This document shows positions 1 to 64,000 of a DNA stretch of 64,000 nt, in pieces. The translations under genes were made by a program, and so were the position numbers. Origin of the DNA: Centroscyllium fabricii. Its lineage: Eukaryota. Each line of letters starts with the position of its first letter. Position 1 is the stretch's first letter. Under the pieces are notes generated by a model. That model worked only from the letters and a program-made list of their open reading frames with translations, searched no databases and had not been told where the DNA came from. The DNA is taken from assembly GCA_051313645.2 (NCBI GenBank), contig JBNRSN020000012.1, forward strand, positions 79,794,001-79,858,000, given 5' to 3'.

Positions 1-1265
1 CCGAGCCCAGTCGTGTGTAATCTCAGCATTCTGTTCAATCATAAGCTGAGTTTTAAACACCACAACTGTTCCATTGCTGAGACCATCTCCTTCCAGCTCC
101 AGAACTTTCTCCATTTGCGCCTGCTTGCCACCCCACTACTGCTCAAATCCTCATCCATCAGTTCAAGGACTTATTTTTCCAATGCTCTCTTTCCTAGCCT
201 CACTATCTCCGCCATCAAACTATTTTTTTAAATTTTTTTTCAATTCATTGATGGGATGTGGGCGTCGCTGGCTGACTAGGCCTGCATTTAGTGCCCATCC
301 CTAATTGCCCTTGAGAAGATGGTGGTGAGCCGCCTTCTTGAACCGCTGCAGTCCATATGGTGTAGGTACACCCACAATGTTGTTAGGAAGGGAGTTCCAG
401 GATTTTGGCCCAGCGACAGTGAAGGAGCGGCGATACAGGTCCAAGTCAGGATGGTGTGTGGCTTGGAGGGGAACTTGTAGGTGGTGATGTTCCCATGCGT
501 CTGCTGCCCTTGTCCTTCTAAGTGGTAGAGTTCGCGGGTTTGGAAGGTGCTGTTGAAGGAGCTTTGGCGAGTTGCTGCAGTGCATCTTGTAGATGGTACA
601 CACTGCAGCCACAGTGCGCCGGTGGTGGAGGGAGTGAATGTTGGAGGTGGTGGATGGAGTGCCAATCAAGCGGCCTGCTTTATCCTGAATGGTGTCGAGC
701 TTCTTGAGTGTTGTTGGAGCTGCACTCATCCAGGCAAGTGGAGAGTATTCCATCACACTCCTGACTTGTGCCTTGTTGATGGTGGAAAGATGGTGGAAAA
801 CTAATCCAGAACCAATTCCGCTCCCTCACAAATTCCTGCACTCCTTTCACCTTCATGATTAACTGGTTCCCTGCTCCCCGGCAGACTGATTTCAAGATAC
901 TTGTCCGAATTTTGAAATCTCTTCATAGCCTCACCCCACCCTACTTAGGAAATCGTCTTCAGCCATATGTTTGAGCCTGAAACCCTCAGTTCTTCTAACT
1001 CTGGATTACTACATGCCCTGCCCTCTCTGCTCCACCACTGAAGGCTAATCTTTTAGTCACCACACTGCTGTCCTCTGGACATGCCTTCAAAAAACATTTC
1101 TCCTTGCTACTTCCCCTCTGCGTTTCAATGGCTCCAACAAACCTACCCTTTAACTGTGCCTTCAGTCGCACCCCTTCATTTCCTGCTCAGCCTCTATCTC
1201 TCTCTTCTATTGTGCTCTGAGATGCTTTCTTACATGAGGAGTGCTATAGAAATATAAATTGTTGC
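1..1265 (+). mobile_element. Old L2-clade LINE 3' relic, interrupted at 223-797
   Basis: Degenerate RT C-terminal translation (VCNLSILFNHKLSFKHH...FSNALFPSL...KL / IQN...NWFPAPRQTDFKILVRILKSLHSLTPPYL) continues across the insertion; L2-like tail 'gtgctatagaaatataaattgttg' near 1240-1265. Confidence 0.7.
223..797 (-). mobile_element. 5'-truncated copy of the LINE at 5490-8673
   Basis: ORF 756-301 is nearly identical to ORF 8092-8607. A-rich tail at 223-240, TSD AAACTA at 217-222 and 798-803, 11-bp tandem duplication GATGGTGGAAA at the 5' junction. Confidence 0.9.
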
Positions 1266-1779
1266 AGTAGTAATGCTTATAGTACACGAAGTCTGATTGC
1301 AAATATTAAAAGTACTGCACACTAACCTAAACCTGCATTAAACATTTCCTATTTTTTCCAGTTAAAATTGAATGAAAGAGGTACTATTCAGTGTTCCTGC
1401 CAAAACTTCCTGCAATTAATAGACCAGAATTTCTTTATTTCTTTCATTCCTCACAATTTCCTATTCATGCCCCTTGCTGGAGTTACTGCTGTATCATTTG
1501 TTAGCTTTAGCTTGCCTCCTAATTTGTCAGAACAAATTCTTCTGTTATCCCTTACAAGGGTGACACCTGCAAGAATTCTCTGGTAACAGATGACTGCAAT
1601 TAGTGACAAGTTGCTGTTGATGTGGAAAGGATTCTTCTGACTGAAGTAGTTTGTGTGAGAAATAGCCATCTGTGCCATGTCCACACCACAGGGTGCTATA
1701 GTCACAGAATAATGGTATTGTCCAAAGTCTGAGGACATTCAGCTGAGCCTTATCTTGTTGGTACTATATGCACAAACTG

Positions 1780-4700
1780 TTGGTGCAGGGAGGGATGTTG
1801 CACAGAGGACTGGTGCACGGAGGGATGGTGCAAGGAGGGATGGTACAAGGAGGGATGGTCGAAGGAGGGATGGTGCACGGAGGGATGGTGCAAGGAGGGA
1901 TGGTACAAGGAGGGATGGTGCAAGGAGGGATGGTGCAAGGAGGGATGGTGCAAGGAGGGATGGTGCACGGAGGGATGGTGCAAGGAGGGATGGTGCAAGG
2001 AGGGATGGTGCAAGGAGGGATGGTGCAAGGAGGGATGGTCGAAGGAGGGATGGTGCACGGAGGGATGGTGCATGGAGGGATGGTGCAAGGAGGGATGGTA
2101 CAAGGAGGTATGGTGCAAGGAGGGATGGTGCAAGGAGGGATGGTGCAAGGAGGGATGGTGCAAGGAGGGATGGTGCAAGGAGGGATGGTGCACGGAGGGA
2201 TGGTGCACGGAGGGATGGTGCAAGGAGGGATGGTGCAAGGAGGGATGGTGCAAAGTGGGATAGTGCAAGGAGGCATGGTACAAGGAGCGATGGTGCAAGG
2301 AGGGATGGTGCACGGAGGGATGGTGCACGGAGGGATGGTGCACGGAGGAATGGTACAAGGAGCGATGGTGCACATAGGGATGGTGCAAGGACGAAGGTGC
2401 AAGGAGGATTGGTACAAGGAGCGATGGTGCAAGGAGGGATGGTGCAAGGAGCGATGGTGCAAGGAGCGATGGTGCAAGGAGGGATGGTGCAAGGAGGGAT
2501 GGTGCAAGGAGGGATGGTACACGGAGGGATGGTGCAAGGAGTGATGGTGCGAGGTGGGATGGTGCGAGGTGGGATGGTGCAAGGAGCGATGGTGCAAGGA
2601 GCGATCGTGCACGGAGGGATGGTGCACGGAGGGATGGTGCAAGGAGCGATCGTGCAAGGAGGGATGGTACAAGGAGCGATGGTGCACGGAGGGATGGTGC
2701 ACGGATGGATGGTGCAAGGTGGGATGGTGCAAGGTGGGATGGTGCAAGGAGGGATGGTGCAAGGAGGGATGGTGCAAGGAGCGATGGTGCAAGGAGCAAT
2801 GGTGCAAGGAGGGATGGTGCACGGAGGGATGGTGCAAGGAGGGATGGTGCAAGGAGGGATGGTGCAAGGAGGGATGGTGCAAGGAGCGATGGTGCAAGGA
2901 GGGATGGTGCAAGGAGCGATGGTGCAAGGAGGGATGGTGCAAGGAGCGATCGTGCAAGGAGGGATGGTGCACGGAGGGATGGTGCACGGAGGGATGGTGC
3001 AAGGAGGGATGGTACAAGGAGCGATGGTACAAGGAGGGATGGTGCAAGGAGGGATGGTGCAAGGAGCGATCGTGCAAGGAGGGATGGTGCACAGAGGGAT
3101 GGTGCACGGAGGGATGGTGCAAGGAGGGATGGTGCAAGGAGGGATGGTGCAAGGAGGGATGGTGCACGGAGGGATGGTGCACGGAGGGATGGTGCACGGA
3201 GGGATGGTGCAAGGAGGGATGGTGCAAGGAGGGATGGTGCAAGGAGGGATGGTGCAAGGAGGGATGGTGCACGGAGGGATGGTGCATGGAGGGATGGTGC
3301 AAGGTGGGATGGTGCAAGGAGGGATGGTGCAAGGAGGGATGGTGCACGGAGGGATGGTTCACGGATGGATGGTGCAAGGTGGGATGGTGCAAGGAGGGAT
3401 GGTGCAAGGAGGGATGGTGCACGGATGGATGGTGCAAGGTGGGATGGTGCAAGGAGGGATGGTGCAAGGAGGGATGGTGCAACGAGCGATGGTGCAAGGA
3501 GGGATTGTGCACAGAGGAATGGTGCAAGGAGGGATGGTGCAAGGAGGGATGGTCGAAGGAGGGATGGTGCACGGAGGGATGGTGCAAGGAGGGATGGTGC
3601 AACGAGCGATGGTGCAAGGAGGGATAGTGCACGGAGGAATGGTGCAAGGAGGGATGGTCGAAGGAGGGATGGTGCACGGAGGGATGGTGCAAGGAGGGAT
3701 GGTGCAAGGAGGGATGGTACAATGAGGGATGGTGCAATGAGGGATGGTGCACATAGGGATGGTGCAAGGACGAAGGTGCAAGGACGAAGGTGCAAGGAGG
3801 GATGGTACAAGGAGGGATGGTGCAAGGAGGGATGGTGCACGGAGGGATGGTGCACGGAGGGATGGTGCACGGAGGGATGGTGCAAGAAGTGATGGTGCAA
3901 GGAGGGATGGTGCAAGGAGGGATGGTGCAAGGAGGGATGGTGCAAGCTGGGATGGTGCACGGAGGGATGGTGCAAGGAGGGATGGTGCACGGAGGGATGG
4001 TGCACGGAGGGATGGTGCAAGGAGTGATGGTGCAAGGAGTGATGGTGCAAGGAGGGATGGTGCAAGGAGTGATGCTGCAAGGAGGGATGGTGCATGGAGG
4101 GATGGTGCAAGGAGTGATGGTGCAAGGAGGGATGGTGTACGGCGGGATGGTGTACGGAGGGAAGGTGAAAGGAGGGAAGGTAAATGGAGGGATGGTACAA
4201 GGAGGGATGGTGCACATAGGGATGGTGCAAGGACGAAGGTGCAAGGAGGGATGGTACAAGGAGCGATGGTGCAAGGAGGAATGGTGCAAGGAGGGATGGT
4301 GCAAGGAGGGATGGTGCAAGGAGCGATCGTGCACGGAGGGATGGTGCACAGAGGCATGGTGCATGGAGGGATGGTGCAAGGAGGGATGGTACAAGGAGGG
4401 ATGGTACAAGGAGCGATGGTGCAAGGTGCGATGGTGCAAGGAGGGATGGTGCATGGAGGGATGGTGCACGGATGGATGGTGCATGGAGGGATGGTGCAAG
4501 GAGGGATGGTGCAAGGAGGGATGGTGCAAGGAGGGATGGTCGAAGGAGGGATGGTGCAAGGAGGGATGGTCGAAGGAGGGATGGTGCACGGAGGGATGGT
4601 GCAAGGAGGGATGGTGCAAGGAGGGATGGTGCAACGAGTGATGGTGCAAGGAGTGATGGTGCAAGGAGGGATGGTGCAAGGAGGGATGGTCGAAGGAGGG

Positions 4701-5015
4701 ATGGTGCACGGAGGGATGGTGCAAGGAGGGATGGTGCAAGGAGGGATGGTGCAACGAGCGATGGTGCAAGGATGGATCGTGCATGGAGGAATGGTGCAAG
4801 GAGGGATGGTCGAAGGAGGGATGGTGCACGGAGGGATGGTGCAAGGAGGGATGGTACAATGAGGGATGGTACAAGGAGGGATGGTGCACGGAGGGATGGT
4901 ACAATGAGGGATGGTGCAAGGAGGGATGGTACAATGAGGGATGGTACAATGAGGGATGGTGCAAGCAGGGATGGTGCAAGCAGGGATGGTGCAAGGAGGG
5001 ATGGTGCACGGAGGG
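1780..5015. repeat. 15-bp minisatellite (GGTGCAAGGAGGGAT)n, about 3.2 kb
   Basis: Direct reading of the tandem units; the pentapeptide-repeat ORFs (MVQGG, DGARR, WCKEG, HHPSL, APSLL, TIPPC) reflect the 15-nt period. Confidence 0.97.
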
Positions 5016-5489
5016 CACCATAACATAATCACAGCCAACTGAACTTGGGAAATTTGGGGCTTACATTCAGATCGGCTGGAGAACTCTTCCAGCATGCCTG
5101 GCAGGAAGTGGCAACCTGGCTGAATGCTAACAGCAGTACCTGAAGGACCTGGAAACAAATATGGGAGTAGACAACGCACTGAAGGTAAGACTATCCAAAA
5201 CACCACGTACCAGGTAGGTCAATGGCCCAAGATTACATGGCACAATATGTTGCCTGTCAACGTATTAAACTTTTATTGCTTGCCCTTGACAAACCTTCAC
5301 AGAACCTTACAGTACCATCATTGCACCTCACGCAGATCCACACTGCACCCGGGTACACCATCCAGATGTAAATTGCAATTAAAATTTCCTTCACTAGTAC
5401 AGCGTCTCAAGAATACTTTTCCGCTTGAACTACAAATTTCATGCTGAAAATTGCCTGTCGGTGAAATTGAAAGGGATGCATACAATTAA

Positions 5490-8400
5490 GGGGAGGCGGT
5501 GGTGTAGTGGTTATATCACTCGACTAGTAAGCCAGAGGCTCAGTCAAATGCTCTGAGGATATGGGTTCAAATCCCACCACGGCAGCTGGTGGAATTTAAA
5601 TTCAATTCAATTTAATTCTGGAATTAAATGTTAGTCTTAGTAATGGCGACCATGACACCATTGCCGATTGTTGCAAAAACCCATCTGGTTCACTAATGTC
5701 CTTTAGGGAAGGAAATCTGCCGTCCTTACCTGGTCTGGCCTACATGTGACTCCAGACCCACAGCAATGTGGTTGCCTCTTAATGCCCTCTGAAATGGCCT
5801 AGCAAGCCACTCAGTTGTAAACAACCGCTACGAAAAACAATAAGAATAAAACCGGACGGACCACCCGGCATCGACCTTGGCACCGGAAAAGACAGCGTCA
5901 ACAGCAAACCCGGCCCTGTCGACCCTGCAAAGTCCTCCTCACAAATATATGGGGACTTATGCCAAAATTGGGAGAGCTGTCCCACAGACTAGTCAAGCAA
6001 CAGCCTGACAGAGTCATATTCACAGAATCATACCTTACAGCCAATGTCCCAGACACCACCATCACCATTCCTGGGTATATCCTGTACCACTGGCAGGACA
6101 GACCCACCAAAGGTGGTGGCACTGTGGTATACAGTCGGGACGGAGTAGCCCTGGAGGCCTCAACATTGACTCAGGACCAAATGAGGTCTCATGGCATCAA
6201 GTCAAACACGGACAAGGAAACCTCGTGCTAATTACCACCTACCGCCCTCCCTCAGCTGATGAATCAGTACTCCTCCATGTTGCACATCAATTGGAAGAAG
6301 CACTGAGAGTAGCAAGGGCACAAAATGTCCTCTGGGTGGGAGACTTCAATGTCCATCACCAAGCGTGGCTCGATAGCACCACAACTGACCGAGTTGGCCA
6401 AGTCCTAAAGGACATAACTGCCAGACAGGGTCTGCGACAGGTGGTGAGGGAACCAACAAGAGGGGAAAAACCTACTTGATCTCGTCCTCACCAATCTACC
6501 TGTTGCAGATGCATCTGTCCATGACAGCATTGGTGGAAGTGACCACCGCACAGTCCTTGTGGAGACGAAGTCCCATCTTCATGTTGAGGATACCCTCCGC
6601 CATGTTGTGTGGCACTACCACCGTGCTAAATGGGACAGATTTCAAACAGATCTGGCAACTCAAAACTGGGCATCCATGAGGTGCTGTGGGCCATCAGCAG
6701 CAGCAGAATTGTATTCAACCACAATCTGTAACCTCATGGCCCGGCATATCCCTCACTCTACCATTACCATCAAGCCGGGAGATCAACCCTGGTTTAACGA
6801 AGAGTGCAGGAGAGCATGCCGGGAACAGCACCAGGCATACCGAAAAATGAGGTGTCAACCTGGTGAGGCTACAACACAGGACTACTTGCATGCCAAACAA
6901 CAGAAGCAACATGCGATAGACAGAGCTAAGCGATCTCACAACCATTGGATCAAATCAATGCTCTGCAGTCCTGCCACATCCAGTCGTGAGTGGTGGTGGA
7001 CAATTAAACAGTTAACAGGAGGAGGAGGCTCCAAAAATATCCCCATCCTCAATGATGGTGGAGCCCAGCACATGAGTGCAAAAGGCAAGGCTGAAGCATT
7101 TGCAACTATCTTCAGCCAGAAATGCCAAGTGGATGATCCATCTCAGCCTCCTCCTGAGGTCCCCAGCATCACAGATGCCAGTCTTCAGCCCATTCAATTC
7201 AATCCACGTGATGTCAAGAAATGGCTGAAGACACTGGATACTGCAAAGGCGATGGGCCCTGACAACATTCCGGCAATAGTACTGAAGACTTGTGCTCCAG
7301 AACTAGCTGCGCCCCTAGCCAAGCTGTTCCAGTACAGCTACAACACTGGCATCTACCCAGCAATGTGGAAAATTGCCCAAGTATGTCCTGTCTACAAAAT
7401 GCAGGACAAATCTGACCCGGCCAATTACCGTCCCATCACTCTTCTCTCAATCATCAGCAAAATGATGGAAGGTGTCGTCGACAGTGCTATCAAGCGGCAC
7501 TAACTCAGCAATAACCTGTTAACTGACGCCCAGTTTGGGTTCCGCCAGGGCCACTCAGCTCCTGACCTCATTACAGCCTTGGTCCAAACATGGACAAAAG
7601 AGCTGAACTCAAGAGGTGAGGTGAGAGTGACTGCCCTTGACATCAAGGCAGCATTTGATCGAGTGTGGCATCAAGGAGCCCTGGCAAAGCTGAAGTCAAT
7701 GGGAATCAAGGGGAAACTCTCCATTGGTTGGAATCAAACCTAGCACAAAGGAAGTTGGCTGTGGTTGTTGGAGGTCATTCATCTCAACCACAGGACATCA
7801 CTGCAGGAGTTCCTCAGGGCAGTGTCCTAGGCCCAACCATCTTCAGCTGTTTCATCAATGACCTTCCCTCCATCATAAGGTCAGAAGTGGGGATGTTCGC
7901 TGATGATTGCACACTGTTCAGCACCATTCGAGACTCGTCAGATACTGATGCAGTCCGTGTCCATATGCAGCAAGACCTGGACAACATTCAGACTAGGGCT
8001 GACAAGTGGCAAGTAACATTCGCACCACACAAGTGCCAGGCAATGACCATCTCCAACAAGAGCAGGCCAGAGGCTGGGAATTCTGTGGCGAGTGTCTCAC
8101 CTCCTGACTCCCCAAAGCCTTTCCACCATCTCAAAGGCACAAGTCAGGAGTGTGATGGAATACTCTCCACTTGCCTGGATGAGTGCAGCTCCAACAACAC
8201 TCAAGAAGCTCGACACCATTCAGGATAAAGCAGGCCGCTTCACTGGCACTCCATCCACCACCTTCAACATTCACTCCCTCCACCACCGGCGCACTGTGGC
8301 TGCAGTGTGTACCATCTACAAGATGCACTGCAGCAACTCCCCAAAGCTCCTTCAACAGCACCTTCCAAACCCGCGAACTCTACCACTTAGAAGGACAAGG

Positions 8401-8673
8401 GCAGCAGACGCATGGGAAGAGCACCACCTACAAGTTCCCCTCCAAGCTACACACCATCCTGACTTGGACCTGTATCGTCGCTCCTTCGCTGTCGCTGGGC
8501 CAATGTCCTGGAACTCCCTTCCTAACAACATTGTGGGTGTACCTACACCATATGGACTGCAGCGGTTCAAGAAGGCAGCTCACCACCATCTTCTCAAGGG
8601 CAATTAGGGATGGGCACTAAATGCAGGCCTAGCCAGCCAGCGACGCCCACATCCCATCAATGGATAAAAAAAA
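5490..8673 (+). mobile_element. Near full-length non-LTR retrotransposon (APE endonuclease + RT, probably CR1/L2/Jockey group) with tRNA-like 5' head and no ORF1
   Basis: A-box-like TGGTGTAGTGG 5500-5510 and B-box GGTTCAAATCC 5564-5574; endonuclease motifs (TNIWGL, TES, GGG, GDFN, LDL, SDH); RT motifs (GVPQGSVLGP, FADD); short A tail 8666-8673. Confidence 0.9.
5821..8607 (+). pseudogene. Disrupted EN-RT ORF of the LINE
   Basis: ORF pieces 5959-6231, 6225-6479, 6559-7503, 7665-8228 and 8092-8607 join through frameshifts, a TAA at 7501 and an apparent internal deletion near 8060. Confidence 0.88.
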
Positions 8674-9807
8674 TTAAAGGGTATGATGACTCACTGTCAG
8701 AATAATGAAACAAAAATTCTTGCACCCTTAGGAAAGCTTCAATACACACCTCAACCCACCAGCAGACTTTACTTGGGCTGAAAGGGAAGAAGGCTAAGCA
8801 GTGACAGGCAATAATGAAGTAAAACGAAACCAAGATACAGGCAGGCAGGTCACAGCAGCCCAACGCCCTCCCTGTTTGATGGCTGCTGAACTGGAGGTGG
8901 TGCTGCCTGAGATAGTCGCATGGCCTTGTTTACCACTTCACAACTCCATGCTCGTAACTCTACAATTCAGAGTGCCTGTCGGGAGATGAGGCAGGTTGGA
9001 GGTCTCAGTGCCACAGTGGTGCTGCCACTCTATGCTGCATGTTAGCTGGAAGGTGGCCTTACAGCAGATGGCACAGTGCTGCATCTCTGCTTAGACATAC
9101 CCTGTGAATACAACTTCCCATGGTCCTTGCCTGGTAAGTGTACCAAGGCCTGCAAGTATAGTTGGTGGCACCTTGCTGGAAGTAGCCAATCAGGCTTGGT
9201 TGGCTATTGCTTACCCAAGCATACCTTTCCTGTAGTGCCACTTAATGCATGACATACTGTGATTGGGATACTGCTGCAGAATCATCCTGCAAATACAGTT
9301 AGTCAGGCGTGCACACATATGTTGGGCTTGGTATAATAGCATTCTTTGTGTACTGTAAGCTCTGCATGAATTAATCCTTTGTGGGTACAAGTGTACCAAT
9401 TGGTGAGCACACAATATCTGAGGTGTACCCTGGCCTTCCCGGCAACCCTCCGTTGCTTCTCATCTTCTTCCATAAGTCAGCGGTACAAGGGGATCCCAAG
9501 GGGAAACCCAATGTTGCGCGGTAGCAGCTGGAGGAAGAAAAAAGTCTGTTCCACATCAAATGCCACAAACTAAGATGAATACCTAGGTGGCAAGAGTAGA
9601 AAACAAAGAAACCAACAAACGAGTTTAGAAATTACCTCACAATTTGAGAAACAATTTTCTTGCTGAGCATCTTTAACCTGACTGCCACATTCAGCTGAAC
9701 ACTAATTCCAGATGCTCATTTTCATGGGCGGGAATATGAATGAGCAGCCAGCATGCATCAATAATGGAAAATTACAGATCGGATACGCTCTCCAATGAAA
9801 ATATATT

Positions 9808-10440
9808 GGCCCAGAAATTGGGGTCTCCATGGGTGAGTACGCACGGGGTACTCACCCATAGGCCCCACAAAAGTGCCGGTTTCGTGCATGCACTGTGCAT
9901 GCGTGGGAAACTGGAACTTACGTTCCCCCGAATTAAGCGGTTAAGAGGTGAAGTGCATGTGCGGGAGCGACAGCGTGTGCGCATTGCACTTACATTTTTT
10001 TTGCAGTTTTTTCTGTCCGGGTAAGTATGAAAAAGTTACACTTGAAAAAAGCAGGCGTAAGGTCTACTTTTAACAAGGTAAGTGGTGAATTATTTCAAAT
10101 TAAAACATTTTTTCCACAGGTTTATTATTTTTAAATACTTTAAAGAAAGGTAAGTTTATTTTTAGACCCATTAGAAAATACAATTAATTTTTTCAAAATT
10201 TTTAATTATTGTTTAAAAGTTATTTCATGTAATTTATAGTTATTTAAAACTTTTTTTAAAATTTATTTGAAGTTTTAGTGATTTTTGGGGCTTGTAGAAT
10301 TCATAGTTTTGAGAGCTCTTCCTGTCAAACTTATGAATGGAGCATTCTCTGCTCCGATTGGCTCTCCATGGCCCATGTGATCCCAGGGGATGCAGCGCAT
10401 TACCTGCGCCGAAAGTGGGCTGGTTGGGGTCGAGTTTAGA
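9808..10440. mobile_element. Probable non-autonomous DNA transposon relic
   Basis: Begins GGCCCAGAAATTG, resembling other MITE ends in this window; 12-bp hairpin ATGGGTGAGTAC/GTACTCACCCAT at 9829-9859; no partner TIR found. Confidence 0.35.
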
Positions 10441-10483
10441 TTGTTAATACTTTAACTTCCTCCCCACCCCCAACCCACATGTT

Positions 10484-11259
10484 GGGGGGGAGATTTTGCG
10501 GGACGAGCGGGAACCTGGCGGGGATTGGTCGGGACAGGTTCCTGACCCGCCCAGCCAAGGGCCTGGGAAGGCCACAGTATTTTTGACTAATTAGTCAATG
10601 AAATCCCCGCTTGCGGGGTGCCTGAGCTAATTGTAGCAGTTAGGCGGCCAATTACGGCGCTGAAACTGCACCTTGAGGGAAATGCAGGAACTGTTTGTTT
10701 CCAGTTCCCATGGAAACACTCCACTGTGACCTCACAGTGAAGTGTGACCAATGGGGAAAGGCATGTGCTGCTGAGTGACAGTTGGGCGGGCGGGCTTCAA
10801 ATTTTTGACAGAGAGCCAGCGTCTGTCATTGGAGATGGGGAAGGCAGTTTTTGAAGTTTTTCCCCACAGCTGCTGCCGCCTTAAGGGAGTGACTTACTCC
10901 TGCAGTGTGATGAAGGCCTGGGAAGCATTTAGCTCCAGGGCCGTCAACACCTGGAAGGAGTAAGTTTTAAAATCATTGTGCCCAGCGGGGTTTAGGATGG
11001 CGGGGTTAGGGTGGAAAGGGGCTGAAAATCCCCAAGGGCCCTTAAAATGGCATTACACATGCCAATTAAGGGCCCTTAATCATCTGATCAGCCATCCCCG
11101 CTGGCCGCCGGCGGGAAAGATTCGGGTCGGGGAAACAGGCCAACCGAAAATGGGAAATCGGCGGGGAACTGGCGGGGAGGTGCGGGATCCGCCGATTCCG
11201 CTATTTTGCCGGTCGGGCCACCCAAAACCCCGCCTCACGGGGACATGAAAATACCCCCC
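10484..11259. mobile_element. Non-autonomous Harbinger-family element (MITE)
   Basis: G7-AGATTTT and AAAATA-C6 termini; both subterminal regions are homologous to 12225-13945 and to the ends of 36919-43451. Confidence 0.75.
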
Positions 11260-12831
11260 ATTTTTTCAGGTTACAATTACCCCCATAAGGTTGAATTTTT
11301 ACATGTTAGTGAACTGGTTTAGACTGAGGCTGGAATCATTTTACTGCACCTCTTCAGCAAAGATGCAGATTGCAAGAGAATACAGAAATCATTTCCCCTC
11401 CTCCTTCAGTCTGTATTTCTTGGTTCAGGGCATTTTACTGGACTGTACATTCCCTCAGTGTAGGTCTGCCTCCTGAAAAGGTCAGATGCCAGGAAGCAGG
11501 GGAGCAAAGCCAACTGCCGGTTTGCAGCAGCTGTAATGGCAGTCAGTCCAGAAATAGCAGCTAGAGGGCCTTAGGCCCCAAAATTCCAGTGTGGTACTTG
11601 GAAAACAAGGCCATTTACCTATTTTTGGCCTCCATCTACTTGTTACCTGTTGCTTCTCAGATCCTCTGACCTGAATGGGGCTGGGTGCAAAGCCTAAGGT
11701 ACATTTACTGTCAGTGCACTTGTAAATGGGCATCGCCTGGCATATTTCAAGAAAATGTGCGGGGAGGCACTGTGATGTAATTTCCACTGCATTTCCATAG
11801 GTTTTCCATGCTTGCTCCTGTGTTGGTGTAAGCATTCCCAGCTCCCTTGTGGGACCACCAGGATTTACCTGGCCAACACAAAGGGTAGTGTATTGCATGG
11901 CAATATTTGCATGAAGACAACATGCAAATTCAGATTGGAACATACCTAAATTACATGCTGCCTTTGAATTCATAGTAAAATCAGGTTACACATGCAATAA
12001 ACAATTTAGGAACCATCTCTTCTAGCATGGAGCTCTGTTATATGGGACCACAGGCTATGAAATTATGATGCCTGCTCGAGTTGCCACAATAAGTTTTCCC
12101 TTACTAAAAAGCAGCTTAATACGCGTGTCCAACTGACTAGCAACACCATACTCTCTCCTAACAACACCGCACCCCCCCTCCCTTTCAGAGAGCTAACTCT
12201 GGCCTCTCCCACTGCCCACACTCCGGGGGGGATTTTGCCGGAAGCGCGGGAACCTGGCGGGGATTGGTCTGGGCCGCCTCCGGCCCCACCAGCCCAAACA
12301 GCTGGGAAGGCCACGCAATTTTAGTTTAATTAGGTTGTTAAATCCCCGTTGGCGGCAGCGGGAGGTAATTAGGTCAATCGCGTTGGGCTGCAGCGGGGCT
12401 GCGAGCACTTTGATTGACAGTTCCAGCACTGGTTGTTGACAGTTCCCATGAAAACACGAGCCAATGGGAAAGGCCAAATGCTGGTGACTGACAGGTGGGC
12501 GGGCGAGCTCAGAATCTCTCACAACTCGCAGCGGCTGTCAGGAACTGTTCAGAACTGAGATTTCTCAGTTTCTGCTCACAGCTGCTGCTGCAGCCAGAAC
12601 GGAGTTACTTACTCCTCTAAGGTGCTGGAGGCATGCCAAGCATTTGGCAGCATGTACTTCACACCTTGAAGGAGAAAGTTTTAAATGCAAGAAGTCATTA
12701 CAACGCCAGGTTATAGTCCAACAGTAATAACCAGCGCTGTGCTCCTGCTGGGTTTCACCGAGCAGGGTTTAAGGTGACGGGGTTAGGGCGGGAAACAGGG
12801 AAAAATGGCTGAGGGCCCTTAAAATTACATT

Positions 12832-13734
12832 GGGCCCTGTTTTCCTGTGCTCCAGAAGAGCTGCACCCCCACGAAGGGGGGTCAGAAATGCCTCGTGGGG
12901 GTGCAGCTCGGGTGATTACCAGAAACGTGAATTTCCTGTGCTGATGGGCAAGGGGCTTCAGCTTCCTACCCAGGAAGACTTTGAGCTGCCAATTTCCTGT
13001 GGCAGCTGATCAAAATGCATGTGTATCACGTGGGCAAGTCTCTCTTCAGCTGCACATTTAAAAAGCAGTCTTAGAGGGCTGCAGGCAGCTTTGAGAAGTG
13101 AAAAAAACACGTTTAAAGGTAAGGTTTTTTTTGATTCCTTTGCAGATATTTGTCTGTGGTCTTTCAGCTTTTGAATGGTAGGGTTTTTTTATTTTTTGGT
13201 GAAAGTGAAAAAAAAACGGGTTTTGAATGCGATGTCAGCAGCTCTGATGGCCATCACAGCTGCTTAATTCGCGTTAAAAACCCGTTTTTTTTTCACTTTC
13301 ACCAAAAAATAAAAAAACCCTACCATTCAAAAGCTGAAAGACCACAAACAAATATCTGCAAAGGAATCAAAAAAAAACTTACTGTTAAACGTGTTTTTTT
13401 CACTTCCAGCAAAAAAAAAACCCTAACAGCAGAAAAGGCAGAAACTTAAAAAAACAGCTTCCTAGAAACTTAAAAAAAACAAAAAAAAGGTGCTTCCTAC
13501 CCGATATTCTTTGTCCCGAGGCCGATTCTGTGCTTTGTGCGGGGGGGGGAAGCCGACCTCAGTGGGCGTGGCTTGCTCCTCGCACCAAAAAAAACCAGAC
13601 CCCTACGCTGGAAAAAAAACGGCATTTTCCACAGGAAATTGCCGTCAGAAAAAAAAAAAAAATTACGTGCGCGTGCGCCGCGGGTGCAAGTGAGCGCGCA
13701 CCCGCAGCAATCGGGCCACAGGAAAACAGGGCCC
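12832..13734. mobile_element. Nested MITE with 18-bp TIRs and an internal long palindrome
   Basis: GGGCCCTGTTTTCCTGTG 12832-12849 and CACAGGAAAACAGGGCCC 13717-13734; flanks ATT/AAT; absent from the sister copies near 11050 and 43245. Confidence 0.85.
13095..13406. repeat. About 312-bp near-perfect spacer-less palindrome
   Basis: Arms are reverse complements around TGATGG|CCATCA (centre 13250/13251). Confidence 0.93.
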
Positions 13735-14463
13735 AATAAAGATGCCAATTAAGGGCCCTTAACGAGGTGATAACCCATCCCTGCCAGTCAGCGGCGGGAA
13801 GGTTTTGGGGCGGGGAATCTGGGCGGGCAAAAATGAGAAAGCGGCGGGGATACGGCGGGGGGTGGGGGCGGGACAAGCCGGTTCCGCTATTTTGCCGGCC
13901 GGGCCGCCGAAAACCCCGCCTCACGGGGAGATGAAAATCCCCCCCTCCAGACAACAGAGAGTAATACCTCCCTTGGCCAATGACTTTCCCTTCCCCCTGC
14001 CCTGGGAAAGAACTCGTGCCCATTTCTCCTACCACATTGAGCCGAAAACCTACACTCTGTCCCCCAGCCCCCCTGCTCTAAAGAAAACCAGCACTGTCCC
14101 CCACCCTACATAGAGATGGAAATTGGCCCTGGACCAGTACAACAACTCCACCCCCATTGTGAGGAAAACTAACTCTGGTCCACTGCACCCTCCCTCACTG
14201 GGAAGAAAGTCAGCACTATTCTAGGGTCACCCGCTACTTCCCCATCCCTTGTTGTACCCTCTGCTCCATGCCCTGTCCCAATCATCTTTCCCCTCCCCCT
14301 TTCCCCTCTCCTCCTCTGCCCATCATCCCTATCTTTACCCTCCTGCCCCACTGTGAAGGATGATTTATTGCGCCCTCTTCCAATTAAGAAGAAAATGAGC
14401 CGTGTCTCAGTGCCACCCACCCGATATTGCCCCAACTCTTCTTCCTTCCCTATCACCCTTCTT

Positions 14464-14566
14464 ACATAAGACTTACATAAGAAGTAGGAGCAGGAGTAGG
14501 CCATACGGCCACTTGGGCCTGCTCCGCCATTCAATAGGATTATGGCTGATCCGAACTTAGACTCAC
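14464..14566 (-). mobile_element. CR1/HER1-type 3' tail fragment
   Basis: 'acataagaagtaggagcaggagtaggcc...gctccgccattcaataggattatggctgatc' matches the CR1 tails elsewhere in the window. Confidence 0.75.
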
Positions 14567-14775
14567 TAAGAGTTATCACTCTTCCCCGTCTCCTGCTCCC
14601 CATCCACTTGCCTCATCCAACTCTCCATCTACCTCCCCCATCCTCCTCTTAACCTGCTCCCCCATCCTCCTCTTACCCTGCTCCCCCATCCTCCTGCCTC
14701 CTATGCCTGGGTCCAGTTATTGCCCCATCTTCTAACCCTGTTTGGCCCCAATACGAACACTAATCTAAACTCCAT

Positions 14776-15433
14776 GGGGGCTAAATTGGCGCCTTAGCGC
14801 CCCTATCGGGCGCCACAGAATTAGCGCTGGAAATAGCGTTGAGCGCTAAATTCAGCTGAGCGCGAAGTTGGGCGCTAACTGTTAGCGCCCCAACCAATTT
14901 AGCACTCAGCTGGACGTCGGGAATGACGTCATCAGGCTGTGCAGCACCCACGGCTGAAATTGGGCAGTGCCCGCCGATTTGTCCTCGGGCGCTGCCCGCG
15001 CCAGCTTTCCCCGGCCGAAATGGCAGCGCTTCAGCGCTGCTTAAAGGGAAGTGCGGCGGTCGGCCATTTTAATTGCTGGCCGACCGCCAGCACATTCCCC
15101 CTCGGCCTCCCCCGCTGCTTCCCCGAGTGCCGGGCTTGTTCTCCGCCTCCCGGTCCCTCGGCGGCCCTGCGGGGCTCTGGCCGCAGCCGCGCTAGGCCCC
15201 TCCCCTTTAATGGGGGAGGAAGGCCTGCCGTTCCGCAGGCCACCGCTGTGGCCTCACTCACGCAACGCTTCGCCAACGGCCCGGTATTCGGCCGCCCAAT
15301 TCAAAGTCCATCCCTCATAATAGCTGATGCGGGCCAATTTCGGCATTTTTAGCGCCAGCTCAATGCTGGCGCTAAAAATAGCGCATCGCCCGGATCAGCA
15401 CCACAAAGTGTGGGCTGACCAATTTCTTCCCCC
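14776..15433. mobile_element. CpG-rich MITE, probably Harbinger-like
   Basis: Imperfect TIRs GGGGGCTAAATTGG and CCAATTTCTTCCCCC; repeated TAGCGC/GCGCTA subterminal motifs; TSD unclear. Confidence 0.55.
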
Positions 15434-15481
15434 ATGTGTGCAATGCTACAGAATATATATATATATATATAAATAATATGC

Positions 15482-15760
15482 TGTAGAGGCATGCAGGGCC
15501 GAAGGACCACACTGGACACAGAGGATTCGGAAAGTTATCATTTAATGTAGTTACAGCTAGGGCCAGGTGGAAAAGAGAGTGAGCCACCTGGAGCCCAGGT
15601 ATTTAAAGGTCCCGCGGTAGGTGACGTCACTGCCGGTTGACCACCTGGTGACGTCATCACGTCGGGGATCGCGGCGACGTCAGCACGCCGCCCGGCGGGC
15701 GGGGCCATCTTGCAGCACTCCCGAGGCGGATTCGATGTTGCAGGTGGGCGTGTCGCCACA
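15482..15760 (-). repeat. 3' LTR (279 bp)
   Basis: Differs from 20028-20307 by 4 transitions and 1 indel; contains a GC box, two TGACGTCA, and TTTAAATA and ATTAAA on the minus strand. Confidence 0.95.
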
Positions 15761-15910
15761 CAGCTCTCCCGCAGAATCCATGAGGGAGAGTGGGGCTGGA
15801 CCTAGAGGAGAGGGAGACATAAAGGAGAGCAAACACACATTTTCGATTATCACACAGAATGTCCGGCAGTTTGCCGAGGTGGCCTGATATTGTGGCCCGC
15901 ACGTGTCATC

Positions 15911-18900
15911 TCAGGCGAGGCGCTGAGGTGGCCTGATGATGCGGCCAGCACGTGTCGTGCGCTGCTCCTTGTTCTGCGTAGGAGTGTGGGCGGGGTTTGG
16001 TGCGGTAGGGCGTCCGCGCTTTGGTGGCTGTGCGGGGACTGTTGTCTCGCCCGCCATTACGTGTGCTGGTTTGAGCCGGTCAATGGAGACGGTCTCGGCT
16101 CTGTTGCCCATTTTAATGTCAAAAGTTTTGGGTCCCGCCCGAAGCACTCTGAATGGTCCGTCGTACGGTGGTTGTAGTGGTGTTCGATGTGCATCATGGC
16201 GGACAAACACATACTTGGCATCTTGGATGCTGTCTGGAACACGTGCTGCCGGCTGTCCGTGCCGGGCCACCAGAAGTGGTTTGAAAGCGGCTGCCTGGTT
16301 ATTAAAGTCTCGGAGGCAGCGCTCGGCTGACCAGGGTTCGTTAGTTTCTGCCACGAACTCGCCCGGTACAGTTAGTGGTTGGCCATAGACCAGTTCGGCT
16401 GCTGAGGCGTGTAGGTCTTCCTTGGCCGCTGAGCGGAGGCCGAGCATTACCCAGGGCAGGCGGTCGGTCCAGGTTGCATCTTGGAGGCTGGCCCACAGGG
16501 AAGCCTTGAAAGATCGGTGGAACCGTTCGCAGAGGCCGTTGGCCTGTGGGTGGTAGACGGTGGTTCGGTGCAGGGTTGCCCCGAGGTCGTGGGCGATGGT
16601 TGACCATAGGGTTGAGGTGAATTGGGGGCCCCTGTCTGAAGTGATGTCGGTGGGGACGCCAAAACGGGCGACCCAGGTGGCAATAAATGCCCTGGCCAGG
16701 TCGGCGGTGGTGGTAGCGGTGAGGGGAACCGCTTCCGGCCAGCAGGTGGTGCGGTTGACCATGGTTAAAATGTATGAATGTCCACGTGATGGCGGTAGTG
16801 GTCCGACCAGGTCGACGTGAACGTGGCTGAAGCGTCTAGCTGGGATGGCGATGGGTTCGAGCGGTGCCTTGATGTGGTTGTGCACCTTGGCACGCTGGCA
16901 GGCATTGCAGGCGTTGGTCCAGGCGCGGACATCTTTGCGTAGGCCGCGCCAAACGAATCGCGCAGAGATGAGCTTGGTGGATGCGCGGACACCGGGGTGG
17001 GACAGGCCATGGAGGGTCTGGAAGATGTGTCGCCTCCATGTGTGGGGGACGACGGGTCTGGGTTGTGGGAGGGTAACGTCGCAGCGGACCTCTGTGGCTG
17101 TGGGCTCGTGTGCTACGGTGGCCAGGAGCAGGCCGGGGAGTTTGGTGGCAGGGTCGAGCAGATCGGGGTCGGTCAGTTGGTCGGCCGCCATTTTATTATA
17201 GTCGACAGCCGTTTGGACGGAGTTGATGGTTGGGCGTGAGAGGCAGTGCGCGCAGACGTGGTCGGTGGCGGGTGGCGGGGGGCAGTCGGCGACCACGTTG
17301 TCGATGGCGGGGCGTGGGGGATGGTCGGAGGCTGGTTTGCCGGTAGGGGGGTTTGAGGGGCGGTCAGAGGCCACGTTGTCGATGGCGGGGCGTGGGGGAT
17401 GGTCGGGGGCTGGCTTGCCGATGGTGGGGCGTGGGGGATGGTTGGGGGCTGGTTTGCCGATGGTGGGGCGTGAGAGGCAGTCAGCGACCACGTTGTCGCG
17501 GCCGGCAATGTGCTGGATGTCGGTCGTAAATTCCGACACGGCCGCGAGCTGGCGCTGCTGCCTGGCCGACCAGGGTTCGGAGATCTTAGCCATTGCGGAG
17601 ACCAGTGGCTTGTGATCCACGAAGGCTGTGAAGTGGCGGCCCTCCAGGAGGAAGCGAAAGTGGCGCACCGCGAGGTAGAGAGCGAGTAGCTCCCTATCGA
17701 AGGCGCTGTACTTGACCTCCGGGGGCCGGAGTTGTCGGCTGAAAAAGGCCAGGGGCTGCCAGGAGTCGCCTGTCCACTGCTCAAAGACTGCTCCGACAGC
17801 ATGGTCGGAGGCGTCGGTGGGGAGGGCTACTCTGGCGTTGGGCCTAGGGTGGCTGAGGAGCATGGCATTGGCTGTTTTGGTTGCGGTGAAGGCGGTGGCG
17901 GCTTTGGCCGTACACTCGACCGCGGGTGGCCTGATAGAGGGGGGCCATGAGAGCGGCTGCTCCTGGGATGAAACGATTGTAAAAGTTAACCATCCCGAGG
18001 AATTCCTGCAGCCCCTTGATGGAGTGCGGGCGAGGGAATTCCTGGACCGCCTGCACCTTGGAGGGCAGGGGTATGGCCCCGGTCTGGGAGATGTGGTGGC
18101 CGAGGAAGTCGATAGCCTCGAGGCCGAATCGACACTTGGAGGGGCTTAGTATAAGGCCGTGTTCGGCCAGATGGTTGAAAAGGGCCCTGAGGTGGGTGAG
18201 GTGTTCCTGGGGGGAGGCGCTGGCCATGAGGATGTCGTCGAGCTAGACGAAGGTGAACTGCAAGTCCCGCAGGACTGAGTCCATGAGGCGCTGAAAGGCC
18301 TGGGCCGCGTTTTTGAGTCCGAAGGGCATTCGGAGGAATTCGAACAGGCCAAAGGGGGTAATGACGGCTGTCTTAGGGATGTCCGCCGGGTGCACTGGTA
18401 CCTGGTGGTAGCCCCGTACCAGGTCGATCTTTGAGAAGACCGTGCAGCCGGCTAGCCTTGCGGAAAAATCTTGGATGTGGGGAACGGGGTACCTGTCTGG
18501 GGTGGTGGCGTTGTTAAGGCGGCGGTAGTCTCCGCAGGGGCGCCAGCCGCCGTCGGGTTTGGGGGCGATGTGGAGGGGGGAGGCCCAGGGGCTGCTGGAG
18601 CGGCGGATTATGCCGAGTTGTTCCATGATGTGGAACTCGGCGCGCGCGATCTCCAGTTTGGCCGGGTCCAGCCTGCGTGCGTGGGCATGGACTGGGGGGC
18701 CTGTGGTGGTGATGTGGTGCTCTACGCCGTGCTTGGCGGAGTGGGCTGTGAAGGTGGGGTTGGTTAGGGCCGGGAACTCCGCGAGCAGCGTGGCGTACGT
18801 GTCGGAGTTCCGGGCTCGGCAGTGTGCCGCTGCGTGGGTCTGGTGTGCCGGCCTTGTGGAGCACGGGATGGTCGACATGAGGTGGATGTCGACCAGGCGG

Positions 18901-19931
18901 CGCCGGGTAACATCTACCAGGAGGCCGTGGGCGCACAGAAAGTCGGCCCGGAGTAGGGGTATTTTAACTTGCGCGGTGATGAAGTCCCACGTGTACCTGT
19001 GGCCTGCCAGCTTGATGGTAAGCTGGCGGGTGCCGAACGTGAGTATCTCGGAGCCGTTTGCGGCTTCGAGTGGCGGGCCTTGGGTGCCTTGCTTGGCTTC
19101 TGCGGGGGAGGCTGGCACGATGCTGTGCTGCGCGCCTGTGTCGCAGAGGAAGCGGAGGCCAGAGACACTGTCTGTAACGAAGAGCAGTGCTCCGGAGCGG
19201 CCGACGGACATGGTGGGGCCAGGGCTGGTTTGGGGTTTGAAGGTGCAGGGCTGGACGCAGCGCTGCGCTTTGGCCTCAAACCTGGTGTGGTAGTAGCACC
19301 AGCCTGGGCCCGTGGTGCGCGGTTTTTTGTGTGTCCGCACAGCTCTGGCTTGGGGCCTGGGTTGCGTGTAGTGCTGCTCTGGTGGGGCGGCAGCGTTACG
19401 GTGCATGGTGGCGCGAGTGCGCTCGGCCTTAATGAGCTTGTCTGCCTCCTGCGCTAGCTGCCTGTTTGAGAGGTGCTCCAAGACGGTCAGAGTCGGTCTG
19501 ATGGAGGGGGGCAGCTTAAGGAGGAACAGGGCGCGCTTGAGAGTGGCCGGGTCGCGGTTGAGCGCTTCGAACTGGGCCCACAAGTCGGTGGGGTCTGCGT
19601 CTCCCAGGTCGGGGAGGTTAATGACCTGGCAATCGCGCTCAAAAATGGTTGGGGTGAATTTTTCGAGCAGCGCGGCCTTTAGCGATTCATAACTGCCAGC
19701 AGTAGATTCTTGCTCGATGGTGTCCCACATTCTGTCGATGGTGGACTGTGCAAGGGCTGCGAAGAGCAGGCTGTAGCGGTCGTCTCCCTGTACGCCATAG
19801 ATGCGGAAGGTGTTCTCAGTGTTGAGGAACCAGGCCGCTGGACGGAGCTCCCAGAACTGCGGTAGGGTTGGGATTTGGCTGCAGTGTTGGCCCCGTCTGT
19901 GGTGGCGTGCTGGGTCGATCCCTGCTGGCAT
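15911..19931 (-). pseudogene. gag-pol polyprotein with a nonsense codon in the RT YLDD motif and a frameshift/deletion near 17900
   Basis: Gag (PQFW..RPAAWF, CYYH..C..C), protease LCDTGA, RT ([25 protein letters not shown] with TAG at 18245-18243), RNase H (TDASD, DRELLA, DHKPL), integrase (H..HPG..C..C, HVDLVGP, SDRG, ERFHR, PYDGPF). Confidence 0.95.
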
Positions 19932-20013
19932 GGTGATTGCGATTCCACTGAGGCAGCTTGGCCCTCAGTCCTGCAGCGACTGCTTCATTGTTCCCTTGAG
20001 AATCGTCCCAAGT

Positions 20014-20026
20014 ATCGAGGTCACCA
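20014..20026 (-). other. Primer-binding site complementary to the tRNA-Trp 3' end
   Basis: TGGTGACCTCGAT lies 1 nt inside the 5' LTR; the vertebrate tRNA-Trp complement is TGGTGACCCCGAC, so two G-U wobbles are needed. Confidence 0.8.
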
Positions 20027-20027
20027 C

Positions 20028-20307
20028 TGTAGAGGCATGCAGGGCCGAAGGACCACACTGGACACAGAGGATTCGGAAAGTTATCATTTAATGTAGTTAC
20101 AGCTAGGGCCAGGTGGAAAAGAGAGTGAGCCACCTGGAGCCCAGGTATTTAAAGGTCCCGCCGGTAGGTGACGTCACTGCCGGTTGACCACCTGGTGACG
20201 TCATCACGTCGGAGATCGCGGCAACGTCAGCACGCCGCCCGGCGGGCGGGGCCGTCTTGCAGCGCTCCCGAGGCGGATTCGATGTTGCAGGTGGGCGTGT
20301 CGCCACA
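20028..20307 (-). repeat. 5' LTR (280 bp)
   Basis: Direct repeat of 15482-15760, adjacent to the PBS, followed by TSD ATGC. Confidence 0.95.
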
Positions 20308-21557
20308 ATGCATACATATACATCGACCTGTCGCATCTGCACAGTAGCCACATAATCCAATGTTAGCTCTGAAAAAGCAGCTGGCTCCATCTATTACATT
20401 TGAGAGTAATGCCTGGATTCTCTAATTATATGACTACTGAATTCTGTTTCTAATGCACCCATCTTAATTGTTTGCAGTAATTAATTTCTTTTGCAGTTGG
20501 TAAACAAATTCATCAGCCTCTGTGGGTGATCAATGTTATGTTCAGTCAAGCAGCAACTCAGTCAATATTTTATCAATGCGCATTCAGGCAGAAAGTTATC
20601 TATCAAGACAACAAGGGGCATAAATCTGCTTTCCTAAAGAGTATGCTAGTTCTGCATAATCAGGGTAGTGGGAGGTCCAAGGCGTCCACAGGACAGTAAA
20701 ATCAATATTCAGCTACAATGGAAATATGGGATACCTCGTCTGATGCAATTAAGTGTATTCCACCACTGGGACAGGATGATATATGACTGAGGCCAGATGT
20801 TGACAACATAAGGGTTTATAGTGGCCACCTAACAAAATATCAGGTGATATTATACTCCAACTATATTTATCATAGGCAATTCCTTCAAGATAAAAAGGTC
20901 AAATTTACATAAAAAGAAAATTAATGTTTTAAATAAAACGGCAGGGCAGTAACTAGGGCAACCTTACATGCAGGAAATCATTTACAGTGCAGGCTTAGTG
21001 CTGCATATAAAGTGTCTGCCTCCAACTGTATACATCACCTGGCCTTTTGTTGTACACACTATTGAATGAGAAAGAACAATGACTATTAATAAAGATCAAT
21101 GAAAGCTCTCGTTTGTGCTCGGATGAAAGAACTAGATCTATTGACTATTGTCAAATCACACCTTACAAACTGTGAAATGAACTTTCAACTGTTGAATCAC
21201 CATCAACAACCAGTAATTTCTATTATTTATTAGCCTTGTATACCTTGGTTACAAAAACAAAAGCTGTATCACAGACATTTCATTATGACTTTCTATATAA
21301 TCGAAGCCTAGGTACATTTAAAAAGCGGTACTTCTTTTTAAATGTAATTTATATCATGCAGCAGTGAAAAAACTGTGTCAAGAAAGCATGTGATTTATAT
21401 TTGGATGCCTCACCTGCATGAACTGGTTCATAATTTAGCAAAATAGCTGAATATTAAGGATTTAATATTCTAGAGTCATAAATGCCCTTTGTGTGGTAAA
21501 AAGAATAAAACAACAAACAAATCCGGTGATGTTGTAAAATAAATCGATTTGCAAGTT

Positions 21558-21894
21558 CAGGTTGAGCGGCACCCTCGGGACCAGGTCGGTGCCGGATCAT
21601 TGAAAATTCCGAACCACTGAAGGTTCGGGGGGAGCGCGCGGTAGAACACTCCCCGGGGCCCGGAGCGCGTGGGGAGAATACTCTCCGGGAGGGAGCCCGG
21701 GGATAGAACAGTTACAAAACCTAAAAAAAACAGAAACCCAAACGCCCGACGCCTTCGGCGCTCGCTCACCCTTCGCGGGAAACGGTGGCGCCGCCGAGCG
21801 GCTGCTCCACAGAATGAAGAGCGCTGGTTTCCAATCATGCCGGACCACTGAAGCTGCCGGACCATCGGCTGCCGGATTACTGGTGCTCAAACTG
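21558..21894. mobile_element. Tc1/mariner (pogo/Tigger-like) MITE
   Basis: Ends CAGGTTGAGC and GCTCAAACTG|TA (9/10 inverted match); repeated GCCGGA(T/C) subterminal motifs; CpG-rich in AT-rich flanks. Confidence 0.55.
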
Positions 21895-23199
21895 TACTAT
21901 ATAATTCTAAACAGAAAGAACTGGTATGACAGGTGAGGCCTGATAAAGAGGATTTAAAGTTGCTTCTCCTTGGCTAGAACTGTCCCACCCTAAAGCTCTC
22001 ATAGATTTTTTCAAAGCAACACAAAAGCACTATAGAATAAATGCTGAGAAGACCAACGCTGGCAAAATGTGCCCTTTTATGTACTATACGTCACAATATA
22101 GTTTTTTTTTTAAAGGTACGGTATAATTGTCTCTCTTTCTATTAGTCTCCTTGCGCCATGCCCAATACCAGAAGGCTTCCATCTATTATTGGCCCCCAGG
22201 AGATGCACAAGATCAGCCAGAGTCACTCTCCCACAAAAGCAATCCTACCCTACCTGTAACAAAGGCTCGAACCTCCACCCTCTGCCTTCACACAACTAAG
22301 TCTTGTGCGTTTCTGCTGTCTGTCACAGTGGAGCAGATTTTTGTCTTTATCACCTGGCTGATGCGGTAATCTTTGGTGGCGGGGGGTGCGCGGATGACTG
22401 TTTATAGAACCTGCCTGGTTTTCATTTCATTGAAATCGATGGAACGAAACTCAGGTGGACTCTACACAAACACACAGGGGTAGATTTTTGTTTTGGGTCC
22501 CCACCTAGGTGGTGAAGACCAAACTCTACCCCAGTGTGTTTCAGCACCAGCATGCTGTGCCACAATCTATGTAAATAGATGACCACATGAAAAGGATTTT
22601 AAAAAGCATGCTTGACTGACCATTGCTTGTGACTGCCTGAATTTACCGAAAACTTCCAGCATGGACTGATTGGTTTCCTTATTTCATCATTTAACAAGAC
22701 ACTCTTGCAAAGATAATCTGTGGAATTAGATGTGGGTTGTGCAAATCACATCAGGGCAGGCAAAACAATCTGCCACATAGTTTGGATTTGATGTATATAC
22801 TAAAATCACCAAAGAACAATTATTTAAACAGTCACTCAAGAAGATCTTTACTTATTATTTTGCAGTGTAGAGATGTGCCAGAAATAATCTCATTAAGGTT
22901 TGTTTTATAAAATATAGATTTTTTTAATCATCCTAATGAAATAGCCTGAAAGTATGCTGCAAATCTAGAAGTTTTAGGTGGAAAACAATTACATTTGTAC
23001 TATAAGAATTTATTCCTCAACTTGATGAGATTATTCTGTGCATGCTCAGGAAGAGATTCTATTTTTTTGTTCTTTACTGGATGACTAATAAATGTCTCTT
23101 CTGCAGAAGTAAATAAAATAGTATTGATGTGCAGCACAGAAAAATATTTAGACCCTGAATTTTCTTGCCGCTGAACCTGCTCTGGCAGTTAAGGGAAAT

Positions 23200-23308
23200 C
23201 CCCGAAACGTTGACTCTGTGTTTCTCTCCACCGATGCTGCCTGAACTGCTGAGTTTTTCCAGCATTTTCTGTTGTTGTTTTGGATTTCCAGCATCTGCAG
23301 TATTTTGT
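23200..23308 (+). mobile_element. Fragment of a second Penelope-like terminal repeat family
   Basis: 'ccgaaacgttgactctg..gatgctgcctgaactgctgagtttttccagcattttctg..ttccagcatctgcagtatttt' is homologous to the fold-back at 58418-58588. Confidence 0.5.
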
Positions 23309-23509
23309 TATCACCAGCTCTGGCAGTGACTTGGCTGGAAGTCCGTCAAAAGCCCCACTTACACGAGTAGACGTGGTTTCTGGTGCACTTCCAGTGAAGT
23401 TTATGGTGGAGGAGCGGGAGCAGCTCCTAGAAAATTCCGGAGGTTACTCTTCAAACCTCACCTGGAATGTCCATTTGTGTTTTGACTCAACAGTGCTCAA
23501 TTAGGTACT

Positions 23510-23950
23510 TTTATTATAGAATGACTGTATAAAATTTTCTGATGACACCAAACTATATGAGCAGTTAACTACTCCAAGGAAGTTTGAATGTATTACAAGA
23601 ATATGGTCAATGGGATCTGGAATAATAGATTTATTTTTAATGTGAAAATAAATGTAAAGTAACACACATTGCAAGAATTATAGATACACAGTGAATGAGT
23701 TTGACTTTCCACAATTCACTGAAAGTGTCAAGGCAATGTGAAGCTGAAAAATTGCTAAGCAGATTATGGGATACATTTTAAGAACCTCTATTATAAATTA
23801 AAACAGATTTTTTTATGCCAGTATAACTGATTCTTAAGGCTAATTTTGATTATTGTGCACAATTTAAGCACCTTACTTTAAAAAGCCAATGATGCATTGC
23901 AGAAGATTTAAGAAGTAAGACTGATTTACCTTACTGGAGTTTTACTCAAT
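23510..23950 (+). mobile_element. Highly decayed CR1 RT fragment
   Basis: KFSDDTKL motif near 23530-23555 and downstream CR1-like remnants. Confidence 0.5.
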
Positions 23951-24098
23951 TATCTTTGAGAATCAGTGAAAATTTAATCCAGGTTTCTCTTCCTGGACAT
24001 TTACTTTTGTTTAGTTGCCTTCCTCAGGAGACTGAATGGATTGGGTGAAACTCATGTCAGGATGAATTTTACATGGTCTGTGGAAGCAATGGGCTTGA

Positions 24099-24367
24099 TG
24101 TAATCGTATTCCACTGTTGTGTTGCCATGACTGATTGTGGGCTGTGCTGATGTTAGGCACAGCCCTGTTTTACTGTGATCTTGTTGGGAGCCAGGTCAGC
24201 CACACCCCCGACTCCTCCCCTTGTGGGGCTCTATATAGGTGTGGTCTGACCGGGGCTCCACCCAGTTCTGTTACAGTTGTTGCCTGGAGAGTAGCTCCAT
24301 TGTTTAGTAATTAAAAGCCTTTTGTTCGGTATTAACTTGTCGCCTTTTAATTGGGTTATCGACTACA
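24099..24367 (+). mobile_element. Probable solo LTR
   Basis: TGTAATCG...CGACTACA termini (7/8 inverted), internal TATATA and ATTAAA in the expected order; no clear TSD. Confidence 0.5.
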
Positions 24368-24895
24368 CTACAGGGCTCAAAGGCCTTTTTTGATCCCTAT
24401 TTCTTATATTGTTAAAACTAGTTAGAAAAATTAATTTCCCTGCCAAAAACAATAATGTGTCTTTACTTCCTGGTAATGTTCCTTTTTTGTGGAGGGAGAT
24501 GTTCTGAATGCAAAGCTAGGCAGAAGCTTCTTAGGTTGTTGAGTCTGCATACATCAAGTACATACACATAACGGGTCTCATCCATCACTTATACAGTCCT
24601 TTCCAAACCACAGCAGTCCCAATTCCCAGTATAATCTAGGTTCCAAAAGACAGTATAACCAGTTTAAATCCTTCCCAATACAGTCTAAATCAATTTCTGA
24701 CAGATTTCCCTTCATCAGTATTTTATTACTAGTTTCTATTGAAATCATTTGTGGTAAAGCTGTAGCCAGGTTTGATAAGAAAGCCCGGAATGGGAAAAGC
24801 ATTCCTGCCCATTCATTTTATTAGACCATGAACATTCTTCCCTATCATGGCTGGAAAGAATCAAAAATACCTGAACCACTTGATAATTTTCCTAC

Positions 24896-25568
24896 CTTGG
24901 CAAGCAGTCTTCTGTTCAGCAGATTCATATCCAGCAGAGCAGGTACAAGCTCCAACAGGTACCATCCACTCCCCGTCCCCATTACAATACAGCTTCAAGG
25001 GGACAGATACTTCAATAGCGTTAGTGAGACAGGTACCAGGAGCAATGACAAGTGATGTAGGTTCTGCTCCGGTAACTGTTTCTGGAAAAACTGCGAAATT
25101 TGCAATCTCAGATGGGCATTTCTTGTAGTACACACGCAGAGAAATGATTGACATGCATGATCCCAGATCCTGAAACGCTAGGTAGAATCCACTCTTGGAC
25201 AATGGACCAAAGCTTCTGATCTTCGTGTTGACTCTCCCAGACTCCAGTTTGGAAAAACTCTCATCTGGTGCAATGGTGTCCACTTTCACATAAGGGTTCT
25301 CCATCCAGAATGGAGCAGATGCTGTTGCTGAGTCTGTGTCAGACTCATAGTAAAATAAATTAAAAGTTTCCTTACAAGAACCTGGGATATTTGGTATACT
25401 GTTGCAGTCCCGCACAGTGAATTTCATCTCCACATATACTCTCTGAATGTCTTTACGTACTATGTAAGTAGTTCGAAGCCAATTATTCTGGTTTGCTTCC
25501 ATCACATTACAAACCTGGTACGTGCGAATAGGATTCATTCCATCATCATACCCACTTACTTCTTCCCA
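24896..25568 (-). CDS. ephb3: Ephrin type-B receptor 3, exon 3 (ligand-binding domain and start of Cys-rich region), 673 nt
   Basis: [22 protein letters not shown]...[22 protein letters not shown]...[31 protein letters not shown]...[24 protein letters not shown]; acceptor ttcag, donor gtagg; the short loop before RVNTK and IPNIPGS fit EPHB3 better than EPHB1/2. Confidence 0.93.
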
Positions 25569-27029
25569 CTGAACAAAGAAAACAAAGAATATTTGTTGTA
25601 ACAGTAAAAAAAATCACTGACATTTTACAAATAATATATTAATAATATTATCCACATATTAACTATAAAAATGGTTCTATTGGGACTAAAGCTTCAAGTT
25701 CTCTATTAGTATTATACTGGATTGGTGATGTCATAGTCACTAGGGTTCTTAATCATTTAAAGAAAAATATTTAATTGCCGCTGTGACCCCTGCAATATTG
25801 CTGTACTTCTAAAAGCATTCATATGTACATGATCACAATTTGTGATATATATTTTAGTGCCATCCTGCACGAAGAAAATATTTTCATACATCCAACACAA
25901 TATTTAATTTACCATTCTAATCAGCCTTTGTTTTACATAAACATTTTTTTGTGGTCAGAAATGTTACTGTGTACAAGAAAATCCATTCTGCAAATTTCTG
26001 TAATCTTTGCTGCTTGACTTCCGAGAACACAGACTGCCATTGGAGGCTACTGGTTTAGGTAAACTAAAATCAACTGTGAAGATTTATTTTCTAAATTGTG
26101 ATTATAGATGTCTAGGCGGCTGGATTTACTAAGTAGTTAATAGCTGTTAAAGGTTAAAGGTCCCATCAGGTTTGGTCACGTCAATGTAACGCCTAAGGCT
26201 GCTTTTTTTTTAAAGTATCCAGACCTCTCTCAGGAGTCTGGACTGAAACTAATTGAGGGAGCAAATGCTTTTTAATAATATTAATGGTAGGCATACTGAA
26301 CATTACTTGTCACTTACAACATGTGAAACCATTGTTTTCGCACAAACTGCAAACAAATTTAGTATTTTTAAATCACCAAAACATCATCAAAGAATCTAAT
26401 TACATTTCATTTTTTTCCTGATTTGTGAATAAATTTAACTTAAATGATCAGTATAGAGTGTGGTCACACAGTGCAGTTAATTATGACTTTCTAAAAAGAA
26501 AATTATATCAGAGTAGAGATAAATTGTAAAACTGATTATGATCATCAGCTTTGGATGAGGGAACTGGAAGAGGAAGAAGGGCATGGTATGCAATGCCATT
26601 CAAACATTTCTAACTGGATGAGGTATGTTCAACAGGTTAAACTGTCTCTTCTTGTTCCACTTCATGCATTCTTCTGTTTATCTTTCACAACTATCACAAA
26701 CGCATCTTAAGATATAACTTATGTGGTTGCGGTACATGCTACTTATTGCTGTAAATTTTCAAAAAGTTGACAACTACAATCCATTTCAAAACAATGTATT
26801 AGAATGTTTGTACACATATTTAAATTGAAGAGTCTCCTTATTACTTTATGAACATAGATTACACAAAGATAAACACAATTGAGGAAGGCCTGTTGATGCA
26901 GTTATCTTATCCATCCACTGCCCATCTGGGACTTTTATGTAAAGAGTGTCCTTTTAAAGCAGTTGAAAAATATTTATTGAAAACAAAAATCAAGTCAAAC
27001 TCAGACTTCACTTATGATGAGGATTTTTG

Positions 27030-27618
27030 CTTTGTGAGGCCATACCTGGAATACTGCGTACAGTTTTGGTTTTCATATTTAAGAAAATATATACTTGCTC
27101 TCGAGGCAGTTCAGAGAAGGTTCACTCGGTTGATTCCGGAGATGAGGGGGTTGGCTTATGAGGAAAGGTAGAGTAAGTTGGGCCTCTAGTCATTGGAGTT
27201 CAGAAGAGTGAGAGGCGATCTTATCAAAACATATAAGATTGTGAGGGGGCTTGATCGGGTGGATGCGGTGAGGATGTTTCCACTGATGGGTGAGACTAGT
27301 ACTAGTGGGCATAGTCTGAGAATAAGGGGCTGCCCTTTCAAAACTGATATGAGGAGGAACTTCTTCACTCAGAGGGTGGTGAATCTATGGAATTTGCTGC
27401 CTCAGAGAGCTGTGGAAGCTGCGACATTAAATAAATTTAAAACGGAGATAAGACAGTTTCTTAGCTGATAAGGGAATAAGGGGTTACGGGGAACGGGCAG
27501 GGAAGTGGACGTGAGTCTAAGTTCGGATCAGCTATGACCCTACTGAATGACAGAGCAGACCCAAGGAGCCGTATGGCCTACTCCAGCTCCTACTTCTTAT
27601 GTTCTATGTTCTTATGTT
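27030..27618 (+). mobile_element. 5'-truncated CR1 (HER1-like) LINE
   Basis: VRPYLEYCVQFW...VQRRFTRLIP...RRVRGDLI...FFTQRVVNLWN; tail of TTCTTATG-type repeats. Confidence 0.9.
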
Positions 27619-28769
27619 ACGTGTAATGCCCTAATAAACCATGCACATTAGATATAAAAAGGCCATACAATGAATACAGTGGGTAAATACATACTTTACA
27701 CATGTATAATTGCACTCAGTTATTTACAGGTGAAAATTGTCCACAATATTTGTCATATTAAATAATGAAAGATATTTCGACTCAATGCCCAATCTTTTTT
27801 TTTCTGTTGAGAAGCTTCACACCTGTTCAAATATTCCTCCCCTTGTTGCCATTGGCAGAAAATGTTCTGTAACATATTCCATTAAACAATTAAAGCTGAG
27901 GCCTTAAATGTACAGATTTATTTGCAATGCCACAGGTTTAATCCTAATATTACTTTGTTTATTGAAGTATATGGTAAATACTTCACCCGTTACCACCAGC
28001 AGCAAAGACAATTGATGCTGAAGAAAGGTTTGTAAAAAATGAAACTTCAAAGACAGCACAATATCTGTGGCCAATGATACCTTACATGCAAATTCTGTGA
28101 TTTTATGCTATTGACATTAATCAATTGCAGAGATGTCTTTTTCACTTTTGAAGACAGTTTACCTTCTGTAGGTTAAAATTCATATTTTATTTTTTGGTTC
28201 AGGTTTCTACTGGTTTTCTTATCCCTCCATCTGTCACTCATGGGTTTTGATATGTCAATGACTTCATTGGAAAGGAAAATCCAGAGGTGTGATAAAATGA
28301 GCTGCTGATTCTACTGCCCAAGACTAATTTCACCCCATATTGTTAATTGTAGACCAGTGTGTTGAAAAGTGGAACTACACTGCATAGGAAAGCAGATCCG
28401 CCCAGACATGCAGTCAGTGCTGGTGTGCAGTATCCGCTCTCGTTGGATCAAATACAAAACAGAGTTGTTCCAGATTCTCCAGCACCAAAACATGGCATGA
28501 ATGGGGCATAAGATAGCTGAGATTTGGTTGCAAATCGCAACTAATTTTGTTGATTCACTCATGGATAAGCAATACATAGATATGATGCTGAATATTTCTT
28601 AGCAATGGTGTCACACAACACCATTTAATGGATCGATAAAGCTAAATACTAGGAAGTGTCAGATGTGGTGCGGCATGCCCCTTCATTTTAATCTTCCTAA
28701 TTTTGAAAAAATAAATGCACATCTGATCTAAAATTTTAATTCCAATGTACCTAATCGCATACCATTCAC

Positions 28770-29110
28770 AGGTTACATAAATGTCCTGATCCAGCGCTTC
28801 ACACAACTAATTAATTTTGAAGTGCAGTGAGTATTGTAATGTAGGCAGATGCAGCAGCCATTCTACACTTGCAGCATTCCACAAACAGCAATGAGATGAA
28901 TGATCAGATAGTTGTGTTTTTAGCGAAGTTAGTTGTCCAGAATGTCAGGTTCTTTATGCTTTTTATGCTTCTTTATACAGTGGCTAAAGGATCTTTAACA
29001 ATTTTAGTAGACAGAGCAATAGCTTAACGTCTCACCCAAAGGGCAGCAGCTCCATCAATGCCCAGTTCCCTCAGTACTGCACTGGAATGTCGGCCTAAGG
29101 GATCAGTTCA
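28770..29110 (-). mobile_element. Decayed DeuSINE (SacSINE1/AmnSINE1-like Deu domain)
   Basis: 'gcagcagccattctacac..ccacaaacagcaatgagatgaatgatcagata', 'ttaacgtctcacccaaagggcagc', 'ccctcagtactgcactgg' resemble the recalled Deu consensus and the copy at 30795-31185. Confidence 0.65.
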
Positions 29111-29202
29111 AAGCTTCCGGCACTAAAATGATTTGTTAGAAGCTGTTTTTATTATCATTTTAATTTTGTTAGCCAGTAATATATTGTATAAATTGTCCTT
29201 AC

Positions 29203-29267
29203 CCCCGATTCTGGGTGTGCAGTCCATCCCAACTCGGCAGTCGCCCATCTTGAATCCATAAGAGTCT
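29203..29267 (-). CDS. ephb3: Ephrin type-B receptor 3, exon 2 (65 nt)
   Basis: (E)TLMDSRWATAELGWTAHPESG; acceptor cacag, donor gtaagg; phase 0 end joins in frame to WEEVSG of exon 3. Confidence 0.93.
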
Positions 29268-29924
29268 CTGTGGACCAAAATGGAGGCAAAATCAATGCAA
29301 GTTCTAATAATGAAAAAATAGCTATACAAATACAAAGCAGAATCCACAATAACTCACATATTCACACAGAGTCAGAAGAATAAAGCATAGCAAAATTTAA
29401 TTACTGATCCATTGTACCCATTCCTCAGAAATATAGCTGCTGCATACAATATAATATGAGTTTGGTCGCCTGCTTTTATAACTCTAATATGCCATTCACC
29501 CATAGAGAAGTAACTGTGCAAAAGGTACATTTACTTCTTTAGAAACAAATGTTCTGTGCTACATCCACAGCATTTTTTGATTTATGCAGACTACAACCTG
29601 GGGGTCTCAGCACATAAATCGACACTTTAAAAGACAAAGGTTAAGGAAACCAGAGGCACAAATTGCTTGGGAGGGAGGACAGGGTCAAAAGCACAGAGGG
29701 GTTTTAAAATAGATCAGGGTAATTCACATTAAACATGCCCTACAGCAGAGAAAGACTGTTACAAATCAGTGAAACAGGGGACGATTTTTGTAGCCATATG
29801 TGAGGAAGAACAGCTGCTCACCAGCTTGACCATTATAAAGGGCTATTGCTAACTTAAATCTGTGTAGATGAATAAGATTTACCAAAATATACTTTGAGCA
29901 TAAAGTGCCAGTTTTGTTCTGTAC

Positions 29925-31310
29925 AGAAGACAAATAGGTGGAGTGTTAACAAGTGAGCAAAACATAAGGTTAGAGGTAAAGGGATGTTTTTTGGACTGTA
30001 AAGATATGGTAATTAATGTTCCACAGACAGGGGCCTGTGTTGAGACAGCTGTTATTTACTCTATAAGTATAAATGATCTTGACGTAGAAATTAAGGAAAC
30101 AATATCAACATTTGTTGATGGCATCAATTTGTGATTATAAGAAACTATGACCAGGACTCTGAAAGACCACAGGGGACAGCGATAAGCTAGCAGGATGGGC
30201 AGATAAGTGGCAGATGCAGTTTAATGTCGAGAAATGCTTGGTAATATGTTTTGAAAGTAAGAATAAGAGAATGAGGTGTCCCTTTAATTGTAAGATTTTA
30301 GATGGGGTAAAGAAGCCTTGGTGCACAGATACATAGGTCATTATACGTGGCAACACAAATAGATAAAGACATTTTAAATTATTGCTATTGTATCTTCAGG
30401 CACATAATAAAAGGAAGTAATAACAAGTGAAAGGGGATAATATTAAACTAAAGCAAAACCTTATTTACAATACAGTTGGACAGAAAGGATATAAAAGCAA
30501 TGTTACCAGGGATTATGGGTTACAGTTAGGAAGAAAAACTTGAGAAGTAAGAATATTTTTTAGTGGAACTGAAAAGGTTGGGGGTCTTCAAAATATTGAA
30601 AAGTTAAAATCGAGTAAATCGTTTTTTTCTATTGACCAATGAGATAGTAACAGGAGAACACAGTTTTAAGACAAAAAGAAGTAAAGTTAGAAAACATTTC
30701 TTTACACAGAATATGGAATTATTTGGCATAAACTTTTGTTGAAATAGTGTTCATAAGTTTTTAAAGGGGAATTAGTTTGTTGTTTGAACGAAGGAACTTG
30801 CATTTACGTAGCAACTTTTACATCCACAGGAGACCTTAAAGTATTTCACAAACAATGGATTTTTTTTGATGGACGCATGTGCTATATAGGCAAATGTGGC
30901 AGCCAATTTGCACACACGTCCCACAAATGACTAGTTCATCTGTTTTTGATGGTGTTGGTTGAGGCAGGAGTGTTGGCAGGACAATTCCCTGCTCTTTTTC
31001 AAATTGTGCCGTAAGATATTTTGCATTGACCTAAGCTGGTAGATGGGGCCTCAGTTTGACCTCTCATCCAAAAGGCAGCCCCTCCAACAATGAAATGTTG
31101 GTCTAGATTATGTGCTCAAGTCCGTAGTGGTACTTGAACCTATGACCTTCGGACTCAGAGGCAAGGCTACAACCAATTGAGCCAATGAAAGAGCAATAGT
31201 GAAGGGTATGGAGAGTGAGTATGAGACTGAATTAAACTAGTTGACTCATGGAGAAAAAGCATCAGGACAGACTTGATGGCTCAAATGGCCTATTTCCGTC
31301 CTGCACACTC
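29925..31310 (+). mobile_element. Old CR1 fragment interrupted by a DeuSINE
   Basis: INDLDVEIKETISTFVDG and WADKWQMQFNVEKC remnants; the tail resumes after 31186. Confidence 0.65.
30795..31185 (-). mobile_element. DeuSINE with tRNA-derived head
   Basis: Reverse tRNA-like head 'cttgaacctatgaccttcggactcagaggcaagg..tgagcca'; Deu-like core; L2-like tail 'aacttgcatttacgtagc'. Confidence 0.7.
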
Positions 31311-31498
31311 TAATTGAGCCGATGATTATATAAGGCCCTACATTTTTACCACATTGATTTCAAAGCACAATTTACAAATCTCCTTAGTATTTATCAGTTG
31401 CAAATTGTGGTAAAATACACAATCTAAAGTAAAATAATTAAGCATATCTTGCCATTTAATTTTTCTCAATATGTGTATCCTCGTCGTTGTTGCTTTAA

Positions 31499-31884
31499 GG
31501 GTGGCACGGTGGCACAGTGGTTAGCACTGCTGTCTCACAGCACTGGAGACCCGGGTTCAAATCCAGCCTCGGGTACTATCTGTGTGGAGTTTGTACATTC
31601 TCCCCGTGTCTGCGTGGGTTTCCTCCGGGTGCTCCGGTTTCCTCCCACAGTCCAAAGATGTGCGGGTTAGGTTGATTGGCCAGGATAAATTGACCCTTAG
31701 TGTTAGGGGGATTGAATATGTGGGGTTACGGGGATAGGGTGGGATATGTGTCAGTGTAGGCTCGATAGGGATATGGGGAGAGGGCAGGGGCGGGGTACTG
31801 GGTTTGGATGATCAGCCATGATCTCATTGAATGGCGGAGCAGGCTCGAAGGGCCGAATGGCCTACTCCTGCTCCTAGTTTCTAT
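31499..31884 (+). mobile_element. HE1-type V-SINE
   Basis: tRNA head (TGGCACAGTGG, GGTTCAAATCC), V-domain 'ttctccccgtgtctgcgtgggtttcctccgggtgctccggtttcctcccaca', CR1/HER1-like tail. Confidence 0.9.
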
Positions 31885-32692
31885 TTGCTTGTGCATATAC
31901 AGCCAAATGTATATGTGTGTCCATATGCCTTTATACCTCAATGAAGAAATGGAGTTATTCAAAATTTTCGCAGAAAAATACTTGATGTATTGAAACGATA
32001 TCAGAAACAAATCACTAAGACATTATTTACACCAATGTAAACTGAGGTAAGAATCCATGTCACGCTCAAGTTGCAGGTAAAAGTGAATAATTTGCTGACT
32101 CACAGAAGAGACACACCTTAGTTCATTCTAGAATTAAACAGTTTTCCAATGTTATTTTGCCCTAAAGCAAAAAACACACCACTACTGTTCAGCTCCTGCA
32201 TTTGAGATCACAGGTAATTAATTGTGCCAATACTCCATTGAGCAATATCTGAAAACCAAGGAACAAGGATGACAAAAGTTCAAATACCTGTATTAACAAA
32301 CGCACTGTCTAATTAAATATGGATGTTAACTCATAAAAAAGCTCTTGCCAAATTTGTTTGTTGCCTAAATAAATCAATTAGTGCCATAATGAGATGTAAA
32401 TCAACAGGAGCTCTTGGTCAGTGGGATCAAGTGACATGCTAGTGTAAGCAAATTTGAGTCCATCAGGCTGCTGCTGCCTGTTTGCTCAGCATTTGCTCAA
32501 ACAATACAGATAATACAAAGCATGAATGACAGAAGATAAATGTTTCTGGATTGTTCTCGTGAATTTAAAGTAGAAAATGAATTTTCAAGAAAAATAATAT
32601 TGTCATTAAAGTCAGCTTCAAAGCCATAAACATTAGGCTGCCTTTGTGGGGGTGCATACTATGTTGTTTAGTATAAGGCATAATGGTGCTAA

Positions 32693-33422
32693 TGCCCTAG
32701 TTTCACTGGAGGCTACGAATTCCCGAATCGTGCCGATTTTTAAATTTGGCCGATTCGTGGGTCATTCTTGCAATTCGTAGTGGATTCGTAGTAGATTCGT
32801 AGTGGATTCGTAGCGGAATCGTAGAGTTCGCGGTAGTTCGCGGGAGTTCTTTTACTTTTAAGGAAAGTTTTTGTTTGTCAAAAAATTTCGTAGGAGGGTT
32901 CACGAATTTTCAATTCGTGATAGATTCGTAAACAATTCGTGACCCATTCTTACCGTTCGTGACCCTTTCTTACCGTTCGTAACTGATTCGTAGTGGATTC
33001 GTGGTCCATTCTTGACTATTCTTGGGCATTCTTCATTTTTTCAAAATCAAGAATGCACCACGAATGCACCACGAATGCACCACGATTGTCCACGAATGTC
33101 CACGAATGCACTACGAATGCAATTCGTAGATAATTCGTAGCTAATTCGTAGAATTCGTAACTAATTCGTGGAGTTCGTAGTGGATTCTTAACTAATTCTT
33201 GCAATTCGTGGTGGATTCGTGAGTGATTCGTACCTCATTCGTAAAATAATTCGTGATAGATTCGTAACCTTGTCCAGAATCGCCAAGAATTCACCAAGAA
33301 TCGCCAAGATTCAACCAAGTATTTTTCGCATTTCATGCAGAATCACCAAGAATCGCCAAGATTTCGATTCTGGACGATTCTTGGGATACTTGGCATACTT
33401 AGCCTCCAGTGAAACTAGGGCA
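32693..33422. mobile_element. PIF/Harbinger MITE, 730 bp
   Basis: Perfect 23-bp TIR TGCCCTAGTTTCACTGGAGGCTA, TAA TSD on both sides, interior packed with ATTCGT/ACGAAT/AAGAAT motifs. Confidence 0.92.
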
Positions 33423-36252
33423 TAACTAAGGAATTCCCTGCAGGCATTGTTGATGTCCTGAAATTTGCTCTTAATCTCAGTCCCGTTTATCTTAAATCTT
33501 GGTGAAAGTGAACAAGAATGAATCAAGCCAATTAGCACCAGTTCTCTTAAAATATATAACTATTAACTGTGTGAGATTGAAAGATCATCTGTTTATACCA
33601 TTTTCTTTCAAATAATTTCAAAAAAATTAATTTCTTTCAAATTCTTAATGATAAATACTAGAAAGCAGAATTGGAGAAACAAACTACACTACAAAACATG
33701 CTTTAATTCACAGTATTATTGAAATAAAATGGAAACACGAAACGTGTTAAGACACTCAAGCATAGCAATGTCATACAATGTACGACCAATACCTTTGCCT
33801 CTGTTGTTTTTCACATGACAGTGACCTATGATATTGCTGTATTTTGATCCCTGATTTAAAATGCATTACAAAGCAGATCCATTCCATAGTCTCTTTTAGA
33901 AACCACAAGTTCTAGGGATTAATAGAAATAATCAAAGATGCCGAATCATTTGGCCACCATCTTCTTTTAGTTACTTATATCAAATTGATCTATAGAATTT
34001 AAAGCTGCATGCCTGACAATTTGTTTAGTTTGAATCAATAACCTTCACCCTCAAGAGAAGTAGCTGCTGCACAAATCACAATTCAAAAACCATTTACTTC
34101 TTGAAATATTGAACTGGAAAGTTGACTAAATTGAATTTAAAGTGATCATTTTTTATTTCGATGCTGCTATAGGCCAGCCTGTCAATCACAAAGTCATTTC
34201 ACTGCATAGCGGGGGTTTAGAACAAATATCAATTATTTTTTAAACTGGATGCAGGTCGCAGGTGCTAGGATTTTCTTAGGCTCTCTTTGGCTGTGTGGGA
34301 AGGAGACTTAAGTGACCAATGGAGATCAGGATTTCTGGCAAAAATAATACACTAGATCAAATTATCTTAAATATTTCCCATACTGACCAAAAATATTGAA
34401 GCATTAATTTCAGCTAATAACATCTTTGGTTAATCTTTAGTAATCAGTTTTGTCACAAGTAGAAATTGTGTAGCTTTGGAATGAATTTTCAAATTTAACA
34501 AAAGCCAGAACTAGCCAAAAACATCTACATATCTGAATTTTAGTGTATAGCATGCAAAGAGAAACCAGAGCGGTGGTCTTGCAGACTTTGTGCCCTTTGC
34601 TGAAGAGAATGGATGTTGTGGGCAGTAGTTAAGAGAGGGAGAAAACAGAATTGGAGAGGTGGATGTAATTTCTTATCGTGATAATAGAAAGCTGAAAATG
34701 TATTCCACAAAGTTGCATTCACCTTTTGATTGCTGTGTTACAGTGCAACTCATCAGGCCTATACAATGCGTTTGTGAAGTGTTATGACTATGCCTCTGTC
34801 TCTCCTCTCCTCACTTGTTACTCTCTCTCTTCCTCCTGAGATCTAGATTACATTTATCATTGCCTTTTTTGCCTTTACCTTCTTCTTTGGTAATCTTTCA
34901 ATTTACTTCAATTCAGGAATGTGTAAACAGATTGCTTGTGTTCTCCAAAGCCTCTCTGCAATATCTTTTCTCTGAATCTGCCCTGCATAATTTTCAAATT
35001 TATCTTCGACTTTATCTTGCTACTCTGCATACCTAGCACAACACACCAAGGCATGTGCAGAGCATATTTTGTTATAAAGTGCATTCAATAGGTAGACCGG
35101 GCAGTATTTATTTTAAAATGGTAAGACTATAGTCATAACCGCTTTAGTGGCTGCTCTAGGTCAAACTTGATGCGGACATTCCAACGTTGCTGCAGTGGCA
35201 AAACTGGGCTTTTGTCAATGTACCAAAATCTGGGAAAGAGTTAAAATAAAAGCAAGCTCCGCACGTCCCGCAAGGAGCTGTCCTGTGGTTTTCATCTTAT
35301 TCCCCAATGATTTATGTAAAACCCAAGTGTGCCATATTGTGCAAATGGTTTGTGACAAGGTTCAGTTCCTGTACTGGAAGTCATTTATCTTCATCAGAGG
35401 TGATGAAATGATCCCTGACTCTTGATTATACTTACCATGTGTCTCCAAAGGCGTCAGAAGGTTGAAAATGTGAGGAAAAATATAATGAGACTTGTGTGAA
35501 AGATATCCAACAACGACTTGACAAATATTCTCTGCAGAATAGTTGCTGATAGAATTAAAGCAGATGCCATGGGTAGATTTGAGTGAAACTTTACACCTCG
35601 TACCTAATGGGGTTATATTTTGAAGGCCCTTAAGCCATGCTCAGCTGTTTATGATGTAGATAAATTTATTAATCGTAATGTTCAGTGTCACTTTAAGGAC
35701 AGCAGAATTAGATTGAAGACATAGTCCAGACCTTTTGTAAGCCCCAGCAACATCTTTCATATGTTAATAGACTGAGTTAGCATGATCACTTTAAAAGTGT
35801 ACCAAATCTAAATGGATTTACTTTGCAAATAAAGTTGCGTAAATTATTATATCATATGGTAGTTGAGTAGCCTTTGCTAATTAATTCTTACAACGCAAGT
35901 AATAACAGTATTATCCCCAATACTGTTTAGCAAGTAACGGTCTAAGGATCCTAATGAAATAACTGGGCTGTGCAATCAGACTGTAATTACTATGATATTG
36001 TACAAACTTGAAGCGGGAGTTATATCACTAAAGTTAAGTACAAAATACACAGAAATTGAATGGACAAAACTGAATATATTTACCAGGCATAATGAATAAA
36101 AACAAACTGTGCTTTGCTATCTGAACACCATACTTATAGATTAACAAGGCAAAGGTATCAATTTCTATCTGGCAGAGAGATAGATGGAAACTCACAGCAA
36201 GGTCAATCAACATCTGTGGAAAGAACAGTTGACATTTTGGTCTTACCCTTCA

Positions 36253-36428
36253 TTCACGCACAGGCATCTTCCATCTTTTAAAATGAAGTTCGGGACCTGG
36301 AACGTCAGGTCCCTCATGGACAAAGAGACTGTAGGTCCCGCATTGGACTCGTCAGTCACCTGAGAACTAATTTTTAATGTGGAAGCAAGTCATCCTCGGT
36401 TCCGAGGGACTGCCTAAGAAGATAAGAA
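36253..36428 (+). mobile_element. Internally deleted RTE-clade LINE (ORF start fused to 3' end)
   Basis: ATG 36283 MKFGTWNVRSLMD (endonuclease start) is joined to 'RDCRSRIGLVSHLRT'-like C-terminus and tail 'gtcatcctcggttccgagggactgcctaagaag'. Confidence 0.65.
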
Positions 36429-37312
36429 GGATGGGTATGAACCAGAAGCATCAATTTAGGTGTTTTCTTTGCAGATACTGACTATCCTATTGTGTGTTAC
36501 CAGTTCTTTTTTAATTTCAGATTTCCAGTATTTGCTTTTTACTGATAGTGTCTCACTTTCAATTTTCTGTTTCTTTCTGCAGGGTGGCGGGGTGGGGGGG
36601 GCGGTCGCGGTTTTTGTGGTGGTGGTGGGTTGAGCCTCATCTTATCCAGATGGTCCAGAGAGACTGGAAATTCACCATGTTGGAAATTGAACTTGTATCC
36701 AACCTCTCCGTCTATCTGTATCCAACCAGCTGTGGCAACAAGCTGACCTGAATACACAGGGGTAAATTTTCAACTGCAGTATGCCTGGCAGACTGTCATC
36801 TGCTGAGGGTATATTTTGAGAATTGGCGCACATATTTATCCCATCATGTTTTAAACGTTTTAGTCCTGGAAATTACAGTTGCCAATATTAATAGGCCACA
36901 CTTCACATGCCCATAATAGGGGGGGATTTTACCGGAAGGGCGGGGAATTGGCGGGGAATGATCAGGGTGGGTTTTGATCCCGCCCGCTAAAGTGCCTGCA
37001 TTTCGCACGTTATTTTAGCCTAAGTACCCAATTAAATTCCCGTCTGTGGAAAGCCTTCTCAATCTACGATTTCCAGTCAGAAAGTTGCACCATAGGACGT
37101 CAGCATTCCCGTTCCTTTAAATGAACACAGCTCGCCTCCCGCACTCCTCAGCATTCTGCTACCACTTAGCAGTATGTCAGAGCGTATGGGTGCTGCATTG
37201 GGCAGTGGCAGGGGATGACCTGCCCCCAGATTTGATGAGGCCTCCCTCGACGCATTAGTTGAGGGGGCGACGACGCACAGGGAGGTTCTCGTCCCCTCCT
37301 CAGGGAGGAAGA

Positions 37313-37522
37313 CATAATGTGCAGGTGCCGGTGTTGGACTGGGGTGGACAAATGCAAGAAGTCACACAACACCAGATTATAGTCCAACGGTTTTATTTTA
37401 AATCACAAGCTTTCGGAGCGCTGCTCCTTCCTCAGGTGGACATCGAAGGAGCAGCGCTCCGAAAGCTTGTAATTTAAAATAAAACCGTTGGACTATAATC
37501 TGGTGTTGTGTGACTTCTTGCA
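37313..37522. mobile_element. Penelope-like fold-back insertion
   Basis: Inverted arms; 13-bp TSD TCAGGGAGGAAGA at 37300-37312 and 37523-37535; same sequence family as 46949 and 53590. Confidence 0.85.
37403..37438 (-). ncRNA. Minimal type I hammerhead ribozyme motif
   Basis: cac-CUGAGGA-a-GGAGC-agc-GCUCC-GAAA-gcuu-gug on the minus strand. Confidence 0.65.
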
Positions 37523-40500
37523 TCAGGGAGGAAGAGACCTCCCTCCCAGACCAAGGCTGCTTGGCTGCAGGTGGCTGAGGGGGTCAGCTCCTTGGGCACA
37601 ACACACTGGCTCCAGTGTCGGAAGAGATTACATGACCTGCACCGCACTGCGAGAGTAAGTATTCATTTCCCCTCACCCTCAATCTGATCCCCATCACCTC
37701 TCCTCACCAGCACTTAGCTTCACCACTCCCTTCCTCCACATCCAACTTCACTATCACATCCAAGCAACCTTACCCATTCCCTCTCTCTCTCTATGCTCAC
37801 ACTCACAGTCCTTTTCCACCATGCAGCCCTCACACTCCCTCTCACTCTCATGCTTGCAGCACATCTGGCACCACACAGGGAGAACCTTTGGTCTTGCAGC
37901 CTTACTCCATCTTCCTCTCCCTCCAACTAACTTTGCTGTTCACTCGCTGCACCAACTCCTTCCTTCTCACTCAAACTCCACTTCTCTCCCTCATTGCAGG
38001 AAAAGACAGCCGCGAACAAGTGCCAGAGAGCCAGGAGCGGAGGAGGACCCCCCACCATCCTGCAGCTGAGCACCTGGGAGCAGGCAGTCCTGGAGCTGTT
38101 TGGAGAGGGGCAAGCCCCGGAAGTGGCAGACAGCGAGGCAGGCATGGGTTCGCAAGCTGGTGACAGCATTGTTTCATATCTCTCTCATAGCTATCACATG
38201 AGTCTGGCACAATGAATATAAAAACACTGCAGATGGACTTCTGCTCAGCTGGTGAATGCTATCTCTATATGTAACCTTGGTGACATATCTCTAACCTCTT
38301 TCTTTACTGCCCCACAGGACCATCTGCAGACCGCCGGGGGAGTGCTGCTGCAGGAGATTCAGCCTCTTTGCAGTCCTCAGAGGAAGCTCCCATATCTGAG
38401 GGCGCACCATCAGCAGCACAGACACCACCCAGCACCAGCGCAGATACCAGCACCTCGGTGGGCCCCTCTACAGATAGATTAGTATTGTCACCGGGTGAAT
38501 CACAAAGCACAAGTGAGCCTCAGCAGATTGTGGAGACAGGGACAGCATTGCAGAGTCCTAGTCAGAGGGCGCAGGACTCTGCCAGCTTAGCTGAGCTGCA
38601 TGTCGACCCTGTGCCTCTGGATCCATCAGGCAGAGAACAGATGATGGGACTCCAGACAAGAGATGCAGGCGTGTCTGGCAGGTTTTATCTCCGAGATAGC
38701 TGCGGGTGTCAAGCAAATGGAGGGGTCCGACGCGACCATGAGCAGCTCCTTTGCGGAGTCAGTGGTGCAGAACAGCATCACCAAGGCAAGCATGGCAACC
38801 ACCATGGAAAGGATAGCGACCATGGACGAGAGGCTGGCAATGGCCATTGAGCACATAAGTCACCAATGTTTCAAAGACATGGGGAGTCTTCAGAATAGAG
38901 TGACATCTTGAGGAGCGATGGGCATCTATTGAAGACAGGAACCAGACCTTCATGGAAGTCCCTCTCAGTAGGACTTCCAGTGCAGACACGGGTCCCCATG
39001 GCCCCCCGGAAGTGCAGCAAGGTGCTGTCCAGCCACTTGCTGGTGCTGAGGGGGAGCTGACCCATAAGAGGGAGGTTGGTGGAACAGCTGCAGGAGGTGG
39101 GGGCTCCTGTCCAAGCGCTCCCACATCCACACCACTGCAGAGCCCTCGGTCAGAGGCCCGCCAGAGTCCCAATCCACTTGAGATGGAAGTCTCATACACT
39201 GCCCAGCCGCAGGAGCAGCAGACTGGCGGCGAGCCTTCACAGGCTCGCTGCCCCAGAGGACGCCCGCCAAAGGTGTCCACACAGGAGCAGCAGGGAACTG
39301 AGCAGGGGGCTCCACATCTGCTGACACAACAGTGCCAGATCCACGTAGGAGCACGTGTAGGAGAACAGTTAGGAACTGTTAGGCACAAGGGGAGTCACTT
39401 GGGTGATAGGATAACAACAACTTAGGGTTAAGTTCCGCTGGTCACACAGCAGACCAGTAATGGTGGGACCTGATGCAGTTGTCATGTCTGCCCTCTCGCG
39501 AATGGCCCTTCCACATTGAGGCCTTATGCAGGCTGGCCAACATTCATCCAGGCCTCACAGATATGTAGTGATGCAGATGCAAGCTGGCAGAAGGACTTGC
39601 AGCAAGATGCATGTGGTTCAATAGCAGACAGTGGGTCCATGGTGAAGGTCCTTGAAATTGGCCTACCTGAAGGCTCACACAGACCAGCGACCAGAACGCT
39701 CACTCTGGAAACGATCCATCATGCGAACGACCACAAACCGAACTGTAGTAAACTGCTGACGATTAACGAACAGCTGGAAACAAGCCTCAGGGCTCAACGA
39801 CAACACCAACTAAACTGAAGAGGGATGGAGGTGGGCAATGAACAAATGTGCCAACTGGCCAAAGTGCCCACGCATCCAACATGATGTTCTTGCAGCTGGC
39901 CCCCAACAGCACCTGACCCTCATGTAATGGCTAATGAGCCATGGTGCCAGCTTGCCTCACGTCTCAAATCTCCACCGTGAGCAGGTGTGTCCAGGCCCAC
40001 CACAAAGTTTCGCTCACCATCTGCCACATCTCCTGGCGCATGCTGGGATGCGCAGCGCTGAAGCACCTCCAGGACATCCTCATGCACAGCAACCCCAGCC
40101 GTATGAGCAATCTTGACGGCGCTGCCATTATTGAGCGATACATCCTCAGTGGATTGCAGTACCATTGTGCAGGATCACGGTGAGGACGTCAGGCGGTTGG
40201 TCAGCTTTCAGACGCTTCAGAAGACCCACGAAGTCACTCCAAGCCCCACAGCAGAAGCCAATGCTTGCTGTGAATCTCTGGCGCAGTTGAAAAGGGAGGG
40301 GAATCAGAGTAGGAGTGGTAGACCCTGAGGGACAATGAAAATGAACTTGCAATCTCAAAACTGGACTGGCTGAAGTTCAGCATTGCTGATAATGACTTTT
40401 TGAGCTTTGAAAGCTGCATGTATGCAGGTGTGTTGGCTGGGACAACATTAATGCACTGATTGATAGGTGCTGGCCCTCACTCGAACAACCATTCATGTGG

Positions 40501-40816
40501 CCATGGTTGTTTAATTTTGTCATTAAACTTGATGTTACAGTGGCAACCTTTATTGTTTCTGGGTTCATTATTGCATGTGATGGATGGATGGGAACAGGAC
40601 CATAACTGCAGTGTCTTGTGCGTCAGGGGCCTGGGTGCATGCGCGAGCGCTGAAGGCACTCAGAGGCAATTGGCAGCCTCACAAGCCCACCCCCCACATA
40701 CAGATGTTCTTGCAATAGTGGGGATCATGCAGGTATGAGCTATGGAACTGATTGGAGTGTGGCAGTCAGGATGCGCTGTTAAGATGGTCAGAGTAGCAGG
40801 AGCTGGCTTAAGTAGG

Positions 40817-41136
40817 CTAAGCAAATCTTGCAAGGATGAGCTTGTTCCTTGCTTGCCGGGCAGCAATGTTCTCGCCTAATGCTGGCAGTGGCTGGTGTCG
40901 AACTAGAGCAACCCCGTCCTCTTCCTCCTCCCCTTCCTCTTCCACTTCTTCCTCCTGTTCTTCCTCCTCCTCATCATCCGAGAACGGTATGCGAGGAGCC
41001 AGGACTTGGTCAGGAATTTGCGAGCCACGACGCTGGGCCATGTTGTGAAGTTGACAGCAAACCACTACCATTCTGGAGACCCTGGCTGGGGAGCATTGCA
41101 GGGCTCCACCTGATCTGTCCAAGCATCTGAAACGCA
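40817..41136 (-). pseudogene. HARBI1-like Harbinger transposase, C-terminal fragment
   Basis: MRFRCLDRSGGALQCSPARVSRMVVVCCQLHNMA followed by an acidic tract and ARQARNKLILARF; the N-terminal part is missing at the CR1 insertion. Confidence 0.85.
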
Positions 41137-42576
41137 TCATAGAAACATAGAAACATAGAAGATAGGACCAGGAGTAGGCCATTTGGCCCTTCGAGCCATA
41201 TAGGGGGCGCTGTGCTCCGAACGGACGTTATTGGAGGGAGCTCCTTATAATGTAATTTAAAATTTAAAATTCCATCTCTTTTTTAACTTAAATTTAAAAC
41301 ATCAGCCCCTTGGAAGTAGCTGAGAGTTGGGCTGATGGTTTAGATTTGAATTTTAAATTTAGATTTCAAGTTTTTATGTTCTTTTGAATCTCGATGTTTT
41401 TGGGAGATCTGGCCGAAGGGTAGGCCCCAGATCTCCGTTCTACTCACTGTTGGGCCGTTGGTCGGCGTCGGGCTCTGTTTTTTCGCTCCCGAGGTGCGGA
41501 AGCAGGAAGATCTCGGCAGGCTAAATCGGGCCGTTGGTCGCCGTCGGGCGCTGCTCCCCTGTTCCCGTGCGGGAACAGGAAGATCTCGGCAGGCTAAATC
41601 GGGCCGTTGGTCGCCGTCGGGCGCTGCTCCTTTGTTCCCGTGGTGCGGGAGCTAGAAGAGGTAGTCGGGCCTTATCGGGCCGTTGGTCGGCGTCGTGCGC
41701 TGTTCCTTCTCTCCGGAGGTGTGGAAGGTAGAGGAGGTTGTCGGGCCTTCATCGGGCCGTTGTCATTGTCGGGCGTTGTCCCTTTGCTCCAGAGATGCGG
41801 GAGCATGAAGAACTCGTTGGGCGTGAATCGGGCCGTTGGTTGCAGGTGGACTCTTTCACTTTTCTTCCAGAAGACTCTATGGGCATTCATGGAACAGTGG
41901 TCGGAGTTGGGGACTAGTTTTCTTCAATCCAGGAGCTGAGAAATTGGTTCGCCTGAGTGGTCTGCGGTCGGATGGATGGATGGATGATTGGCGATCGGGT
42001 CGCCTTCTGCACTCCCTTAAACATTGATTGACTTGAACATTTATATATATTGAATTGGTTGAATAGCGTCGAATTTAGGAACCGGAGCACATGCGGACCC
42101 TCAACGATGGCGCCGGAAAAATGGCTTGACGTCTTGTGGGTTCTCGCGTGCTGTGTGTCTTTGTTCCTTGTTGTTTAGTTGTAGTTGTTTGGTTGATACA
42201 TAGTGCGTGAAAACTGCAGTAAGCATTTCACCTTCTGAATTTGTTGTTTATTTTCAGTTGTGTGACAAATAAAAAATTTACTTACTTACTTACTAATTAG
42301 ATCATGACTGATCTTTCAGATTCAGTACCCTGTCCCTGCCTTCTCCCCATATCCCTTGATCCCTTCAGCCTGAAGAAATATATCCAACTCCTTCTTGAAT
42401 ATATTTAATGAACTGGCCTCCACCGCCCTCTGTGGCAGAGAATTCCACAGGTTCGCCACTCTCTGGGTGAAGAAATTCCCCCTCATCTCAGTCCTAAATG
42501 GCTTACCCCTTATCCTTAGACTGTGACCCCTGGTTCTGGACTCCCCGACCATCGGGAACATCCTTCCTGCATCTAG
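41137..42576 (-). mobile_element. 5'-truncated CR1 whose 3' UTR is split by a 1.1-kb insertion
   Basis: (CATAGAAA)n tail at 41137-41160; UTR resumes near 42296; ORF end RMFPMVGESRTRGHSLRIRGKPFRTEMRGNFFTQRVANLWN. Confidence 0.8.
41200..42294 (+). mobile_element. Unclassified non-coding retroposon-like insertion with internal tandem repeats
   Basis: Six roughly 65-80-bp units starting GGGCCGTTG (41451-41840); 3' 'gtgacaaataaaaaa' followed by (TTAC)n. Confidence 0.55.
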
Positions 42577-42968
42577 TACATAAGAACATAAGAAATAGGA
42601 GCAGGAGGCGGCCAATCGGCCCCTCGAGCCTGCTCCGCCATTCAACAAGATCATGGCTGATCTGATCCTAACCTCAATTTTATTTTTACTCTCCATCCCG
42701 CCCAAACCCATGTGATCACCCGGGAGAGGCGAAAAACCAGATAAAAAACCCAGTGGCCAATTTGGGAGACAAAATCTGGGAAATTCCACTCCGGCCCATC
42801 TAGGCGATCGAAAGCTGGTCCAGGAGATCACATGGCCGATCTGAACATAGCCTCATGTCCACTTACCTGCCCGCTCACCATAACCCCTAATTCCCTTTAC
42901 TTCCAGGAAACTGTCTATCTCTGTTTTAAATTTATTCAATGTAGTAGCTTCCACAGCTCTCTGGGGCA
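42577..42968 (-). mobile_element. CR1 3' end with long structured UTR
   Basis: Nearly identical to 50375-50765; (CATAAGAA)n tail. Confidence 0.85.
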
Positions 42969-43720
42969 TCTTGAGCAAGCTTTCCCAGGTCACACTGCAG
43001 AAGTGTTTGAGGATTCAACCTTCCACAGGTGTGCTGAAGCCTGTTGCAAGTATCCCCAGGATTGAGACAGCAATGTGGTTGCGAATGCCAATGATGGCTG
43101 ATTAAATGTGAGCCTTCAATGAGGGACCGGCCACAGAGACTCAGCAATCCGAGTGAGTTCCCACAAGGGTTTCACCGGACGGGGTTTACGGTGGCGGGGT
43201 TTGTGCGGGACACAGCTGAAAGTTGCTAAGGGCCCTTAAAATGGCATTAAAGATGGCAATTAAGGGACCTTAATGACCTTAACAAGCATCCCCGCCGGGC
43301 GCCGGTGGGAAAGATTCGGGGCGGGGAAAAAGGCCGCCCAAAAATTCAAAGCCGGCGGGGAATGGGCGGGCTTGGGCGGGAACCAAAATTTTTCGATTTT
43401 CACCTCACGGCCGCCCAAAACACCGCCTGATGGGGACATGAAAACCCCCCCGTACATTCCACAATCTGTGATTTTAACAGAGGCATTGACTCATTTAAAA
43501 TTTAGTAGATTAATGCCTGCAGGTGAACGCTTACATTAAAGTAACACACAGCTCTCTGCTAATAATGCCAATTATTAATTTCAGGCTTATTGCTCTTGTC
43601 ATAATAACAGTCTTAAAACTAGTCTTTGTAATGCATGGAGATAGAAAGAACCTATTTGCAGAAGGGGGATAGGATGGAGTTTGCTTCTGTAGCTCCTACT
43701 TCTTTCCAGATAAAAATATC

Positions 43721-44307
43721 GGGCCCAAACATTCATGGGTCGAGGGCGTGCATCCTGGTGAAAGTGCTAGGATGTGCCCTTCTGAACCTCCGCCACTGAC
43801 CCTACCAAAGTTAGCACAATCAGGGGGCGATCCCTTGATTTGCATGTGAATGGTAAGTTCCCAAGTCACCAAGGGCACATCTAGGTAGGGTGCCTACCTG
43901 GACCAGAGGCCACAATTTCCAGTATAACTTGCTGATTCTAGGGGGTGCTGGGTTCTCCCCAGAAATAATTTTTAAGTGCCCACAGTGTAAGGGTGCGCAT
44001 TTATAGAATGAAGAATTTCCCTTTTCCTTTGTGTGGGAAGTGAGGTCCAGGCCATCATCTGGCCTGAATCCCAAGGTAGAGCTCACTACTGCCATCTGAT
44101 GGGCTGATATGCCATTCTGCCACTGGTCATACTTACCCTCTCATGTATCAACTGCCTCATTTAGGCCAGGAAGGGACTCTTTCCCCCTGAGGCCAGATAG
44201 AAACTCCAGATCATATGCCTGATTTCAATCTAATTTGCAGTCATCCTGCCGCATTCTAGCTAGAGTTATGCAGCAGCGCATGAGAAGTGCGGTGAATGTT
44301 GTGCCCC
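43721..44307. mobile_element. Old MITE-like element
   Basis: Imperfect TIRs GGGCCCAAACATTC and GAATGTTGTGCCCC; flanks ATC/ATA. Confidence 0.35.
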
Positions 44308-44884
44308 ATATTGTGTAACGCCTTTATTGTTGCTTTAAGCCCCAATGTGCCAGACAGGGCTGGCCCATTTTGAGCCTTTCTCTACATGGAGACCCCTTGA
44401 AGGAGTGATGTGATTTAATTTTGGTCTTATTATTTTGAAACTAAAGGTTTCAATGAGATGCTTCCTATTTGCATTTTCCATAATCAGAATCTTTGATCAA
44501 CAATTCTATAAATATGATTTTTAATTTTTTTAATAGGTTACTGTAACACTACTCCAAATGCATGTTGAGTTAATCGGCTGTTTGGAAAATTGTTTACGAA
44601 ATAGTGGTTTGGCAATGTTCTTTTCTATTTATATGTCAAAATGTCTTGCAGGGCACTTTTAACTTGAGTGTATTACTTGTTTAAAGTATTATTGTGTGTA
44701 TGTTTATATATATATATACTAGATGTATTATTAATTACTGGAAGTAAAGCAATATTCTGATACAAGATACTTCAGGCAGAATTTGGACAACACATAGCTA
44801 CAGTTTAGTGATTTTAATCATTATGTGTAGGCTCTTTAAGCCAAAAAAGTCAAAACTATTTGCTTTCAACTCCCCTAATGTCTC

Positions 44885-45215
44885 AATGGTTCACTGCACT
44901 GCTTGATGTGGTATTGAGTCAAACAGACCTGGCCAACATGTATCCCTCAACAAACACCAGGAAGGTACCAAGTTTGATCTCCAGTCTGTGCCAAGGTAGC
45001 TAAACTCAATCGGAAAGACAGTTAAGATACTCCAAATGCTCTCAGCAGCTCTGGAATAAGGAGGAGAAAAATAGGCAGGTTTTCTGCCCATAGGTCATTA
45101 TCCATGTAACGCTGCTAGCAAATGTGTATGTTAAATGCATTTGAGGGGAGGGTCATGTTCAACTGGAATCCTACCCATAGTAGAATAGCATGCTGATATT
45201 CACCATCGAGTCTCT
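44885..45215 (+). mobile_element. Possible ancient tRNA-derived SINE relic
   Basis: 'accaggaaggtaccaagtttgatctccagtctgtgccaaggtagct' resembles a degenerate B-box head; family not certain. Confidence 0.3.
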
Positions 45216-47038
45216 TCTACCAGGTGGAGAAAATTGGCAAAAAAATTGAAGAGAAAAAAACATTGTTTTCAAATCATTTAAATGTGTTCAGTGGAGATCA
45301 ATTTTAGTTACTCCTGGTTCATATACTTTTGACATTATCTCCACCCTTCAATCGTCAATCCCTGGCAAGCAACAGATATGGCAGCACAGTGGCGTAAAGC
45401 ACACTTACTGAACATAATCTCTGCTACTAAAACTTTGAACCAGTTGAGTGAGTGTCCATGACCTGTTTGCAAGGTAGTTATCCTTGCCTCCCACATTGTG
45501 TAGCACTGCCACTTCAGTACCAGTAAAGGAAGACTCTGTAGCTACACTTTTCCCCACCAGTTTGAAGCAAACCACACTGTCAATTATCTTGAAAAAAGCT
45601 GAACATGGGCCAGGCCAATCCATATATCAAACAGCAGGTTTCAGATCAGCTGTACAGTTAACTGGCATATTGAGAAAACCTCATATTATGTAGTATCCAT
45701 AGTACAGCGTATTACAAATTTACTGATTTACTTACTTCTATCCATGATTACAAGTTCTGCAAATACATTGTGGTCTTTATTTCCCAAAGACTGCACAGTC
45801 AGTACTTTAGAATGTTGATTTTCTTTTATTTTAAATCATTAAGTCAGTTAGTTTAATCGCTTTAAGTGTTCTCCATAACTACAGGTTTGTTAAAATAATT
45901 GAAACCAGTAGCAAATTCAGTTGAATTGATGACCGTGCACTCAGATTCACACTTCAGCATTGGTTCCGTGGTATTTTAAAGTATTGCAAAAGCAACATAA
46001 AACTGTTCAGTTTAAAAGTATCAAGGGTGGGCATGGATAGAATGTAGGCAATGATTCTGTGTGTGGCCTCTGCTACTCTAACGTTTTGCTTGTATCGTAA
46101 CAGAATACAATAAGGCATGAACTTCTATGAAGGCAAAAGAGAACTATGGGCCAGGGAAAAAAATTGCGCATTGACTTCTGAGAATGGACTCAGGCATCCA
46201 CTGGCCTGGAACAAAAGCATCTGACAGGGGTTAACAATGATGGCATCATCCACCTCCTAAAGAAAGTTGATAGTTAATTGCACAAGACAGATTTTTTTTA
46301 ACAACACAGCAGCCCCTTGCTTCAGTTGCTGCATGCAGAGTGCAGTCAGTTATACAAAACTATTTTGAAGGAACAATTATGCCAAGGGGAAAAAAACTGT
46401 GAAAATGGTAATTTCACCAGCTAATGAGCTACAGGCTGCCCTGCTTGTCTCTCGCCTACCAATCTGCAGTGAGCCTTGACTCAAATGAAAGAAAATGCCG
46501 CAGAGTTCAGGAGAACTTGAGCAACATCTCAGCAGGCAGTAATTCATCTGAGAAGAATGAAAATCACAGTATAGTCAAGCCATGCAGTAGGTCTTAGCAT
46601 GCTAAAAGTAGCAATAGACTTCTAGATCCCTGTTGGGTATTTCTATGAGATTGAATAAAAACGGAACACTTGATAAAATGTATTCAAAAATTTCCTTCAC
46701 TAAGACACGCTTTTCATTACTGTAAACAGTTATTTACCATAGCCCATAGCATAACAATAATGCATATATGAAACCATCATGTTGGAACATGGCTTTGTTA
46801 AGCTGCAGCATATGCGGGAGCATATCTGAATTCAAAACAAATTGGCTCTGTTTGCGCACACAAGAAGTTTAATTATCTGGCACTAATTTATTCAAACTAG
46901 TTTCACTTGGTTTAAAATATTAATGTCTTCAGTACCATAAATTTTAAACATGATGTGGAGGTGCCGGTGTTAGACTGGGGTGGACAAATGCAAGAAGTCA
47001 CACAACACCAGGTTATAGTCCAACAGTTTTATTTTAAA

Positions 47039-47075
47039 TCACAAGCTTTCGGAGCGCTGCTCCTTCCTCAGGTGA
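47039..47075 (-). ncRNA. Minimal type I hammerhead ribozyme motif (ephb3 sense strand)
   Basis: ucac-CUGAGGA-a-GGAGC-agc-GCUCC-GAAA-gcuu-guga. Confidence 0.7.
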
Positions 47076-47131
47076 AAGAGAAGTTGATTTAAAGAACGCA
47101 CATATGTGCGTTCTTTAAATCAATTTCTCTT

Positions 47132-47168
47132 TCACCTGACGAAGGAGCAGCGCTCCGAAAGCTTGTGA
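47132..47168 (+). ncRNA. Minimal type I hammerhead ribozyme motif
   Basis: ucac-CUGACGA-a-GGAGC-agc-GCUCC-GAAA-gcuu-guga; palindromic AAGCUU in place of stem III. Confidence 0.7.
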
Positions 47169-50100
47169 TTTAAAATAAAACTGTTGGACTATAACCTGGT
47201 GTGTGACTTCTTGCATAAATTTTAAATACTACAGTATATTTCGAGACTGGGTGGTCCAATACATTAGAACACTGGACTTATCCCTGGGACCCAGATCTGA
47301 ATCCAGCTCCAATCGATGGCAATTAAGGTCTAAAATGAAAGAAATTTGGACAATCTTAACCAAGTTCACAATTCATTCACTGTCTCACTCAGAAAGGCCC
47401 AAGGGGTGGCTGACGTTGAAAATAAAAAAAATCACAGTGGTGCAAAAGGAAGTGAGCATTTGAGATTGGTGTTAATGTACATTCTTGCAACTCAGGAAAC
47501 TTTGCTATGCATCTGTTCTATGCTAGATCTGATCTAGGAGTGCTTGATGCTGACATCAGATGCTAAAAATGGAAAATGTTTTTCAGTCACCTTGTTTGCC
47601 TTGATAGGTTTCTTTATCAATAGAAGACTGTTGAATTCAAAGGGATGAGCAAACTTTGGGCAATGTCTTAACCTCCAGTAATTTTAAAATATAACAAAAT
47701 TATATATATATATACATACAGTATATATAATCTTCATTTGGTTGAGCAGTAGCCAGTTATTTCTCCCATAAAATGCACAAACATATAGCTCGTCTATCCA
47801 TGATTGACCAATAACCGGAATAACAACTTTGCATTTTCCTAATGAGGTCCTATTTCCTAGGCTACATCCTGTCACAGTCACACACCCTATAAGTCAGTCA
47901 TTCATAAATCTTAAGCACTGCAGTCAGTGCACATAGGGCCAAACTGTTCTCCTATGGTCATTGCATAAGTGTGAATAATTAAACAGACAATGGGCAACTT
48001 ACAAACCAACGCTTTCTTCCTCCCCAATTTATTCATATCGCAATGAAGTAAATCTACTGTAGATGTATTACAATGGTGAGGTCTGTCTGGATTTTTTTCA
48101 CAGATATTACAATGCGATTGCCAATGGTACAATGGGAATTCTTGCTAAATGACACAACTGTGATTTAACCATGGACTAATTAACATCTAAAGTCGAACAT
48201 AAGTCCAAAGAAGTCCTTTTCTGAAACTGTTTACCCAGTTACACTGTAATATCAATTAAGCTGGGATGCAGTTAAACACTTAAGTAACAGGAACCTCTTT
48301 CTGGCTCCTGCTGACACAAAATTATTACAATACAACATTCAACTAAGTGCTTCTTATTCTTGTCAACAAGTCAAAATGTTTGCATTTAAAATAAACAGGT
48401 TGAAGTGGACTTACAGTAAACTAGTGAAACTGGCATATACATATTTGGCAAGATCATAAAAATGACTGCAGTGTTTGAATATAGACCCTAGAACTTAGTC
48501 AGAAATGAAAGAATGTTATAAAAGGATGAATCAACTTAATTTGGTTAGGTATGGGTGATGCTGTGGGTGGAGTAACAAAGAAACCACTGTCTAAGTATGG
48601 CATTGGCTTTCTGAAATGCAGAATCACTAACCAGTTCCTGATCACAGAGGCAGCCCCAGGCAAAAAAATCACACTCTGTGAAACCTTTTCTCACGCTTTG
48701 TACTGTTTTATTAATGCACACATCTTACCTTCCACTTTGCATGGCTTACTTTTATGTACCCAGGTTATGCAGCAACTATTAAATCTTCATTATGGTATGT
48801 AAAAACAATAGCTGAATCTTTTACTAAAAGTAATAAGAATTACATTTGCAATGAGCGCTGAATGTATTTTTGTTTTATCTATGTAACAGTTGCTTAGACT
48901 ATTTTACATTTTTTTAGCCCAGGGCCAGAGGCCAGCTGTGTTTGCTGTTACCTAGACATTTTACAAGAGTTTTGTAATTTTCTTCTATTATCTTTATTGA
49001 TTGTTCTTATCTTCAGTCTCATCCATAAAAAAATTATAGTCCTGTGGTTTAACAGGCGTCTACTACAACTGTTACAATTGGTTTTACCTCGTGGGTTGTT
49101 TCATGGTCTCAGCAAAGTACAAAACCTCTCAACACATTGATGTTTAACTTCTCAGTAAAACCCAGATGGTATCTATTCCTTAAAGGGGGTTTGCTATTTA
49201 GTAAACTGTCTTGCAAGGCAATTTAGCCAGCACACTATCATCAGTGTTGGTGAAATTCTATCACTGAATTCACAAACTGCACAAAAAAATGTAAAGCATA
49301 GTTAGTAATGTGAAAATGGCATTGCAAAATTCTTGCATTGAAGAAAATATAGCATCTGTTGCGATGGTGTTCCAATGGGCAATATGATGATATTGCAGCA
49401 GATTTTTCACAGCACAATATTGCTGCACTTGCCCAAATTCTTTCCAATGAACTGAAAATACTAGATTCCTCAGCACGATTCCACAATAAATGAACCATAC
49501 ATAACACACTATAAATGTACTATGCATAACCCACCACAATAAATGTACCATACATAACTCATCACAATAAATTAACCATGCATAACCCACCACAATAAAT
49601 ATATCATACATAACCCACCACAATAAATGAACCATACATAACCCACCACAATAAATTAACCATACAGGGCATGACAAAACCGCTTGCCCGCTTGCCCGGG
49701 GCAAGCAAAATGCGCCGATGGGCAAGCAAATGAAAATCGCACTTGCCCGGTCGGGCAAGTGTGATGTATTTCACATCGATGATCGGGGCCATGGGATGAT
49801 CGTCTTTACGTCTCGGTCTGCCGCGGCAGTCGATTGGAGGAGGCGGTGCGTCAAATTGATTGGTTGACGAAGACGGAAACGGGTGGGTGGATCCCGCCCT
49901 GGAGGCGGGTGCGGATTGGCCGGGGGGGCCGGGCAGCATGGCAGGGATTGGAGGAGGTGGCGTGTCAATCAGGGGACGGGACAGCAGTCAGGTTAGGTGG
50001 AGCGGGCTGGTGGAACGCGGCAAGAGTAGGTCGGTACCGTCGACCCACTGAGGGGGAGAGAAAAGACCGGAGCACTTCTGAGAAGAAAAAAAAACAACTC

Positions 50101-50173
50101 GATCTTTATTCTTTCGATCAGTTATAAAATCTTTATAACTACTCCTCAGTGGGGGGAAAATATATATCAAAGA

Positions 50174-50314
50174 ACGGTGGGGGAAATAGAGTGAGGGAGA
50201 AGCCGAGACCCAGTCCCGAGTATTTGATGCAGCTGATGAACGACAAGAAGCTGATATCGAGCCGGCCCAACTTTTGCGACAACTTCACGGACCCGGAGCG
50301 GCTGCTGGACGAAG
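50174..50314 (+). pseudogene. qki: Captured, disabled copy of QKI (Quaking) coding exon 1
   Basis: ACG(was ATG)-VGEIE, 1-nt deletion, then [40 protein letters not shown]+G, against [50 protein letters not shown]; a second partial copy [10 protein letters not shown] at 50343-50373. Confidence 0.88.
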
Positions 50315-50374
50315 GAGAGAGAGTGAGGGAGCCCGCGGCGGCTTCACGCACCTGGAGCGGCTGCTGGACGAAGG

Positions 50375-51580
50375 TACATAAGAACATAAAAAATAGGAGC
50401 AGGAGTAGGCCAATCGGCCCCTCGATCCTGCTCCGCCATTCAACAAGATCATGGCTGATCTGATCCTAACCTCAATTTTACTTTTACTCTCCATCCCGCC
50501 CAAACCCATGTGATCACGCGGGGCAGGCGAAAAAACAGATAAAAACCCAGTGGCCAATTTGGGAGAAAAAAACTGGGAAATTCCTCTCCGACCCAAACAG
50601 GCGATCGAAACTTGTCCAGGAGATCACATGGCCGATCTGAACCTAGCCTCACGTCCACTTACCTGCCCGCTCACCGTAACCCCTAATTCCCTTTACTTCC
50701 AGGAAACTGTCTATCTCTGTTTTAAATTTATTCAATGTATTAGCTTCCACCGCTCTTTGGGGCAGCTAATTCCACAGCCCCACCACCATCTGAGTGAAGA
50801 AGTTTCTCCTCATCTCAGTTTTGAAATGGGAGGCCCTTATTTTAAGATTATGCCCCCGAATCCTAGTTTCACCCACCATTGGGAACATCCTCACCGCATC
50901 CACCCGATCAAGCCCTTTCACAATCTTATATGTTTCAATAAGATCGCCTCTCATTCTTCTGAACTCCAATGAGTAGAGGCCCAATCTACTCAACCTCTCA
51001 TCATATGTTAGCCCCCTCATCCCCGGAATTAACCTAGTGAACCTTCTTTGCACTGCCTCGAGAGCAAGTATGTCCTTTCTTAAATATGGACACCAGAACT
51101 GCACGCAGTACTCCAGGTGTGGTCTCACCAATACCCTGTACAATTGCAGCAAGACCTCCCTGTTTTTATACTCCATCCCCTTAGCAATAAAAGCCAGCAT
51201 TCTGTTTGCCTTCCTGATCATCTGCTGCACCTGCATACTAACTTTTTGTGTTTTCTGCACCAGGACCCCCAGATCCCTTTGCACTGAAGTACTTTCCAGT
51301 TTCTTTCCATTTAGATAATAACTCGCTCTATTATTTTTCCTACCAAAGTGCATAACTTCACACTTTCCAGTATTATATTCCATCTGCCAAATCTCTGCCC
51401 AATCACTTAGCCTATCTATGCCCTTTTGCAGGTTTTTAATGTCCTCCTCACTCATCACACTCCCTCCCACCTTTGTGTCACCCGCAAACTTTGATATGTT
51501 GCACTTGGTCCCTTCCTCCAAATCATTAATATAGATTGTAAAGAGTTGGGGTCCCAGCACCGACCCTTGCGGAACACCTC
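50375..51580 (-). mobile_element. 5'-truncated CR1 LINE nested in the DNA transposon
   Basis: GVPQGSVLGPQLFTIYINDL...FAGDTK...WQMEYNTGKC...VRPHLEYCVQFW; (CATAAGAA)n tail. Confidence 0.92.
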
Positions 51581-53589
51581 GGCGGGGAGAGAGAGTGAGG
51601 GAGCCCACGGCCTGCGGAGGCTTCACAGAATGTTTGGTAAATGAGGGAAGAATGTTCAGAGTGGAGAGAGAGAAAGAGAGACACCCTGGCAGAGAGGGGC
51701 AGAAACCGGGCCAATGCAACTAAAGACACAATCACAATCTATGGCTTTATATTGAAGCATTTTAATAAAAATGTAAAATCTTTATTTATTTCTTTAAAAA
51801 TTTCAGGCAAGTGAAATTTGTGTTTGGGCAAGTGTTTTAGAAATCCACTTGCCCGACTGGGCAAGTGTTAAAACATTTTTTGTAGCACCCTGCCATACAT
51901 AACACACAATAAATATACCATACATAACCCACCACAATAAATGAACCATGCATAACCCACCACGATAAATATACCATACATAACCCACCACAATAATTAT
52001 ACCATACATAACCCACCACAGTAGATGAATCATACATAACACACAATAAATGTACCATGCATAACCCACCACAATAAACGTACCATACATAACCCACCAC
52101 AATAAATATAACATACATAAGGCACCACAATAAATGTCAATACATAACGCACCACAATAAATGTACCATACATAACGCACCACAATAAATGTACCATACA
52201 TAATGCACCACAATAAAGGTATCATATACAATGCACTACAATAAATGTATCATAGATAACCATTTTAGCTGCCAAAGCACTAAACGTTTTCATTAAAATT
52301 ATTAGCCTAATTGAATTATTTTTAATACCATAGCTAATGATATACCTTTTACTAATATTAAACTGAATTTACCACACCCTAGTTTAATTTTTTTTACTGA
52401 ATAGGGAAATAACCTGAAATTAAGTGGTAATCAACTAGTCTAATGAGTGTTGGGCAAGTTGTAGTCAACATAAAATGGGTATTCACCTCACAAAATGGTG
52501 AGCAGCCTCTCCACAATAAATGGCCATCAGGCACATAAAAAGTGTCTCTAATGTTTCAATAAGACTTCTTCTGTCATTCTATTTAGAATAGACCATCAAT
52601 ATTCTTTTGCAATGGTGCATTCTCAATTACACACAAAGATTATATTAGATAATATTGCTTTTTCTTCCGAACGTAAAGAAAAAATACAAACATTTTGTAA
52701 CCATTCCAACCAAATACCTTGTTTTAACTCACTTAATTAATTATTATAAAACTACATTACCTGTATGTGCATTTGGGATTTCTGTGATTAGATTTATTTT
52801 CTCATTTACCATTTTTCTTTTAGGAAAAATCTTAAAGATTTGATTAAACAAAAACAGAAGTACAGTTGGATATAGAGTCTATGCTGCGATGGGAAGGCTG
52901 CACACAGGCCTCATATTTATAGATGTAGACTCGGTGGGTGGCATAAGGAGGGGCACACCCCCTCATAATCAGCTTGATGTTAAGCTTTTTTTCTCTTCTA
53001 GCAGCATGTACATCAGCCCTGTAAAATACATAAACTATGACCCTCTCTTACCATCACGAAAAATGTACTCCTTTGCAAGTACTGAAATGGGGGATCTCTC
53101 ATGCAGCCTTTATGCAGTAGCTTTTTGATCTTTATGAGTCACTGAGTAATACTACATTAAGGTTTGAATATTTGCTTTAGCAGAAGCATATTTTTCAGCA
53201 TGTAGCATCAGCTACCAGGATCCCCAATGCTAGCTACTTTATGGGGGCTGGGGAGGAAGAAAGGTTAGAAGCTCAGGCCAAGCAACAAAATGTTATACCT
53301 GTACTTCTATGCCTTGGAAACAATAATATTTTGGACAAGACTTAAAAACCAACCACAGATTATTTTAAGGGATAAGGCCCTATAAACAAAAGCATTATGA
53401 GTTATTATTATTCAAATAACCTGCTATAACTAATTTTCAAATTTTCCAAGATGACAACAAGGATAATGCCATTGTAGCCATGATTCCAGAATATTCCTTG
53501 ACTAGTTAGTCTATTATTTTTTGTGAATACTCAAAAAAAGCCAGAATTCTGAACTTAAGAATCACAGAGCAGTGGTTACTAAAATTAAA

Positions 53590-54140
53590 GAAGTCACACA
53601 ACACCAGGTGGCAGTTTGTGGTGTCGACAGTAGCCATGATGTGGAGGTGCCGGTGTTGGCATGACGAAGGAGTAGCGCTCCGAAAGCTTGTGATTTCAAA
53701 TAAAACTGTTGGACTATAACCTGGTGTTGTGTGACTTCTTGCATTTGTCCACCCCAGTCCAACACCGTCATCTCCACATTATGGCTACTATCGACACCAC
53801 AAACTGCCGGCTCCAAGTGGAGAGGTTCTTCAAGAAGATCGCACATATAGACACAGACATCAAGTTACTACAGAGATGCAGGAAAGCAGACAAGATCCCA
53901 AAAGGACGACACCTTTGTCTGCTATGTTTGTCTCTTTGCTAAGGCGAGATGTGGGAGAGATCAGATTTCTCTCTCCCTTGCATATGTGCTTTCTTTGGAT
54001 CAACTTCACTTCACCTGACGAAGGGGCAGAAGCTCCGAAAGCTTGTGATTTAAAATAAAACTGTTGGACTATAACCTGGTGTTGTGTGACTTCTTGCATT
54101 TGTCCACCCCTGTCCAACACCGGCACCTCCACATCATGGC
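53590..54140 (+). mobile_element. Penelope-like element remnant: inverted piece plus partial tandem pseudo-LTRs with ORF N-terminus
   Basis: ATG 53781 MATIDTTNCRLQVERFFKKIAHIDTDIKLLQRCRKADKIPKG (PLE-like L.RC....IPKG); two direct units with AATAAA; 13-bp TSD TACTAAAATTAAA at 53577-53589 and 54141-54153. Confidence 0.82.
54011..54048 (+). ncRNA. Minimal type I hammerhead ribozyme motif
   Basis: ucac-CUGACGA-a-GGGGC-agaa-GCUCC-GAAA-gcuu-guga; the stem II change is G-U compatible and the loop differs from other copies. Confidence 0.7.
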
Positions 54141-54790
54141 TACTAAAATTAAAACAGACTTTTTGAACAGGTGCAGTTTCTGGGACAGGTCGCTTTGCAA
54201 CCTCTGTTGCTATGCTGCCATTTTGTCTGCTGCAGCATGTTCACAGTGGAGTAGACTATATATAGCAGCACAAACTTTTTTAATGCTTTATTTAAAGGTA
54301 TTCTATAGTGTTTTACCTCAGTTGATACTCTAAAAACAGTAGCTTTAAATTATTTAACAACTGTGGAAACTGGGACTGTTGTTGCCCTAAAATTAGCATT
54401 TTAACTTCTGCTAATGTCACTTTCAAGATGGTGACTAAAACCTTCTGGAGATTAAAGTTATTTTGCATAAAGATGTGCTAAATATTGAGGTGCGGCCACA
54501 TTTACATAGCCAAGACTAAAATCAAATATCTAATAGAAATAACATTTTTTTCTACTTTCATATTTGATACCATACATGTAGAGAAGGTATAAACAGAATG
54601 CTGGATGATAATTAATTGAACATATAAATTATTCTATTCAGAACTTACAAAACTTAAGAGACTTACAGAACTCACTTGTACACGTAATACTTATGAATTA
54701 TTTGTTCCCTTCTATCCTAGACCAGATTCTGAAATCAATGGTTTGCTATTGAGCATCCTCTCCCAGATAAAATTGCCCACAGTAAAAAAA

Positions 54791-55153
54791 AACATAGAAA
54801 CTAGGAGCAGGAGTAGGCCATTCGAGCCTGCTCCGCCATTCAATCAGATCATGGCTGATCATCCAAACCCAGTACCCCGCCCCTGCCCTCTCCCCAAATC
54901 CCTATCGAGCCTGCATCAACACATATCCCACCCTATCCCCATATATTCAATCGCCCTAACACTAAGGGTCAATTTATCATGGCCAATCAACCTAACCCGC
55001 ACATCTTTGGACTGTGGGAGGAAACCGGAGCACCCGGAGGAAACCCACGCAGACACGGGGAGAATGTGCAAACTCCACACAGATAGTACCCGAGGCTGGA
55101 TTTGAACCCGGGTCTCCAGTGCTGTGAGGCAACAATGCTAACCACTGTGCCAC
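54791..55153 (-). mobile_element. HE1-type V-SINE
   Basis: Reverse complement of the family at 31499-31884. Confidence 0.9.
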
Positions 55154-58100
55154 ATATAGATGCTATATAAAAACCAAACACACTTATATATATATATACG
55201 TACATAGACAAGAAAGATTACAATACATGTATATTTGAGGCTCCGGAGGATGCTTAGCGTGAAGCAGCCCCAGAGTGACACCTAATGTCCCAGCACAGCA
55301 CACCGCCGCCACCATCCCCTGCCCACCCCCCTCACACACACACAAATACAGACTGTATGACTGTTCTAGTGCCCAGCCAATCCACACATCATCTGACAGC
55401 ACAGAGAACCAAACATATTTAGTACGAGTACCAAACTCCATTTTCTCATCTGTAGTTTTGAGTTGAGCCATATTTGTCTCCAACTTCAATAAACTCCCTG
55501 TACACACACACATACATATGCACATACACACAGAATATGTACACACATACACAAACCCTAGCTCATGCAATTCATTACAAAGAAGTGATGCTTCACAACA
55601 CAAACTTGCTCTCAGTGCTAACTATGGGGGCAATAAATTAAGAATAAAAAACTGACTCTTTGATTCGAAGCTAAACTGTTCTGTGATGGTATTGAGTGAT
55701 TTGTTTTCAAATGAAGTAATTTGTGCTAATTGGGAATTATTGGAGGTTTTAGACTCAGCATTCATTCTTTAATCTTTTCCATTTATCTTAGTAATGTTTG
55801 AGGTTGGAAGCCAGTGAATGTTAGCAAGATTTTACTGGATGTGACTGTCTGCACTGTCAGTCACAAGTCTCAACAAACTGCCAGCACGGCAGCGCTATAC
55901 AATTTCCCAGAGTAAGGGCAGGTACAGACAAAGGAGAAAGGATACATGATATAATAATGGGATTCTAACAAACAAAAACCTTTATTCCCATCTAGAGAGG
56001 ATGCAATGCACAAAATTAAATTGTAATAATCCCGTGCTGGGCTGCTGGACACGACAAATTGAACCCACTTATACCTGACTGTAAAGTACGTTTGGTGTGT
56101 TATAATTTTGCAAATTTACCTTCTATCCTCACTTTCATAACCAACATAAAAGTATTTTGTGCAATTAAAGATAAATTGATTTGTTGAATAAAACTATCGG
56201 TTTATACTGATATTATTGATTGCATTGACCAGACACCTCAATTGTTTTCCCTCATAGCCTGCTTCTTATTTCACTTTCTCTCTTTGATTTTTCATGGGTT
56301 TTTCATGTAGTTACTGAAAACTGTTCTTGATACTCGCTTATTTTAGTACCCATTGTACCACCCATCAGATGCTGTATTCCCGATCAGCATTCCCTCTTTT
56401 CAGATCCCATTGTATTTGTCCCTTCTTTTTCATTAATTCTCTTCCCGAATCCTTACTATTTTAAATCAAACTATCACAATGTTGTGTTCATTCTTCCGGC
56501 ATTAACTTCAAACTCTCACTGCCTAAAATTGTTTATCAAAAAGCAACAGACATTGACTGTAAAACATCTGGCCAGCGGCACACACCACCAATCACTAATT
56601 GCTGCCCTGCAAAGGGAGGAATCCAAAGCTCCATTAGTGCTTGGAGTGTCTCCCCTTCCTCAGTGAAGCACACTCATGCTCATTGTTGTCTCGGAAGGCC
56701 CTTGACAGAGGGAGTCATTGACTTTTTTCACAGGCTTGCCTGCAGAGTGGGCTGTGTGAAGTGCTATCAAGGCGTTGGTTGTGCATGTGTATAGTTGATG
56801 TTTAAACGTGATCCTTTTGACTAATCAAAAAAATAGATTTCACAGCCAGCCTTGGAAAATTAGGGTTTTCTCACACTCTTTCTCATCTATCTGTAAGATA
56901 TTAAGCTCCATATTCCATTCTGGCATTTATGCATTTATGACCCACTATGTTGTAGTGCTCCATACACATAAAAAAGCCCATCTCCAATTGTATTAAACAT
57001 CAATTTAAACAAAGGCTATTTGAAAAAACATCAATTACATTGAAAATTGTTTTTTACCTAATGCAGTTCTTATCATTTAGATCTTCTGACCTGCCATATA
57101 AAGTGAGCAGCAAAAGATATGCTTATTGCCACACAATTTATTTGAGAAACAAATATGCCAGGCATCAGGACCAGGAACACACTTGATACGTATGTTTCTC
57201 ACAGCTCATCAAAAGTGGCATGTGAGGGCTCAAATTAGAATTGTTTTCACTATTATGGCGCTTTCCTTCCAATCAGATTGTAAGTCAATGATCTCTGGTC
57301 TTTGATTCATGTAGTGTAAATGTTTCTTTAATATTCACTGCAGTCTGAATCCAACTCAGTTTAGAACAAGGCAGTCTTTGAACCAACTGGAGGAAAGTAT
57401 ATCAACCCTAGTATTATGGAACCAAGGGAACACCCAACACATTTCAGTACTTTTTGCTATATTTTAAAGGCAGTATTTGCATCTTGCTTATATTTGAGGG
57501 TCAAAGTTTACATACTGTGATTTTTTTTTTAAATGTCATGTTACTATTCAAAGCTACCTAAGGTTTTAGTTAACGTTTGGACTGTTGGTTAGCCTACAGC
57601 TGCTTAACCTACAGCTCCCCCTTTCACCTAAAGTATGATACTCGGTCCCGCTCGCTACAGTTCTTTCGGCTGTTAGTATTTACATCTCCTAAAATAACTT
57701 ACTAAAATGTACACCATTTCTGCATGTAGTACCGTACTCAACCAAATGGTGGTTTTAATCAAAAATGTATGGCCTACAAACCCTATGTAATGATGCAATA
57801 ATTTGACACAAATTATTACACATTTAAAAGCAAGGGATCAGAATGACAGAAACTGGTTAAGAAAACATGGCACTAAAAATGAGACGACACAAATGATTAA
57901 CAAAGCTCGAGCAAGAGGTCCTCAAGATTTTAAACCAAACTGTGGAGGAAATTAACGTGACCTTTTGCAGCAGCGTCCTGCACTGCCAGGACTCATCATA
58001 CATTTCAAATGTAATCCAATTTGCCTGTCGTTTTCCCAATAAGACTCTTTTGGTATTGCGCCAATGCTATTTCTGCTTTTCCATCAGCAAGTTCATGACC

Positions 58101-58417
58101 TCTTCCTGCCCTCTTGATGACAGTTCATGCCTCAGGATTAAAAACTGCAAGCTCTCAGTGCATTAATTCTGCAATTCATCATTCTAGTGCAAAGGGACAG
58201 TTTCTGTGCAAGGACAGCCCTGTAGATGCTGCAGAACTGGTTCCCAACACATCAGCCTCACGTTAATGCTCAAAGTTAACCTTGCTCAATAGCAAAGGGA
58301 ACAAGACATCCAAGGCAGATTTAAATCAAGGAACCACAGATGCATGTGATCCTTCCATCCTAATGTATTTCTGTTGTTATTCATTCATTAACATTGTCTC
58401 CAGATTACTGTACCATA

Positions 58418-58588
58418 GCAAAATACTGCAGATGCTGGAAATCCGAAATAACAACAGAAAATGCTGGAAAAAACTCAGCGGGCCAGGCACCATCCATGGA
58501 GAGAGAAATAGAGTCGATATTTCTCTCCGTCGATGCTGCCTGGCCTGCCGAGTTTTTCCAGCATTTTCTGTTGTTATTTCTCCAGATT
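58418..58588. mobile_element. Fold-back of the second Penelope-like repeat family
   Basis: GAAATAACAACAGAAAATGCTGGAAAAA..CTC and GAGTTTTTCCAGCATTTTCTGTTGTTATTTC form inverted arms. Confidence 0.6.
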
Positions 58589-59531
58589 AATGTCCTGACT
58601 ACAGCCTGAACGTTATTGAAATCAGGTACAGGTGCAATCGATTTTGTGGGTGTTGTTAGTTTGAAGAAGCAACTTCAAAGTGCACCCTTTCCTTTTGTTT
58701 CTATCTGTGGAAAGTCTTCCTTACAGCGGCCTGGGTTTTCATTGTCTGTCCACACATACATATCACCAGTCTGATCACCAACCCGGAAATGTTTGTTCCA
58801 ATTCACTTGTGTGGCAATCTGCAGACATTATACACACCTCACACACAGAGAGATACAGACAGGGAGAAATAGATCGAGTTCTTCGAGGGTTTTTTTTTTA
58901 GTTACACGAAATGTATCGAGTTGCAAGCAAGGAACCATTTACTTTGTGGCTCCCCATAATAAAAATATTATCAACTGTCTGGATTAGAGATGAGCTGTTT
59001 GTAAGTAACTGGAAGCTTTGCCTTGCATAGTACTCCCGAGAGTTGTAAACCGAACCACAATCCGCTGGTTATAATGAGGCGAAAACCACTCCTAAAAAAG
59101 GAAAACAGTGAAACACCAATTCTCCTTGCAGTTGTTTATTTAATGTGCTGTCATGGTATCTGGGGGATATGCTTCCTTTTAAAAAAAAAATCCACTGAAA
59201 GGAACTGAATCCGCCAGCCCTTGTGCTGAAAACACCAGAACAAGAAGGCATGCAACTCTTAATGTAGGAACTACACCGGGCTGCCACATGAGCAGGTTTT
59301 TTTTTAACCATCCTGCATTCTTTAGATCGGCTTCCTTTCTGGGAATGCAGAGGGAAGGGAAGGGGAGTAAAAGCCAACAGTAATGTGCGAAATTCACTTC
59401 AGACAAAAGGATCCCAGGAGCATATTGAAATTCACACCGTCCCGGCCTCCTTCCATGTCTGCCTTGGATGAGGGGATTGTGCAGGGCGCGCCATCAGCTG
59501 ATCGTGCTGCCGGGACACGGGGCGCAGCACT

Positions 59532-61076
59532 CCAGCCCCCACAGCCCAGCCCAGGACCCCAGACCCCACAGCCCAGCCCAGGACCCCACAGCCCAGCCCA
59601 GGACTCCAGTCCCCACAGCCCAGCCCAGGACCCCAGACCCCACAGCCCAGCCCAGGACCCCACAGCCCAGCCCAGGACTCCAGACCCCACAGCCCAGCCC
59701 AGGACTCCAGAACCCACAGCCCAGCCCAGGACTCCAGACCCCACAGCCCAGCCCAGGACTCCAGACCCCACAGCCCAGCCCAGGACTCCAGACCCCACAG
59801 CCCAGCCCAGGACTCCAGTCCCCACAGCCCAGCCCAGGACTCCAGAACCCACAGCCTAGCCCAGGACTCCAGTACCCACTGCCCAGCCCAGGACTCCGGC
59901 AGTCCCCACTGCCCAGCCCAGCCCAGGACTCCAGTCCCCACAGCCCAGCCCAGCCCAGGACTCCAGTCCTCACTGCCCAGCCCAGGACTCCAGACCCCAC
60001 AGCCTAGCCCAGGACTCCAGACCCCACAGCCTAGCCCAGGACTCCAGACCCCACAGCCTAGCCCAGGACTCCAGACCCCACTGCCCAGCCCAGGACTCCA
60101 GTACCCACTGCCCAGCAGAGCCCAGCCCAGGACTCCAGACCCCACTGCCCAGCCCAGGACTCCAGTCCCCACTGCCCAGCCCAGCCCAGGACTCCAGTCC
60201 CCGCAGCCCAGCCCAGGACTCCAGTCCCCGCAGCCCAGCCCAGGGCTCCAGTCCCCACAGCCAGGCCCAGGACTCCAGTCCCCACTGCCCAGCCCAGGAC
60301 TCCAGTCCTCACTGCCCAGCCCAGGACTCCAGTCCCCACAGCCCAGTCCAGGACTCCAGTCCTCACTGCCCAGCCCAGGACTCCAGTCCCCACAGCCTAG
60401 CCCAGGACTCCAGTACCCACTGCCCAGCCCAGGACTCCAGTACCCACTGCCCAGCAGAGCCCAGCCCAGGACTCCAGACCCCACTGCCCAGCCCAGGACT
60501 CCAGTCCCCACTGCCCAGCCCAGCCCAGGACTCCAGTCCCCGCAGCCCAGCCCAGGGCTCCAGTCCCCACAGCCCAGGGCTCCAGTCCCCACAGCCCAGC
60601 CCAGGGCTCCAGTCCCCACAGCCTAGCCCAGGACTCCAGTCCCCACTGCCCAGCCCAGGACTCCAGTCCCCACTGCCCAGCCCAGGACTCCAGTCCCCAC
60701 TGCCCAGCCCAGGACTCCAGTCCCCACTGCCCAGCCCAGGACTCCAGTCCCCACAGCCCAGCCCAGGGCTCCAGTCCCCCCAGCCCAGGGCTCCAGTCCC
60801 CACAGCCCAGCCCAGGGCTCCAGTCCCCACAGCCTAGCCCAGGACTCCAGTCCCCACAGCCCAGCCCAGGGCTCCAGTCCCCCCAGCCCAGGGCTCCAGT
60901 CCCCACAGCCCAGCCCAGGGCTCCAGTCCCCACAGCCTAGCCCAGGACTGCAGTCCCCACTGCCCAGCCCAGGACTCCAGTCCCCACTGCCCAGCCCAGC
61001 CCAGGACTCCAGTCCCCACAGCCCAGCCCAGGACTCCAGTCCCCACAGCTCCGGTCCCCACAGCCCAGCCCAGGGC
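59532..61076. repeat. 27-bp GC-skewed minisatellite (CCAGCCCAGGACTCCAGTCCCCACAGC)n
   Basis: Direct reading; 9-aa periodic ORFs (TAQPRTPDP, GWAVGTGVL); unit-length variants from gain or loss of 5-nt blocks. Confidence 0.96.
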
Positions 61077-62604
61077 CGCAGCTCAACGCCTAACCTCCGT
61101 CTTTTTAGAGCGAGTAACCGTGCCTCATGCCAGTCCAGCTCCCGTGAACAAAACGCTCATTAAGCACTTCAGGCCTGCTGATGTGTACCGGCCATTATTG
61201 CTCACAGTATTGATTCGCAAATATCAGCAATCAGTACGTGGAATTTCAGTAATAGCGCTAACATTTATATTGCCAAAGACCCGTGCTTTATCTGTGCAGG
61301 GAATGGAAATGGATGGTACAACTGTGAAACTGATGCTTTATCAATTGCATTATGGCGCTTTGCACAGGAATTTATAATTACAGAATCAAAATAAAAACAT
61401 CATTAATATAAATTTAAGCAAAACACTATTACATTTGTGTAAAATAAGATTAATCCCATTTTAGAATTCCTCACAAATATGGACGTCTTTCAGTAAGCTG
61501 CAGTAAAAACAAGGCCATTGAAGTTTTCAGTTTGAACAAAATAAAATTCTGAAACGTCCTGAAAGGTATATTTTCTGGTTTTACTACTGGATGCAATACA
61601 ACTGATCAAAAGTGCTTCTATGAGTAAATATAGTTTCATTTTGCATAATAGATCGTTTTAACATGTATATCAAATTCTTTAATTCACGGTTATGATGAGG
61701 TCAGAATAGCTCAAAAATGTGAATTCTTACAATTTTATTAAATGGGCATATATTAGATTTGGAGAATTCACCGGGCAACCTTTAAAAATATATATATTTC
61801 CCCAAATACCCATTTGGGCCATCATTTATACAAGTTAGGTCCCAATGCAAAAGTTGACAATGCTGTTTTTTGTTATGGTTTTATATGAACAAATGTTCGA
61901 ATGATACGCTGGGGTTAAACACTCAAACTGTACATTAGATTATGTGAATCTCCTGGCAATGTAGCACTGAAACTGTCTAATTACACCATTCCGCCCGCGA
62001 AAGCCGGGTGTTGTTCTGTGAAGTTTCAGAGAAGATCAAACAATGAAAATAAACGCCCCATCGGTTTGCCAGAGCGATACATGACCGGCAAGATGCTGAA
62101 TTTGGCGCAGGGCTTATAATGGGAATATTTAGTCTGAGCTATGAGTTGAAGTCAAGCAATTTTCTGAAAGTGAGACAACCTCGCCTTGTTACCGTCGCTT
62201 CGGAACAAATAGCCTGTGTCTGGTCGCAGCTCGACCGCTCTGGCAAATTCAGTTCTTTGGGCTCTTGTATTCGGAACATGTTCGAAAGGCGGCCGGGGTG
62301 AATTTAGCGCAGGAAAACATTGCTCTAACTGCTGTGATCCCATCCGTGGGGAGAATGTTAATTGTACCCTGTTAACCGGCGGCCCGGCGCCCTGTGATTA
62401 TTCTGACGGTTTAACTGAATATAAGATACAGAACAGAACCGTTTCCAACAGCGAGAATTTACAGGAATTGGCAGACTGCTCATTGACGTAGATGAAGATA
62501 TATTATATCCCAGGATTTCTAGCTGTCACTGAATATAACCGGTTAATGTGTTGGATGTTTGGGAGAGAATTCCAATCTGCACTGTAGCACTCATCAATGG
62601 CACC

Positions 62605-62891
62605 CAGGGCCGGCCCTACCATATAAACGATGTAAACATTTGTTTAGGGCCCCCGATTTGAGAGGGCCCCTCATAGGCCTAAGTGTTTTCATTCTTAAAT
62701 TATAGCCCATGATAGACATACATTGTCCCTGCACAATATTGTGCACAATGTACTAGTGCCGGCAGAAGAAGCCCCCCTTGTGCTTGTGCACACATATCTA
62801 CAGACACAAACAGAAAGGGCCCCCAAAATACCTTGTTTGGGGCCCCCAAAATACCTTGTTTGGGGCCCCCAAATACCTTGAGCCGGCCCTG
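62605..62891. mobile_element. hAT MITE
   Basis: TIR CAGGGCCGGC/GCCGGCCCTG, perfect 8-bp TSD ATGGCACC, three internal copies of GGGCCCCC(A)AAATACCTTG. Confidence 0.92.
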
Positions 62892-64000
62892 ATGGCACCC
62901 TATGGAAATCTAGAACCGCCAACGTTACTCTGTATCTGTCAAATCCCATTATTGAGTAAATCTCCCTGTGAAGTTCCCTGTTTACAGGCTAATTGAATAA
63001 CTTTTACATATTATCGAGTTGAAAGCTTGAGACCAATTGAAGGGATGTCGAAAGCATCATGGACGCCAACAGTCAAAATTGATTTTTGGGGGGGGGGGGG
63101 GCAACAAATAGTTAAAGGCATTCCGACCAGTTTTTTCGGCGTACGCAGACGAAATGTAAAGTCGCCCTCACACTGCACGCAAGTAAGTTGTAGTGACTGT
63201 AACTACCGACAATGTCCCAAGAATGGCCCTTGTATCTCGGCCGTCAGAGGAAACTGCAGCTCCTGCACACGTCTGGCAGCCATCTACTTCCAGTGGATAC
63301 AAATTCCAGTCAAAACAAGGCCAACTGAGACCAGAGCTGTCATTAATGAATACTCATTTCTACGGATACCAAACTTTGATTGGCATTCATAGGTGGCCGA
63401 TTCACAATGAGTTAAACTACTCTCAAATCCTGAACACTGGGATTTCTAAACCTCCTCTGTAAATCTGAGGGGGATGGGGTTGGGGGGCCGCTGATACTTG
63501 CAGCTAATCCCCATATAAAACCTCAGCAAACTTTCCCCCCTTATCTCCCGTCGCAAGAAGTTATTTGTCACTTTGTTTACCGCGGCTTCTAAACTCGGCA
63601 ATTAAAAAAAAACCTGCACTTCCGAACTGCATGGTCTTTCCAAAGAATGCGGGTTTCCCCGTTTTATCGCGATCTTATCTTGTTTAAAATGTGCACCGAC
63701 TGAACAATGGTGCAGTGTGGGGGGACAGCTCGGCGTTATCGTGTAAATGCGGTGGCCTCTGTTACTGCAAACTGGCTGCTGGCCTCGACATGGAAGAGAA
63801 AACTCCAGGAGGTGGCTTTAAACTGCCAGGTACAGGCAGGTTTGGCCGATCGTCAGAACCGATCGCAAACTTCGTGCACAAGATTTTCTCAGCCTCGCAA
63901 AAAAGCACAAGCTGCAATCCTCAGAATGTGTATTCCAGTCATTCTCGGCTGCACCCCGATCGGCAGCACACTTGCCAAAAAAAAAATGTTCTTTATACTT

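Follow-up and report, generated by a model that had tools for sequence, protein, structure and literature searches.

A TIR transposon with a decayed copy of qki exon 1 upstream of ephb3 exon 2 in Centroscyllium fabricii

How did a piece of the quaking gene (qki) come to lie against the strand of ephb3 in the genome of the elasmobranch Centroscyllium fabricii, and was it carried there by a transposon? The question is raised by a segment within the 64,000-nt window analysed here (contig JBNRSN020000012.1, positions 79,794,001 to 79,858,000), whose features are collected in Table 1. The host gene is the elasmobranch ephb3, encoded on the minus strand, and the element is situated upstream of exon 2 on the opposite strand. 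The preliminary description had placed it inside ephb3 intron 1. Identity of the gene and opposed orientation are borne out by exons 2 and 3, while assignment to intron 1 is inferred, exon 1 (residues 1-18 of relatives) not having been found in the window. A minus-strand frame at 59289 that resembles a signal peptide was rejected as exon 1, since it does not look like the N-terminus of any of the 11 relatives listed.

Table 1. Features of the transposon, its insertion site and the host gene (window coordinates).
Feature	Position	Strand	Remark
ephb3 exon 3	24894..25568	-	
ephb3 exon 2	29203..29267	-	AG acceptor, GT donor
28-bp tandem array, left part (insertion site)	49481..49664	.	closes with left duplication CCATA 49660-49664
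Left transposon end	49665..49775	+	terminus CAGGG; inner boundary approximate
CpG-rich promoter-like tract	49776..50020	+	four ATTGG: 49833, 49859, 49915, 49947
A-rich, UTR-like stretch	50021..50173	+	
qki exon-1 coding sequence, copy 1	50174..50314	+	141 nt; codons 1-47 plus one base
GA-rich tract, left copy	50315..50347	+	joins second exon copy via short shared word
Copy 2, 3' end of the exon	50335..50373	+	about codons 35-47
GT right behind copy 2	50374..50375	+	candidate native splice donor; may be LINE tail
5'-truncated LINE fragment	50376..51579	-	1204 bp; C-terminal part of the reverse transcriptase plus 3' UTR
GA-rich tract, right copy	51580..51626	+	33/34 aligned bases as in left copy, where 7 nt are missing
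Interior or more captured DNA	51627..51745	+	
Right transposon end	51746..51892	+	terminus CCCTG; inner boundary approximate
Right target duplication and remaining 28-bp array	51893..52261	.	CCATA 51893-51897, then array

The segment at 49665-51892 is a genuine DNA transposon with terminal inverted repeats (TIRs). It opens with CAGGG at 49665, closes with CCCTG at 51892 and has CCATA on both flanks, just as first reported. The perfect terminal repeat comprises only 5 bp; further inward, the two ends contain subterminal palindromes (22 bp at 49740-49761; 51846-51867) that match in 21/22 positions. The left end holds six GGGCAAG/CTTGCCC motifs (hairpin z -5.0), the right end an AT-rich stretch with an AATAAA at 51764, and GGGCAAG motifs (hairpin z -3.8), and together they account for 8 of the 15 GGGCAAG/CTTGCCC words in the window. 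Of the 14 CAG..CTG pairs in the window whose inverted ends match perfectly over 5 bp and that are flanked by a 5-bp duplication, this one alone shows the 21/22 subterminal inverted match, the others reaching at most 15/22. The array at the insertion site is restored in its spacing better by excision of the element plus 5 nt than by excision with 0, 4 or 8 nt, and a duplication of 8 bp (typical of hAT elements) or of 4 bp was rejected. Lone motifs at 49427 and 52452 hinted at an older outer element around the array; it was dismissed, as no inverted ends with a duplication were found for it. The interior stretch next to the right end has no significant match elsewhere in the window except for one 15-nt word; the single Rfam match on 49400-52400 falls below the gathering score and is attributed to chance, and 49665-50175 had no match in a phage collection. 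A literature search for three end motifs retrieved 93 papers, and among the 25 titles listed none dealt with such a transposon.

The cargo is recognized as qki by its exon-1 coding sequence. Copy 1 matches Quaking chains of the PDB (E 1.1e-14 to 7.3e-10) and the Pfam STAR_dimer domain (E 7.8e-10), with skate and shark quaking-A as best named protein matches, and the disabled 141-nt QKI N-terminus of the preliminary description is thus confirmed. Damage consists of a start codon changed from ATG to ACG, a one-base deletion at codon 7 (one frameshift) and amino-acid changes numbering 11 relative to Heptranchias and 10 relative to Leucoraja. Copy 2 is less decayed, given that 11 of its 12 residues are identical to Callorhinchus QKI. 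Neither copy goes beyond the exon-1 boundary, the homology of copy 1 ending at GACGAAG as originally noted; the main QKI match extends past residue 47 at low identity only, and no match to QKI exon 2 or later with E < 0.4 occurs elsewhere in the window. Gene models that continue across this boundary support it: among 24 named proteins listed, with short models chosen on purpose for the boundary test, 8 depart from the QKI frame right after LLDE, and 6 of the 8 do so with G, as expected of a phase-1 G|GT junction. Spliced junctions, a poly(A) tail and a target duplication of its own, as would mark a processed pseudogene, are absent; in particular, no poly(A) tract was seen downstream of the exon, nor any separate duplication flanking the qki piece, the latter having been named beforehand as evidence against capture.

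Exon 1 ends before E48, I49 and V52, and read-through gives G at position 48; QKI with E48G shows no dimerisation (PMC3592866). Of the 11 amino-acid changes in copy 1, 5 hit the 11 listed residues of the QUA1 dimer interface, an overlap assessed post hoc with P of 0.01-0.07 varying with the range chosen. Judged from its sequence, the coding piece is unable to form a working QUA1 domain. The 64 kb contain one copy of the element. Protein search with a 111-aa chimeric frame gave 8 candidates, none significant, but missed even known QKI fragments of such length and so carries no information on further copies. In Rhinoraja, quaking-A resides on a sequence of 32.8 Mb and ephb3 on a different one of 54.0 Mb, hence the source qki was probably distant from the element.

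The preliminary description does not include the second exon copy, the GT behind it, the LINE or the doubled GA-rich tract. The tract following the exon is itself exon-like: its match to the exon beats 3000/3000 shuffles and 12322/12322 background windows, and the deletion that shifts the frame in copy 1 recurs in it (18/20 ungapped; 0/400 shuffles). Due to this resemblance, a captured intron is unproven, and the right GA-rich tract could be where qki intron 1 begins, or else a renewed copy of the exon with an internal deletion. The "gagag" previously suspected to be a mutated gtgag donor is the start of the tract that is repeated at 51587, and its reading as a point-mutated donor is unsupported. 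The sole GT at an exon end is that after copy 2, and a related LINE at 42576 starts with the same GT. The LINE fragment, presumably CR1-like, constitutes 54% of the element in antisense orientation, includes one premature stop (Pfam RVT_1, E 2.9e-9) and is 93% identical over 396 nt to 42576-42971; no target duplication of it was seen.

Upstream of copy 1, the four ATTGG boxes described earlier are all in place, and the tract containing them looks like a promoter in its composition. Its CpG observed/expected ratio is 0.9-1.15 vs 0.48 for the window, and four CCAAT words within at most 125 bp form the sole such cluster in 64 kb, just upstream of the qki exon copy. Equal CpG richness is found in other mobile elements of the window. 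Clustering of four CCAAT words was reached in 19/5000 shuffles; a 23-bp direct repeat contains two of the four ATTGG, and with these counted as one, which leaves three sites that are independent, shuffles reach the cluster at a rate of 3.5%. The NF-Y flank pattern is fitted in full by only 1 of the 4. The UTR-like stretch gave no match to translated upstream stretches from 4 records of bony-vertebrate type, an insensitive test, and among the 15 papers listed by a literature search none described a QKI promoter with CCAAT boxes. Promoter, UTR and intron of qki are thus putative parts of the cargo.

Based on the collective evidence, the element is probably a non-autonomous, hAT5-like TIR transposon with a qki 5' piece captured at the DNA level, then rearranged and decayed, that is, a Pack-TIR. 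It exhibits two matching inverted ends (5-bp termini and 21/22 palindromes), a 5-bp target duplication around the whole whose excision restores the array register, and a host-derived interior of more than 100 bp in the 141-nt exon copy, and it is not an intronless multi-exon retrocopy, neither copy continuing into exon 2. The DNA-mediated capture proposed at the outset is supported as regards the transposon and its unspliced exon-1 copy, and unsupported as regards the mutated donor. A cut-and-paste transposon inserted into a minisatellite of the ephb3 intron that precedes exon 2, a step that is shown except for the position of exon 1; its subterminal GGGCAAG palindromes are probably transposase binding sites. 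A break or stalled fork within the element might have been filled by copying from the distant 5' end of qki (quaking-A), gap filling with microhomology being a documented capture route (PMC8277862). This would have brought in exon 1, which is present, and probably also promoter/UTR sequence from upstream and the opening bases of intron 1. Slippage at microhomology may then have doubled the end of the exon together with the adjacent tract; the LINE, to judge from the nesting, would have inserted last at the end of the second copy.

The alternatives differ from the proposed capture in the origin assigned to the individual parts. The CpG/CCAAT tract, perhaps together with the A-rich stretch, could be the transposon's own 5' interior, with the promoter of a lost transposase, while the short qki exon would be filler, self-copied by template switching and unaccompanied by qki promoter or intron. 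An autonomous element with an internal deletion would have a promoter-like tract at the left and an AATAAA at the right; here the tract directly adjoins the left end, and the AATAAA, in the same orientation, is close to the right one. The significantly exon-like tract with the deletion of copy 1 points the same way, as does the missing upstream homology, sought insensitively in translated bony-vertebrate-type sequence only. Against it, the splice boundary is exactly where both copies end, as expected if an unrecognised intron follows but improbable for the ends of random filler, and promoter-like tract, UTR-sized gap and codon 1 succeed one another as they should at the 5' end of qki; we consider the filler explanation doubtful, though a substantial competitor.

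Entry through RNA, by reverse transcription of an unspliced or cut-short transcript or as a LINE chimera inserted into a pre-existing transposon, would agree with the LINE adjoining the exon end and with homology stopping at the splice boundary. It is made improbable by the lack of exon 2, poly(A) tract and separate target duplication, and by the LINE being antisense with its 3' tail touching the exon; the passenger RNA of a LINE chimera is attached to the 5' end of the LINE and runs in its direction. That ends and duplication are coincidental, the 2.2 kb being an ordinary insertion or patchwork in a CCATA-rich minisatellite, might be argued from the 13 further pairs arising by chance and from CCATA belonging to the array unit. 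Set against the 21/22 palindromes, the concentration of GGGCAAG/CTTGCCC words in the ends (8/15) and the exactly 5 extra bases that break the array register, such coincidence is scarcely credible.

Regarding gene capture in vertebrates, the view that it is seldom reported is out of date, considering Pack-TIRs (PMC8277862) and bat Helitrons (PMC4224331). Pack-TIRs, numbering 370 in 100 animal genomes with vertebrates included and present in 55 of these (Tan et al. 2021, PMC8277862), were identified at a required identity of at least 90% to a unique parent, with none in elephant shark; they are mostly single-copy and near the parent, and their captures include the CAPSL 5' UTR in frog hAT-N8_XT (three copies) and an ERP44 exon plus intron in human HSMAR2 (PMC8277862). 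The present element resembles them in its TIR ends and target duplication, which enclose some hundreds of bases of host sequence, and in junctions with microhomology, and differs in a qki copy that is decayed, internally duplicated, LINE-interrupted, seemingly distant from its parent and in an elasmobranch. Helitrons transpose by a rolling circle and are not known to have TIRs or a target duplication; the element has both, and Helitron capture was rejected. The cargo of bat Helitrons (HelibatN3/NUBPL and others) runs from promoter and 5' UTR through the first exon into intron 1, of which a part is included (PMC4224331). The proposed gene 5'-end cargo with promoter and the nested retro-insertions are parallels, whereas the bat cargo is alignment-proven and amplified to thousands of copies and the 5' end of the qki cargo only proposed. 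Plant Pack-MULEs/Pack-TYPE elements are likewise non-autonomous TIR elements with gene fragments, and Drosophila Ssk-FB4 likewise took 5' upstream sequence; in elements of the FB4/MULE type, the TIRs are long and the duplications measure 9-10 bp, compared to a perfect repeat of 5 bp, a 5-bp duplication and a non-functional cargo here.

Such capture is already known from vertebrates, although a case from cartilaginous fish may be undescribed; the locus offers a well-bounded host-gene capture by a TIR transposon in this group, of which the one surveyed genome (elephant shark) gave 0. Most likely, the element is a functionless Pack-TIR relic, whose CpG/CCAAT tract could at most still drive transcription antisense to ephb3. 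As a single and silent copy, it would be another decayed Pack-TIR. Should it prove to be multicopy with a qki promoter, it would match, among cut-and-paste elements, the bat Helitrons that spread promoters, and its role as a source of antisense transcription within the gene of a developmental receptor could be tested. We give little credence to the far-reaching version, in which a multicopy TIR family with 5-bp duplications spread a working qki CpG-island promoter, exon 1 and donor through the elasmobranch genome, with antisense transcription in ephb3 here and the coding piece disabled under selection, as the five interface changes might suggest; if true, it would be as though a dominant-negative dimerisation peptide had been removed and the promoter kept.

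As to the transposon family, none was assigned through a transposase, all 51 stop-to-stop frames of at least 90 aa in 29.4-59.4 kb being negative. The hAT5 group, reported in fish, has a 5-bp target duplication (PMC12730594, PMC9004415) and is not mentioned in PMC6004678. The element shares this duplication length and the short CAG-type termini with subterminal repeats. Those repeats we take to be hAT-like. It also has the CA..TG ends with 2-5 bp duplication of the CMCT clade (EnSpm, Chapaev, Transib), a weak feature that hAT5 shares.

By sequence similarity, the cargo of the element, a TIR DNA transposon oriented opposite to ephb3, is a decayed qki exon 1. Its coding part, copy 1, matches the Quaking QUA1 chains 2ymj, 4jvh and 4dnn together with STAR_dimer, and the best named among 377 matches to the cargo are skate and shark quaking-A. 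Read codon by codon, copy 1 no longer begins with ATG, is one base short in codon 7 and differs by 11 amino acids from Heptranchias and by 10 from Leucoraja; in the same region the chondrichthyan proteins displayed show few changes between one another. The exon-1 boundary of the preliminary description agrees with 24 named proteins, among which short gene models had been deliberately chosen: 16 run into exon 2, and the other 8 quit the frame directly behind LLDE, with G as the next residue in 6. Later QKI exons were absent from the 64-kb window. As QUA1 extends to residue 57 according to the excerpted text of PMC3592866, the captured piece is without E48, I49 and V52; read-through puts G at residue 48, and E48G fails to dimerise (same excerpt). 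An open frame of 78 aa still begins at the ATG at 50227, with the start of helix 1 missing. In copy 1, five amino-acid changes out of 11 (M28, L31, I37, H40, L41) fall on the 11 dimer-interface residues listed in that excerpt (post hoc P of 0.07 for codons 1-47, 0.045 for 8-47 and 0.01 for 17-47). Once exon 2 has begun, chondrichthyan quaking-A proteins diverge from amniote QKI. The captured piece has R12 and T39 in common with quaking-A; it may derive from a paralog, not the ortholog, of mammalian QKI.

Coordinates of features in the window
Feature	Position	Strand	Remark
Element	49665-51892	+	CAGGG from first base, CCCTG up to last
CpG/CCAAT tract	49776-50020		ATTGG at 49833, 49859, 49915, 49947
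Copy 1 (qki exon-1 coding)	50174-50314	+	QUA1 and STAR_dimer match 50191-50313
GA-rich tract, left	50315-50347
Copy 2 (exon 3' end)	50335-50373	+	last 39 bases of exon
LINE fragment	50376-51579	-	1204 bp
GA-rich tract, right	51580-51626
Second copy of LINE 3' end	42576-42971
Single end-type motifs	49427; 52452		inverted orientation
ephb3 exon	25568-24894	-
ephb3 exon 2	29267-29203	-	AG and GT ends
Signal-peptide-like frame	59289-59190	-	ATG-started, hydrophobic
Gag-pol-like frames	15911-19964	-	573 and 744 aa
LINE-like region	5821-8607	+	fragmented
Partial inverted copy	301-825	-
Minisatellite	1781-5015		216 copies of 15 bp
Minisatellite	59525-61049		56 copies of 27 bp
CpG-rich region	37600-41950		76-bp tandem repeat at 41452-41840

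The transposon ends are real. The claimed CAGGG and CCCTG termini were found with CCATA on either flank; the perfect terminal repeat is 5 bp only, and the window holds 14 end-plus-duplication pairs of such type, the element included. Its subterminal inverted match reaches 21/22, that of the remaining 13 pairs at most 15/22; its two ends contain 8 of the window's 15 GGGCAAG/CTTGCCC words, and both form hairpins (z -5.0 and -3.8). The element interrupts an array of a 28-bp tandem repeat, whose score after excision is best with 5 extra bases (711, against 696, 704 and 684 for 0, 4 and 8), the junction unit then being in register. Single end-type motifs lie just beyond the array, and a search from them for an outer element around it found none. 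A 5-bp duplication like the element's is a feature of hAT5, known from fish (PMC9004415, PMC12730594, in part), and the CMCT clade (PMC12730594) fits this size likewise; with no transposase family in any of 51 long frames at 29.4-59.4 kb, both are candidate assignments.

The preliminary description was largely right about the element and missed most of its interior, which runs from copy 1 through the GA-rich tract, copy 2, GT and an antisense LINE to the GA-rich tract again. The core of copy 2 is identical to copy 1 at 31/33 bases, and 11/12 of its residues are those of Callorhinchus QKI. The LINE fragment (RVT_1 match, one premature stop) is 93% identical to the copy at 42576, which has the same GT ahead of its tail; without the LINE the element measures 1024 bp. 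Right and left GA-rich tracts agree at 33/34 aligned bases, with a 7-base gap. From this nesting, the qki 5' piece would have been captured first, the exon end and GA-rich tract duplicated in tandem next, and the LINE inserted last.

Because the GA-rich tract is repeated behind the LINE and GT follows copy 2, the 'gagag' after copy 1, formerly read as a possible mutated gtgag donor, is not clearly one T-to-A change; it is the tract without GT, and perhaps without 7 more bases. Our judgement tips slightly towards the tract being the native intron start that overwrote 12 exon bases, which would account for four clustered changes in one step. If the LINE is disregarded, GT sits between exon end and tract, and both exon copies end at the boundary. 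GT also begins the related LINE at 42576, so the GT at the exon end may be the LINE's own, the shared dinucleotide reflecting either target preference or part of the LINE. The tract might instead be a re-copy of the exon with an internal deletion, which we hold to be possible, on the doubtful side; it resembles the exon more closely than 3000/3000 shuffles and 12322/12322 background windows by a scoring picked after the match had been seen, and fits codons 3-9 at 18/20 ungapped positions, frameshift included. Intron start and re-copy alike are DNA-level events.

CpG o/e is 0.9-1.15 in 49665-50364 versus 0.48 for the window, and other mobile elements there are equally CpG-rich. Nowhere else in the 64 kb do four ATTGG fall within 125 bp, a number reached in 19/5000 shuffles of a region chosen post hoc; two share one 23-bp repeat, three sites are reached in 3.5% of shuffles, and only one of four fully fits an NF-Y flank pattern. 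No match was obtained with translated sequence from upstream of the gene in four bony-vertebrate-type records, a comparison of low sensitivity. The CpG/CCAAT tract, a candidate captured qki promoter, could just as well be a promoter belonging to the transposon.

The sequence is that of a shark or ray. Its host gene is assigned from an exon 95% identical to ephrin type-B receptor 3-like of Heterodontus, and the best 20 of 6335 matches are all chondrichthyan EphB3; 11/247 residues differ from the nearest of 13 compared proteins (a 14th had no usable slice). Since EphB3 residues 1-18 of relatives match nowhere in the 64-kb window, we infer the placement in intron 1; exon 1 presumably lies past position 64000. 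The signal-peptide-like frame was rejected as a candidate for this exon, being unlike the one that relatives have in EphB3. Rhinoraja has quaking-A and ephb3 on two sequences of differing length, which suggests a distant qki source.

Exon capture in the Pack-type reading of the preliminary description is supported by sequence as a Pack-TIR, a non-autonomous TIR transposon with captured host-gene DNA, and the mutated donor was not borne out; promoter, intron and mobility are putative. The excerpted text of PMC8277862 reports 370 Pack-TIRs across 55 of 100 animal genomes, none in elephant shark, with exonic cargo in 13.4% and four multicopy; the majority arose via gap filling with microhomology, and multicopy ones are always distant from their source, most distant ones still being single-copy. 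'QKI' is absent from the 12 supplement files of that paper, but Supplementary Data 1, to judge by its head row, gives coordinates, not gene names, which makes the absence a weak sign. Bat Helitrons carry promoters of 15 genes, with first exons and part of intron 1 (PMC4224331, in part). Neither a shark case nor the element itself was found among the papers listed from the literature outside subscription journals, Repbase and Dfam, and the element may already be catalogued.

Among other repeats, the long open frames downstream of ephb3 exon 3, CpG-rich and apparently young, are presumably gag-pol of a Ty3/Gypsy-type LTR retrotransposon. The region with endonuclease- and reverse-transcriptase-like frames we take to be a LINE, with a partial inverted copy. 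Two large minisatellites are also present. The CpG-rich region with several 130-210 aa frames, which matched no Pfam family, is probably another transposon.
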